DNA of 62,681 bases, filler included, from Craspedostauros australis (lineage: Eukaryota), in the NCBI GenBank assembly GCA_030167865.1. It is 6 parts of 6 records of this genome, joined end to end, with 100 filler letters (N's around TTAATTAATTAA, not from the genome) between each part and the next. Parts side by side here need not be neighbours in the genome. Positions count along the whole stretch, not along the records: positions 47,078 to 58,477 come from JALAGF010003706.1; 5 more parts are not named here. One strand, 5' to 3'. Position numbers and translations under genes: made by a program. The number at the start of each line of letters is the position of its first letter. Position 1 is the stretch's first letter. Shown here piece by piece: positions 1-62,681 of the stretch. The notes beneath the pieces were generated by a model. That model had not been told where the DNA came from. It saw nothing but the letters and a program-made list of their open reading frames with translations, and did not search any database.

Positions 1-750
1 CCAATCGATGTTGAGCTTGTTGATGCGCTTGTTTGACTGGAATAGCTTTGCCAAGCTATCGCGAGTGATACGGGTGGCTGGAAAGGATACTTCGGTGACG
101 CTGCAATTGTTTGGAGACAGCCATCGGCACAAATCAGCGCCCCAATTGGCAAGCTTGCAGGCGCTAAACTCAATCTGTTTCGAGTTTTGGGAGATGTTGA
201 ACATGAGGTTGTCGCAATCAACAAGATCACATGAGTACAACTTCACACGATGTGTCACAAGAGGGATATCGTGGAGCTGCTTCGTCTTCACGAAACATTG
301 AGTCAATTGGATGCCTTCGTCGAGTGAAGATTTGGGTGGATGTTCGGTAGCCAATCGAAGTACGAATCGAATCACTTGCTGATCTTCTTCTCCGAGTTGG
401 TCATCGCTGCCAAATTCCAGATGCAGGGATCGAATGCGCATTTGTCGACCGCCCTGGCGAAGCGAAACGCTCAGTAGAACACGAGGTGATACAGCAACGT
501 CCTTGTGCCGCTTCACCATCGATTCCAAGTCATCAAAAGTGAATCCTGCTTCGATGGCCCTGTCCCAGTATTCCATCCGCTTAGATGTGATGTCGCAGCA
601 TTTGACTCTCATGGGGTAGGTGTCATCCATAACGGCGATGGTCGTCTGTGACAGCTCTTTTCCATGGAGTTGTTTCCAGAAAGTCTTGAAGTCTGTATCA
701 TGGTTGGTGTTGGTATTGGTGTTGGCGACAGCATCCATGTTGCAGTTCAT
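1..750 (-). CDS. LRR/RNI-like protein, family copy A (5' part; runs off window start)
   Basis: Manual translation from ATG at 750 is open to position 1 (MNCNMDAVAN...FKTFWKQLHGKEL...LFQSNKRINKLNIDW). It is colinear with the ORFs at 4996-6402 and 43712-45031. It is missing from the ORF track because there is no stop inside the window. Confidence 0.8.
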   Translation of the reverse strand, partial: MNCNMDAVANTNTNTNHDTDFKTFWKQLHGKELSQTTIAVMDDTYPMRVKCCDITSKRMEYWDRAIEAGFTFDDLESMVKRHKDVAVSPRVLLSVSLRQGGRQMRIRSLHLEFGSDDQLGEEDQQVIRFVLRLATEHPPKSSLDEGIQLTQCFVKTKQLHDIPLVTHRVKLYSCDLVDCDNLMFNISQNSKQIEFSACKLANWGADLCRWLSPNNCSVTEVSFPATRITRDSLAKLFQSNKRINKLNIDW

Positions 751-769
751 CCTTTTCTTGTTGTCGCTG

Positions 770-1248
770 TCGATACTGTCGTCGTTATTGTTGCTGATTG
801 TTGTTGCTTGTTGCCGTTGGTGGCACGATCGTACGAGTAGAGTAGGTAGAGCTGGGAGAGCAGGCAGAGTATGTCGTCCCAAATCAGCTGCGCTTGGATG
901 GCGATTGTGAGCTCATCTGCTCAAGTTTGCCGTCCTCCATTCCATGATCCTGTGCATTGATCATGAAGCAACATGTCGTCAGTCAACACGCCTGCATGGA
1001 CTTGCGCAGTTCCACCATGGCATGGTACGACCGTGGACAGCCACATCACGATCCGAAGCTGGCTAGCTCGCTCGCTCACACGATACGACCTTCGATGGTG
1101 CCCAACTTGGCCACGCTGTGCAGTTGCGCCTCTTCATGTGATACCATTGTTTGTGTAACATGAGTATAGTACATCCCTCTGTGATGGTCTTGGGGGAGTC
1201 GACCACGATACCGCTCCGATCGATACAGTTCTTCAGCAGTTGGATGTG
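770..1248. repeat. Conserved upstream region of the LRR-like genes (shared with ~6410-6722 and ~45040-45562)
   Basis: Shared strings such as cccaaatcag..g.gcttggatggcgatt, tcatctgctc, gaccgtggacagccacatca.gatccga.gct and ctcgctc...cacgatacgac occur upstream of all three copies. The block tccctctgtgatggtcttgggggagtc is shared by copies A and C only. Confidence 0.8.
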
Positions 1249-2121
1249 TTGGGACTCCCACTCCACTGATCCATCACGGTGTCTCTTTTCGTGGTTGTCG
1301 GAGACAGTCAACGCGTTTCGCGTTTTGCCTTTTCGGTATCTTTCGTTTCTTGGACAATCGTCATTTTTCATTCCAGTTATTCGACGAATACAGTCAATCG
1401 ACTCGACTTGTCCACTCACGAATCACACCGCAACTACGACTAAAAAGAGAACACTTCGAGACCAAAACGAGACCAAATCGAGATCACAAAAGCAACACAC
1501 AACTCCTTCTCTGAACATATGTGATGTGACGATGCACAGACATCAACGGTGCTTGTGTTGACAGCATCGGAAAGGAGATCTGCCATAGTAGTTCACCCTT
1601 ACACGTACGGTACAAGTGCATGGAGTAGCAGGAGTGATCCTGCACTCATCACTATCGATCGCTATCACCATCGTCATCGTCGCTCGAGTTGGTGTCGTTG
1701 CTCCCTGGTTTCCAATCCTGCCTCCTCCGTTTTGAGAAGACAGACAGACAGAGAGAGAGAGAGACAGGTAGTCGTATCACTCATAAAAGCAGAGAACAAG
1801 AACAACACAATTCCCAAGGACGTCGATCGAAACTATTCTACAGGTGTGTATGGTGTCGATTGCGGAAGATAAGATACGGATACGATACACATGGCGCGTC
1901 TGTGATCACCACGTTGTGGGTGAATGCACTGTTGTGTTGAAAGCACCGTTGATCGATCGACTGGATCAGTGAAATCCGTTTTCCATCATTGCAATCGACG
2001 ATCACCACTCACTCATCCTCATCTCGTCATTATCACTCACTTGCTGGAAGCAAACCAGCATTCGATCAACCAATCAATCGAACAACCAATCAATCGAATA
2101 AACAAAAACCACACGCACACC

Positions 2122-2967
2122 ATGATCCTCTCATCAGCTGCAATGAAGGTCATCCTATTGACGGGCGCTACCGATGGCATTGGATACGAAACAGCCAAAC
2201 GCCTTGTGCAACAAGGTCACAACGTGCTACTGCATGGACGCAGCATGAACAAGCTGCACAAGATGATGGCCACCACGCCATTCTCCGAAAACAAGGACCG
2301 TGTCGAGACGTACGCATGCGATCTGTCCCACCTCAAGGAGATTCGCGACTTCACCTCTGCCATCCAATCCAACCACGACAACGTGGACGTCATCATCAAC
2401 AACGCGGGCGTCTTCAAAATCTCCGACACAAAGACCGTCGACGGCTTGGACGCGCGCTTCGCCGTCAACACGATCGCGCCCTACATGATCACGCAGCATT
2501 TGATGCCGCAGCTGCAGCATGACAGCGAGAGCCGATCGCGCGTCGTCAATGTGTCTTCGGCCGCGCAGGCTCCTGTTCACTTGGCGTCGATGCAAGCGCA
2601 CACGGGACGCATGGACGATTCGCAGGCCTACGCACAAAGCAAATTGGCCATCACGATGTGGACCACGCATTTGTCGCAACCCGGCCACGCCACGTTTCCC
2701 ATGATGGTCTCCGTCAATCCAGCGTCGCTGCTGGGTTCCAAGATGGTCAAGAGCGCGTACGGCATCAATGGCAAGGACCTTGGCATTGGTGCTGACATCT
2801 TCGTGCGCGCTGCGCTGTCGGAGGAGTTCGAGTCCGCCGATGGCAAGTACTACAACAACGATGCTGGGAAATTCGATTCGCCGCATCCTGATGGATTGAA
2901 CAGCAAGAAGTGTGCGGCGTTGGTGGATTGCATGGAGGGCATCTTGGATCGGTTGGAGCTGAATTGA
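2122..2967 (+). CDS. Short-chain dehydrogenase/reductase (classical SDR), intronless
   Basis: TGATDGIG Rossmann motif, NNAG, VNVSS and catalytic YAQSK (YxxxK). Likely start MILSSAAMKV at 2122. Confidence 0.92.
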   Translation: MILSSAAMKVILLTGATDGIGYETAKRLVQQGHNVLLHGRSMNKLHKMMATTPFSENKDRVETYACDLSHLKEIRDFTSAIQSNHDNVDVIINNAGVFKISDTKTVDGLDARFAVNTIAPYMITQHLMPQLQHDSESRSRVVNVSSAAQAPVHLASMQAHTGRMDDSQAYAQSKLAITMWTTHLSQPGHATFPMMVSVNPASLLGSKMVKSAYGINGKDLGIGADIFVRAALSEEFESADGKYYNNDAGKFDSPHPDGLNSKKCAALVDCMEGILDRLELN

Positions 2968-3573
2968 ATACAGACGATCGAATGGAGATGAAGAGGAATG
3001 GATAGCAGAGATGGAATGAGTACCGGTACCACAGCTCGAACTGTACGTACGACTACCATATGGTATGTCATCGCATTTGTTTGGTTGAGGCAAGCAACAA
3101 CTACACAAACACATCTTCTCCTAGTTTGAGTATCGAGTCATGGATAGACTCGTGTTTCGGATCATCCCTAGCATTGAAATATCGGAAATGATTGTGTCAT
3201 CACTGTTTTGTATGTGATCTTGTGTGATTGACCGCTAGGAATGATATCAGTTTTCCAAACGTGTGTCCCAACCGCACAAACACGCACACAATTGATTGCG
3301 CGTGTGTGGTCACAAGAAAAGATACTTTGTGCCTTTCATTTGTCGTTGGCATTTTGTGCGCAAGGGGATCGTTCGTCGTCATCGTCATCGTCGTTCCCAT
3401 GGGTGAGTGTTGCTTTGTGGTGTTCTTGGTGTGTCTTCCTTCAAAGGAAGGATTGGCGACAACGAACTCACTGTCATCCCCGTCATCCCCGCTATCCTCA
3501 TGCCAACACAGAAGCGATGCAGTAGCAGTCACAGCAACAGCAATGGGAGTGGGAGGGGAGTGGGAACCACCAA

Positions 3574-4780
3574 CCAATACGGAAGCATGCCGTGATTGGC
3601 AGTGGCATCGCCGGTCTCTCTTTGGCGCATGCTTTCGAGAAATGACGACAACGGCGGCATGGAGGCATGGCTGTGCTGAAGCAGATCTCTCCGTCTCTGT
3701 CCCCATCACTGTGGCGTTCGGTGGCCGATGTCGCGCTGCCATCGACGACCGTGAGATCCAAGACCACCAGCTGGATCCCATCCAGACAGATGATCATGAA
3801 TGCGGAGTGACACCACGACGAAAGTGCTGATCCAGGAGGACGGTGAAGTCATGGCGTACCATACTCCTTCATGCGAGGAGAGCTGCAGGAGACGCTGCAG
3901 GAGGTGCTGCTGGAGGAGCTGAAGACGACGCCCGTGCATCTCGGCAAGCAGGTGGTGAATGTGGAATATGAAAAGACAGAGGAGCGAGATGCCATCCATC
4001 TTGCATTTGAAGATGGAACGAGGGAAGGGCCGTGCTAGTACGATATGGTGGAGGGCTGTGATGGTGTCAACAACGTCATCAAACAGTACATCAACGGTGA
4101 TGCGCGGTCGCCATCAGACAACCAACGCAATTCGCCAGCTGTGTACACTGGCATCCGCATCCAGCACGCCATCCAGGATGTCGCCAAAGAGGACAGCGAT
4201 AGTAGCAACAGTGGCAGTAGCAACGACGAAAGGAGCAAAATGACACGAGATTCCATCCTGCAGCAACACTTTGGCAACGGCGCCTGCTGCCTCACTGGCA
4301 ACAACGGTGACGGTATCAATCGTGATACCACCCAATGCTGCTCCATCATCTTCCGCAACGCCTTGCCCTTCTCCAAGCCCATCGTCAGCAAGGAGGATGA
4401 GAACGTCGCTTGGAAGGCATCATCCAAGGCCGAGCGCATCCAGCAGCAGATGCGACAGCAGATCGATGATGACAAGATCCCCACGCACACCACAAGGCCC
4501 ATCATCGATCGACTCATCGACAAGGCCGATCGTTTCTTCGAGTTGGGGGTCTACTTCCACAATCCCTTTGTGATGGGCCAAGGCGATGGTGGCCACCAAC
4601 GGAAATCGCAACTGAAATCGCAATCGCGACTGCAACTGCAATGGAAGCACTTGCAAAGACGTAGATGCGGTTCTTCTTCACCATGGACAAGACGGGCGTT
4701 GCGAAGAAGATCTTTCTGGATGCTGCCGTGCCGAGGGTATGAGAATGTATGGAGCGGTGTGAAATCGCGTTGTGGTGCAG
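3574..4780 (+). pseudogene. FAD-dependent monooxygenase (UbiH/zeaxanthin epoxidase/salicylate hydroxylase-like) pseudogene, copy 1
   Basis: VIGSGIAGLSLAHAF (GxGxxG) is followed by TGA. The GCDGVN (DG) motif lies in a later segment. There are frameshifts, an internal deletion relative to the 46.2-kb copy, and an in-frame TAG at 4036-4038. The 3' limit is approximate. Confidence 0.8.
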
Positions 4781-4995
4781 ATAGGTTCTGTGGTCGCTTT
4801 CGCTTGTTCTTAATAGACATTCCAGACTTCTCACCAACCACAGTTCGCAATCACAATCACCCAACCATCTCCCTTGTTCCATCCTACTCATACAACAACA
4901 CACTCACATGCACCAGAGTATCAATGCTGTCTTTCATGCGCTGTTCTAATTACTCTACGACCAGAGTACTCCAAGGCAACGCAGGATCGCATCAA

Positions 4996-6402
4996 TCATC
5001 GATGTGTCTTTCTTTTCACATTGCGGGCAGAAGCACCATCAACTCGGATGAGCCGATCCGCTCTCTTGTCATCCCATGCCTGTTTCAACGTCTCACTGCC
5101 CTGCAACAGAAGATGGAAAGTCTCGCTCATGGGATCCATTGTCCCCATGAGACCCAGCGCATGCATTGTACCCCGACGTTTGCTTGTTTTCATCAGCGTC
5201 TCCCCAAACAGGGCCAGCGGCCGCGACCATGTCTGAAGGGAACACAGTACTGCTCTCACCTTATTGCGATGATTCCGCCTCAAGATACGTGCAACAAACG
5301 CGTTGTACCAATGGGCATGTTTGCCAGGCGGGCGTGGATCAATGTGGAGATGGGTGAGTTGGGTAGTCTGCTCCAAGGCTTGCTCAAGTGCTTCCATTTG
5401 TGCCGAGAGGGTCTCAGACGGAATCGTAGACATGTCAGGACTTCCAGAGTGACAGTATATGAGAGATGACAAGCTCTTGTTTCCCAGGAGTGATACCAAA
5501 ATGGCGAACCATGTATCCTGCTCTTGTCGCAATGACCCGTACCAACGATTGCAAACCTCTAGCTTCTTCAGGTGTGATGCATCTGAAAGGAGTTTGATGA
5601 TCAGGTCGATTTCTTGTTGTGAATAGATATGTTGGGCGTCCTTGAACCAAAGCCAAATGATGTTGAGCTTGTTGATGCGCTTGTTTGACTGGAGTAGCTT
5701 TGCCAAGCTATCGTAAGTGACACGGGTGCGGCAAAAGGATACTTCGGTGATTCTGCAATTGTGTGGAGACAGCCATCTACACAAATCAGCGCCCCCATTG
5801 ACGAGCTTACAATTTCGAAACCAAACCCATTTCGAGTTTTGGGAGATGTTGAGCATGAGCTTATCGCAATCAACAAGATTACATGAATCCAACCACACAC
5901 AATGTGCCACAAGAGGGATATCATGCAGCTGCTTCATCTCCACGAAGCATTGAGTCAACCGGATGCCTTTGTCGAATGGAGATTTAAGTGGGTGTTCGGC
6001 AGCCAATCGAAGTACGAAGCGAATCGCTTGCTTGTCTTCTTCTCCGAATTGGTCCTTGGTGCCGAATTCCAGATTCAGGGATCGAATACGCATCAACCTG
6101 CGGCCCTCGGGAAACGAATTGCTCAACAGAACATGATGTGATAAAGCAATGTGCTTGTGCTGCTCCACCATCGATTCCAAGTCAGCAAATGTGAATCCTG
6201 CTTCGATGGCCATGTCCCAATGTTCCATCCGCTTGGGTGTGACACTATAGCAGTGGATCTGCTGTCTTGGATGAGTCTGCAGATTGAACACGGTCTTCGG
6301 TGACAGCTCTTTGCCATGGAGTTGTTTCCAGAAAGTCTTGAAGTCCGGATCATGGTTGGTCTTGGTATTGGTGTTGGCGACAGCATCCATGTTACGGTTC
6401 AT
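4996..6402 (-). CDS. LRR/RNI-like protein, family copy B
   Basis: Intronless ORF with recurring LxxLxL-type strands (IRSLNLEF, ITEVSF, INKLNI, LKKLEV, LSSLIY, LTHLHI) and ALEQTTQLTHL..LRRNHRNK near the C-terminus, which resembles diatom RNI-like LRR proteins. Start taken at MNRNMDAV to match the paralogs. Confidence 0.8.
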   Translation of the reverse strand: MNRNMDAVANTNTKTNHDPDFKTFWKQLHGKELSPKTVFNLQTHPRQQIHCYSVTPKRMEHWDMAIEAGFTFADLESMVEQHKHIALSHHVLLSNSFPEGRRLMRIRSLNLEFGTKDQFGEEDKQAIRFVLRLAAEHPLKSPFDKGIRLTQCFVEMKQLHDIPLVAHCVWLDSCNLVDCDKLMLNISQNSKWVWFRNCKLVNGGADLCRWLSPHNCRITEVSFCRTRVTYDSLAKLLQSNKRINKLNIIWLWFKDAQHIYSQQEIDLIIKLLSDASHLKKLEVCNRWYGSLRQEQDTWFAILVSLLGNKSLSSLIYCHSGSPDMSTIPSETLSAQMEALEQALEQTTQLTHLHIDPRPPGKHAHWYNAFVARILRRNHRNKVRAVLCSLQTWSRPLALFGETLMKTSKRRGTMHALGLMGTMDPMSETFHLLLQGSETLKQAWDDKRADRLIRVDGASARNVKRKTHR

Positions 6403-7260
6403 CCTTTTCTTGTTGTCGCTGTTGTTGCTGTTGGTGGTCGTACCTGTTGCTGATTGTTGGTGGTGGTGGTCCAATCGTACGAGTAGAGCTGGTAGAGTGT
6501 GTCGTCCCAAATCAGTTGAGCTTGGATGGCGATTATGATCTCATCTGCTCAAGTTTGCTGTCCTCCATTTCATGATCCTGTGCATTGATCATGAAGCAAC
6601 GTGTCGTCAGTCAACACGCCTGCATGGACTTGCGCAGTTCCACCATGGCATGCTACGACCGTGGACAGCCACATCATGATCCGAGGCTAGCAAGCTCGCT
6701 CACTCGCTCGCACGATACGACCTTGTCGGAATCGGTTTTGTGCCGACCATCAATCCATTTTGTGAGCGCATGAAACCACGACTGGCAACGCGTGACTCGA
6801 ATCCGAACATCAGATCCGAACCACGAACCCGAACATCGATTGAGCAAACACAAAACAACAAAAACAACAATCGGCCAATTCGCGCCAAAACGCACTCAAC
6901 CAGGACCTTCCATCAGCAACCTGTGCGCTGAGAAGGTGCCTTGCACATCCAACGCATGGTCCGTTCGTGGGACCATGCCCTAAGTGCTAAGCTTCGTACG
7001 GATGGCAACGCAACAAAGAAGTCGTTCGTCTATCTAAGTTCGTTCATGGAGCGTTATCCCGTCAAGGGCATCTTGCTGAACTCAACAAACTTCGGCCAGC
7101 GAAATATTCCCAATCTCGCTCCATCTCGATCAACAGCTCCCTCTCTCTCTGTCTGCTCGCAATCACTCGCACAGCACCTCGATACACCGCAATGAACCTC
7201 ACTATGCATCCCGCACCTCAAGCAACTAATCATAAATCACTCGTTATCAGATTACAAGAG

Positions 7261-7360
7261 NNNNNNNNNNNNNNNNNNNNNNNNNNNNNNNNNNNNNNNN
7301 NNNNTTAATTAATTAANNNNNNNNNNNNNNNNNNNNNNNNNNNNNNNNNNNNNNNNNNNN
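7261..7360. other. Artificial contig linker (N44-TTAATTAATTAA-N44)
   Basis: Identical 100-nt spacer with six-frame stops occurs five times in the window. Confidence 0.98.
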
Positions 7361-7414
7361 GAGAACAGACGATCGAAGATGAAGGCGAGACAGACTGCTT
7401 GGCCAACGTGCAAA

Positions 7415-10177
7415 TCACATGATGGAACATGCGCACTTGGCCTCCACTTCCTCCGGCTGGTTTCTGGCAATGCTAGCATGCTTGTGTGCGATGGGGCCTT
7501 GGGATGAAATCGAATGATCAACGGATGGAATTGGCTCATCAACAGCCTCCCCCTTCTGCGTCGACTGGCTAGCAGCGCCTGTGTAAAGCCACACGGCTGG
7601 TTTCAACGCACCAAGCAGATGGGAAGGGTCCGCCGATCCTGGCACTTCATCCAACCCTTCGGTGATGCAATCGATGACTTCATCGGGATGGACGTACCAT
7701 CGCAAGTGCTCGAAGGCCGGATCCAGCGTTTGGTTGGCGCCACCGTCGCCAACCTCAAGTCCCTTGGAGAGCTTCGCGTACTCCGAGAGCCGAACGGAAT
7801 CACGCCTTGCCATGGCAAGAAGACGGTCTGCCATCCCCATGGTTTGCTTGAGCACATCGGACCAGGATGGTGGTGACGATGGCGAACAATCGCACCCCTT
7901 TGCCTGCGTTTGCGTGGACGCTCCCATCGTGAAGTCAGCCAAGGTGTGGGTCGAGCTGTTGCCACCTTGCATCACATCGCCGCTGGCGTGTCGCCAGATG
8001 CCGGTTCGAAGATTGCATCGGTACTGTGGCAGGAACATCCATCCGTGATGGGCAACCCATTGGATGGCTTGGATGACGTAGTCCACCTGGACCGACGACA
8101 ATCCCTTGAAAGGCAGCGACAGCCTTGTGAATCCTGGTCGCAGCAGCTCGGCCCCTCCGTCGGCAGATATCAAGGCCGCTTCAACTGGATCGTCCGTGTC
8201 GACAGGGCAGCAGATGCGTCCCATGCCATGGCCGTTTGGCATCCCGAGGAGCTCCTGGGCGTACGGTCCTGCGCACTGGCAACCTCCACGGGACTGGATG
8301 CCAAATACATCGTTCAGCAGAGCTGACACGAAGTTGTAGTGCAGGAAGCGCGGCCCGCACTTGATGAGGAAGGAGAAGATGGGAAGATGCTTCACGGACG
8401 GGTCGAGGCTGTCATTGACGAGCACCACGTTCGGGATCTTGCGAAGTTCTGCGGCGACCTTGTTGAACGTGGCGAACTCGTACTTCGCCACGGTGGCAGG
8501 GACGGCACTGACGACGCCAGCCGCGTTCTGCTCAGCGGCGAGCTGCTCGTACTTGGTCTCAACTTGGTGTTTCAGGAGCATGGCAAGGCCCACCCTCCAG
8601 ATCCCGACCACGTTTGGCGTCCCACCCTCGTACTTCTCGATGGGGTTGGGGAGGTAGTGATGGCCAGTGGGAGTGACGTAAAACACAGTACCTCCTCCGG
8701 TTCGTCTTGGCCCGCGGCTCGGCTGGAGCAGGGCTTTCTTCAAGATGAGAACGCCTGGAGTGCCGATGCCCCCGATCGTCTTGTGCGGGGCAAAGAAGAT
8801 GGCATCCTTGGCCACAGCAGCAGGCCTGGATGCGAACCTTTCGTCATCGGTCGGGTTCATGTTCATGTGCAGGTACGGAGCGGCTGTGGAGTAATCCCAA
8901 AACGAAAGAGCTCCGTACTTGTGAAGCATGGCCGTCACGGCGTTGGTATCCGTTACGATTCCGGATATGTTGGATGCTGCCGTGAAGGTACCGATCTTGA
9001 GGGCCTTGTGATTTTTATGCTCCTGCAGCAACTGCTCCAATGCAACCATATCGATCTGGCCCCGATCTCCGGGTACGATGATGATATGAGCACCCGATTC
9101 ACGCCATGGAAGAAGGTTGGAATGATGCTCGAATGGCCCGATGAAGACAATCGGGCAGTCTGCGTCAACTTGCATCGGGATCGCTGCATTGTTGCGGCTG
9201 CTGTTGTTCTTCTGCTTGCGCTTGTGGTTCTGCATTTGATTCGCACCAGAGGATGCAGCTTTCTTATACTCGTGCAATCCTAGGCAATCAAGCAAAAGAT
9301 CCACGGCACCTGTTGCCCCACTTCCACTGCGAATGGTAACATCGCGTTATACAAGTGGGCAGGTACGCAATGAAGGTCGGCAAGAGAAGGAATGAAGGAA
9401 GGAGGGGAATGATTTGAAGCACGCATGGTGCGCAGATACGAATCCAACAGGTGTGAGAGCGCCACAACGAAGATGGTCAACAATCTGCAACAAGCTCTGC
9501 TTCTCTTTTATGTTCGCCCTCCACTTGGGCAAGCCTGTGATCGTGACCTGCACCTTCCGCTTCAAGCCAGAATGGGTTGTAACGCGAACAATCAACTCCA
9601 GCATGGATAGATAGGTGGATAGATGCAAGACAATCACAACAACTTACGCAAACAGGACGAGATCGTCACTGCTCCCGCCTTCGATGTTGGCATTCACGGC
9701 CTCTCCCACAATCTTACGCGCCTCGGCGCAGCGAGCTGTTGAGGTTGACCCGGTGATGGATGTCATGGTGTGCGTGTTGCCGTAGTACGGGAGACATGTG
9801 CTCTGCAAGTAACTCTCGATGGACTTCAAGGGACGGTTGGATGCCGTCTGATCGCAGTAGACGAGAGGCAGCGAGACCTTGCAGTCTTGGGATGGCTCAT
9901 CGAAGGGTGACCAGTACATCGTGGGCCCGGATGACGCTGAGCCGGTGGCGGCCTCAGCATCGGCGGCAACGAAGCTCCTCAAGTCTTCCACCGTCGTTGT
10001 ATCGGTCAGTGTTTTGGGGACGGCTGCGGGCACGTTAACTGTGGTGTGCGTGATAGGTGCTGGCACATGCTGAATGATCTGTGCTGAGATTGACTGCTCA
10101 TCCTGAGGCTCGTCGAAGGAGGGGTCCAGGTCGCGGAGACTACCCTGCTTTGTTTCTTCTAAATTGTTGGGCGCCAT
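7415..10177 (-). CDS. PLP-dependent class V aminotransferase / cysteine desulfurase-like protein; exons 10177-9648 and 9326-7415
   Basis: YCDQTAS and YGNTHT in exon 1. A GTAAGT..CAG intron (9647-9327) joins VLFA|GSGATGAV in frame. EHHSNLLPW, FWDY, PLP-lysine motif APHK, YEGGTP and the RGGCQCAGPY cysteine loop are present. Confidence 0.9.
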
Positions 10178-12306
10178 GTTGATGGGATCAATCCTTGATC
10201 TCTTGCGCTGTTGCGTTGCTGTTCGTGGTGGCGGTGATGATGATGGTGATGGTGGCCCGGTTGCTGGTCAGTGTTGGCGAATTATGAGCACAGTGCTTGG
10301 ATTTGGAATGGGCATCAAATAGGCCAGCCGATGAATGAGAGGGAAAATGAAGACGTAAATCCGCTCAACGCTCTGGTGCTATGATCGAACACTCTTTGGC
10401 GCGAGAGCGGGAACAACCTGAATTGCGATTGTGCGCTTTTGGGCTGTTGGGCTGTTGAGTGCGTGAATAGCCCATGGGTGAATTGGGATGACAAGTGACG
10501 CCCCTGTTGTTTCTCCACCAACGCTTTCTGTGTTCGTTGCCAGCATCGTGATCTTCGCTTCGTTTGCGATTGATCGATCTGTCTCCACTCTGTGCAATTT
10601 GTGAACAGCCGCATTCTCATGGTGGCACGGACTGTGGCTTCGCATCCGGAAAGAACTATTCCACTATGACCGAGTTTATGACGGAGAACGAAACTCAGCG
10701 GAACATGACGAGATTTCTTGCTGGCGCGTGTCAAACCGGACATCAAGTTCAAGTGACGACGCAAATCTCAGACGGAGAACGAATGCCACGAGCATCCTTG
10801 GAATTTAACGCGTTGCAACCGGTTTCGAATTTCAGAGACGACATGTCTGATGTCAATGCTCACCCCAGACTGCTCTGATCGATAGCGAGGTCTTGTCATC
10901 ACACACACTATGCGGAAGCTGGGCAAGATGCCACCCTTCTTTCCCCTCTGGCTCGTGATCATGTGGCCCTACGCACATCGATGAGTCCAAATCATCAGTG
11001 CGAAAGGCACGTTCTGGGTTTCTTCATGTATTATACGTTTCTTCATGTGCGTTTCTCCATGTGCATATCTTTATGTGCCCAATAGGACCTGCGAACAATG
11101 CAACGTGCGCCACCATGAGTTGGATCGCATCACAAGGAAGAAGGCACAAGTGACCTTGGCATGTGCATTCTTTCTCTACCCTTGGACAGGCACCATCGGA
11201 GTTGGCACAAAAGTAACAACGAAGCAGAGGAAATGGCACAGAGGGAAGATCACGTTTGGAACGCTCCCGCTCATACCGATTCACCAGAACATAGGGTATC
11301 TATCATCCTCCCCTGTTTGAATTCATCGACTTATAGGGATTCGTGATAGAGGCTGTGGTCTTGACACGATCTTGTTCTTGCTTCTCGGCCTTTTGACGAA
11401 GATGGACGCGAGGAATACCAGGCGCAAGCCGTGGCCTTGCGATGATATTTCGGAGTACCGTGACATGGCAGAAGAAGATGCTTCGAGATCGGCTCCGGTA
11501 TCAGACATGCGGCTTCACTGCTGCGCCATCTCTATTGGTTGTCGTGTCTCATTCTCTTCGTCGCCACCGCAAGGTTCCTTCCTCTGGATGTGTATCACCA
11601 CGGACCAGTTCCTCGACTCCATAACTCTACGTGTGATTCACAACTACTCCATTCGGAGAGATGCAGCCGATCAAATCAAGAACGGTTGCACCACACACCC
11701 GCTGACGCACCACGCTTCCTCCTGCGATCATCTCAATCTTCATGATTCACACGGATGCGCTCACTGGTTGGTTTGATGAGTTCGCCATGTTCCGAGAGTC
11801 CAAACACCTGTGCATGTCGTTTCGCGGGAACATGAGAACCGTTCAATCACTAGTTTCGTTCGTGTGACTTCACACTTTGTCGTGACATGTCATCTTGTGC
11901 ACAGCAAGGCGTTTCTGAATTCGATTGGAAGGCTGCGGCAATAATTGTCAATTTGTAATAATGCAACAATAGTGGGATATGATTCAAACGTGTGCAATCG
12001 ACAACAAAGAAGCGTGTTTAGGTACAGTACAGGCGTAGTGTTGGGTATAATAGTCAAACCAACGATGATTGACTCTATGTAGTCTACTGCATATTGGATT
12101 GATGATCAAGTCAACCAACTCGCATTGCATCAAATGTCAATGAATTGAATTGAATGATATACTGGTACAGAATTCCATTCTAGTTTGACTTGAAACGAAG
12201 CTTGGAGTCATTCATCACACCTTCTTCCTCTTGGTCTGGTTGAAATCCACCTCCATGCCGCCACCCTCCACTCTTCATTTGCGACCCTTGAAGTCCTGAT
12301 TCCAAG

Positions 12307-13420
12307 TCATCCTCTGCAGGTAGTGTGTGCCACGGTTGTTCCAGTATGGCCGTCGCACTCCTTCCCAACCTTAGTGTCTGGAACCTGTGTCTGACAAGTG
12401 GGGTACTCCGTCTCCGACCCGATCTTTTCAAACCGCAGCTTGACCCCATTGCATGCGATCCCCTGAAAGAAAAAGTTGCCAGGCGCCAAACCATTGAAGA
12501 AGGAGTAGGTCCCACGCGACTTCGCCCGCAGCTGAGGCACGCAGTCCATGTGAAAGTCTTCCATATCGCACGCGTGCTCGCCGTAGGTATCAATAACTAT
12601 GGCATCGAAAGTGACGTTCTTTGCGATCAACTGCAGCAGCACCGTCTGTCACGTTCCAAAGCAGAGATGTGCGCTCGGCTTCTTGTCCTAACCATCTTGC
12701 AGCATATTTTGGTAGACATCAGGACACGCCTCCACGATGATGTGCTGCGATGGTGCGTACTCCTGAAAGAAGGCATCAATGATGCCCATGTCGAAGCCGA
12801 TGTTCATGACGCGCTTGCCCGGTTGTTCGTTGGCGACGGTCCGCGCATGAACCTTCTTGATGGGACGCTCCCATTCCATCATGACAGCGTCCGCATCGCT
12901 GTCCAGCAATGCCTGCCTGTTCTCGGTGTAAGTGAGCTTGTGCCAGGAGACGTAATCCGGCTTGGTGGACGGCTCTTGATTCGTCGGGACCCTGACGTGT
13001 CGGCTGGGTGATGTGCTGCTGTGATTCTCTTTGCAGCGCTCCAAGGATGAGCTCGGCCTGCGTGCCCCGTTTCCACGATCATTTTGGCGATATCCCAGTG
13101 CTCCGCATCCGTGGCTTAATTTCCGGCGCACTGGCCACGTCGTTCCACCGCGTTTCATGGCGTTCCCTCATCCAGCAGCCACTGGCACAGCTTGATGTGA
13201 TCGTGTTGCGCCGCCGCCATCAACGGCGATGCCAAGGTGCTCAGAATCTTCTGGCAGGTGCAGAGGATGTGATTCTGAAGCACAAGCCGCTGAATAACGG
13301 CCTCGTTAGCCGACGCGCACGCCTCGAACATCTGCTGCATCTTCTTCAACGTCAGCAGCGGTGCTATCAACTATGGATCATTCTGAGGTTGCGCCAGTGC
13401 AACAGCTGGCGCAGTTGGTG
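12307..13420 (-). pseudogene. RMT2: Rmt2-like arginine N-methyltransferase (ankyrin + GAMT-like domain) pseudogene
   Basis: Ankyrin SPLMAAA..LLDEG, AVMMEWERP, VMNIGF(D)MGIID, HIIVEA, FDAIVIDTYGE and YSFFNGLAP are present. Interrupted by stops at 13155-13157, 12688-12690 and 12649-12651 plus frameshifts. Limits are approximate. Confidence 0.85.
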
Positions 13421-14248
13421 ATGTCCTGCTGGCTGACATCGTGGTGATCGCTGTCTTTCTCTGCCTCCCTGGCTTTGCTGATTGCTTTTACTCTGAAGAG
13501 TGCTGCGTATTTCCTAGTCTGTCGTCCAATGGAATGGTGGATGCTGATGCTAATGGTGCTGTTGGGCGCTGATGCTGGGTGATCTGACGCAGGTGCGGAT
13601 TGTTTTCTGGACGAATTATGTTTCACACGAACGAACGAGTGAATGGTGTGGGCTGAGCACAGATGATGGACGAACATCCAGCATCAAATGGTATCTTCGA
13701 CTTGTACGAGGTTTGGTCTACTCTCTCTGGAGAGGGGGGATGGGAGATAGAGAGACCAGACACGGTACAATTTACAACGCAAAGCCTTCTGCCGCTTGGA
13801 CTGAAGTATCATTTGTGTGGGAGCTATGGCAGGAATACCATAGGTACGTACTCTACCAACAAACGTGCAGTATGAACACAGTCAAGCCACCGGCTTCTGC
13901 GGACGCGATGATCCGTTGCCTGTCGTCAGCAAGTGAAATCATGATGCCCGATGGGCTCGGGGCGCTCGTTGGGAACTGGGAAGGTTGTTGAAGAATACAG
14001 CGGCAATTTCAAACCCCGCTCTCTATCAGCAGAGCTCCAAACAGAGTAACAGAACCGGAGGAGAGTGTTGAACAAATATGTTGGACCTAAGACTATGTAC
14101 TTACTATACTATACTACGATTGCACGTGCCATTGGAGACATTTGCTTCGCACGAGTGGATGGCGGTGCAACGCCTGCGTCTGTGGCGAACTGAAGAACGC
14201 GACGATTCTGTGAATGCCGCATTCGACATCTCTAGCACGAAATACTGC

Positions 14249-17200
14249 CTATTTCTCCGCCGGGTAGTGGCCAATGATGCTGAACACTGGCTTCTCCGCG
14301 AGACCCTCAATGTCATAGATCGCGTTGTGGTGATCGTAGGAGTTCTCTGGATCCACCCATGGGATTAGCTCTTCATCGATGTTGCTCACGTCGCAAAAGA
14401 GGACCGGGAACAGGTCGTTGGGGAGCTTGCCTTGCGGAAGGTACGCGCCCATGTCCGCATCAAACTTCTTGGACTCACAGGTTTTGATGTGACCCTGAGA
14501 TATGTAAGTGTACAGAGATACACACACGCATACACATACACAGGCAGAGAGAGAGAGAGGGAGAGAGAGTGTGGCGTATCGAATATTAGGAAACACGATG
14601 TGATGTTGACAAGATGTAATGCGCGTACGATGCAAGCACCATCACCACAACGGAGCAAAACAGAACTTACCTTGAAGGGACTGACGAACATGCTGCGGAC
14701 AATCTCAAAGGAACGCTTCAAGATGATGCCAATCACAGTGGCTGCAATGACCAGGACGGTGTAGGCGTAAATCCACATGAACTTTTCCTGGCCTCTCGTC
14801 ATCCATGGGTCGATTTGCTTGGACGGCAATGGTGGGAAGGCAGTCGGCTCGTACTGTAGCATATCCTGATTGCAGTGCCGGTAGACCTTGTGGTCTGCGG
14901 TGAGTTCAATGTCGGCGGTGCCGCCACTGCCTCTCTCGGCGGCGAAGGATCCAATGTACGCGTCTGGAATGGGGTCCGTTCCTCCGCAGGCATTGTCGAA
15001 TGGGAAAGAAGCGAAGCCGTACGACGACATTACTGCGTAGAAAATCAATGCAGTACTGAAGAAGTAGATGCGGCTCATGTTGGCGACGTGATTGCCAATG
15101 GCTGGAGCTGGCTTCCAGACGCGGAGGATGCAGTACTTGTCCGTCCAGTACACGATGCCGAGCGTAGCGGATGCGAAGAAGAAACCGGCTGGGAACAGGA
15201 TCGCGTAGTAGAACGTGAGGAAGAGGATGTTGGTGATGTTGGTGTATCGCTCGGAGAGATTGTAGATGGTGCCCTGGAAGTAGGATGACATCAGCGATTG
15301 GCTCTTTGCGCGCGGTGCCAGGATGTGCTTTTGGAAGTTACCGTAGATATCCAGCAGCTGGGTTGCGGGACCGACGAACATCTCGGTGATGAAGATAGAG
15401 TACATGGCGGGGACGAGCGAATCACTCTCGGTCTTCAGCGTTTCGACGAAAGGGGTGATGATGGATGTGAGCATCGCAGTCGTGATCCAAAGGAATGCCG
15501 TGATCTTGTAGTACAACGACGCCTGACGGCTGCCTTCCGATGCATGCGACTCGAAGGAAACAAGGAACATGCAGACGTATGGCGCACATGAGTTGACTCC
15601 CTGTGGATGTCAAAGATGCCAACGTCGGTATCGCCGTTGTTGACGTCCGTGGCGATGCAGAAAGTGCGGGAAGTCGAGGATAGCAGCGCATGTTGCGAAT
15701 ATGAATGTGAGTTCGAGCGGTGCCTGTGACTACACAAGCAGAATTCTGGGACGCCTTTTTCTACCCTGTGACCAGCGCAGTGTGCCTGTCAAGCAAGACA
15801 ATACGCATGCACGCCTTCGTGCACAGTAGCTACGCATTGACTGCCCCGAAAATATGGACTTACCGAAACTGCAAAGGCAGCGATGATGACGCCGTAGCGA
15901 TAGCGAAAGAAGATGACGATGGCGCAACCGATGATGATGCAGATGATGGTGAAGAAGAGGGTGACCAGTCGCTGGAGGGTCTGCGTCGTGACGGTTTCGT
16001 CGAGATCCTGCCAACGCACGCTCGATGGCTCCGGTGGCTCGACGACGTGCAGCACGCAGCCCTCGCGGAAGACGTATTCCGATGGGAGGCTGGAATTGTC
16101 CTTGCGGATCATGTCCCAGCCGGAAACCTGAATCGCTTCCAGGGCCTTCTGCTGGGAGCTTTCCTCCTCGAAGATGACGAAGACGTTGGAGACTTGATAG
16201 TCGCGAAGGGAGAGATCCGTTTGCACCAGCTCGTCGATGGCTTCGATCTGCTTTTTGATCGCCGGTCCGTCCGAGCTTCCCATCAGCTTCATGTACCATG
16301 CCACCGGCAATGCTTCATCGTAGGCCTTCTGCAAATTGTTGCGATCAAAGGTCTCCTCGGTTCCCGGCGGCTGCAGCTGCTCCAGCGCGAGCACGAGGCT
16401 GCGGCGTTGCATGAGCTTCTTGAGCAGCTCTTCGTTGTCCAGAGCGACTGTGACGGATGTGACGCGTCCGAACTTTTCGAAGAAGGTCCTCCATTCTTCG
16501 ATATCCTTGGCATCTCCGGGTGGGTTGGAGACCTCGACGGAGTAGTCGGTGGTTGTCTGCTGGGCGGCGTCGAATTCCGCTTCCTTGGCACGCGTGTACT
16601 TGGCCAGCACGAACATGGCGATGCACACGAAGATCATGGTGGCAAAAGCGCAGATACCGACGCCTTCGTTGACCTGGCAGTTGTTGATCTCCATGAACGT
16701 CAGCTTTTCTCCGTCCGGCGTTTCGAACTCGGCGTAGCGTTCGAAGGTGGCGGGGAAGTAGTCGAGCTCCGCCTTGGTGCAGGTTGGACATGCCTCCCAA
16801 CTGTGGGCGCTGCAAACCGCGCTTGTGCGCAGCACCTCGTAATTCGAGAATTCGTGCTCCGCGTTGTAGGCGTCGCTCCAGAAGAAGATGATGTTGGGGA
16901 TGCTGAACAATCCTGCAATGAACATGATGATGGCGAGCACGCGAAGGGTGAGGAAGTAGACGCCGACTCCCACCCCGAAATCGGCCAGATCCGTTTCCGG
17001 CGTCTTGAGGACGGGGTAGAGCTTGGTCTCCTTTTCGGTCTCACCCGGTTCTGCCCTTGGGAAGCCATCGCGGTCGCTGGTGTCGGTGTCATGGAAGTAG
17101 CGAGGCAGGGTGATGTGCTCGAAGTACGCCCAGGCATCCTCCAACGAGGCGTTGGTTTTGATGTCCTTCGGCATGTACCAGCCGAACTGGGCGAGGTAAA

Positions 17201-17644
17201 GGGCCATGCGACGTGGGAACGTCATCGCCTTCGGCGGATCGCCATACGCAGCAGCCGGGGCTCTGTGTGGGGAGAGCCACACAATTGCATCGAAAGAGAG
17301 AGAGACAGAAAGAGAGAGAGCGAAGTAACGCGATGCGATGCATTGGATGAGTGTCAAGCGAAGACGCAAAGGTCAGGCAACGCGCAAAGTGCAATGTGAA
17401 ATGTAGTATCTTCAGGGGCTCCTGCCTCCTGCCTCCTTCCTCCTCCACCTACGCAGTCGGCAGTCGAAGAGCGCGCTAACCGCCATCCCGCGAAAGGAGC
17501 AATGTACGCGGCGGTTCGCCCAGCATTCGGAAGTGCTGCAAGCGACGCCTGCACGTATCCAAGCTTCTCCACTCTGCTGCACTTGATTGCACTGGCAACT
17601 CACCTGTCGACGACCAGCGGCGCAGTCTCCGATGTCGCCTCCAT
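14249..17644 (-). CDS. Multi-pass membrane protein, OSCA/CSC1/TMEM63(-TMC)-like channel; inferred exons 17644-17604, 17262-15864, 15600-14671, ~14494-14249
   Basis: In-phase GT-AG junctions (VVDR|APAAA, FAVS|GVNS, PFK|GHIK). Motifs DYSVEVSNPP, EPPEPSSVRWQDL, LSERYT and YWTDKYCILR, with many hydrophobic helices. Confidence 0.75.
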
Positions 17645-18399
17645 CGTGAATCCGTTTGAGTGCGATGTGGTCCAGCAACAACAACAACTCGAAGGTGCAG
17701 CAGCGAAAGTCCGTGATGTGCGGAGTGATGAATGGCACTATGACAATCTATGGCGCGAAGATTCGTTTCTCCTTTGCCCTGGTTTGCTCGGCTGGGCTCG
17801 GCTCTACGTACTGTGATGCATGCTGTGTTGGTGTGCACCCTGCCCACCAAAGTGCTCCTCTCCATCCCTCTTTTGCCCTTGACCAACGGAGGACTTTCGC
17901 ACCTTCGCTGATCTTGGTGATGTGGTTTGGCACAGGCACCAGAATCCGAACGCAATCTTCCGAATGATTCAAGACTCAAAAAGATACGGTTCGTGAACCA
18001 AAATGAACCAAACGACGAACCGAAGAGGTACAAACGCTTCGCCCCGAACTGAACAACGAGATCATCGACTATCTCGATTAAACTCATAGCTACGCACGTG
18101 ATTTGTCAAGATCTTACTGCGTCGAAGTACCGTTTGCTCACACAAGTCACAAAATCACCAGAGTGAGATGAATGATGGGACGCCACGCATGGAGCCCCCT
18201 GGGGGATGACGGGGGCCTCTCGTTTGTTTGTGCCTTCCTTCAGAGACAGTACCAACGAGCGCACTAATACGAGCACCAACCACAAACCTTGCATCGACTG
18301 GATTGGTCTCATATTGTATTGTCACATATTGTATAATACAATACAAGCGACTCTTTCTTGCTCGTAGCACTGTCCATCGTAACAACACGCACCCTCACC

Positions 18400-20268
18400 A
18401 TGACGCAGTGCGAACGAGCCATGCAATCGGCGACGACTGTCTCACGCATCGCGCCGATCGCGTTCGCCATGATGACTTCAATGACGTCGGGCGGAGTAAT
18501 CTTCGGCTTCGGTCTCTTCACCAACGACATCAGGCTGCTGCATCATCTGACGCAGGATCAGATCAACACCATCAGCTCGGCGATCTTTTGCGCCGGCCTG
18601 CTCACTTGGATGCCTGGGCTAGTGGTGGATCACTTGGGCATACGATTCGCATTCCTCTTTGGTACATCTCTGTGCCTTGTGGCGTCATGGCGATTCTGGC
18701 TCATGGCGAGGGCGCCGTACGATGCGGATGACAGCAAGTCCGACCTCGTCATCGAGCTGTCCATTCTCGGAATGTTGGTATACCTCGGCGCCATGACGAC
18801 GGTCGGGAGCTCCTTCAAAATCGTCGCCGTGCTCAGCAAACCCAGTCAGGAAGGCACCCTCATCGGAATCGCGAAGGGATACACCGGCATCGGTGCTGGA
18901 GTCTACACCGCCATCTTTGAAGCAGTGAGGCGGCAACGCAACAGCCACGCTCGTGCGGGCGCGTTGACTGCATTGGATCAATCCAACATTGGATTCATCG
19001 TTGTGGCTTCCACCCTTTCCTTCCTCACGACGGTGCCGGCTTTGTGGATCATTCCTTCGCGTCAGGTTCTGGAGGGACCGATGCAGATCGTGGGGACCTT
19101 CACGGCCGCTCGCGTGAATGTCATGTACGCTGGGCTCGTTGTGTTGGCTGTGAGCGTCCTCGTGACGAGCTCGCTGATCACTCAAGACGACAGCAGAAAA
19201 GCCGATGTTGACGAAGCTGGCATCACAATTTTGTCCAACACGAGTGATGGAGTCCTTGACAATTACGGATTCAGCGTGGCAGTCGCTATCTTCTTTCTAT
19301 GGGTCGGACCGGCCTTCGTCGTATCGACCTGCATGGCCGGATCAAAACCAAAAGCAGAAGCGGCATCGCACGAGTACGACGATTGCGCCAGTGGCATGGA
19401 CGACATCGAAGACTCCACCGAAAGCAACATCAAACAGCAGCAGCTATTGTCAGAACATACAGCCCTGCTCAAACATACATCCACAGAAATCACGGATCTA
19501 CAGACAACCGTGCACGATGGCGACAACAACGATGACAACAGCATCATCAGCTCGGACAAGAAGGTAAATTTGAACCTCCTCCAGGCTTTGCAAACTCCGG
19601 AGCTATGGCTCATGTTCCATTGCACTGTCATTGTGGTGGGCAGCGGGACCCTCCTGACCAGCAATGTCAGTGCCATCGTCGAATCTCGCAGGCTGCCCGA
19701 CGATTTGACACCCATCGCCACTTCCGTCTTCAGCGTTGCACAGTCGGCATCGCGTGTCATCGCAGGGTTGTTGACAGAGATGGCGTCTGTCGATAATAAC
19801 AACAGCAGCAGCGACGGTGATCTCGATTGGTTCGGATGGCATTCTCGCCCATCGTTCTTGTCGTTGGCGGCATTCCTTGCAGCAGTGGCACACGGGATCC
19901 TTGCCATTCCCGGTCTGGGCCCCATCGGTTTCATTTTCGGTGTTGCCCTGGCCGGTATCGCGTTCGGCACCGTATGGCCTCTGATGGTGTTGGTCGTTGG
20001 TGACGTGTTCGGCAAAGCCAACCTGGGCACCATCTACCTTTGGTTCGATGGTTGCACCATCGGATTTGGGACGCTGATGTTTACCAAGTTCCTTTCCGAG
20101 TACATCTACGAACGACATCGCGTGCACTCTAACGCAATGGAAAGCTCGTCGTGCATCGGAGATGGATGCTTCCAACTGACGCACATCATCGTCGCTTTGC
20201 TGTGTTTGACAGCCATCGTGTCGCCCTTCGAATTGTCGAGGCGGACGCACAAACGTTTCATCCGCTGA
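18400..20268 (+). CDS. MFS transporter, nodulin-like/MCH1-like (copy 1)
   Basis: About 12 hydrophobic segments with a central hydrophilic loop. GLVVDHLG motif-A-like segment, GIAKGYTGIGA, NLLQALQTPELWL and DVFGKANLG..GDGCF. Confidence 0.88.
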   Translation: MTQCERAMQSATTVSRIAPIAFAMMTSMTSGGVIFGFGLFTNDIRLLHHLTQDQINTISSAIFCAGLLTWMPGLVVDHLGIRFAFLFGTSLCLVASWRFWLMARAPYDADDSKSDLVIELSILGMLVYLGAMTTVGSSFKIVAVLSKPSQEGTLIGIAKGYTGIGAGVYTAIFEAVRRQRNSHARAGALTALDQSNIGFIVVASTLSFLTTVPALWIIPSRQVLEGPMQIVGTFTAARVNVMYAGLVVLAVSVLVTSSLITQDDSRKADVDEAGITILSNTSDGVLDNYGFSVAVAIFFLWVGPAFVVSTCMAGSKPKAEAASHEYDDCASGMDDIEDSTESNIKQQQLLSEHTALLKHTSTEITDLQTTVHDGDNNDDNSIISSDKKVNLNLLQALQTPELWLMFHCTVIVVGSGTLLTSNVSAIVESRRLPDDLTPIATSVFSVAQSASRVIAGLLTEMASVDNNNSSSDGDLDWFGWHSRPSFLSLAAFLAAVAHGILAIPGLGPIGFIFGVALAGIAFGTVWPLMVLVVGDVFGKANLGTIYLWFDGCTIGFGTLMFTKFLSEYIYERHRVHSNAMESSSCIGDGCFQLTHIIVALLCLTAIVSPFELSRRTHKRFIR

Positions 20269-21078
20269 TCGTCACGAAGGGATACGACGACTCGACCACC
20301 AGTTGCGATACTGCAAACGAACACCGCTATTATACGAACATACGAACAGTGAAGGGAGACCGAGTGTGGGTTGGTAAACATGAATGTTGAAGGTTATCCT
20401 TACCGAAGCCAATGATTGTCTCCACGAGTACGAGCTTTGGTATTGCCATCTTTGCGATGGCGATGGCGATGGCGTGCTCTATCTTCCAGTTTTCTAGAGA
20501 GAGATGATTCGTTTTGTTCGTGAATGAAGAGGTCACAAATGGACAAGATTCGTCTCCACGACTGAATTGCATCCACCATGTGATTGAAGTGTCGGAAGTT
20601 CCGTCATGACATCAACACGAGGTGTGACATGAACACGTGTGCGAATGTTCTGTTTGCCGGATGGAAATAAACGTGTTGGTTGAAGTTGACGTGGTATGAC
20701 GCTAAGTGGATGCACGGTCAGACGATCCAAAGTTCTGCACCGTGGTGAAGTTCTGCGAGGGTGTCACGAGAACGACACAACGCAACAAAGAACGAAGACG
20801 AGGAACAAACCAAATCAAACGGAACCGTGAAGGCGAAGATCAAGGAAGACCTCGCATCAATGAAATCAACGAAATCAACGATCAACAAACAACGATGAAC
20901 GATCGACAATCAGCAGCGGAAAGAGAGCGAGGACACAACTCTGAAGAAGAGACACAATTCAAGCACCAAAAGACAACAGACCCTCAACCTCCACACGCTC
21001 CCAATACACACCAACACCAATACACGAAACAAGATGATGAAGAGCAACAGAAGATCGAACGGTGCCACCAAGACCAGC

Positions 21079-21735
21079 ATGACCCGATTTCTGTCAACTT
21101 TCGCCGCTGCGGTGCTGACGTTGACTGATGACTGCCACGCTTTCTCGGTATTGTCCCATGCCTCTACGATATCGCCGTCGCCGTCGTCATCGTCAGCATT
21201 CGCAGCCAGCAGCCGCAATGCCAACTTCAACGCCAATGCGTACGGCAGCATTGCCAACCACCTGCAGGTGGCATCTGTGCCCATCGATCATCTGTCGGCC
21301 TCAACATCGGCTGAAGACATTCTGTCCGGCCGCTTCTACCAACTGGAACAGCTGGAGGAGGACCATTCGATACTCACGGAGGTCTTCCTGAGGGGCGATG
21401 GCACCGTCGAAGTCGGCAGCACCGATGGACCCAAATTCCAGGCCGCCAACGGCATCTGGTACACGCAATCCGGCGATGCGAAGGACAGTTTCGCCATGTC
21501 CATGACGCAGGAATTCCAAGGCGGCATGGAGCACGCCTCAAGGCTTCGGATCGGGACGTTTCCATTCCAAGTGGAGCGCGTCTTCGTTGGAGAACGCACG
21601 ATGGTGGGAGAGAAATTGGCAATCAGCGGCAAGATCTTTTGCGGCGGCGACGAGATGACGGACACGACGTCCCCGATTGGGTACTTCCATTTGATCGATA
21701 CAACAGAAGAGCGTCTTGGCGAAGATCGTGCCTAG
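21079..21735 (+). CDS. Hypothetical protein with probable bipartite plastid-targeting presequence
   Basis: MTRFLSTFAAAVLTLTDDCHA-F resembles a signal peptide with Phe at +1 (ASAF-type), followed by an S/A/R-rich transit-like segment and a globular beta-rich region. Alternative start at 21034. Confidence 0.65.
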   Translation: MTRFLSTFAAAVLTLTDDCHAFSVLSHASTISPSPSSSSAFAASSRNANFNANAYGSIANHLQVASVPIDHLSASTSAEDILSGRFYQLEQLEEDHSILTEVFLRGDGTVEVGSTDGPKFQAANGIWYTQSGDAKDSFAMSMTQEFQGGMEHASRLRIGTFPFQVERVFVGERTMVGEKLAISGKIFCGGDEMTDTTSPIGYFHLIDTTEERLGEDRA

Positions 21736-22186
21736 ACACACACAGACAGAGAAAGATAGCGCGATGCCACGAGCGTGTGATGTGGGATCTTGTCACCATC
21801 CATCCTGAGCAAGAGAAGACGACGACAAAGAAGCGCGCTGCACATATAGAGAGGCTTCACCTTCCATTGTGTTGTAAGTATACTCGTACTACGAGTAGAG
21901 TAGTAAGTACAAGTACACAGCATTCCTGGGGCAGTCAGAACAGAAACAGAAACTAACCGTACACCATTATACACTATCATGTTCGTACTTGCACGGAGGG
22001 GATGGAGCCTTCTACTTGTACTCTCTCTACCAATAGAGAGACGCCATAGTGCAATCGTTTTCTTTGTTCGATACGTACGGACTCCGCGTACCCATGTGCA
22101 TAAGTTCAATGTCTTGTTGAATGGTAAACACCTTGGTGAGTGCTTCTCCAGAGTATGACTGACGCTGCCCATTGCATCACCTTTGA

Positions 22187-23878
22187 TCACATCCCCGTCG
22201 AATCGTACGGAAGAATCGGACACGTTTGCCCCACCGTGCAATCGCTCTCTCCTCTATCTTCACCAGCCACCGGGCGTCGTTGGATGTTCAATTCCGTGCG
22301 CCACAGATCCGGCATACGCAAGTACTCGTACTTTTGTGTCATGCCGCCCATGTGAAACTCGGTACTGCCTTCGCAACACCATTGCAGAGCGTTCGTGAAA
22401 CAATGCATCTGCGTGGCATTCCAATCGAATTCGCAGTACGCGGTCGACGCCAACGCCATGGGCAGACTCTGCGTGAAGCTGGAAGGACGCCCCGAAATGA
22501 CGACATCGGCATGGCTCAAGATCATCATGTCCATCAACCCGTCTTGCATATGCTGCAGGCACGACGACGACGGCGCTTGCAAGAACTGCTCGTTGGCGCC
22601 CTGTCCGAACGCCACGCCCGTGCCATTCTGCAATCGACGCTGCGTGTACGTCACGACGGGAATATCGTGTGGCTGCAAGGCCGTGCGCAGCTCCCGCACG
22701 ATTGAGATGGTGTCGGTCGCGACGAAGACGATGGGCGATGTCATGTCGAGCTGTTGCGTTGCCACGTCGCCGTGCATCAAGTCCAAGATGCGCTGTTGCA
22801 CGTGGCTGGACCATTCGGTGACGTTGTCAATGGATCGTTTCTTCTTGACGAAATCACCGGATTCTCCGTTGCCCGCACGCACGTGCAATCCGATCACGGC
22901 CGTGGCGTTGTGCGACCGCCGCACGTCGGAGTAGAAGGCGTCCACCTTGTCGTTGTACCGGAATCGCCGTCGCAATCGAGCGTAGAACTCGGCATTCGTA
23001 TCGAGGGCATGCTGCGAACATTCACAGTGAGAACTCCCATCGCGCACAAACTTCCTGAATCCCGGTGTTTCGTTGTTGATGCGCAAGTAGAATGAGATGG
23101 ATGTGACGTTATTGAAGTCCTGCAGCGGCTGCGTGCCGAAGAAGTGATGAAAGGGCTGCATCAATCCACGTCTCTTGCGGATGCGCGGGTCGGGTGGCTG
23201 GCTGCACCAATCCCAGTGCACGCGCAGGCTGTAGTTGAGCTGATCTGCAAGATAGTTGGCCTGTGCCATTTTGGACAGCCGATGACCGAGTCCACAGCAT
23301 GCAACGTAATCCACGCTGGATGCTTCGTTGGCGTATTTGACTGTGATGGGATCCGGTGGCGTGACGCTGTTGCAGGCGGCCAGCAATGGAAGTGCGTCCG
23401 TTCTGTTGGGATCCATGGAAGCCAGACTCACATCCTGCTGTTGCTGCCACCATCGCAACGTCTGAATTGGTCTTTGTTTCTTGTTATCTCTCCTCTTCTG
23501 TTGCTCAGCCCGCCTTCCGTTGATTGTCTGCGACGGACGATGATTCTTCTTATGCTGCTGCCGCTTCTTATTGTTATGAGTGGCAGCCATTCCACCTGCA
23601 CCTGCGCCTGCACCTGCTTTCAGTCGTGGATTCGTATTCCGCCCATGTTGTTTGAGGTCGGCAGTTAGATGGCCACGCCCACTGTCATGCACATCACCAG
23701 ATCGCAAGGGGTTGTCATGTCCGACAGCCGAGGATACCGATGACGATGAAGATAGAGATGGGGACAGAGGTATCCGATGGATGTAAATGGCAGACAGAAA
23801 CGAGAAGGAGCAAGCAGCCAGCAAACACAGCAGCACCATCAGCCGCAGGTTGCACCTCTCCTTCTGCTTCGGTTTCAT
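22187..23878 (-). CDS. Type II membrane glycosyltransferase, fucosyltransferase-like (GT23/NodZ-like motifs)
   Basis: N-terminal TM anchor and stem. CCGLGHRL, IGLHVRAGNGE, VFVATDT and DMMILSHADVVI resemble alpha-2/6/O-fucosyltransferase motifs I-III. Confidence 0.72.
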   Translation of the reverse strand: MKPKQKERCNLRLMVLLCLLAACSFSFLSAIYIHRIPLSPSLSSSSSVSSAVGHDNPLRSGDVHDSGRGHLTADLKQHGRNTNPRLKAGAGAGAGGMAATHNNKKRQQHKKNHRPSQTINGRRAEQQKRRDNKKQRPIQTLRWWQQQQDVSLASMDPNRTDALPLLAACNSVTPPDPITVKYANEASSVDYVACCGLGHRLSKMAQANYLADQLNYSLRVHWDWCSQPPDPRIRKRRGLMQPFHHFFGTQPLQDFNNVTSISFYLRINNETPGFRKFVRDGSSHCECSQHALDTNAEFYARLRRRFRYNDKVDAFYSDVRRSHNATAVIGLHVRAGNGESGDFVKKKRSIDNVTEWSSHVQQRILDLMHGDVATQQLDMTSPIVFVATDTISIVRELRTALQPHDIPVVTYTQRRLQNGTGVAFGQGANEQFLQAPSSSCLQHMQDGLMDMMILSHADVVISGRPSSFTQSLPMALASTAYCEFDWNATQMHCFTNALQWCCEGSTEFHMGGMTQKYEYLRMPDLWRTELNIQRRPVAGEDRGESDCTVGQTCPILPYDSTGM

Positions 23879-24398
23879 CCTGCTGATGCCGCGACTGCTT
23901 CTGTTTTGCTCTATATCTCTTTCATTGCTCTGCGATGCTCTGCAATGGACTGGGATGGCGGGACGTCGTGCGATGCAATGCGATGCGATGTTGCTTTGGT
24001 GTTGTCATGACGAGCAGAGCAGTCTCCACAAACATCGATGCCAACACCACCCCCCAGCCGGCATGATGCGCACATCCATGACCTTCCAGCTTTTCATGTC
24101 CGCTTCGATGTCTTGGTTGGATTCGCCAATCAGGAACCAAGCACGACTCAACGAGTATCCATGACTGAACGCCAAGACAAATGTTGATGTTGCGCACAAG
24201 ATACCATTGTAGCTTCAATTCTCTGTTGTCGCGCTTCGAGATCACACACATACGAACTACTCGTCCGCAAGCACAATGCAATCGAAGTGCGTTGTATCCA
24301 ACCTTTTACAGAGACAATATAAGACTATATTATAGAATACATATAATGGGGTGGCTATACCCATAGACTATTCAGCTTGGACTACAGTACCTCCTCGG

Positions 24399-27300
24399 CT
24401 ACAGCTCGGCAAGAAGGAACGCAAGCACAAGAGACGACACAGCCACAATCATCGCGACGAGCGCGGATGGAGCCTTTGGCGGAGAAGACGAAGAGGTGGG
24501 CGAGCTGGTCGGAGCAGAGGTGACAGTCATCGAAGGGACCTCACTCGCTTTGTTGGTTGGAGGACTTGACGGTGCTGTGGATGGTGCTGTGGATGGTGTT
24601 GTGGACCGTGATGCGGATGGCGCGGATGATGGCATCTGGGTGTTGGCGTTGCAGAATTCCAACGATCCCATGAAGTACTCAAATATATCAGTGTACAGTG
24701 GATCTGGGTTTTCCCCAACCTCTGCACTTGCCATGCCTGGATACATGATGAATGGACAGCTGTCGCATTCAAAAAAATCTGACGAGATTGCGTCAAGGTT
24801 GCGGGCGTAGCTGTCTCCCGTACTTGTTTCTGTATCAACACGGAGGGCGACCACTCCGTCGCTTTCCGACAGCGATAGAGGTGGATCGAATGGAATCGAG
24901 TCCGTGAACTCTGAGGGTCCTCTGGCTTCGATTGTTCCCGACGCAAGTTCCGTCCAAGCGCCTGTCCCATTCCATGTTCCTGGACGGTAGAAGATTGCGA
25001 AGGACTGGTTGTCCATACGTGGCAAGACAAGCCGCATGCCCGTGATGTCGATGCTGTCCAGAACTTCAATGTCATGCCGTATTGATGCTGCGAAATCGAA
25101 AACGAAAGTTGTGGGCAGGCTCGCAAGCTTTCCGTCGCGACAACTAGCGGTCGGTGCCTGTGTGAGAGCGGCAGATGGCACGGCTGTTGGCGATGCTGAT
25201 ATGGTTGTGGTCGGAGCGACTGTCTCAGTGGGCGCCTGACTGACAGAGGCGTCACAGAACTCAAGTCTCGCTCCAACTAGCATGAATTGACCAGGCCTGT
25301 AGTTGGGTGGATTATCTCCGACGACCAAGCTGCCTTGCCCATAGAACACCTCAAACGGACAATTCGGGCAGGAATACAACAATTCCGGCATGGGGGCTGG
25401 AAACTGGGCTGCGTTGGATAGCAGATGATTAGCCATGTCGATGCGGAACGACATGACGCCACCATTGTCTGGCGATGCGAATAGAGGCGCATCAAATGGG
25501 AGAATATCCGTGAAGCTCATTGCATCGCGTTCTCCGTTGTTCCCAGATGCGATCTGGAGCCACTCGCCCTCCGCCTCCCACGTGCTTGGCCGGTAGAAGA
25601 TCGTGTAGGGCATGTTGACGAAGTCAGGAGAAAGCAGGATACTCATCCCACTGATAAAGATGGGTTCAAAAACGGCAACATCGAACCTGAAGGACTGGAC
25701 TGTGACACCAAAGAAAACCGGAAAGTCGCCGCTATCGTATCTCCATGAACCGCAGGACGAGGTTGGCAAAAGGGTGGGAGAGATCGTTGGGGAGACTGAT
25801 GGGACCAAAAATGTTGATGGGGCTGCCGATGTGGATGGTTGCGTGGAAGGTGATCGACTGAAATCCGCCTTCACGCTCACAGTCGCGCACATCTGTGGGG
25901 CTGTGTCATCATCAATGCTAGTCACAGAGATGATGATCCCAGTCACTGACGGAAAGCTGGTGTCGGCGATCCGGTAGGATGGTTCTGTCATGTTCAATAT
26001 GGCCAACAGCTCGGAATCCCGATCGGGGAGCGGTGTTAGATCGAGCGCCGATGTCACGAGCACTTGGTTTCTACCCAGAGGCGAATCGGCGTTGAAACCG
26101 CTGGCTCGATTGAATGCAATGTAGTAGTTGAGTTCGCTATCAGGATCATCGATTCGGATGATAACATCGTAGGTTGTGTCTGCGGGGTCGTAGTCCACCA
26201 CGCCACAGAGCCTTCTTTCGAAGTCGATGTTTTGGCCTCCTGTGAGCGTTGTAGTCTGATCGGAGTACCACCCGAGTTCCCAGCTCTTGGCTCCTGCGTG
26301 TACGATAAGTGGGATGTGTCATTTTGGATGAGCGCGCAAGAAGAGAGAAATGAGGAGCGAATGATGAATCGAACGACGTTGAGAAAAGACGGCGTGACAA
26401 ACACTTTGTGAATGGTTCCGTGCATCCCAGTCCTTCATGTCGTGCTGTACTGCGTGGTGCTGCCTGACGATGCGAGAGCTTGCACCGGGACGAGCATCGG
26501 CGCGAGTACGGTGCCACAAGTTCCTGCTGCAGCTTGTTGCCTATGACATATTGATTGCTGTCCAACTGTCCAACACTGCCCAACGCTGTCCAACTCTGTC
26601 AAAGAACGAACAGGTGACGGGCCACACGGCAACAACACCAACGCTTCATCCACTGTATTCATATATATCGCGAGGATTGCTTACCGTTGTATCCCACGCG
26701 AGGAGTATTGGTTCCATTCGTAAGTGCGTCGAAAACTCCATCTCCCATGGCTCCACTGCAGAACCGTGTGTCAATAGCATCAATCCATCGAATAGAGATG
26801 TCCGGATGATATTCAACGACAGCAGAAACAGCAACAGACAAAAGAAGGAAGGGAGAGTGAGTACATGGAAGCGAATGAACAAGCACGTGGCTCTTGGGAA
26901 GGCAGCGATACGCGGATGCCAATTCTTCATTCATTCCAAGGCCTCGACATTGAACCGCTGTGCTGTGCCACAGCTGAACAAGATCTGATTTGGCGCGAAG
27001 CGTGCTGTTTTCGTGAGATGGCCATCTGCATACCTGGTGTCTTGAAACGGTGCCATGAACCAATTGGAGTTGCCCAGCCCGAAATTAGTACCAAGGTGAC
27101 GCGTGAGTAGATTCAAGCTGAATGCCCAGTGTGTGTTTGGAAAGGTTTGGATGCCATTGAAGATGCTGAATTTGCCTCCGAATTGCGAGAAAGCTACGAT
27201 GGCGTTGGTGTTGACGTTGATGTTGACGTTGATGAAATGATTTAATTCGCAGGAAAGGGACCCGATGAATCAAGTGGACATTGATTTGAGACGGCATTGT

Positions 27301-28590
27301 GATTAGTTTTGGTTTGGAAGGCAGCTGGGAGCGACTGGAGTACCCACATTTTCACATCTTCGCAATTGAATCGCCGCTGAGCGTCACTGGCATGAGCGGC
27401 GATGGATTCAAATTGAAAAAACGGAGTGCTATGGCATCTTGGGTTCAACAAGTGGATGCAACAACAGTGCTGGCATTCACGTCGAGGTTGTCGCAGAAAC
27501 TTACCAACCCAGTTTCTGCCCTGAGTGGTCTGGGTCCCGAACGGTGTCAAAATGATGAAGTGATCGAAGTCATCAAAGATCTCGATCGTATCAACGAGGT
27601 AGCCAGTGACCAAGTCAATGACGATGGACGTGTCGCTAGTGCCAGGATCTACTGCTGGAGGAAACTGCACCGTCAAGATCCCGTCATCGGTCCCAATCGT
27701 TGGTTTGGCGGACAACGAAAGCTTGCCAAAGGACATGGCTGCGAACTGATCTGTGAAGTTGGGCTGTGCGTCGAAGATGTTTTCCTGGATGAGCTCCTTG
27801 GGGACTGTGTAGTTGTTTTGGAAGATTACCTGAACAATGAGGAATGTTCTATCACCAACACCGCGCACATCCGGGGTGTTCAACGTGCGTCCATGGGGAT
27901 GATGTGCATGATCATGTATGTTTCTCTCATTTTCATTTTCATCGTCGAGGTGATGCGTGATCTGCATGTCGTCAATGGCCTTGCCATCCGGCAGCTTCAA
28001 CATACGAACCGTGGTGTCGATGGCGACATCATCGAGGAAAAGCGTGTGCTTGACAGAAGCGGCAGGCAACGCGTGATGCTGCAGTGCCCATTCCGCCGTC
28101 AAGCCTTCAATCTTCATGCGGATGCGCCCATGCGATTTCACGTCGGATCCTTGCAGCACGCAGCGCAAGCTGGCGGCATCACTTCCATCGATGAAGCTGG
28201 TGATGCACGCCGAGATGAGACATGGTTCCTTGAGGATGCCGTCGTTTGAACCATTCGCAGCAGCGTCGTCCGTCTGGTTGGGATGAAGGCCGTTGCGATA
28301 CGGTACGTGGGGGATTCATGCGTGTGGTTGATACAGCATGTCGTTTCGGTCAACAGCGCGGTTGAGAATGTGACGATTGTGAGAAGATGGTGGAGGCAGA
28401 TGGAGCATCCGATTGAGGGCGGATCTTTGCGAGGGCAACACCCAAGAGAGGCACAATTGAAACGGTTTCCTCCACTTACCAACGTCACAGTCTCAGCTAC
28501 TGGCTCGGCAATTGCGGTTGCCGCAGTGACGGCAAGCACCACAAGCAACGCAACCGCGGAGATCGGTCGATACGAATGCGGGACTTTCAT
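24399..28590 (-). CDS. Multi-exon secreted/GPI-anchor-like protein with a degenerate M11 (gametolysin-like) metallopeptidase domain
   Basis: Signal peptide in exon 1. The inferred spliced product reads ..FTDQFAAMSFGKL..FDHFIILTP..NWV|AFSQFGGKFSIFN..RHLGTNFGLGNS..FQDT|SGAMG..PRVGYN|GAKSWELGWY..YYIAFNRASGFN. It then has two related domains, P/S/T linkers and a hydrophobic C-terminus. Confidence 0.72.
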
Positions 28591-29564
28591 GTTCGGCTGA
28601 TTCCGGTTGTGATTGTGACAGAATCGCAGGCCTCTTCGCGGATGTCAGCCAAGAGGTGCGTTGTCTACGTCGCCGTGGGCCTTCGCTGGCTGTTGTCGGT
28701 TGCCTTGATGCCTTTCTGATCATGTGGTGTGGAGGCGATAGTCAACACCTCCGCCGCCGACTGCCGACAGAGATCTTTCCCTTTGTATCGCTCTCGTTGT
28801 GGAGGCGGACATTGGCCACAAAAGCCGTTTTGGCGAGGCGAAGTGGACGCGGCCACTCACGAACGCGTCCACGAATCTGTCGTGATTGTTGCGGGACTTC
28901 GTGATTGATGGTTCTCATTGAGTCACGGATGTCACAAGCGAACGGGAATTGGTGTGCCGAATCTTGTGCTTCTCCGAGTGCCACCACAGCATCAATAGCT
29001 CGTACTCCAAGACGCAACACGGAGCACAGGATGAGATTCCAGCAAGAGGAGAGCAGACATTTGGCGTCCTGTCGATGGTGTACTTCTAATCCTATTCATT
29101 GTGTTTCGCCTGCTTGCGTACGTATGCCACACAATGTTTCGTCGTGGAACAACGGACGAAGATGGGTGGAGCACGGTACGGTACGATACACGTACTTCTC
29201 GGCAGATTCGGTTGCTCTGTGGCCCAGCCGCACTCCTCTTGCGCACATGACATATTACCTCGTCGTTCTGACTCCTGCTCTTTGCTTCGTCCTGCTCACC
29301 CATTGCTTGGATTTTAATTGTCCTCCAAACACTCCATTGGAATGAAATACATTTCCGAACCGATTTTCTCCACTTCAAGACTGTCTGCTTTGTATGGCGT
29401 AGCCTGCCATTAGATGCAACCTGCCACGCTGCATGAATAAAACGTGACCGGAATAGTGTCGCATATGGAACCACCGATCATCTCTTCATCTCCGCCGTTG
29501 TTGTTCCACAAATCGTCCTACATCACTTTGCGTCGTATCGCATAGCAGTGTGCTGGAAGGGAAG

Positions 29565-30275
29565 CTACTCTCCAACGATCTCAATGTCAAGCTTGACCTT
29601 GATCGACTTGGCCAGATTCAGTGTGGCACCAAACATTCCGACCTTCTTGATGTCTCCCCTCATCTTCTTTCCATTCTCGTCGAGGATTTCCGCAACCTTG
29701 ACCGCCCTCTTGCCCTTCCACAGATCCGACGGCTTCACGGCTTGCAACTCTTCCATGATCGCCTTCATGCCGATGCCGGCGAACAGCTTGCCGTCGGGAC
29801 CGCTCTTGCGCTTGATGGAAAGCACGTAGTCCACCAGCTCCTCCTGCAGCTTGGTCGCCATTTCATTCGTCGCAGATTCCTGTGCCGATTTCTCGGCCTG
29901 CTCTTCTGCGACTTCATCGTCGGAGATGACGACGGCCGACTTGGTGGGTCGCAGCTTGTTGTTGAAGAACGCGGGCGTGACTTGCACGACGTCGCCGGCA
30001 GAACCAGTGCCGGCGACGTGCTTCAGAAGCTTGACCTGGAACTTGGTGGGTGCTGCGGCCGTCTTCTTCTTCTTGGCGAACAGCTGGTGCGAGTTGAGGT
30101 TGGCATGGCGCTGTGGCTGTTGGATCGGGATGAACGTGGCACCACTGCGCGATGCAGAAGGTGGCACGACGAAGGCGCCGACGCATCGGGAACCGGCCGC
30201 CGATGACTGTGCTGCTTCGCAAAGGCTTGATGTGGCAGCAATCAGAACGCAAACAGCGATCATGCCCATTGGCAT
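29565..30275 (-). CDS. rpl9: Plastid 50S ribosomal protein L9, nuclear-encoded with bipartite presequence
   Basis: VKLLKHVAGTGSAGDVVQVTPAFFNNKLRP (L9 N-domain) and GPDGKLFAGI..IKKVG (C-domain). Signal peptide plus GAFVVP. Start codon uncertain. Confidence 0.9.
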   Translation of the reverse strand: MPMGMIAVCVLIAATSSLCEAAQSSAAGSRCVGAFVVPPSASRSGATFIPIQQPQRHANLNSHQLFAKKKKTAAAPTKFQVKLLKHVAGTGSAGDVVQVTPAFFNNKLRPTKSAVVISDDEVAEEQAEKSAQESATNEMATKLQEELVDYVLSIKRKSGPDGKLFAGIGMKAIMEELQAVKPSDLWKGKRAVKVAEILDENGKKMRGDIKKVGMFGATLNLAKSIKVKLDIEIVGE

Positions 30276-31162
30276 TGTGTGGCTTTGGAGCTGACGCTTT
30301 GCGAACATCTTGGGATGTAGTGCGAAGGTCGTACTGTTACGGGTATGTTGGTTTGGGTGGTTATGATGAGATGTGATGTGATGTGATACTCTGCGGCAAG
30401 AGAGGGTTTGTGGCTGCTGTGATGGATCGGCTGGTGGTGAGGCTGTTTGCGTTCCGCTCACCTCTGCGTCTTCTCCCAAGTTGAGGTTCTGTTTGACACG
30501 CTTGTTCGCCATGTTTTGGATCTTTTGGATGGGAATCCAGTCGCATTGTTCGATTGGTACACGACTGGCACGACTGACCACCGGATGATGAGAAATACTA
30601 GAACGGTTAGTCTAGAGGTGGTCCATAACATTTGATTTCACGTGTACGACCTATTCTTGCGACCCACCATACCAGGAATCTGAGGAAATGCCGGTGCTGC
30701 TACGAAGTCTTGTGAAATGTGGCCCAGTGCAGCCGAACCTCATCCCTTTCGATTGCGGTTTTAATGATGCAGATTGTTGGAGACAGTAGTTGCGTAAAAG
30801 TACAAGGAGGGATACTGCTATCATTTGGTTTCCATGTTCTTGAGATCATGGTGCGTTCTGTGGATGCTGGTGCATCTTGGCGTTTCCTTTCAATGCACAG
30901 CACGGCAACTAAAAGTGGGAAATGGTGGGAAGCACACGGCATGTTGTTCATTCGGCCAGTCCTGCTTCTTGTTGATGTTTCAGAAAACTCCGTTGTTTTG
31001 TCAGCTACGAGATGCTGCCTCGTTGATGATGTTGCTTCATGGATGGAGCGCCATCTCAGACGGTGATGGACGCTTGAATGAAAACCCTTTCCCTAATTGA
31101 ATTCTCTTCACAGATCCCGCGAGAGCCCTCTGCCACGAGTACGTACATCCCGACGTGGAACA

Positions 31163-31861
31163 TCAATCATGACGGAATCTCGGATTCTTGTCTGCGCCAC
31201 CCATGTCACCATCCGGCGGCGGTCCTTTATCCCCCGAGCCGTAATAATTCATGCCATCCTCCGGATTTGTGCCACCATGTTGCTGTTGCTGCTGCTGCTG
31301 CGGCGGGGTCCAACTCAGTTTTGCCTTGGCCTGCCGTCCCGGATCCGCGCGATTGCGCCGATCGTCGCGCACCTGCCCGCCGCCTTTGCCACGACCATAC
31401 TGCCGACCTTGCTGGAATCCGGCATCCAATTCGACGCGAATGACGCGGCCATCGAGCTTGGTGCCCGACAGAATGGCAATGGCCAGCAAGGCATCTTCGC
31501 GATGGGCGTACTGCACGAACGCGAATCCGCACGGCGTCTTCTTGTACCGATCCAAACCCAGCACGACGTTGCGCACGGGTCCCAGCTGGGCGAAATGGGA
31601 ACGGATGTGATGCGATCGCGTCGAGAAGGCGAGGTTGCCGATGTACAGGGTGCTGGAGGATTCCAGGGCGTTGAGCTGGGCGCCGGGGCTGTCGTAGTGG
31701 GATCGGTCCCAGTAGAACTTGGTCTCCTGTTGGGCGTTGGCGAAGAGCACTTCCGGAGCCTTCAGCAGCGGCTGCAGCTTGGATGGCGCAGCAACAGCAG
31801 GCGCGGCAGGAACGTCTGCGGGTGGCATTGGAGCCGCGGCTGTGGTGTCCATCGAGGTCAT
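31163..31861 (-). CDS. NCBP2: Nuclear cap-binding protein subunit 2 (CBP20)
   Basis: STLYIGNL..GLDRYKKTPCGFAFVQY..GTKLDGRVIRVELDAGFQQGRQYGRGKGGGQVRDD, the diagnostic CBP20 RRM. Confidence 0.96.
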   Translation of the reverse strand: MTSMDTTAAAPMPPADVPAAPAVAAPSKLQPLLKAPEVLFANAQQETKFYWDRSHYDSPGAQLNALESSSTLYIGNLAFSTRSHHIRSHFAQLGPVRNVVLGLDRYKKTPCGFAFVQYAHREDALLAIAILSGTKLDGRVIRVELDAGFQQGRQYGRGKGGGQVRDDRRNRADPGRQAKAKLSWTPPQQQQQQQHGGTNPEDGMNYYGSGDKGPPPDGDMGGADKNPRFRHD

Positions 31862-32247
31862 GGTTGCGGCGATTCTGAACGTGTGTGAGTGTTGGTGTGA
31901 GTGTTGATGTATTGGTTTGGTTTAGTTTGGAACTGTTGTTGTGACGAATGATGCGTTTTGTCTGTGCGCGATCCTTTGCATTGTTTTGCTGTTTTTGCCT
32001 ACCGCACGACAGACGTTCCTCCTGACGAAACAAGAGCAAGCTACGTTTCTCAACCAAGAGTAGTATTCCATCTCTCAAGAGTCTGTCGCTCGCTCTCTCT
32101 CTCCCCAACGAACGAAAGTATCCGGTGCCTCAATTGCATGATAAAGGGTGGAATAGATCATATTCTGCAAGTATTCTGTTATTTGTCGTTGCATTCTTCT
32201 TCATGTCTAGAGATTGATCGTCCATTGCACTTGCATAGCGTCAGTAT

Positions 32248-33959
32248 TCAAGGTGCATTCCGCGTGGTGGCGACATGCGGATCATCAAAGGGCGATCGAT
32301 CGCTGGCCGTAATGATGGCGGTCGCCAGATCGCTGAGCGCCACCAGCGGCGAGGTTCCCCTGTTTGGTGCTGTTGCGGGTGCTTGTTCCGGTTGTCGTTG
32401 CGGAATTGGCGCTTGCGGTTCTGCCGTGACGACAGACGACTGTTCTGAAGATGACACATGCAGCGGCGCGACACCAGGAGCAGTAACATGCGCTGATGTC
32501 ACAGTCGCTCCGATTGCCGCCGGATCGAATCGATGTTGGCCGTGATTCATCCACAGTGCGGCCAACGCTTGGTAGGATATCGACAGATTGTGCATGCGCC
32601 GTTGAAAGTCTGTGTCAATCGTGCTCACCACATCAAACAGTTTGCGATCCATGTCTCTGGAAAAGGTTTCGAGCTGGTGTCTCATTTGTGATATGTCATT
32701 CTTCATGGATTGCACAGAGGTTGCACCTTCTGGGCTGCATGCCGGTGCTGCCGTCCCCGTTGTTATGGAAGTGAGGCTGGAAGCTTGAGGATTCACCATC
32801 GTAGAGGCCCCGGTTGATGAGAGGCTCTTGACTGGTCCGGGTGCGGGTCCTGATGCTGCAGCTGCTTGCCCAAATAGCGGAAACGAAGACGTTGGCGATG
32901 ATAATGGCGATGATGCTGATGATGAACCCCTGGTGGTGCGTTTGATCTTACCAAGGAGTTCAGGGCGATGGCGTTGGAAGAATTCATGGGCGAAAGATAC
33001 GGATGTTGTTCCTGATGACCTCGTCGATCTGCGTTTTCTCGTGTTCGATGGCGATGATTGCTGCTGCTGCTGCTGAGTATTACCTGTCTGCGCATGCGTG
33101 CCCGCATTCGTCTCGATAGTCTCTGTAATGTTGCGAAGTTTGCGGAAGGAGTAGAAGTTGAGCTGTCTGACGAACGATGTGAATTTGGAATGCTTGAAGT
33201 ATTTGGGCAGGATTGTCTGAGGGCATGAGACAAGGTGGATGGAATGGCACAATTGGCGATGAAGGCGGTTTGTGTCGTATCCGTGAGTAGCGTGTCAAAT
33301 AGAGTTGAGTTGAGTAGAATTGAGTTGGGGTGAGAATGGCACGAGTCACGGCGGGGATTTCCATGCACGGAGTAGATTGGAGGGGCGGGGCAGAGAATGA
33401 AAGAACATGAGCGTGCTTGCTCGTCTGCCTCTATGCTCGTCTGCATAAAGATGGGTGCGATCACGCTGAGCGGAACCTCCATTGTGTCTTTGCTCTCAAC
33501 CACTCTCATCAGCCACATCGTTCCCGTGTTCCATCGTCATCCCGCTTGTACAGCGCAAACCCGTCATGGCCGACAACAGCGCAGCATGTAGCGCACCCAA
33601 ATGCGAGGGCAAATGGAAGACAAGCAGACTCACCTTGCTGAATTCTTCAATGTTGTGAATGGTGAAGTACACGCCATCTGCCGACCAGGAAGCTATTTCT
33701 GGATCTGCCTGGTCGATCATGTGGAAGGTTTCTGTTGGTAGCGGTACGAGCGAAATGCGTGTAGGACGGTGGGAGTGTGAGAGACATGTACCATGCGTCA
33801 AGCGCGGGATGATCATGACATGGTTTTCAATCACACCAGTACCAATCGGAACGTTGGCGTGCAACACATTTTGGACGCGGCATGGTGGATGGAGCATGGC
33901 GGAAGGTCGCACTTACTGGACAGGAACTTGTTGAGCAACCCCGTTCTATTCCGACTCAT
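32248..33959 (-). CDS. Heat shock factor-type transcription factor; exons 33959-33917, 33731-33634, 33216-32248
   Basis: Spliced HSF DNA-binding domain KFLS|KTFHMID..IASWSADG..FSK|TILPKYFKHSKFTSFVRQLNFYSFRK..FAHEFFQRHRPELLGKIKR with canonical GT-AG sites and a downstream coiled coil. Confidence 0.93.
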
Positions 33960-35446
33960 GGTGTTTGCTGAATTCGCTTGAGTAGAGTATAGTTTGCTGC
34001 GCCGCTGTTGATGTCGCTGCTGATGATGCTGCTGATGTTGCCGCTGCTGCTGTTGATGGTTCTGATGAAAGCCAATCAAACCAGATCGAAATGAAGCAAT
34101 GTGACGGTCGGGCCTGGCGGGAAAGTCCAAATGTGTGAGAGCCAAGTTCCGCTTGTTATGAATGTTCTTGCCGATGCTTCCTCTCGTGGGTGCTTCGTTT
34201 GGAATGGAACACTCTGCCGTGCTTGCTGTGACGACCGATCTCTTGGGAACAAGGAGAGACAGAGGCGCAGGTCTGGATGCCTCAGTTCGTCCTTCTTCTT
34301 CGTTGCTCTTTCTTTCTTTTCTTTCTTCTTTTTGCTTCACTCCACTTCCTTGCGTGTGATGCAACAGGCAGGCTTATCCGCTGCTCGATGGTTGTCTCTG
34401 GAGGTGTTGTGTTTGGGTCTTGCTATGCAGTGTATGATAGTATCGTCTGGTGCAGCTGTACCCCTTGTCGAGCAGAGTGTTGGTGGCCAAGTGGAGTATT
34501 CTCGCATCCGTGTCTCCGATTGTTGCACTTGCGCCGGTGCTTGCCTCTGCCTTTGGCTTTGCGTTCTTGGGTCCGAGTATCGCCGAGCGGGGTACGACTA
34601 CTTGTGTGTGTTTCACCGGTGATGATGTGGGTGGTTCCCGAAACATTTCATCTCGGTTCATCGCCCGCTCTTCGATTTTGGGGAAACGTCAAGGAGTTCA
34701 CCCGACTTCGCATCCGTGTCAAACAACGCAGGCCAACCAAACCAACCCAATTGCCTTCCATCCTGTTCCCTCAGAGAACGAGCTGACGCAACGCGAACAA
34801 CAAAGAAAGGGATTGAAGGTATCGAGTTTCCACGGTCGATGGCAAGACGCTATGTCAATACGACTAAATCGACCACAATCAAACGGGATTGAGTCTACCC
34901 TATTCGTGCCACAACAAAACGCAATTCCGAACGTCGCACAAACGCTGCGTTGGCGCAAAAGCAGAACAAAAACAAATTCCGTGTCAGAACTGAGACGAAT
35001 GAGCGTCGGCAGATACCAAATTCCGATGATGGCAACAGGAGCGCGGACACATCAAGAGGAAGCCTCGTGAACTTCTCACGGACGCAGCCACACAGACTTC
35101 TTCTTGGCTCTCTTCAACCAAACGTGCACAGGAATTGTATCCTTGATGATGGGAGACAAAGTACGGAGAATGATCGACAGAGCCTCATGGGCAGAACAGC
35201 GCAACTACCGCAGTGAATGATGTGATCTCACAGAGTACTGGCACGAATGCGAGTGGCATCATGCACATCAGACTCAAAAACGACCTGGAGAGCCATTAAT
35301 TGGAACAGATCCACCACGCTCCTCTCTTCTCCAGCATTCGCAGTATTTCTCTTGCTCCATCCATACTCTATCCATACTCTATCCATACTCTCATCACTCT
35401 ACCAATACCAATACCAATTCTCTTGTCTGCGAAGAGCACGTTCACC

Positions 35447-37354
35447 ATGACGACATCCGAGGAATCCAGCCAGACTTCGTCAACGACGTTATCACGCATC
35501 GCACCGTTGGCATTCGTCCTCATGAATTCGTTGGCAGCGGGCGGAGTCGAGTACGGCTTCGGACTCTTCGCCAACGACATCAGGTTGCTCCACCATCTCT
35601 CGCAGGATCAGATCAACACCATCAGCTCGGTCACTTTTTGTTCTGGCATCTTCAGCTGGGTGCCAGGACTCGTGCTCGATTACTTCGGCATCCGATTTGC
35701 GTTCCTGGTCGCCGCAACCATGTGCCTCGTTTCGGGCCTTCAATTCTGGTCCATCGCGAGGGCACCGTACGATCCCGATGACGACAAGAACTTCCTCATC
35801 GCCCAGCTTTCCGTGCTCGGCATGATCCTCTTCATGGGTGCCACCATGACGTCAGGATGCGGGTTCAAGACGGTGGCCCTGCTCAGCGATCCAAAGCAGG
35901 AGGGCAGCATCATCGGCATTGCGAAAGGCTACACTGGCATCGGTGCCGGAGCCTACACCTGCATCTTCGAAGCGTTGCGGCGGCACAGGAACAGCGGCGT
36001 CATCCTTGGCGGCGCGACGGCGTTGACGGTGCTGGATGAATCCAACTTGGGCTACCTGCTGGTTGCGGGTGTCGGGACCGCCCTCCTCACATTTCCGGCT
36101 CTGTGGTTCATCCCGTCCCATCGGGTCATGGAGGGACCGATGAAGATCGTTGGGACCTTCACTTCCGCTCACACCAACGTCATGTACGCTGGTCTCGTTC
36201 TGCTGGCTGCAGGCGTCCTCGTGACGAGCTCGCGCTTTGTCGACGACAGCAATGGCGACAATCACGCTGATGTGGATGCCGGTGACATCACAGTGTCACC
36301 CACTCTGAATGATGAATTCCTGAACAACTACGGATACTACGTCGCAGCGGCCATCGTTATTCTGTGGGTCGCACCGGCTTCCATCGTCGCGACGTGCATG
36401 GCAGAGCCGGCAGCGTCTTCTGAACATAATAATAATAATAATGGCGGCAGCATCATGAACGACGTCGAAGACTCGATCGCAAGCGACATGGAGAAGCAGC
36501 GGCAGCCATCGTCAGAACGTACCGCGCTGCTCAAACAGGCGTCTACTGCGATCACCGAGCTGGCAGAAAGCTTCTACGGAGACGAGCACGACGATGGCAA
36601 CATCACCACGATCAGCTCCGACAAGAAGTCAGACCTCAGTCTCTTTCAAGCATTGCAAACGCCGGAACTGTGGCTCATGTTCCACTGCACCGTCATCGTG
36701 GTGGGCAGCGGGACCGTCATTACCAACAACGTCAGCGCCATCGTCGAATCTCGCATGCTGCCCAGCAACATGACATCCGTCGCCACATCCGTCTTCAGCG
36801 TCGCCCAATCCGCATCGCGTGTCATCGCAGGGCTGCTGACGGAAGTGGCGGCGAAGAATCACGCCAAGAACAAGAAGGTCGCCAGCGGTTCTCTTGATTG
36901 GTTCGGATGGCATTCCCGACCGTCCTTCTTGTCGTTGGCAGCATTCATCGGAGCGCTGGCGCATGGCATCCTTGCTATTCCCGGCCTTGGATCCGGCGGC
37001 TTCATCGTCGGCGTTGCCCTGTCCGGCATCGCGTTCGGCACTGTGTGGCCCGTGATGGTGTTGGTCGTTGGTGACGTCTTTGGCAAAGCCAACCTGGGTG
37101 CCATCTACCTTTGGTTCGATGGTTCCACGCTGGCCTTCGGCTCGTTGTTCTTGTCCAAGCTCCTTTCGCAGTACGTCTACGAGCAACACAGGTTGTACCC
37201 CAACCTCGACGCGATGGGCGACGCCGACACCTCGTCGTGTTTCGGTGATGGATGCTTTCAACTGACGCACATCATCATCACATTGCTGTGCTTGGCGGCC
37301 ACCGTGTCACCCATTGAACTTTCGAGACGGACCCACAATCGTTCCATTCGCTGA
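35447..37354 (+). CDS. MFS transporter, nodulin-like/MCH1-like (copy 2)
   Basis: Colinear paralog of 18400-20268 (NDIRLLHHL.QDQINTISS, GIAKGYTGIGAG, QALQTPELWLMFHCTVIVVGSGT, DWFGWHSRPSFLSLAAF). Confidence 0.88.
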   Translation: MTTSEESSQTSSTTLSRIAPLAFVLMNSLAAGGVEYGFGLFANDIRLLHHLSQDQINTISSVTFCSGIFSWVPGLVLDYFGIRFAFLVAATMCLVSGLQFWSIARAPYDPDDDKNFLIAQLSVLGMILFMGATMTSGCGFKTVALLSDPKQEGSIIGIAKGYTGIGAGAYTCIFEALRRHRNSGVILGGATALTVLDESNLGYLLVAGVGTALLTFPALWFIPSHRVMEGPMKIVGTFTSAHTNVMYAGLVLLAAGVLVTSSRFVDDSNGDNHADVDAGDITVSPTLNDEFLNNYGYYVAAAIVILWVAPASIVATCMAEPAASSEHNNNNNGGSIMNDVEDSIASDMEKQRQPSSERTALLKQASTAITELAESFYGDEHDDGNITTISSDKKSDLSLFQALQTPELWLMFHCTVIVVGSGTVITNNVSAIVESRMLPSNMTSVATSVFSVAQSASRVIAGLLTEVAAKNHAKNKKVASGSLDWFGWHSRPSFLSLAAFIGALAHGILAIPGLGSGGFIVGVALSGIAFGTVWPVMVLVVGDVFGKANLGAIYLWFDGSTLAFGSLFLSKLLSQYVYEQHRLYPNLDAMGDADTSSCFGDGCFQLTHIIITLLCLAATVSPIELSRRTHNRSIR

Positions 37355-38408
37355 CTGCCACGGAAAGCAAATCGTCGGCTCCTGCTCGTACTTGCAATGC
37401 AACATTGGAGGAAGAGGAGACTTGGATGTTGGCTAGATTACCATACAACACAATCACATGTGCCCCATCATTATGTAACATATTCCGCTCTCTCTCTCTC
37501 TCCAGACGTATGCGATAGTCTCATGACGACGTATCAAGACTCTGCTATTCCTCGCATCTCCAATGCGTTGACTGTTGTTGCTCCTCGGCTCTACACTCTA
37601 TCTCCCCTTGTATTGCATGATCCATACGACCTCAACGTCAACATTCATGATTTCACAAACAGACGGATGGTGTAAGTATGCACGTTGAAAACTACAACAT
37701 CTGTGTCAAACAGACAACCGTATTATTGGCCTATCAGACATGTCGCAGAGCGACATAACACGGATCCAGAATCAGCCTGGCAATAAATCATCAACTGTGA
37801 CTCGGCTCTACTCCCACCTCACAATTCGTTGCTCTCGCGGCGCCACTAACAGTGACCAACGCTGATCCAAAGGCGAAGAAAATGCATGCAGGAAGAGATG
37901 ACTTTCTGCTCCTCACGTTTCATAAACTCCGACGTTGCTGCACGCCATAAATCTCCCAATAAATCTCAAGGCCATGAAACGATGACGCAGCATGGCAAAG
38001 CGGTGCAAGTCGAATGCAACAACACCAATGAAAGCAACAGGTGCCAAGGGATCAATCAAAGACCACGACCACGCAATGCAGTTCAAATCGAACGAGCAAC
38101 GCCTCTCATCGTTGTCGAGACAATCTTCTCTCTTGGACAAATGCACGAACAAACAACGGGATTGATGAAACATGCACAACAACAATGACAACATCAACAT
38201 CGACATCGACATCGACAAAACCACAACACCAACGACCACAGTCAACGCACCTTGGGCATTTCCTCATTTGGGAAGCTCATAAAAACAGAGAGCAAGCAAA
38301 CAAACAATCACATCGACACACAACCGCACACGAAACACACAAACACTCCAACACACACGCAACTCAAAGCCACCAGCAGCAGCAACAACAACAACAATAA
38401 TAGGAAAC

Positions 38409-38894
38409 ATGGCCTTCATCAAACCAATCCAAGTTGCCGCCACCGTCATCCGCAAGGTGCAGAACTCACAGGGCAACATGGTCGCAACCACCGGCACTGC
38501 CAAGACCTCCTCGGCAGTCACCGTGACGAAGGCTATCCCCGATGTCATCCAGAAGATCACGGAGATGAAGATCCCCACCGTCGCCATGGGAGTGCTGCTG
38601 CTGGGTGTCGCGGCGTTCGGCGTTCACATGGTGGTCGGCGATATCAAGACGGTTATCATATCGGTCCAGACGGCCATCACCAAGATAATAGAGAAGGCGA
38701 CGAACGGAGGGACTGAGGCTGTCGTCAAGGTCGAGGAGAAATTCTGGGATCTGATGTACGCGAAGAGCAAGGAGCTGCTGGATTACGTGGCGAAGTCGGT
38801 CTTCGGAATGAAGATGACGGATCTGGCGCAGTACATGGGCGGTCGATTCGATTCCGTCACGAAATGGTTCGTCTACATGAACAAGTTCGTCGAG
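38409..38894 (+). CDS. Hypothetical protein, 3'-truncated by contig end
   Basis: Open frame with GC3-rich codon usage and one hydrophobic segment. No recognisable family. Confidence 0.55.
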
Positions 38895-38994
38895 NNNNNN
38901 NNNNNNNNNNNNNNNNNNNNNNNNNNNNNNNNNNNNNNTTAATTAATTAANNNNNNNNNNNNNNNNNNNNNNNNNNNNNNNNNNNNNNNNNNNN
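38895..38994. other. Artificial contig linker
   Basis: N44-TTAATTAATTAA-N44. Confidence 0.98.
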
Positions 38995-39736
38995 CTGCTG
39001 CTGCTACTACTATCGCTGTCCTCTTTGGCGACATCCCGGATGGCGTACCGGATGCGGATGCCAGAGTACACAAGCACCAAATTGCGTTGATTGTCTGATG
39101 GCGACCACGCATCGCCGTTGATGTACTGCTTGACAACGCTGTTGACACCATCACAGCCCACCACCATATCGTACCAGTACGGCCCTTCTCTCGTTCCATC
39201 TTCGAATGCGAGATGGATGAACTCTCGCGCCTCCGTCTTTTGACATTCCACATTCACCACTTGCTTGCCAGATGCACGGGCGTCGTCTTCAACTCTTCCA
39301 GAAGCACCTCCTGCAACTCTCCTCGCATGATGAAGTATGGTACGCCATGACCTCGCCGTCCTCCCGGATCAGCGCCTTTGTCGTGGCGTCACTCCACATC
39401 CATGATCATCTGTCTGAGATTGAAGTGCAGCAGCTGAAGCTCTTCGTTGGACGAGATCCAGTTGGTGGTCTTGGATCGCACGGTCGTCAACGGCAGCGCG
39501 GCATCGGCCACCGCACGCTGCAGGGACGGAGAGATTTGCTTCAGCACCGCCATGCCGCCGTTGAGCTCCGCGCCCGCACCTGCAACGACGTCAAATTCTG
39601 GTCTTGCATCGAAGCACGTCACATCGAAGCATGTCACATCAATGTTGTGTGCATCGTTACCGTTGTTGTTCTCGAAGGCATGCGCCAAGGAGAGGCCAGC
39701 GATGCCACCGCCGATCACGGTATTCTTCCGTTTTGG
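38995..39736 (-). pseudogene. FAD-dependent monooxygenase pseudogene, copy 2 (5' part)
   Basis: IGGGIAGLSLAHAF..GAGAELNGG then stop and frameshifts, later VVGCDGVNS. 38995-39586 is the reverse complement of 46386-46977. Confidence 0.82.
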
Positions 39737-40007
39737 TTAGTGATTCTCATTTCCATTGCTGTTGCTGCTGCGTTGGAGTGAGGATGACAGGGATGGTGAT
39801 GGCAGTGAGTTCGTCGCCACCACCATGCGCGCAATGTAGATGACACCAATCATGCTCTTTTTTATGCATCAACGATGCCATTGCTGTCATTGCTGTGATC
39901 CTTTTGGTTGTGGCTGTCTCTGTGGTTGGGCGATCAATGAGCGAGGAACCAAGTCAAAAAGCCGGCATTGTTCCAAGTGCCTGTCTCACTCTCGAGAGGG
40001 ACTCGGG

Positions 40008-41093
40008 CTATCCAACAGGTATCAACATCCACGGATCCATCCAATGTTGCCAAATCGATTGACATTTCTGTGGCTGTGTGCTGCGTCCCTTGCGCCAATG
40101 ATGGGCGAGGACATCGACGGAGGACAACTGATTGCCTCAATGTGTCCTAGACTTGGTCATGATCAGTGTTTCCACCAAGAAATGGCTCACAGAACTTGCA
40201 TTGAAATGGATCGGAAAGGTGTTGTCGAGCTCTGGAACTTGGTTGTCGGTGAACAAGACGACTGCGGGATTTGAGGCGTTTTCAATCATGGTGTAGTTCA
40301 TGTTGCAGGCATCGACCCTCTCCGAGGCAGTGCAAGTCGGTGACGACAAGCACTTATTTTTGAACATGGGGGTTTTGCATGTGGCCCAGGACACGCATCC
40401 GCCATCAAGATCCCTTCGATGGACGGAGACAAAATCGCGACCGTACTCCCATGAATCGACGTATCTCTGTGCTTCTGCTTGGAATTCCTTCTTTGGAAGA
40501 AATACCGACAGATACGGTGCAAAGTCTACCTGCAAAAAGAATGCACGTCTTCCTCTCACCCTGTTGTGGCAATTCTCGTATGTGTCATTGTAGATGAACT
40601 CCCTGCGCTTGTCAAATCCTTCAAGGTACCAAGCGGTCTATTCCTCATCCAATGCGATGCGTCGACCCTTGCTTTCTCGGCCACTCCAAGCCAGAAGTTT
40701 TGCCAGAGAGTGAGAGAGCACGCGATTGCTGGTTTTGCCAGAGAAATCCACAAGGCAGTACGGTTGCAGTGGCATTGAAGCAGCTGGGCTTGAGATGATG
40801 GAATCAGACGCTGCCCGAGACACTTGGTGAATCTGATCGGCCTCTGCGTTTTGCGCCTGGCGGTCCATGCCGGCTGGATTCAGAAACGCGTTATCCTGTC
40901 GAGCCACATCTTGAGGTTGTTCGCTGGACAGTTGATGCAACTTCACTTGGGCGATCAATGAGAAGCATAGTAGACAACCAAATCCCAACAAGAAACGCAT
41001 GCGCTGAGTTCTGCACCAAATGGTATGGTGCCGTTGCCTGGGGTGCGCTTGTAGCGTCATCCGGCGGCGATGATGATGGTCGACTTCCATGCG
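40008..41093 (-). pseudogene. Type II membrane glycosyltransferase-like gene with two in-frame stops
   Basis: TM anchor, FSGKTSNRV, VSVHRRDL, VVLFTDNQ and H*GNQLSSVD all lie in one frame, interrupted by TAG (40638-40640) and TGA (40137-40139). Both ends are approximate. Confidence 0.6.
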
Positions 41094-41667
41094 CATTGTG
41101 CGGTTTCTTTGATGCCTTTCGTGATGTGTCGCTGTGGTTTGCGTGATGAATGAGAGCGTCGTGTTCCTTCGTGCATTTTGGGGGGTTCCGATCATTTTTG
41201 TACCACACAAGTTTCATTTTTTCAACGAGACTCTGGCGACGTACAGACGAACGGACGATTTGAACAGAGTGCTCGTAGACTGTGATGCACAGAATAGAGT
41301 GTTTAGAGTTGTTGCGAAGCACGTATGTGGAGTCGAGAAGAGGAGAGTATTCTACTCTCATATAATACATATAATACAAGCTCGTGCTTTCGATGTCACC
41401 TGTTCGATTCTGAATTGGTGAAGGGCCGTGGTGCTAAACACAGGCCACCTCAAAAGCTCACCTGTCAAAGCTTGCATCTCCTACTATATTGAGTGCCCTA
41501 AAACTTGGATTGGAGAAGTTGTTTGTTGTTTTACATATCACAGTATTAGCACATTGGTAGCAATAGAGCAGTCTCCCTTCGGTAAGACCACTACCCCTTG
41601 GTTCGAAGTTGGATCATACGTACTCGTACTGGCATCAGTACGGATACGGCACCTACATACTTGCACT

Positions 41668-42474
41668 TCATGGATTGATCCTCTTGACACGCAGCTTGGT
41701 TCCGATGTACTTGAATGTCATGAAGTACGAAAGCTCGCCTTCCTCCACAACCTCGAACTCGTACTTTGACAGCACCTTCGGCATCACGGAGTACATCTCC
41801 GCCTTGGCCAAAGTCTGGCCGACGCAGTTGCGGTTGCCATGAGCGAACGTCATCATGCTCTTCAGCATGTCGTTCGTCGCGGTCTCCCAGCGCTTCGGGC
41901 TGAACTCGTCAGGGTTTTCGAACACGTGCTCACTGCGATGCGGCAGCATGTGCGGGAGGAACACGTTGGAGCCGCTTGGAAGCTCCACCTTCGTGTTGCT
42001 GGTCTCATCGAGGAGGACGAAGTCGCGGTTGAGCTTCCGGCCCGATCCCAACGCGATGACGGGGGCAATTCGGTTGGACTCCGTGATGACGTGTCTCATG
42101 CTCTCCTTGGCCGCCTCAGCATCATCGCCGAGCAACGATTTCTGCAGGTGCGTCATCGTCTCGGGATGCTTGGCCAACAACGTCACCGTGCTGGCCATGG
42201 TGTAACCCGTGGTATCGAAACCGCCAATGAGGAAGAGGACGACGTCGGAGATCTTCTCGAGCTCAGTGCGGTAGTGCGGATTGCTGTCGATGAGCTTGAT
42301 GGCGGTATTGTTGGTGGACTTGTTGGGGTTGTTCTGGTAGGCTCGCAGGATCTTCCTGCCAAATTCGGTGACGGCGTCTCCACATCGGCGGGCCTCGCGC
42401 ACGGAGGGGATGAATGCTCCAAAGATCTTGCGCAGTGGGCTGAGGGACTGAGTGTAGGCGTACTCGCGGTACGC
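41668..42474 (-). CDS. Cytochrome P450, C-terminal part (5' lost at contig end)
   Basis: I-helix GGFDTT, ExxR (ESNR), PDEFSPKRW (PERF-like) and heme motif FAHGNRNCVG. Confidence 0.93.
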   Translation of the reverse strand, partial: AYREYAYTQSLSPLRKIFGAFIPSVREARRCGDAVTEFGRKILRAYQNNPNKSTNNTAIKLIDSNPHYRTELEKISDVVLFLIGGFDTTGYTMASTVTLLAKHPETMTHLQKSLLGDDAEAAKESMRHVITESNRIAPVIALGSGRKLNRDFVLLDETSNTKVELPSGSNVFLPHMLPHRSEHVFENPDEFSPKRWETATNDMLKSMMTFAHGNRNCVGQTLAKAEMYSVMPKVLSKYEFEVVEEGELSYFMTFKYIGTKLRVKRINP

Positions 42475-42574
42475 NNNNNNNNNNNNNNNNNNNNNNNNNN
42501 NNNNNNNNNNNNNNNNNNTTAATTAATTAANNNNNNNNNNNNNNNNNNNNNNNNNNNNNNNNNNNNNNNNNNNN
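42475..42574. other. Artificial contig linker
   Basis: N44-TTAATTAATTAA-N44. Confidence 0.98.
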
Positions 42575-43166
42575 GTTGCAGGTGCGGGCGCGGAGCTCAA
42601 CGGCGGCATGGCGGTGCTGAAGCAAATCTCTCCGTCCCTGCAGCGTGCGGTGGCCGATGCCGCGCTGCCGTTGACGACCGTGCGATCCAAGACCACCAAC
42701 TGGATCTCGTCCAACGAAGAGCTTCAGCTGCTGCACTTCAATCTCAGACAGATGATCATGGATGTGGAGTGACGCCACGACAAAGGCGCTGATCCGGGAG
42801 GACGGCGAGGTCATGGCGTACCATACTTCATCATGCGAGGAGAGTTGCAGGAGGTGCTTCTGGAAGAGTTGAAGACGACGCCCGTGCATCTGGCAAGCAA
42901 GTGGTGAATGTGGAATGTCAAAAGACGGAGGCGCGAGAGTTCATCCATCTCGCATTCGAAGATGGAACGAGAGAAGGGCCGTACTGGTACGATATGGTGG
43001 TGGGCTGTGATGGTGTCAACAGCGTTGTCAAGCAGTACATCAACGGCGATGCGTGGTCGCCATCAGACAATCAACGCAATTTGGTGCTTGTGTACTCTGG
43101 CATCCGCATCCGGTACGCCATCCGGGATGTCGCCAAAGAGGACAGCGATAGTAGTAGCAGCAGCAG
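42575..43166 (+). repeat. 592-bp repeat, direct copy at 46386-46977 and inverted copy at 38995-39586
   Basis: Starts gttgcaggtgcgggc and ends gatagtagtagcagcagcag in all copies. The ORF-track translations are identical. Three contig ends break at its boundaries. Confidence 0.92.
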
Positions 43167-43245
43167 CAGCGACGACGGAATGAACAAAACTGCACAAGAT
43201 TCCGTCTTGCAGCAACACTTTGGCAACGGCGCCTTCTGCCTCACC

Positions 43246-43296
43246 GGCAACTATGACAACGGCAACTATGACAACGGCAACTATGACAACGGCAAC
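43246..43296 (+). repeat. 15-bp tandem repeat (GGCAACTATGACAAC x3 plus partial)
   Basis: Read directly. Encodes GNYDN x3 and is absent in copy 1 (~4296-4310). Confidence 0.9.
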
Positions 43297-43711
43297 TCCA
43301 GCAGCGGCATCAAGCGCGACACCAGAAGCTGCTTCATCATCTTCCGCAACGCCTTGCCCTTCTCCAAGCTCACCGCCAGAAAGGATGATGAGAACATCAC
43401 TTGGAAGGTATCATCCGAGGCCGAGCGCATCCAGCAGCAGATGCGACAGCAGATCGATGATGCCACCAACCACAACACGCAATCACAATCGCCCAGCCAT
43501 CTCCCTTGTTCCATCCTACTCATAGTAGTACAACAACACACTCACATGCACCAGAGTATCAATACTATCTTCATATGACGTTCTAATTACTCGACGAACA
43601 GAGTATTCCAAAGCTATGTCGGATCGCATCAACCATCGATGTGTCTTTCTTTTCCACATAACAAGCAGAAGCACCATCAACTCGGACGAGCCGATCCGCT
43701 CTCTTGTCATC

Positions 43712-45031
43712 TCATGTCCGCTTCAACATCTCACTGCCCTGCAACAGAAGATGGAAAGTCTCGTTCGTGGGATCCATGGGACCCATTGCATGCATTGTAC
43801 CACGACGTTTGCTTGTTCTCATCACCATCTGCCCAAACAGGGCCTGTGGCCGCGACCATGTTGGAAGGGAACACAGAACTGCTCTCACCTTGTTGCGATG
43901 ATTTCGCCGCAACGTACGTTCAACAAGCGCATCGCACCAATGGACATGTTGGTCAGGCGTGCATGAAGAAACGTGGAGATTGGTGAGTTGGGTATTCTGC
44001 TCCAAGGCTTTCTCAAGTGCTTCCATTTGTGCCGAGAGGGTCTCGGGCGGAACTTCAAACTCGTTGGGATTCGGGTCGTCCAAGCATGTGAGAGATGACA
44101 AGCTCTTGTTTCCCAGGAGGGATATCAAAGTGTCGAACCTCATCATCTGCCCTGGTCGCGATATTCTGCCCCAGATGCGGACAACCTTGAGCTTCTTCAG
44201 GTGTGATGCGTCTGAAAGGAGTTTGATGATCTGGTCGATTTCTTGTTGTGAGTAGATTTCCCGGGCGCCGAAGCTCGCAAGGGATGTGATGTTGAGCTTG
44301 TTGATGCGCTTGTTTGACTGGAATAGCTTTGCCAAGTTATCACAAGTGATAAAGGTGCATGCGAAGGATACTTCGGTGATGCTGCAATTGTTTGGAGACA
44401 GCCATCTGCACAAATCAGCACCCCCATTGGCGAGCTCACATTTGTCTAACACAACCCATTTCGAGTTTTGTGAGATGTTGAACATGAGCTTGTCGCAATC
44501 AACAAGATCACATGACCACAAATACACACGATGTGTCACAAGAGGGATATCGTGGAGCTGCTTCATCTTCATGAAGTCATGAGTCAAGCTGATGCCTTCG
44601 TCGGATGAAGATTTGAGTGGGTGTTTGGCAGCCAATCGAAGTATGAAGCGAATCACTTGCTTGACTTCTTCTCCGATTTGGCCATGGCGACCGAATTCCA
44701 GATACAGGGATCGAATGCACATCCGCCCGTAGCCCCAGCGAAACGAATCGTTCAGTAGAACATGAGGTGATACAGCAACGTGCTTGTGCTGCTTCACCAT
44801 CGATTTCAAGTCAGCAAAGGTGAATCCTGCTTCGATGGCCATGTCCCAGTATTCCATCCGCTTGGGTGTGGCACTGTAGCAGCCGAAATACTGTCTTGGA
44901 TAACTCTGCACATTGAACACGGTCTTCGGTGACGGCTCTTTTCCATAGAGTTTTTTCCAGAAAATCTTGAAGTCTGGATCATGATCGCTGTTGGTATTGA
45001 TGTTGGCGACAGCATCCATGTTGTGGTTCAT
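43712..45031 (-). CDS. LRR/RNI-like protein, family copy C
   Basis: 439-aa intronless ORF colinear with copy B. It ends at a TGA where copy B has TGG, shortening the C-terminus by about 26 aa. Confidence 0.8.
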   Translation of the reverse strand: MNHNMDAVANINTNSDHDPDFKIFWKKLYGKEPSPKTVFNVQSYPRQYFGCYSATPKRMEYWDMAIEAGFTFADLKSMVKQHKHVAVSPHVLLNDSFRWGYGRMCIRSLYLEFGRHGQIGEEVKQVIRFILRLAAKHPLKSSSDEGISLTHDFMKMKQLHDIPLVTHRVYLWSCDLVDCDKLMFNISQNSKWVVLDKCELANGGADLCRWLSPNNCSITEVSFACTFITCDNLAKLFQSNKRINKLNITSLASFGAREIYSQQEIDQIIKLLSDASHLKKLKVVRIWGRISRPGQMMRFDTLISLLGNKSLSSLTCLDDPNPNEFEVPPETLSAQMEALEKALEQNTQLTNLHVSSCTPDQHVHWCDALVERTLRRNHRNKVRAVLCSLPTWSRPQALFGQMVMRTSKRRGTMHAMGPMDPTNETFHLLLQGSEMLKRT

Positions 45032-46220
45032 CCTTTTGTTGTTGTCGCTGTTGTTGCTGATTGTTACTGATGATGATTGTTGCTGATAGTTGCTGCTTCT
45101 GCTGATTGTTGCTGTTGGTGGTACAATCGTATGAGTAGAGCAGGTAGAGCTGATAGAGCAGGCAGAGTATGTGGTCCCAAATCAGTTGCGCTTGGATGGC
45201 GATTGTGAGCTCATCTGCTCGAGCTTGATGTCCTCCATTTCATGATCATGCGTGTTGACCATGAAGCAGTTGCATGGACTTGTGCAATTCCACCACAGTG
45301 TATGGTGTGGTATGGTATTGTATGCTATGCGATGGTGTAGTACGACCGTGGACAGCCACATCATGATCCGAAGCTGGCAAGCTCGCTCGCTCGCACGATA
45401 CGACTTTCGATGATGCCCAACTTGGTCATGCTGCGGAGTTGTGCCTCTTCATGTGATATCATAGTTGTGTAATATGAGGAGGCATATCCCTCTGTGATGG
45501 TCTTGGGGGAGTCAACCATTATGCCATACGCATGCATACTATGTACTTCGGCAGTTGGATGTCATCGAACGACTGCGGTGAGCGGATCCACGATGTGACG
45601 AGTCCTCTGCGGCGCGAGGAGCCCACCACGATGACTTCTTCCGTGGACATCAGAGGCGTTTCTCGTGTTTTGTCGAGAGGATGACGACGACGAAGATGGT
45701 GTCACTGCTCGTGTTTCAATCGACAACAAACGTATCCAGGACTCATCTCGCCTCACCTAATCATTGCGAACTCTGTGGCGATGATGATGGCCATGGGTGG
45801 TGCTGCAGACATCGCCGTAGAATACTGATACAGATCGTCACAACCGCAACGCTCACATGATGATCACCGCTGCCATCAAGTATCTATTCACAGAGCATGC
45901 CAATGCTCCGTCTCTCCCTCTCTCTCTATTTCTAGAGAGACTTCGAACACTGTCGGCTGGTTGACTTGGTTCCTCGCTCATTGATCGCGCAACCACAGAG
46001 ACAGCCACAACCAGAAGAATCACAACATTGGCACCAATGGCAGCAATGACACCAACGACGTGGTTGATGCATCAAAAGAGGATGATTGGTGACATCTGCA
46101 TCGCGTGCATGGTGGTGGCAACGAACTCACTGTCATCACCATCCTTGTCATCACTCCAACGCAGAAGCGAAGCAGAAGCAGCCACAGCAATGAGAGTGGG
46201 AGAGGAGTGGGAACCACCAA

Positions 46221-46977
46221 CCAAAACGGAAGAATACTGTGATCGGCGGTGGCATCGCTGGCCTCTCCTTGGCACATGCCTTCGAGAACAACAACGGCAA
46301 CGATGCACACAACATTGATGTGACATGCTTCGACGTGACATGCTTCGACGTGACATGCTTCGATGCAAGACCAGAATTGGACGTTGTTGCAGGTGCGGGC
46401 GCGGAGCTCAACGGCGGCATGGCGGTGCTGAAGCAAATCTCTCCGTCCCTGCAGCGTGCGGTGGCCGATGCCGCGCTGCCGTTGACGACCGTGCGATCCA
46501 AGACCACCAACTGGATCTCGTCCAACGAAGAGCTTCAGCTGCTGCACTTCAATCTCAGACAGATGATCATGGATGTGGAGTGACGCCACGACAAAGGCGC
46601 TGATCCGGGAGGACGGCGAGGTCATGGCGTACCATACTTCATCATGCGAGGAGAGTTGCAGGAGGTGCTTCTGGAAGAGTTGAAGACGACGCCCGTGCAT
46701 CTGGCAAGCAAGTGGTGAATGTGGAATGTCAAAAGACGGAGGCGCGAGAGTTCATCCATCTCGCATTCGAAGATGGAACGAGAGAAGGGCCGTACTGGTA
46801 CGATATGGTGGTGGGCTGTGATGGTGTCAACAGCGTTGTCAAGCAGTACATCAACGGCGATGCGTGGTCGCCATCAGACAATCAACGCAATTTGGTGCTT
46901 GTGTACTCTGGCATCCGCATCCGGTACGCCATCCGGGATGTCGCCAAAGAGGACAGCGATAGTAGTAGCAGCAGCAG
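46221..46977 (+). pseudogene. FAD-dependent monooxygenase pseudogene, copy 4 (5' part)
   Basis: VIGGGIAGLSLAHAF, stop at 46581-46583 and frameshifts before IMRGELQEVLL and VVNVEC. Carries a 15-bp DVTCF repeat x3 (x2 in copy 2). Confidence 0.82.
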
Positions 46978-47077
46978 NNNNNNNNNNNNNNNNNNNNNNN
47001 NNNNNNNNNNNNNNNNNNNNNTTAATTAATTAANNNNNNNNNNNNNNNNNNNNNNNNNNNNNNNNNNNNNNNNNNNN
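46978..47077. other. Artificial contig linker
   Basis: N44-TTAATTAATTAA-N44. Confidence 0.98.
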
Positions 47078-48688
47078 CAGCACACCATCCCAAGGCTCCC
47101 CGTCCCCTCCATCGAAGACACCATCCAACGATTCCTCCCAACCGCATTGCCTCTGGCCAGAACAACCGACGAACAACAAGCACTCAAACAGGCATGTCAC
47201 GACTTTCCACAACAGGCACAACAACTGCAACAGCGCCTCATTCAAAGACGAGAGGATGAAGGGAACAAGGACTCATCATGGCTGCAGATGTGGTGGAATC
47301 AGATGGGATATCTCCAAGTGAGAGATCCTGTGGTTGTCAACGTGTCGTACTTCTTTCACTTCCTCGATGATCCCACCCTTCATTACACTGCCTGCAACAG
47401 CAATATCAGTAGCAATATCAGTAGCAATGTCAGTAGCAGTGCCAAGGTGAACGTCCAACGAGGTGCAGCTCTGCTGTACAGCACCGCAGAGTTCCGAAAG
47501 ATGGTGTGCACGGGACAGCTCACAGCTGAGGTCATCGGAAGCAAGACAAGAGGCAACCAAGCCCCGTTGTGCTCTGTCGCATACAAGTACATGTTCAACT
47601 CCTGTCGTGTGCCACAACGACAGCAGGATGCGTATCGCATGTACGATCCCAGCCAGCACACCCACAGCATCGTGAGTCGCAAGGGATACTTCTTCTCAAT
47701 CGAGCTGGTGGACGGTGAGAGTCAGGATCCGTTGCCCATCGAGGTGTTGGAGGCTCAGTTGGAGCGTTGTATTGAGATGGCGGATGATCTATCATGTGTT
47801 GGTGCATCAGACATGTCATCCGATATGGCGTTAGATGTGACATCAGACATGGCTTCAGGCATGGCATTGTCACTGTCACCACGAGCCAAGCTGGGTTTGC
47901 TGACCAGCCAGAACAGAGATGACTGGGCCGATGGCAGACAGCAGCTCCTCGATATCGGTGGTGATGCCTTCGGCAAGGATCTGGAACGCTTGGAGAGCGG
48001 CGCCATCCTTCTCAACCTCGATGATCACTCGCCTGTGTCGCGACAGGAGTGTGGAGAGATGTGCTGGACGGGAGGGATGAAGGGCGGTCACAACCGTTGG
48101 TTTGACAAGTCGATCCAGGTGTGCGTGTCCGAGAACGGGAAGAGTGGGTTCTTGGGTGAGCATTCGATGATGGATGGCATGCCATGTGTGAGGTATGCGG
48201 ACTACATCACAGGAGTGACGTATGCTGAGGCCAAGCGTCGATCTCATGCCAAGTATGGCACAGAAGCAGGAGCGTCATCGTCATTGATGATGGATGTGTC
48301 ATCGATGGTGAATGAGCTGTTTGGTGAGATCTTGTCTTCCACCCATGGTGGTCCCAACGGTGTTGCCAATGGTGCGAACAGTGCCAGCTCGGATAGCAAG
48401 ATGATTGTTGATCTTGTGGATGTTGCACAGGCTTCGTTCTATGGTCTCATCAAGAGTCACGATCTGCATGTGCAGAGCTTCCATGGGTATGGGTCTGGAT
48501 GGATGAAGAAGAATGGTTTTTCTCCGGATGCGTTTGTTCAGGCAGCGATGCAGGTTGCATCATTCCGTCTGTTTGGTGAGATGGTAGGTACGTATGAGGC
48601 AACGCAGGTGCGTCGTTTCTTGCATGGTCGTACGGAGACGACCCGCACTGTCTCTCGCAGCATGGAGACATTCGTCAAGATGATGGGT
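47078..48688 (+). repeat. Left arm of 1611-bp inverted repeat (right arm 56867-58477)
   Basis: Position p pairs with 105555-p. No differences were seen by eye or in the translations up to 48439. Six substitutions follow in 48440-48688, then abrupt divergence. Confidence 0.93.
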
Positions 48689-49138
48689 ACACGATGCATA
48701 CTGGACGGCATTGCAGTAGAGACACGGCAGGAGCAGCTGGAAGCCTTGAGAGCTGCAGCGAAGGAGCACTCCGCTTTCATCCGGTTGGCGGCTGATGCCG
48801 AAGGCGTGGATCGTCACTTTTTCGGATTGTCGATGCTTGGCGAGCCCGAAGAAACCCTTCCTGATTTGTTCCAACATCCTGCCTTCCAGGAGTCGAAGAA
48901 GTGGCGCATGAGCACGAGCCACCTGCCACATCCAAGATTTGCCAACTGGGGCTTCGGAGCCGTCGTTCCAGACGGTGTTGGAATTGGATACTCCATCCTT
49001 CCAGATTGCTGCACCTTCAACGTGTCTGCATACGCCGAGACGGAATGGGCAGACAAAATGAGCACGCTGTTGGAGGAAGCTTTGGTGGAACTGAAGGCTG
49101 TCGTGGAAAGCGACCCCGACAAGCAAGAAGAGGACTAA
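47078..49138 (+). CDS. Carnitine O-acyl(acetyl)transferase, copy 1 (5'-truncated; no PTS1)
   Basis: IPRLPVPSIEDT, SWLQMWW..YL, NRWFDKS, catalytic EHSMMDG, SPDAFVQ, YEATQVRRFLHGRTET, GVDRH, STS motif and GAVVPDGVG. Ends DPDKQEED. Confidence 0.93.
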   Translation, partial: QHTIPRLPVPSIEDTIQRFLPTALPLARTTDEQQALKQACHDFPQQAQQLQQRLIQRREDEGNKDSSWLQMWWNQMGYLQVRDPVVVNVSYFFHFLDDPTLHYTACNSNISSNISSNVSSSAKVNVQRGAALLYSTAEFRKMVCTGQLTAEVIGSKTRGNQAPLCSVAYKYMFNSCRVPQRQQDAYRMYDPSQHTHSIVSRKGYFFSIELVDGESQDPLPIEVLEAQLERCIEMADDLSCVGASDMSSDMALDVTSDMASGMALSLSPRAKLGLLTSQNRDDWADGRQQLLDIGGDAFGKDLERLESGAILLNLDDHSPVSRQECGEMCWTGGMKGGHNRWFDKSIQVCVSENGKSGFLGEHSMMDGMPCVRYADYITGVTYAEAKRRSHAKYGTEAGASSSLMMDVSSMVNELFGEILSSTHGGPNGVANGANSASSDSKMIVDLVDVAQASFYGLIKSHDLHVQSFHGYGSGWMKKNGFSPDAFVQAAMQVASFRLFGEMVGTYEATQVRRFLHGRTETTRTVSRSMETFVKMMGTRCILDGIAVETRQEQLEALRAAAKEHSAFIRLAADAEGVDRHFFGLSMLGEPEETLPDLFQHPAFQESKKWRMSTSHLPHPRFANWGFGAVVPDGVGIGYSILPDCCTFNVSAYAETEWADKMSTLLEEALVELKAVVESDPDKQEED

Positions 49139-49340
49139 GCCAGATACCTGGCGAAGCACAGACTCCACAGCAGGTGCACGATGCGAGACAAGGTGCATGT
49201 TTAGAGAGTAGAGACGGAATGAGGTTTTTGTAGTCGTGGTCGCCGTTACTCAGATGCTTGTGTTAGAAGTGATATGAATTGAAATAGAAACCATTGTCAT
49301 GAGCAAAGTTTGGATTCGATGCGACAATTCGGTTCGGTCC

Positions 49341-52300
49341 TCATCCTTGTCTCCCTCTACCGCCGCCTCGTCCGCCACCGCCGCCGCCCCGACCTCCGCG
49401 TCTCCGGCGCTGGCGCCCCCGACCGCGTCCACCCCCGGTTTGACCTGAAACTCCACCTTGTGACTTCGGTTGCTGCCCTGGTATCCGATTGGACTTTCCA
49501 CCTCTGCCTTGGCCTGGGACCGTTCTAGCATTTGTCTGCTTTTGCTTTTGCTGCTGCTGCGGTTGGTGGTTCTGTTGCGCCTGCTGCTTTTGTTTGCCGC
49601 CCCGTCTCCCTCTTCCACCTTGGTTGGCCACGGCTGGCTGCTTCTTTGGCGGTGCGGGCCACATCCCGTTGCTCACCTTGGCCCCGGTAAGGACTTTCCG
49701 CAAATGCATATCTGCGATTCGCATCAAGTCGAAGATCTTGCGAGCTCCCTTCTCAGAGGCGGGTGTTCCCAGATCATGGGGACAGTGCGAGTCGTGCGTC
49801 TCGAAGGGATCCTCGATGCAATGGAACGGTACTCGCTTGTGGAACGACGATCGTGGCAATGACAGATCTCCGCGCTTGATACAAGCGGCGTACAGGCCAG
49901 ATGGAAATTGATGGCTGTAGAAATGGAAGAAGCCGTACACCAACACGGAGATGGGCGTATCGATGAACTCTTGTGGCGGAGCCCACGCGCCGGCCGTTGC
50001 AATGCTGTACCATGACAGCGCGTAGGTCTCCAAATCGTTGATGGTGTGCCAGTAGTTCTCGCTGTTGGGCTCGAAGCCGGTTTTCTTCATGAGCTCCTTC
50101 GACTGCAGGCTTGGCAAGTAGCCGTGGCACTGAAGGTAGAAGATGACCAAGTTGACCCATGCATAGCTGCTGATGAAGTCAGTTCTCGCCGAATTGATTT
50201 CGTGCTCCTTGGCCCAGCGCTTGACCGCCAAGATGAGACGCTTGACACGGATGTCGATGATCGAGTACTCGCGGATCATCCCAGAATTGGCAACCGCGAT
50301 GTCGTTCATGAAGCAAATGTCGAACCTGGAGTATGAAGAAGGCCGCAACAGTGGTATGCAGCAGTGATTATGACAGCGGCCACGGAGAGAGAATCATCAA
50401 GGTGAGAAAGGCGGATCATGGGTTTGATGCAAGAGTTGAACATTTATGCAGGTGTGCAACCAACAGCATGGGGAGAGACCTCATGTCGAATCAGCATAAC
50501 GTGGAGAAGTAAGCATCTTCGTGGCAATCATGGCGTGGACTCACTTGAGCGAACCGTCGTTGCTGTATGGATTTCCAGCGTACATGTAGGAGCCTTGGAC
50601 GACGGGAACACGTGCTCTCGGCACAGGGACCATCTCCTCGAATTCACCTTCCCTGCGTTCGAGGGTGCGGCAGACCTGGTAGACGAGCTGCTTCGTGGAT
50701 GATTCGTATTTGGATGCGGTAATCTTGCCACCGCGGAAGGAATCTCTGAGTCTTTCCACGCCCGGTAGATAGAGCGACAAGTCGACATCTGCGCCATGTC
50801 CGAGGGAGAGATCGGAAAGACAGCTCCCGTAGATGCTTAATCTGGCACCGGCAAATCGGTCCTTGAGAAGCTTCTTGATTTTGTCGTGCACGTTGTTGAT
50901 GGCGCGGTCGTATCTGGACTTGGCGCTCTGCATGGGTGCCTCCTTTGCGAGTGCATCGATTTCGTCGAGAGTTTTGGCGATTTTCAGGATCTGCTTTTGG
51001 GTCTTTTGCCCTTTTTCGGTCTGCTGCTCGGATACCAAGATCTCAAGTGGGTGTCGCAGTTGAGGTTTGGCAAATGTCTGGATTGTCGGAATCCATTGCT
51101 CCGACCAAAAGGAGGGATCACCGAAGGAGTGGTCGACGACGGAGAGGGCCGTGTTGTATCCCACGTACGCGGCGACAATGTCAGTCAGTTCTGCCTTGAA
51201 TGCAGTCCGTCTCTTCGCCGAGACGATGTCGTAGATGTTGATGCCGAGAATCCAGTACCTGTTGTCCTTTTTGGTCCGATATTTGACATCTCCGATATAA
51301 AGGTCCTTGTCTCGGTTCCGCTTGTGGTTGAAGGCGGCAGCCAAATGCGGCGCCAAGGCGCGGATGGAATTGATCGTGCGTACCAGTCGGATATGGGCTG
51401 GGTCGTACATGCTCTCTTCGTCGTCATCGTCGCCCTCAGCATCATCATCGTCTGCAGCTGTGTCTGCATCGGCAGTGTTGGCATTGGTTGCATCTCCTTC
51501 CTTGCCATTCTGATCTTGGCCATCGGCAGTGTTCGTCTTGTCAGTGTTGCCATTGCCATTGTCCGCCTTAGCGGTGTCTGCCTTGGAGACTTCGGCCCCA
51601 CCAGTCTCAGACTTGGGAGTATCGGGTGCACCTTCGTCAGCGGCTGGCGGCTGCAAGGTGGCATCCGATTGCTCCTGGTTGCCAGGATCGTCAGCCACAG
51701 CAGTGCCTTCATCCTTGGACTTGTTGCGATCGATGATACGCTGCTGCTCATGTTCGAGCGCCTTGACACGCTTCTCGTTGCGCGAGAGCATCTTTCCGCC
51801 GTTGAGCTCCTTGGCCTTTGCCTCGCGTTCTTTTTTTCCCTTGCGATGGCGGCCGCGGAAGAAGTCCAGCAGGCACATTTCGATTTGATTGCTGAAGTTG
51901 GTATCTCGAGCCAAGTGCTGGTAAACCGAGTAGACTGCTTTCGATGCTGGGTCTTCTGTGTCCTTGTCCTTGGCGCCCTCGTCATCCTTTGTGGCTTTGC
52001 CATCCCCTGAGGCTTCTTCTCCTTCTGCAACCTTTTCAGCCTCGGCGACCTCTGCGGCCTCCTTTCCTTCGTCTGCCTCACGGTCCTTGACGACTTGCTC
52101 GCCAGTCGCCGGCTCATCTTGAGACTTGCCATCCCCATCAACAGGTTTGTTGTCATCGAGCTTGTCATCTTTGCTTTCTTCGGCCTCTCCGGCAACGATC
52201 TCAGGCTCCTCGATGGCGATCTCGGATGGATCTATCTTGAGGATGGCTTCGATCTCCATGTCCGGATACATCTTCTGGAGCATGGACTGCGCAGAGAAGA

Positions 52301-52541
52301 GCAGCAGCGGCTCCTTGTCCGCTCCTGGATAGCGCTCGTGCTCGATGCAGAGGTATCCATCTCCACGATCAAACACCGTCTCCTCCTCCCAGATGTTGGG
52401 CAACCGGACGCGTTGGCGCTCGTTCGAGTCCTCATCATCGGAGCATTCGCTTACCGTGGCAGCATTGATGTCGTCGTTGGTGATATCGATGACTGCATCG
52501 TCATCCGCCGCAGGTGCTGCGGGTGCTGCGGATTCTGACAT
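49341..52541 (-). CDS. Cid1/TUTase-type non-canonical poly(A)/terminal uridylyl polymerase; exons 52541-50545 and 50325-49341
   Basis: YGSCLSDLSLGHGADVDL (GS..DxD), ARVPVV, FDICFMNDIAVANS, VKRWAK, SSYAWVNLVIFYLQ and IEDPFE..HD. The GTGAGT..CAG intron is in phase. Long acidic N-terminus and RGG tail. Start codon uncertain. Confidence 0.9.
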
Positions 52542-53206
52542 GCTGGACGGTCTCCTTCCACGAGATGGCGCCACTTGTGATGGTTCGAAGGCTTCAGCGC
52601 CTCTTGCTGGCTTCCAGTCCACGCTTTTGCTTCTGTCGTTGCTCTGCACTACGACTATATGTGCCAATGCCGACAATGTATCTCACACTCCTGCCTTGGT
52701 GTCTGAATCATTTGCGCCTCCCGACGTTCTGCGAGACTCTGTGGTGGTGTCCAACGAACCGCGATGGCGCCATCGCGCCAACCCGCGATCGTGTTCTTGC
52801 CACCACCTTTCATCGCCTTTTCGCCACCAATCTTTCTCTCCCGTACATTCTGCGCGTACAAAAATGTCTGGTTTTCTGGGGATGTGTCATTGTTTGGATT
52901 GATGTGGCCTGGTCAGCGGGTGGGTGGACAGACAGTGCAGATGGTAGTATCTAGGTACTTGTCCAAACATCCTTGTTGGATAAGTTCCCATCTCTTTTGG
53001 AAATCTGTATTTTGCGAGAAAGTACTATCACAATGATCTTTCGCGCCATCACCGAGACTGTCGAAAACAAACAGAACAACCACAAGAACAATCTCGACAA
53101 GCCACGCCTTGTACTATATTCGGGAGTATCGATGGTGGTGATGGTGCCGCGATGTGCAATACAAATGCAATAGAAGGAGCCGATAGCAGATAGATCCATT
53201 GCAACC

Positions 53207-56200
53207 ATGAAAGCAATGAGGATGGGCGCGATGAGGACACGGATGCTGATTCTCCTCTTCGCGCGAGCCTTCGCTTCAGTTGGGGCCGACCTCAATGTCA
53301 CTCAATTGGACTGCGGAATGAGGGTCCTCGCACTCAAGTTTGCGTCGCAGACTCTCCGCTCACGCACATCCGTTCATATCAGTCCTCATCTTCTCAACCA
53401 CAACAACAACAACGAATGCGTGGGCGTTGCGAGAGGCACTCACTGCAACAGCGAGGTGCTACGCCACGTTCGCGAGGCGCTGGAGATGGATTGGCTATGT
53501 CCCGACTTCGGCGCTCCTCGCGACAGCGGCCACACCAACCATGACGACAACGGCATTCGCAATGACGTAGCACAGCAGGATATCACACGATCCAATGCCA
53601 ACGATATCGACTGTCCTTTGGATTGTCCACGCTGTTGTGTGTACGTTGCTCCATCATCCATAACCCTGCAGGAAGATGGCCAACATGCTCACACAGGGTT
53701 TCTGTTTCATCGCCAACCATCGGCTTCGTCGTCGACGCATCCTGATGGATCCTTCGATCGCCCGTTCATATCCATTCATGATGCAATCGCGCATGTACGG
53801 CGAATGCGCAGTCACCATCGCAAACATGCCTTTCGCCGCAACATCAACATCACCGCCAATCACAACAGCACTCAAGGCGAGCGGAGCAGGCGAAGGGACA
53901 ATGATTCACATCACTCGTCCATCCCAAGTCGCTTCCATGTGGTGTTACGACAAGGAGTGCATCACATGCTGAAGACGCTGGTGCTCACAGCCGACGACAG
54001 CAATATCACGATTCGGAGTATCGTGGGCGAACACGCCACAATCGGAGGCGGCGTGCCGTTGCCACCTGACCTTCCTTGGCGGCCATGCCAGTCGCCACGG
54101 TGCGCCACCTCCTCCATTCTCGTTGCCAATTTGGGCACCATCCTCTCGCCTGAAGCACATGCGCCGAATCCACCGTCCTTGTTCACCTCGACCGCCAGGT
54201 ACATCCGAGCCAGGTACCCCAACTCCAACCCAGAGACGGACCAATGGGGCTACGCGTCCCACAACCGGGCCAACTACTCGATACCTTCCCACGATGTGTT
54301 GGAATGGCGCAAGCCAGAGCCTGACCCCAGCAACGTCCCCAATTTCACGTACATTGATTTCGCGTCAAACCGCGACTGCAGCATTCCTCAGAAGCACGAC
54401 AGTGCGCAAGATGGCTACAACCTCTACGCATCCGGTCACGGTGGCGTATGCGCCACACTCTGGGGACCCGGCGCAGACAGCTACTGGTGTTCCAACGCCA
54501 GTTCCGGTGGTTGGGCGGAAGTGGATCAGGAATGCGCCATCACAGGCCAGCTCAACATACCGGTCGGCATGACCTATAATCGATCCACGGATGTCGGACA
54601 GTTCTTGCAAACGACCAAGAACTCCGCAGGGGGTATCGTGCATGCGTGGCATTCCCAAAGTTGGGCGATGCACATGTTTCAGATCGCGGCGCACAACAAA
54701 TCAAGCGCCTCCCTCACCTTCGCATCTGGTGGTGGAAAGCAGGGCGGGCGGAATTGGTGTCGATGCGATCAGTGCACGTACGCAGGCTCTTGGTGTCGGC
54801 AGCATCAGAATCCGCCGGATGATACCGACACGCGCTTGATCAGCGGATCGTGGGTCGTGGAGCATGTCCTGGAGGCCTTGGATCAGCCGGGCGAATTCTT
54901 CTATGATGCCAGCTCCATGGACCTCTACGTGTTTCCGAACCGCACCCAAGATCTGAAGGATTTCACATTCGGTTGGATCGAGAGGCTCATTGAAATTCAT
55001 GATGGCGCTGTCGGTGTTCGATTGGAAGGGATCCGATTCCAGCATACGAAGGCCACGTACATGGATGGCAATTGGTCGGCACCCTCCGGTGGCGATTGGG
55101 CGTTGCACAGGAATGGTGCGGTCTTCATCGAGCAAGCCAGCAACATCACCGTCCGGAATTGTGAATTCCACCGCATCGACGGCAACGCCATCTTCCTGTC
55201 CGGGAGAACACGCCATGTGGACATCCGATACAACAAATTCGAATGGTTGGGTGAGAATGCGATTGCGACCTGGGGCAATACGGATGCGTTCGACGCAACC
55301 GCTGGGGACTTCCCAGTCTCCACCTTCATCGAAGGCAACGTGATGAGAGAAGTTGGGATCTATCAGAAGCAATCTTCCGGCATCGGACAGGCCAAAGCGG
55401 CCAAGACCACCATCCGGAAGAATATCATGTTCAACATGCCGCGGGCGGCAATCAACTTCAATGACATGGTGGGTGGCGGCGACATTATCGAAGGCAACCT
55501 CATCTTCAACACCTGCCGCGAATCCGGCGATCACGGTCCCATCAATTCATGGGATCGTCAACCATTCCTGACGACGTTGCGGGATGGCATCACACCGTCC
55601 TTCCGGCCGCTGCATCGACAGATCCGCAGCAATTTCATATTCGCCAACTATGGTGGTAGTCAGGGAGTGGACAATGATGACGGTTCCTCGTGGTACAACA
55701 TTTCCCGCAATGTCTTTTACATGGCCGAAGGCTTCAAGATGGACTACGGTGGTCATGATTCCATCTTCCATGACAATCTGATTCTATCCTATCCCTACGA
55801 CAACAGCCAATGCTTCAACGTGGCATCCTTTTTGAAAGACCACGAGGACCGGCTGTACAACAACATCTGCGTCGTTGGACTGGGCCGACACTTCCTGGAT
55901 TCGGGTTGCGGAAATCCAACTTGCGCATCGCAAGCACCCGTCGATGAGACTTCCATGGAAGTTGTGGGATACATCTGGGAAGATTGCGATAAGACTCGCT
56001 TGCGTCTGTCCAACAACACGTACTTCACGAACAATGGCACGGCCGTGATCCATTGCGGCGGCCGTCAGCACACGATTGAAGAGATGCAACGTCTGCATGG
56101 ATTGGAGGTGGGCTCGACGTATCACAAAACACCGCGGGCACGAGCGCTGGTTGACATGGCGTCCGCCATGCTGTTCAATGGTGATGCTGAACACCTGCTG

Positions 56201-56299
56201 CCTCAGCGGTTGCCCACGTCGCCGTTGCCACCAGCAACAGCGACATCGACAGAGCCTGCGACAGCAAAGTTGCGTTCCTTGCGAATGCCCCGACGTTGA
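53207..56299 (+). CDS. Secreted right-handed parallel beta-helix (pectin-lyase fold) protein, GH141-like putative CAZyme
   Basis: Signal peptide, GSFDRPFISIHDA, VVLRQGVH, RARYPN, EALDQPGEFFYD, repeated I..N.F rungs, RESGDHGPINSWDRQ and DNDDGSS. Confidence 0.75.
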   Translation: MKAMRMGAMRTRMLILLFARAFASVGADLNVTQLDCGMRVLALKFASQTLRSRTSVHISPHLLNHNNNNECVGVARGTHCNSEVLRHVREALEMDWLCPDFGAPRDSGHTNHDDNGIRNDVAQQDITRSNANDIDCPLDCPRCCVYVAPSSITLQEDGQHAHTGFLFHRQPSASSSTHPDGSFDRPFISIHDAIAHVRRMRSHHRKHAFRRNINITANHNSTQGERSRRRDNDSHHSSIPSRFHVVLRQGVHHMLKTLVLTADDSNITIRSIVGEHATIGGGVPLPPDLPWRPCQSPRCATSSILVANLGTILSPEAHAPNPPSLFTSTARYIRARYPNSNPETDQWGYASHNRANYSIPSHDVLEWRKPEPDPSNVPNFTYIDFASNRDCSIPQKHDSAQDGYNLYASGHGGVCATLWGPGADSYWCSNASSGGWAEVDQECAITGQLNIPVGMTYNRSTDVGQFLQTTKNSAGGIVHAWHSQSWAMHMFQIAAHNKSSASLTFASGGGKQGGRNWCRCDQCTYAGSWCRQHQNPPDDTDTRLISGSWVVEHVLEALDQPGEFFYDASSMDLYVFPNRTQDLKDFTFGWIERLIEIHDGAVGVRLEGIRFQHTKATYMDGNWSAPSGGDWALHRNGAVFIEQASNITVRNCEFHRIDGNAIFLSGRTRHVDIRYNKFEWLGENAIATWGNTDAFDATAGDFPVSTFIEGNVMREVGIYQKQSSGIGQAKAAKTTIRKNIMFNMPRAAINFNDMVGGGDIIEGNLIFNTCRESGDHGPINSWDRQPFLTTLRDGITPSFRPLHRQIRSNFIFANYGGSQGVDNDDGSSWYNISRNVFYMAEGFKMDYGGHDSIFHDNLILSYPYDNSQCFNVASFLKDHEDRLYNNICVVGLGRHFLDSGCGNPTCASQAPVDETSMEVVGYIWEDCDKTRLRLSNNTYFTNNGTAVIHCGGRQHTIEEMQRLHGLEVGSTYHKTPRARALVDMASAMLFNGDAEHLLPQRLPTSPLPPATATSTEPATAKLRSLRMPRR

Positions 56300-56410
56300 A
56301 TGTAAGAATGTGAACTTTTATACTTGATCACGGTGCTGTCGTATGCATCTAACTCTTACTGGTATTCATGTCCCATTATTCCACTCACCAACGGCTGCAA
56401 TGCTATCCAC

Positions 56411-58477
56411 CTACAATTTGCTCACTGGTTTCGCAGCTGCTGTTGCCTCGAGGATGATCTTCATTTCGAGCAAGGCCTCCTCCAGAAGCTCCGACAGCTT
56501 GTCTGTCCACTCGAGGTGCTTCAATGCGGTGACGCAGAACACGCAGGACTTGGCGTGGATGGAATACGCCAAACCGACGCCATCCGGCACCACCTCGCCG
56601 TACCCCCACAGAGCAAAGCGTGGATGGCTGAGCTGGCTTGTGCTCATGCGCCAGCGCTTGGCCCGAGCGAAGAGCTCGTTGGACATGAGGGCGGGTACCG
56701 ATTCGTGGGCCTTGACCATCATGGATAATCCAAGGAGGTGGCGGTCGACACCCTGCGCGCGCCCAGCCTTGCGCATGTACTTGTTGTGGTCCGCGACCGC
56801 AACTTTGAGCGCCTTCTTGATTTTGACGCTTTGGAATGCATTGACCCTTGCGAGCGTTGCTCTGGGACCCATCATCTTGACGAATGTCTCCATGCTGCGA
56901 GAGACAGTACGGGTCGTCTCCGTACGACCATGCAAGAAACGACGCACCTGCGTTGCCTCATACGTACCCACCATCTCACCAAACAGACGGAATGATGCCA
57001 CCTGCATCGCTGCCTGAACAAACGCATCCGGAGAAAAACCATTCTGCTTCATCCATCCAGACCCATACCCATGGAAGCTCTGCACATGTAGATCGTGACT
57101 CTTGATGAGACCATGGAACGAAGCCTGTGCAACATCCACAAGATCAACAATCATCTTGCTATCCGAGCTGGCACTGTTCGCACCATTGGCAACACCGTTG
57201 GGACCACCATGGGTGGAAGACAAGATCTCACCAAACAGCTCATTCACCATCGATGACACATCCATCATCAATGACGATGACGCTCCTGCTTCTGTGCCAT
57301 ACTTGGCATGAGATCGACGCTTGGCCTCAGCATACGTCACTCCTGTGATGTAGTCCGCATACCTCACACATGGCATGCCATCCATCATCGAATGCTCACC
57401 CAAGAACCCACTCTTCCCGTTCTCGGACACGCACACCTGGATCGACTTGTCAAACCAACGGTTGTGACCGCCCTTCATCCCTCCCGTCCAGCACATCTCT
57501 CCACACTCCTGTCGCGACACAGGCGAGTGATCATCGAGGTTGAGAAGGATGGCGCCGCTCTCCAAGCGTTCCAGATCCTTGCCGAAGGCATCACCACCGA
57601 TATCGAGGAGCTGCTGTCTGCCATCGGCCCAGTCATCTCTGTTCTGGCTGGTCAGCAAACCCAGCTTGGCTCGTGGTGACAGTGACAATGCCATGCCTGA
57701 AGCCATGTCTGATGTCACATCTAACGCCATATCGGATGACATGTCTGATGCACCAACACATGATAGATCATCCGCCATCTCAATACAACGCTCCAACTGA
57801 GCCTCCAACACCTCGATGGGCAACGGATCCTGACTCTCACCGTCCACCAGCTCGATTGAGAAGAAGTATCCCTTGCGACTCACGATGCTGTGGGTGTGCT
57901 GGCTGGGATCGTACATGCGATACGCATCCTGCTGTCGTTGTGGCACACGACAGGAGTTGAACATGTACTTGTATGCGACAGAGCACAACGGGGCTTGGTT
58001 GCCTCTTGTCTTGCTTCCGATGACCTCAGCTGTGAGCTGTCCCGTGCACACCATCTTTCGGAACTCTGCGGTGCTGTACAGCAGAGCTGCACCTCGTTGG
58101 ACGTTCACCTTGGCACTGCTACTGACATTGCTACTGATATTGCTACTGATATTGCTGTTGCAGGCAGTGTAATGAAGGGTGGGATCATCGAGGAAGTGAA
58201 AGAAGTACGACACGTTGACAACCACAGGATCTCTCACTTGGAGATATCCCATCTGATTCCACCACATCTGCAGCCATGATGAGTCCTTGTTCCCTTCATC
58301 CTCTCGTCTTTGAATGAGGCGCTGTTGCAGTTGTTGTGCCTGTTGTGGAAAGTCGTGACATGCCTGTTTGAGTGCTTGTTGTTCGTCGGTTGTTCTGGCC
58401 AGAGGCAATGCGGTTGGGAGGAATCGTTGGATGGTGTCTTCGATGGAGGGGACGGGGAGCCTTGGGATGGTGTGCTG
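56411..58477 (-). CDS. Carnitine O-acyl(acetyl)transferase, copy 2 (5'-truncated; C-terminal PTS1 -SKL)
   Basis: Same core as copy 1. The distinct but homologous C-terminal ~150 aa (GVDRHLLGL, MSTSQL, GEVVPDGVG) ends KPVSKL-stop. Confidence 0.93.
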   Translation of the reverse strand, partial: QHTIPRLPVPSIEDTIQRFLPTALPLARTTDEQQALKQACHDFPQQAQQLQQRLIQRREDEGNKDSSWLQMWWNQMGYLQVRDPVVVNVSYFFHFLDDPTLHYTACNSNISSNISSNVSSSAKVNVQRGAALLYSTAEFRKMVCTGQLTAEVIGSKTRGNQAPLCSVAYKYMFNSCRVPQRQQDAYRMYDPSQHTHSIVSRKGYFFSIELVDGESQDPLPIEVLEAQLERCIEMADDLSCVGASDMSSDMALDVTSDMASGMALSLSPRAKLGLLTSQNRDDWADGRQQLLDIGGDAFGKDLERLESGAILLNLDDHSPVSRQECGEMCWTGGMKGGHNRWFDKSIQVCVSENGKSGFLGEHSMMDGMPCVRYADYITGVTYAEAKRRSHAKYGTEAGASSSLMMDVSSMVNELFGEILSSTHGGPNGVANGANSASSDSKMIVDLVDVAQASFHGLIKSHDLHVQSFHGYGSGWMKQNGFSPDAFVQAAMQVASFRLFGEMVGTYEATQVRRFLHGRTETTRTVSRSMETFVKMMGPRATLARVNAFQSVKIKKALKVAVADHNKYMRKAGRAQGVDRHLLGLSMMVKAHESVPALMSNELFARAKRWRMSTSQLSHPRFALWGYGEVVPDGVGLAYSIHAKSCVFCVTALKHLEWTDKLSELLEEALLEMKIILEATAAAKPVSKL
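56867..58477 (-). repeat. Right arm of 1611-bp inverted repeat
   Basis: Reverse complement of 47078-48688. Confidence 0.93.
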
Positions 58478-58577
58478 NNNNNNNNNNNNNNNNNNNNNNN
58501 NNNNNNNNNNNNNNNNNNNNNTTAATTAATTAANNNNNNNNNNNNNNNNNNNNNNNNNNNNNNNNNNNNNNNNNNNN
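58478..58577. other. Artificial contig linker
   Basis: N44-TTAATTAATTAA-N44. Confidence 0.98.
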
Positions 58578-59259
58578 GAGTAGAGTAGTGATTTGTGCTA
58601 AACTCAGTTTGTATGTTATGAATTAGTTAGTAGTCTTGGTAGGATGAAGAAATGATGCCACACAGTTAATGCGGCTCTGCACTGATCCACATGGTTCAGT
58701 GTTGAGGGCAGACATTGCTCCTTGCTCTTGTTCATCTCTCTTGGTGTTGTTGCATTGTAGCATAGAACATAGCAGCTCATCACTTTATTGGAGTTGAGAA
58801 TACAACAGCGGCTGTGGTTGGAAGTCACCATCGAATTACCTTACTTGATTTGAAGTGGGTCGGATATCCACGCTATGACCATGACAACAATGTGGTTGTC
58901 ATAGCCAATGAGGGAATCGAGACGAGTTGCAGTCAGTTGGATCTGAGGAGCATAGTACTTGTGGAACAGAAGATACTTGTTCAGACAGCTTGCAATCAAG
59001 CCTCTGCCATACAGCTCACACAGCCAACAAAGACCACAGCCATTCCGTTTAGGCTCTAATGACAACAACAACAACAACAATGAGACATTTGGCAACACAG
59101 CAGTATTCTTGACTCGATTAGTGACTCAGATTGTGTAGAAGAGACAAGCGAAGCTAGAGCGTACGTCATTGAGTGCCTGGCTTTGACAACAAAAAAGAGG
59201 AAAATGCTGGCGGCGTACAAGCAAGAGCATGGTAGTATGTGTGACTATGTATGCGGTAA

Positions 59260-61944
59260 CTAGAGTTCTTGACAGGCAGATGGGGATGGTCCAGGGCAAT
59301 CCGCGGTTGCGTCGTCGATTACGTACGTTTTTGTTGCTGGCGTACACAGTGATCCTTGGGCGCAATCTTGGCAGGGGGTGGCTGTTGTGCACACTCCTCC
59401 TTTGACGATGATGTCATTGGTTGCACTGTCACTGTTGCCAAGCCCATTGCACGTGTCCGCACCCGAGCAGGCATCGGCTTCAATGATCGCGTCTCCTGCA
59501 ATTTTGGTCGATGAGAAACGATGCAAATCTTTACAAGCGCCCTCCCCTTTGCAAGCATTCTTTCCGATGAAGACATTTGCCACGACCGGTGTGGTTGTAG
59601 ACCCTTGGTTGGTTCGTCGTGCAAAGTCAAAGCATGCAGTGGTTCCATCGCATGCTCCTTCTTCCACTCGTACAGTACCAAAGATGTTAACTCCAACACC
59701 ACTGCAGGCGCTCGGTGCAACACAAGCTCCTGGCCCGATCACGTTGAATCCGACTTCGACACCAGCAGCTGGCTGAGCTCCGAAGAAATTTCCCAACCGA
59801 AAGCAGGAATTTCCGCCCTTGCAACTGTCAAGTATGATTGCGTTGGGAGATGTGAATCTGCAAGCGCCACCCCCGGTACACGATCCTGAGCTCACCGTCA
59901 TGACACTGCCACTAGAAGGGTCAATGCCACAAGACAAAACATCGTCGCAGCAGTCGCTGCACGCACTCGTCACCACAGTCGCGCTGCCAGTGAAGAGCTT
60001 CTTGTTCTCATTCACGATCGCCAACAATGCGCCGGTCACGCTTTTGTCGTTCTTGATCTTGTCAAAGCGTTCCTGCGCCACCTGGAACGTCACGAGCCCT
60101 GGAGGGTCTTCATCGTTGCATCCAAAGATGCTCTTGATCATCTTCCCGTTCTCACCAAGGGCGTCGACCGCAGAGACAAATTCAGCGCATGTGCCTGTTG
60201 CTCCATCGCACAAGACGTCATCAGTGATGGGATTGAACGTTTGTGTGACGTCACCCGGTGTTGAGAGACATCCAACAGTGATGGATGCAGGGGGGAGGGT
60301 TGGGCTGCTTGTTCTTGTAGGCTCTTGCGAAGGCTGTGAGCTTGGGAGTGCTGACGGTATGCCAGATGGATGGGTGGACGGAAGGTCGGAGGGCGTCTGA
60401 GACAGCAAGTTGGATGGGGCGCTGGTTGGACTGGACGTGAGAGGTGTGGGGAAAGGAGTGGGAGAAAAAGTCGGAGAGTCTGTGGGCAAGGTGTCCTTGC
60501 CAGTACAGTACTCCTCCACTTTGTCACCAGTGGGATTGCCCCCGGAGCTGATGCCTCCCTTTGGGCAGGCTCCATCGATATCGCTGATGAAGTAGAATTC
60601 ATCAGGGCTGCACTCATCCTTCGTCATGCATCCTCTGCAGCCTTTGACGGTGTCACATCCACCAGGAGGGACAACGAGGTCGGTCCTCATCCTGTCATTG
60701 AGGCCCATCTTCTCGCATGACCCATTGGCGGCGCAACCGCCAGCACCAATGGTCAAGCTGCCTGCTGGCTTACCAGCAGTACCATAGTTGACAGTGGAAT
60801 GGGCATCCTTGCAGGCATTGCTGCCGACGCACGCATTCGCCCCGATGTCGATGTGGCTGCGGATGCGAATGGTGCCCTTCTGCGCTACGCGGCGGGCAGC
60901 GGAGTTGCATGCCTCTGACCCAACGCATGCACCGGTCTGGATGGTGACATCACCATGGGAGCGGCGTCCCACGCCCTCGCAAGATTGAGGGGTGGTGCAT
61001 GCCATCTCACCGACGAAGGTGACTCCCGTGATGGACGGGTTGATTTCATTTTCGTTCATCAACTCGCATGCACTCGTGCCAGTGCAGGAGGAATCGAGAA
61101 TGAGGGGATTGGGGCCCATATCCTTGCAGGCGCTGTCGCCAGTGCATGCCGTGATTGCGATGGTCATGAATGGAGGGGAGTTGGAGGCGGAACCGGTGAC
61201 TGAGGTGCATCCCGAAGATCCTTGGCAGCATGGGTCTGCGACGGCAGGCGATTGCATCGCCGCCATGGCCGCGCATGCTGTCTTCATTGCATCCGGACGT
61301 TCAGTGACGAGGAGCGGGTTGGTGGCAGCGATCAACGCCAATTGGCCAGCAAGGATGTCGCTGGATGCGTATTTGTTGAAGAGCTTGCGTGCCGCCGCTT
61401 CTCCCAGGTCTCCTGCGCACGCGAAGAAGTTCTGCAGCTGCTCGGATTCCTTGACGGCGGCCACTGCCACACGGCAGGATGCCTTGGCAGAGTTGCAGAT
61501 GATGGTCTTGGCGCTTACCTCTTGCTGTGAGAGGGCGGTCATACTATCCGGCCTGCAAATGACTTCGATGGTGGAGTCGAAGGTGATTGCGATTGGGGCA
61601 GCTGATGGCTTGGATGTTGGCAGGAGAGTTGGTTGAGACGTTGGCGACGCGGTTGGCGGAGCGACAGGCGTCATGGAGGGCATCTGGGTTGGCGAGGTAG
61701 TCGGCGGCCCCGTAGGCAATGCGGTTGGCGCAGTTGTTTCTGGATCAGTCGGGTTCTCAGTGGGGTTGTTCTTGTTGGTCTTCGTGTCGCCGATGGCCTG
61801 CTTGAGAATGCGGGTCTTCGCCATCATCATGTGGAGTTCCTCGGTTGGATCCACGGGAGTCCTGTTGCCGCGGAGCACGGCGTCGACCGTCGCCGTGTTG
61901 GCGAGAGCGAGAAAGGCGACCAAGGCTGCCTTGGTGTGGATCAT
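59260..61944 (-). CDS. Secreted Cys/Gly-rich repeat protein with two homologous modules and P/T/S linkers
   Basis: Signal peptide MIHTKAALVAFLALANTATVDA starting at 61944, PT-rich stalks, and about 14 CxxxxxC (mostly CxGxxAC) units in two blocks. Confidence 0.8.
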   Translation of the reverse strand: MIHTKAALVAFLALANTATVDAVLRGNRTPVDPTEELHMMMAKTRILKQAIGDTKTNKNNPTENPTDPETTAPTALPTGPPTTSPTQMPSMTPVAPPTASPTSQPTLLPTSKPSAAPIAITFDSTIEVICRPDSMTALSQQEVSAKTIICNSAKASCRVAVAAVKESEQLQNFFACAGDLGEAAARKLFNKYASSDILAGQLALIAATNPLLVTERPDAMKTACAAMAAMQSPAVADPCCQGSSGCTSVTGSASNSPPFMTIAITACTGDSACKDMGPNPLILDSSCTGTSACELMNENEINPSITGVTFVGEMACTTPQSCEGVGRRSHGDVTIQTGACVGSEACNSAARRVAQKGTIRIRSHIDIGANACVGSNACKDAHSTVNYGTAGKPAGSLTIGAGGCAANGSCEKMGLNDRMRTDLVVPPGGCDTVKGCRGCMTKDECSPDEFYFISDIDGACPKGGISSGGNPTGDKVEEYCTGKDTLPTDSPTFSPTPFPTPLTSSPTSAPSNLLSQTPSDLPSTHPSGIPSALPSSQPSQEPTRTSSPTLPPASITVGCLSTPGDVTQTFNPITDDVLCDGATGTCAEFVSAVDALGENGKMIKSIFGCNDEDPPGLVTFQVAQERFDKIKNDKSVTGALLAIVNENKKLFTGSATVVTSACSDCCDDVLSCGIDPSSGSVMTVSSGSCTGGGACRFTSPNAIILDSCKGGNSCFRLGNFFGAQPAAGVEVGFNVIGPGACVAPSACSGVGVNIFGTVRVEEGACDGTTACFDFARRTNQGSTTTPVVANVFIGKNACKGEGACKDLHRFSSTKIAGDAIIEADACSGADTCNGLGNSDSATNDIIVKGGVCTTATPCQDCAQGSLCTPATKTYVIDDATADCPGPSPSACQEL

Positions 61945-62681
61945 GGTTGCTTGGTGGTTGCTGCTTGTCGGTTGCTTGGATTGTGTACTGCGATTCATGT
62001 ACGTGATTGACACGGATGGAGTAGTGTAGCGCAGCGCATTGCGAAGTGCGGGAACAGAAGTACTCGTACCGGTGGGGTACGAAACGTGTGGGGTTGAGTT
62101 GAGTTGGGCAGAACAGATTAGAGCGGAGTCGGCGGCGATGACACCGTATGCAACCAACATGCAAAGGCAAGCATGTGATCGGAACGACAAGTGTGGGGGA
62201 CGCGTGGCATAATTACGCATCACACCTCCCATGACGATGGCAGCTGATCCGGAGGGAGCATCCTCCCCAGATGCTGCCGGTGATGCCGATGCTCTCGATG
62301 TGTGCTCCAACTTGAGGCATCACGCTGCGTCGGGTAGGACGAGAGTTGCGAACGAATCTTCCCATCATTCACTCTTGGCCATACAGACATTCATTCATGT
62401 TGCAAATCTGCGTCTGCAATTGATTGATGAGCGGAACGTACCTTTGGTTTGTATCTGGCTTCGGCCGGAGAGAGGTTTGTGAACACCTGGCAACGCTTGT
62501 CGATTGCTGTGTGGTGATGCTGTGCTTCGGAGTACAATCTGTTCGTTGATTGTATTTTGTTGCCAGATGCTGTGTGGATGGTGTGTTGCCAAGGAAGTGA
62601 TCGTCGCAGATGAGAACACAAGTGCACGTGCAGTGAGACACACAGAGAGGAATAGTGCGATGGGGCTGTGTTGTTGTCGTT

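Follow-up and report, generated by a model that had tools for sequence, protein, structure and literature searches.

The window analysed here comprises 62,681 nucleotides, filler included, from the diatom Craspedostauros australis, and we focused on positions 47078 to 58477, which make up a single contig (C3706; GenBank JALAGF010003706.1). Two convergent (tail-to-tail) genes lie about 8 kb apart on this contig. Both match Carn_acyltransf (Pfam PF00755) over their full length, with E values of 1.6e-149 and 2.1e-147, and the best solved relatives of both proteins are carnitine acetyltransferases (E value, 2e-61). Aligned to CrAT, both proteins show the histidine of an EHS motif at amino acid 362, which we take to be the catalytic one, and an STS motif, a carnitine-binding element, at amino acid 612; the latter falls within both diverged C-terminal parts, where the first-pass annotation of this DNA had put it. 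In the alignment to the solved relatives, both proteins also carry a bulky tryptophan close to where CrAT has its pocket methionine, a residue presumably relevant to short-chain acyl-CoA specificity. The intervening segment has the content first described for it, with matches to a Cid1-type nucleotidyltransferase (two ORFs) and a beta-helix gene. The features are listed below (CAT, carnitine acetyltransferase).

47078..48688, plus strand: left arm of the inverted repeat; core (amino acids 1 to 537 of the in-window frame) of a probably mitochondrial CAT
47078..48439, plus strand: assembler repeat node of 1,362 bp, copied at four contig ends
48440..48688, plus strand: 249-bp part with six arm-to-arm SNPs, read as post-conversion divergence
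48689..49138, plus strand: C-terminus of the left gene, apparently unconverted, ending in DKQEED and lacking a PTS1; groups with presequence-bearing "M" paralogs
49341..52682, minus strand: Cid1-family nucleotidyltransferase (TUTase-like), two ORFs, probably intron-split; putatively the gene that lay downstream of CAT ancestrally
53174..56299, plus strand: gene for a right-handed beta-helix protein, inside the 8-kb segment
56411..56866, minus strand: C-terminus of the right gene, apparently unconverted, with SKL, a PTS1 tripeptide, at its end; clusters with P0002 and a third copy (on contig C4746)
56867..58477, minus strand: right arm of the inverted repeat; core of a probably peroxisomal CAT gene

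The two arms (47078-48688 and 56867-58477) form an inverted repeat of 1,611 bp with 6 mismatches, at arm positions 1363, 1389, 1432, 1479, 1509, and 1569, of which 4 are synonymous and 2 nonsynonymous. At codon 538 the sequences change abruptly to C-termini that are 45% identical over 146 amino acids and end in DKQEED (left gene) and KPVSKL (right gene). The repeat, its six SNPs, and the abrupt change of tail thus all reproduce what had been noticed at first. The arms stop at the same base because C3706 is one contig bounded by a 1,362-bp assembler repeat node: the identical 1,362 bp are found at both ends of C3706, at the end of C4754, and at the start of C3707. Elsewhere in the window, a 592-bp node of unrelated sequence likewise lies at four contig ends.

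On the other contigs the similarity of the arms runs about 88 bp further upstream, with 2 SNPs, and the N-termini therefore branch there and not at the contig end; the first-pass annotation had correctly expected branching N-termini but placed the branch at the contig end. Both 5' ends, whose recovery it had called for, were found, and only one of them is presequence-like. The 5' end on C4754, behind an XRN gene, encodes a mitochondrial-type presequence, with a leader of 43 amino acids (6 R, 3 K, and 1 acidic residue) resembling those of the M clade. The leader on C3707 has at most 30 amino acids with 3 acidic residues, resembles the short leaders of the P clade (presequence-less SKL paralogs), and contains no presequence, targeting being judged throughout from leader composition and C-terminal tripeptide. 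Thus, a presequence on one 5' end and a PTS1 on one tail are present by sequence, and the left gene most likely begins on C4754 and the right gene on C3707. This pairing is inferred, given that neither the assembly nor the contigs can phase across ∼1.4 kb and no read bridges the repeat. From synteny, only the ancestral pairing can be read; both gene links would survive a crossover within the repeat. The consecutive numbering of C3706 and C3707 was dropped as pairing evidence, neighbouring contig numbers not being co-oriented.

The first-pass annotation described the arms as identical for about 1.36 kb, which is true of the assembly but probably not of the living cell. All four assembly copies of the node are identical, and a search of the assembly yielded no alternative core contig; the perfect identity could therefore be taken at face value, as the product of a very recent conversion, with the variants seen elsewhere being alleles or strain differences. 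We consider this unlikely in the light of a second library, X1, which was the sole run with the locus in a search of sequencing runs that listed no long reads and no recorded RNA run, was used in the form of contigs, and possibly derives from the same strain (its status as RNA is a guess). X1 stretches without cover were left out of the evidence, and its contig depths served for overlap arithmetic only. In the 1,362 bp of the core, X1 differs from the assembly by 18 further SNPs and a 9-bp deletion (19 places), with clusters at 47311-47494 and 47809-48055, whereas five listed X1 contigs outside the core show 0 differences in 2,243 bp, among them 0 in the contig over the left C-terminus (48689..49138). 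Moreover, the X1 core contig begins and ends precisely at the assembly fork points, and the flanks of the node that the assembly does resolve differ at 8 of 343 bp. Given the additional variants in the X1 core, the perfect identity is probably in part an assembly collapse of copies that are ∼98 to 99% alike. P0001 carries a mix of assembly-type and X1-type core variants, so these cannot be assigned to a copy.

The same library bears on whether the repeat is an assembly chimera, with one arm misjoined and the DKQEED gene possessing an unrelated core of its own. In its favour, the short-read contigs break off at the repeat, and collapse probably accounts for some of the identity. X1, however, forks at position 48688, the same base as in the assembly, into both tails with 30-nucleotide overlaps, which makes a chimera unlikely; the node has distinct SNPs next to it at either side, and no other M-type core was found in the assembly among 7 of 7 scored matches. 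Taken together, we regard a chimera as barely credible.

Separate phylogenies of core and tail, as had been proposed, are discordant: the core goes with the lineage of the SKL gene and the DKQEED tail with M paralogs. The left tail groups with 7 M proteins (support, 99/94, and 89/94 in a second tail tree). A sister relationship of left and right tails is rejected (P = 0.009), as is, in the second tree, a grouping of left, right, and third copy (P = 0.014), but the left tail sits on a long branch, and the AU test retains its joining to the right tail plus P0002 (P = 0.108) or to the P clade (P = 0.2). The right SKL tail falls into a group with the third copy (C4746) and P0002. In the core tree, the core joins the third copy with support of 97/93 and P0002 with 100/100, and a grouping of the core with M is rejected (P = 3e-43). 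In a careful core tree, core, third copy, and P0002 together are placed firmly neither with M nor with P, so the direction of conversion is shown only as far back as the third copy. A tail-only homologue search gave 3 matches, none of them close, and among the best 120 of 815 matches in an M-profile search there was no M-type partner from Stauroneis constricta, the source of P0002.

The third copy is frameshifted, has a C3707-like 5' end and an SKL tail, and thus retains the combination of no presequence with SKL; along the core, it is 75 to 87% identical. C4746 was ruled out as a homologous haplotype, showing no synteny past the gene.

Most diatom homologues resemble a single gene with mitochondrial and peroxisomal signals, and of the 120 homologues listed, 114 have a PTS1-like tripeptide at the C-terminus. 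One metagenome contig (L052) carries XRN, an M-type CAT, and a TUTase gene in this order, in agreement with the M assignment of the left tail, and XRN or TUTase adjoins CAT in 10 of 80 related metagenome loci; among these 80, neither an inverted CAT pair nor a beta-helix gene adjoining CAT was found. Three M/P pairs of other diatoms are 30 to 72% identical per 50-amino-acid window and not homogenised, their longest identical runs measuring 10 to 21 amino acids versus 454 here (for the Nitzschia inconspicua and SGILL pairs, linkage was inferred from near-adjacent locus tags and same-sized contigs).

The locus thus holds a tract that is nearly identical and stops abruptly at either end, within paralogs that have otherwise diverged, and trees from inside and outside it are discordant. 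In our reading, this probably reflects patchy conversion between the genes of a presumably mitochondrial and a presumably peroxisomal carnitine acetyltransferase, whose ends keep their own address tags. That old paralogs are being homogenised by conversion had been proposed from the first inspection, and the tree discordance, the third copy, synteny, and the unhomogenised pairs elsewhere support it. Trees and synteny point to an old duplication in pennate diatoms. The ancestor would have been the single CAT gene with presequence and SKL still seen in most diatoms, located between XRN exonuclease and TUTase-like genes. Duplication in a pennate lineage would have given a presequence-bearing copy (M), which kept its ancestral position (XRN - M - TUTase) and lost SKL, and a presequence-less SKL copy (P), which came to lie inverted about 8 kb from M. 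The facing copies could then have undergone non-allelic homologous recombination with gene conversion as the outcome, making ∼1.7 kb of coding sequence ∼98 to 99% alike, from just past the presequence to a variable loop at amino acid 537, with a converted core derived from the SKL-gene lineage. Later, shorter tracts may have left the identical blocks of ∼230 to 385 bp between difference clusters, while the address-carrying ends would have escaped. The predicted products are mitochondrial and peroxisomal enzymes of the acetyl-carnitine shuttle that nearly share a catalytic core.

A simpler history would be a single replacement, by one long conversion or a template switch, that put the P core into M, followed by 1.5 to 2.5% of drift without further exchange. 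Both boundaries are abrupt, as such an event would leave them, and the six 3' SNPs, when polarised by the third copy, split into 2 changed in the left arm, 3 in the right, and 1 in neither, as later mutation predicts. The distribution of the differences is less easily accommodated: they are clustered by a sum-of-squares test (P = 0.004 unweighted and 0.02 weighted by variable sites), even though the longest-gap test gives just P = 0.025 and 0.06, respectively, and the clustering test compares one X1 contig path with one assembly consensus, in which hidden bubbles could fake identical blocks. Furthermore, a one-step exchange between such diverged M and P genes would presumably be hard to start without prior homogenisation. 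On balance, a single event seems improbable to us, and repeated patchy conversion remains the preferred reading.

The orientation of the 8-kb segment is a separate question. The first-pass annotation proposed a recombinational switch of organelle targeting, for which we obtained no positive evidence. The ancestral pairing, presequence with DKQEED and no presequence with SKL, makes sense as it stands, and in the nearest case that has been studied, inversion occurs on evolutionary timescales only (PMC9731477). A programmed, regulated inversion, as in the flip/flop mating-type switching of methylotrophic yeasts, would draw on the geometry and on the re-pairing of signals by a flip, and on nothing else. 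Mutations have accumulated in both arms, three other diatom pairs lack homogenisation, and no recombinase or transposase family was detected among 13 neighbouring ORFs of this genome scanned against Pfam (a subset of all ORFs: 3 in the interior, 1 on the next contig, 7 on C4754/C3707, and 2 from other parts of the window), although the yeast system is not known to require a linked recombinase. We give such a programme hardly any credence.

Occasional, unregulated inversion is possible. If conversions were sometimes resolved with crossovers, both orientations would stochastically coexist among strains or cells, and the flipped form would yield one enzyme with presequence and SKL, the ancestral dual-signal design, and one signal-less, probably cytosolic enzyme. 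The geometry suits this, with 1.7 kb at ∼98 to 99% identity 8 kb apart. Homogenised inverted repeats in Saccharomyces invert recurrently, with ∼4% of conversions resolved as crossovers (PMC9731477), and frequent mitotic interhomolog recombination is reported for diatoms (bioRxiv 2020.11.08.373134). Core-variant mosaics differ between P0001 and X1, but bubble-popping assemblers produce such mosaics as well, and the third copy keeps the pairing of no presequence with SKL. Selection should also oppose a flip, because it would remove SKL from the presequence-less gene and because a presequence usually overrides a PTS1 (PMC4585086). We therefore think coexisting orientations quite unlikely, and very unlikely the stronger version in which the converted core keeps the genes recombinogenic and the segment flips in living populations, re-pairing targeting ends. 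If true, one state would have mitochondrial-only and peroxisomal-only enzymes and the other a cytosolic enzyme together with a restored dual-signal one, a heritable DNA-orientation polymorphism rerouting the acetyl-carnitine shuttle in a eukaryotic alga.

Conversion across compartments is reportedly also found in trypanosomes, between the phosphoglycerate kinase genes for cytosol and glycosome, which are said to form a direct tandem array and, unlike the present pair, would not be invertible. In yeast, a single CAT2-type gene with alternative starts is said to serve both mitochondria and peroxisomes with carnitine acetyltransferases that share one core, and most diatom homologues look similar; here, two genes would come near the same outcome by conversion. 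For the hexokinases of Physcomitrella, concerted evolution has been proposed for catalytic cores with differing N-terminal targeting (PMC3045890); those genes are dispersed and carry an old partial signal and no near-identical tract, unlike here. The primate paralogs SIGLEC11 and SIGLEC16, about 9 kb apart in opposite orientation, have a 3-kb region homogenised by repeated, fragmented conversion and functionally opposite ends that stay distinct (PMC5701461). The likeness lies in oppositely oriented, partly homogenised genes with distinct ends, but the SIGLEC genes encode receptors, are head-to-head, and are converted in their N-terminal part, whereas the present genes encode organelle isoenzymes, are tail-to-tail, and are converted in the middle with both ends kept. 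As here, the flip/flop on Saccharomyces chromosome XIV involves homogenised genic inverted repeats, and its inversion was hidden by short-read assemblies, which cannot settle segment orientation; neither about 53,800 mitoses nor 950 meioses yielded a flip there, and orientation gave no sign of mattering (PMC9731477). That inversion is demonstrated and whole genes lie inside its 4.2-kb repeats, while inversion of our segment would be hypothetical and the repeat lies inside two genes; therefore, any crossover here would alter protein ends, unlike in yeast.

Our search found no literature that deals with paralogs of carnitine acetyltransferase in diatoms or with conversion between them, most subscription journals being outside its reach. 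More generally, "perfect" repeats at contig ends may be collapsed near-copies. The pair appears to be a clear example from nature of paralogs for different compartments in which the catalytic cores were re-homogenised with both address-bearing ends distinct, in contrast to the three other diatom pairs examined, which diverged freely. It offers a system for testing whether selection on targeting signals sets conversion boundaries, with one puzzle at its C-terminal side, where ∼150 residues seem to escape conversion though a PTS1 consists of three.

The window consists of several contigs separated by linkers with flanking N's. One contig, at positions 47078-58477 (C3706), is a single 11,400-bp piece; its ends, on self-comparison, make up an inverted repeat of 1611 bp that is mismatched at 6 positions. 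The first-pass annotation had reported this repeat, its six SNPs and an abrupt switch of tails; all were found again, with the mismatches confined to the final 249 bp. Both repeat-bearing genes are full PF00755 members whose best solved relatives are carnitine acetyltransferases (CATs). At codon 538, identity drops abruptly to 50 to 61% of DNA per 150-bp window and the C termini share 45% of their residues; compared with relatives, the breakpoint lies at a variable stretch past a conserved block. The features are as follows.

47078-48688: left arm, CAT gene ending in DKQEED
Between the two CAT genes: Cid1-type nucleotidyltransferase (TUTase) and beta-helix gene
56867-58477: right arm, facing CAT gene ending in SKL
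C4746 of the same genome (G000), 35162-37300 (L005, L008, L009): third CAT copy, SKL type, dispersed

We consider it likely that gene conversion acts between these facing paralogs, resulting in one mitochondrial and one peroxisomal enzyme. Nonallelic homologous recombination would keep the cores alike by conversion, while selection and lost homology would shield leader and tail. The longest identical run in this pair is 454 amino acids, versus 10 to 21 in three M/P-type pairs of other diatoms (the two clades are described below), whose linkage is assumed from equal contig sizes or locus tags and in which no homogenized core was found.

The first 1362 bp of C3706 recur at the end of contig C4754 and the start of contig C3707, which is the usual unresolved X-R-A-R'-Y assembly graph; an unrelated 592-bp node is likewise copied to four contig ends. 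This node (exact at 38995-39586, 42575-43166, 46386-46977 and L103:1-592) sits inside tandem units of a Rossmann-fold monooxygenase-like open reading frame (weak NAD_binding_8 match) and an unassigned one of 489 amino acids, with a further copy, ∼80% alike, at 3454-6724. C4754 and C3707 stay alike for ∼88 bp further upstream, with 2 SNPs, before diverging, so that the homogenized tract measures ∼1.7 kb. The upstream N termini thus do branch into two distinct leaders, as had been proposed, but ∼88 bp upstream rather than at the contig end. The C4754 leader, preceded by an exonuclease (XRN) gene, is 43 amino acids long, among them 6 Arg, 3 Lys and a single acidic one; that of C3707 is no longer than 30, includes 3 acidic residues and contains several Met codons. 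By composition, and when set beside homologues, the former seems to be a presequence and the latter not.

A second library (X1; one run, presumed RNA, possibly of the same strain) covers the region as contigs, one spanning exactly 47078-48688. The DKQEED-tail and SKL-tail contigs each overlap this core contig by 30 nt (the latter as shown by depth, predicted 40.7 and observed 40.7); both core-to-tail junctions therefore exist outside this assembly. Pure misassembly has little support and is very improbable. The same holds for a regulated inversion switch of targeting. At the six positions where the arms differ, the X1 core has the right-arm allele throughout; 18 further SNPs and one deletion of 9 bp fall into two clusters, at 47311-47494 and at 47809-48055. 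Identity of the arms over ∼1.36 kb thus holds for the assembly and probably not for the cell. Outside the core, five contigs among the pieces listed (8 of 13) show 0 differences in 2243 bp. P0001, a database protein of the SKL form, has both amino acid variants of the second cluster and none of the first; a search of the assembly found no X1-type core. On the simplest reading, the two copies would differ by 1 to 2% in the core and be collapsed by assemblers choosing different paths. That the arms are truly identical and the variants allelic is a minority possibility, as is a single old core replacement followed by drift; both are variants of detail that overlap the conversion reading. The differences are clustered (P = 0.004; P = 0.02 if drawn from sites variable versus the third copy; longest-gap tests, P = 0.025 and 0.06), a pattern expected of repeated conversion events each covering a few hundred bases, though hidden bubbles could mimic it.

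Trees (27 to 51 selected rows of 136 proteins) suggest different histories for core and tail. A PTS1-like tripeptide ends 114 of the best 120 of 268 homologues, and all 10 sampled outside the duplicated group also have Arg-rich leaders, resembling the single-gene dual targeting of yeasts. The pennate group splits into a P clade (short leaders, SKL/SRL ends) and an M clade (long basic leaders, SKL lost in 2 of 7). The DKQEED tail, a long branch, carries M motifs and joins M (support, 99/94 and 89/94). Tests reject it as sister of the SKL tail (p = 0.009; 0.014 with the third copy) but do not reject a position beside (p = 0.108) or inside (p = 0.2) P. The core groups with the third copy (97/93) and with P0002, labeled Stauroneis constricta (100/100), and grouping with M is rejected (p = 3e-43); a quick tree places this trio with P (SH-aLRT, 84), and a careful one leaves its placement unsettled. 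In protein alignment A2 (columns ∼800-816), M types P0064, P0080, P0086 and P0115 carry TEVTR, as do Bacillariaceae P types, and the remaining M types TETTR; with the 21-residue run shared by the N. inconspicua pair, this possibly reflects older short conversion.

The nonsyntenic third copy is probably a pseudogene; its frame is broken in two or more places, once where a short tandem expansion lies close to the 5' end. It ends in SKL, and its 5' end can be aligned over a longer stretch with C3707 than with C4754, which ties C3707 start, core and SKL to one lineage. XRN or TUTase adjoins CAT in 10 of 80 metagenome loci, many of the others being short or distant, and L052 reads XRN, M-type CAT, convergent TUTase. 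Third copy and synteny thus point to C4754 with DKQEED and C3707 with SKL as the ancestral pairing; today's pairing does not follow from synteny, because both gene links would survive a crossover inside the repeat.

Stochastic inversion polymorphism of the 8-kb segment is an unlikely alternative that analogy makes plausible. For the Saccharomyces flip/flop region, crossovers are reported in ∼4% of conversions, yet no flip in ∼53,800 mitoses and 950 meioses (PMC9731477); frequent mitotic recombination is described for diatoms (bioRxiv 2020.11.08.373134). We would be surprised to see both orientations. A flip would yield a presequence-plus-SKL enzyme and a signal-less one; presequences usually override PTS1 (PMC4585086), so peroxisomal supply would then depend on an internal start. 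We do not class the pair as an inversion system, for which both orientations would have to be seen.

Conversion remains our preferred reading, and the pair is a real, well-shaped variant of a known process, less exact and less switch-like than the first-pass annotation had it. It resembles differently targeted isoenzymes of trypanosomes, among whose genes conversion reportedly occurs. Conversion among such isoenzymes is also proposed in moss (PMC3045890). Another parallel is SIGLEC11/SIGLEC16 (PMC5701461), inverted paralogs with a spacing of ∼9 kb in which one part has undergone conversion in a fragmented manner. A literature search, with most subscription journals outside its scope, found no paper on this diatom CAT pair.

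Other paralogs and neighbors were seen. In a variety of diatom-like contigs (L011 at the C4754 end, L017, L021, L022, L030, L052, L058, L059, L064), CAT is flanked on one or both sides by RNA-decay genes, XRN and Cid1-type nucleotidyltransferase, with a cyclin gene nearby in C4754 and apparently L017. L064:338-7975, from another organism, carries two like-oriented CATs, the second one diverged, with TUTase between them and XRN after the second; its copies have only a 77-bp match (79%) in common, and this duplication is an independent event. A fourth and distant member of the family, at 31% identity and with PF00755 in full, is L007 (C3335:87227-89116). Just past the TUTase of L052, a different diatom-like contig, lies an inverted paralog pair (11411-13299 and 15199-17070; 77% alike). 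Nodulin-like/MFS transporter paralogs at window positions 18337-20265 and 35300-37351, directly oriented and 17 kb apart, are 73% alike in DNA and not homogenized.
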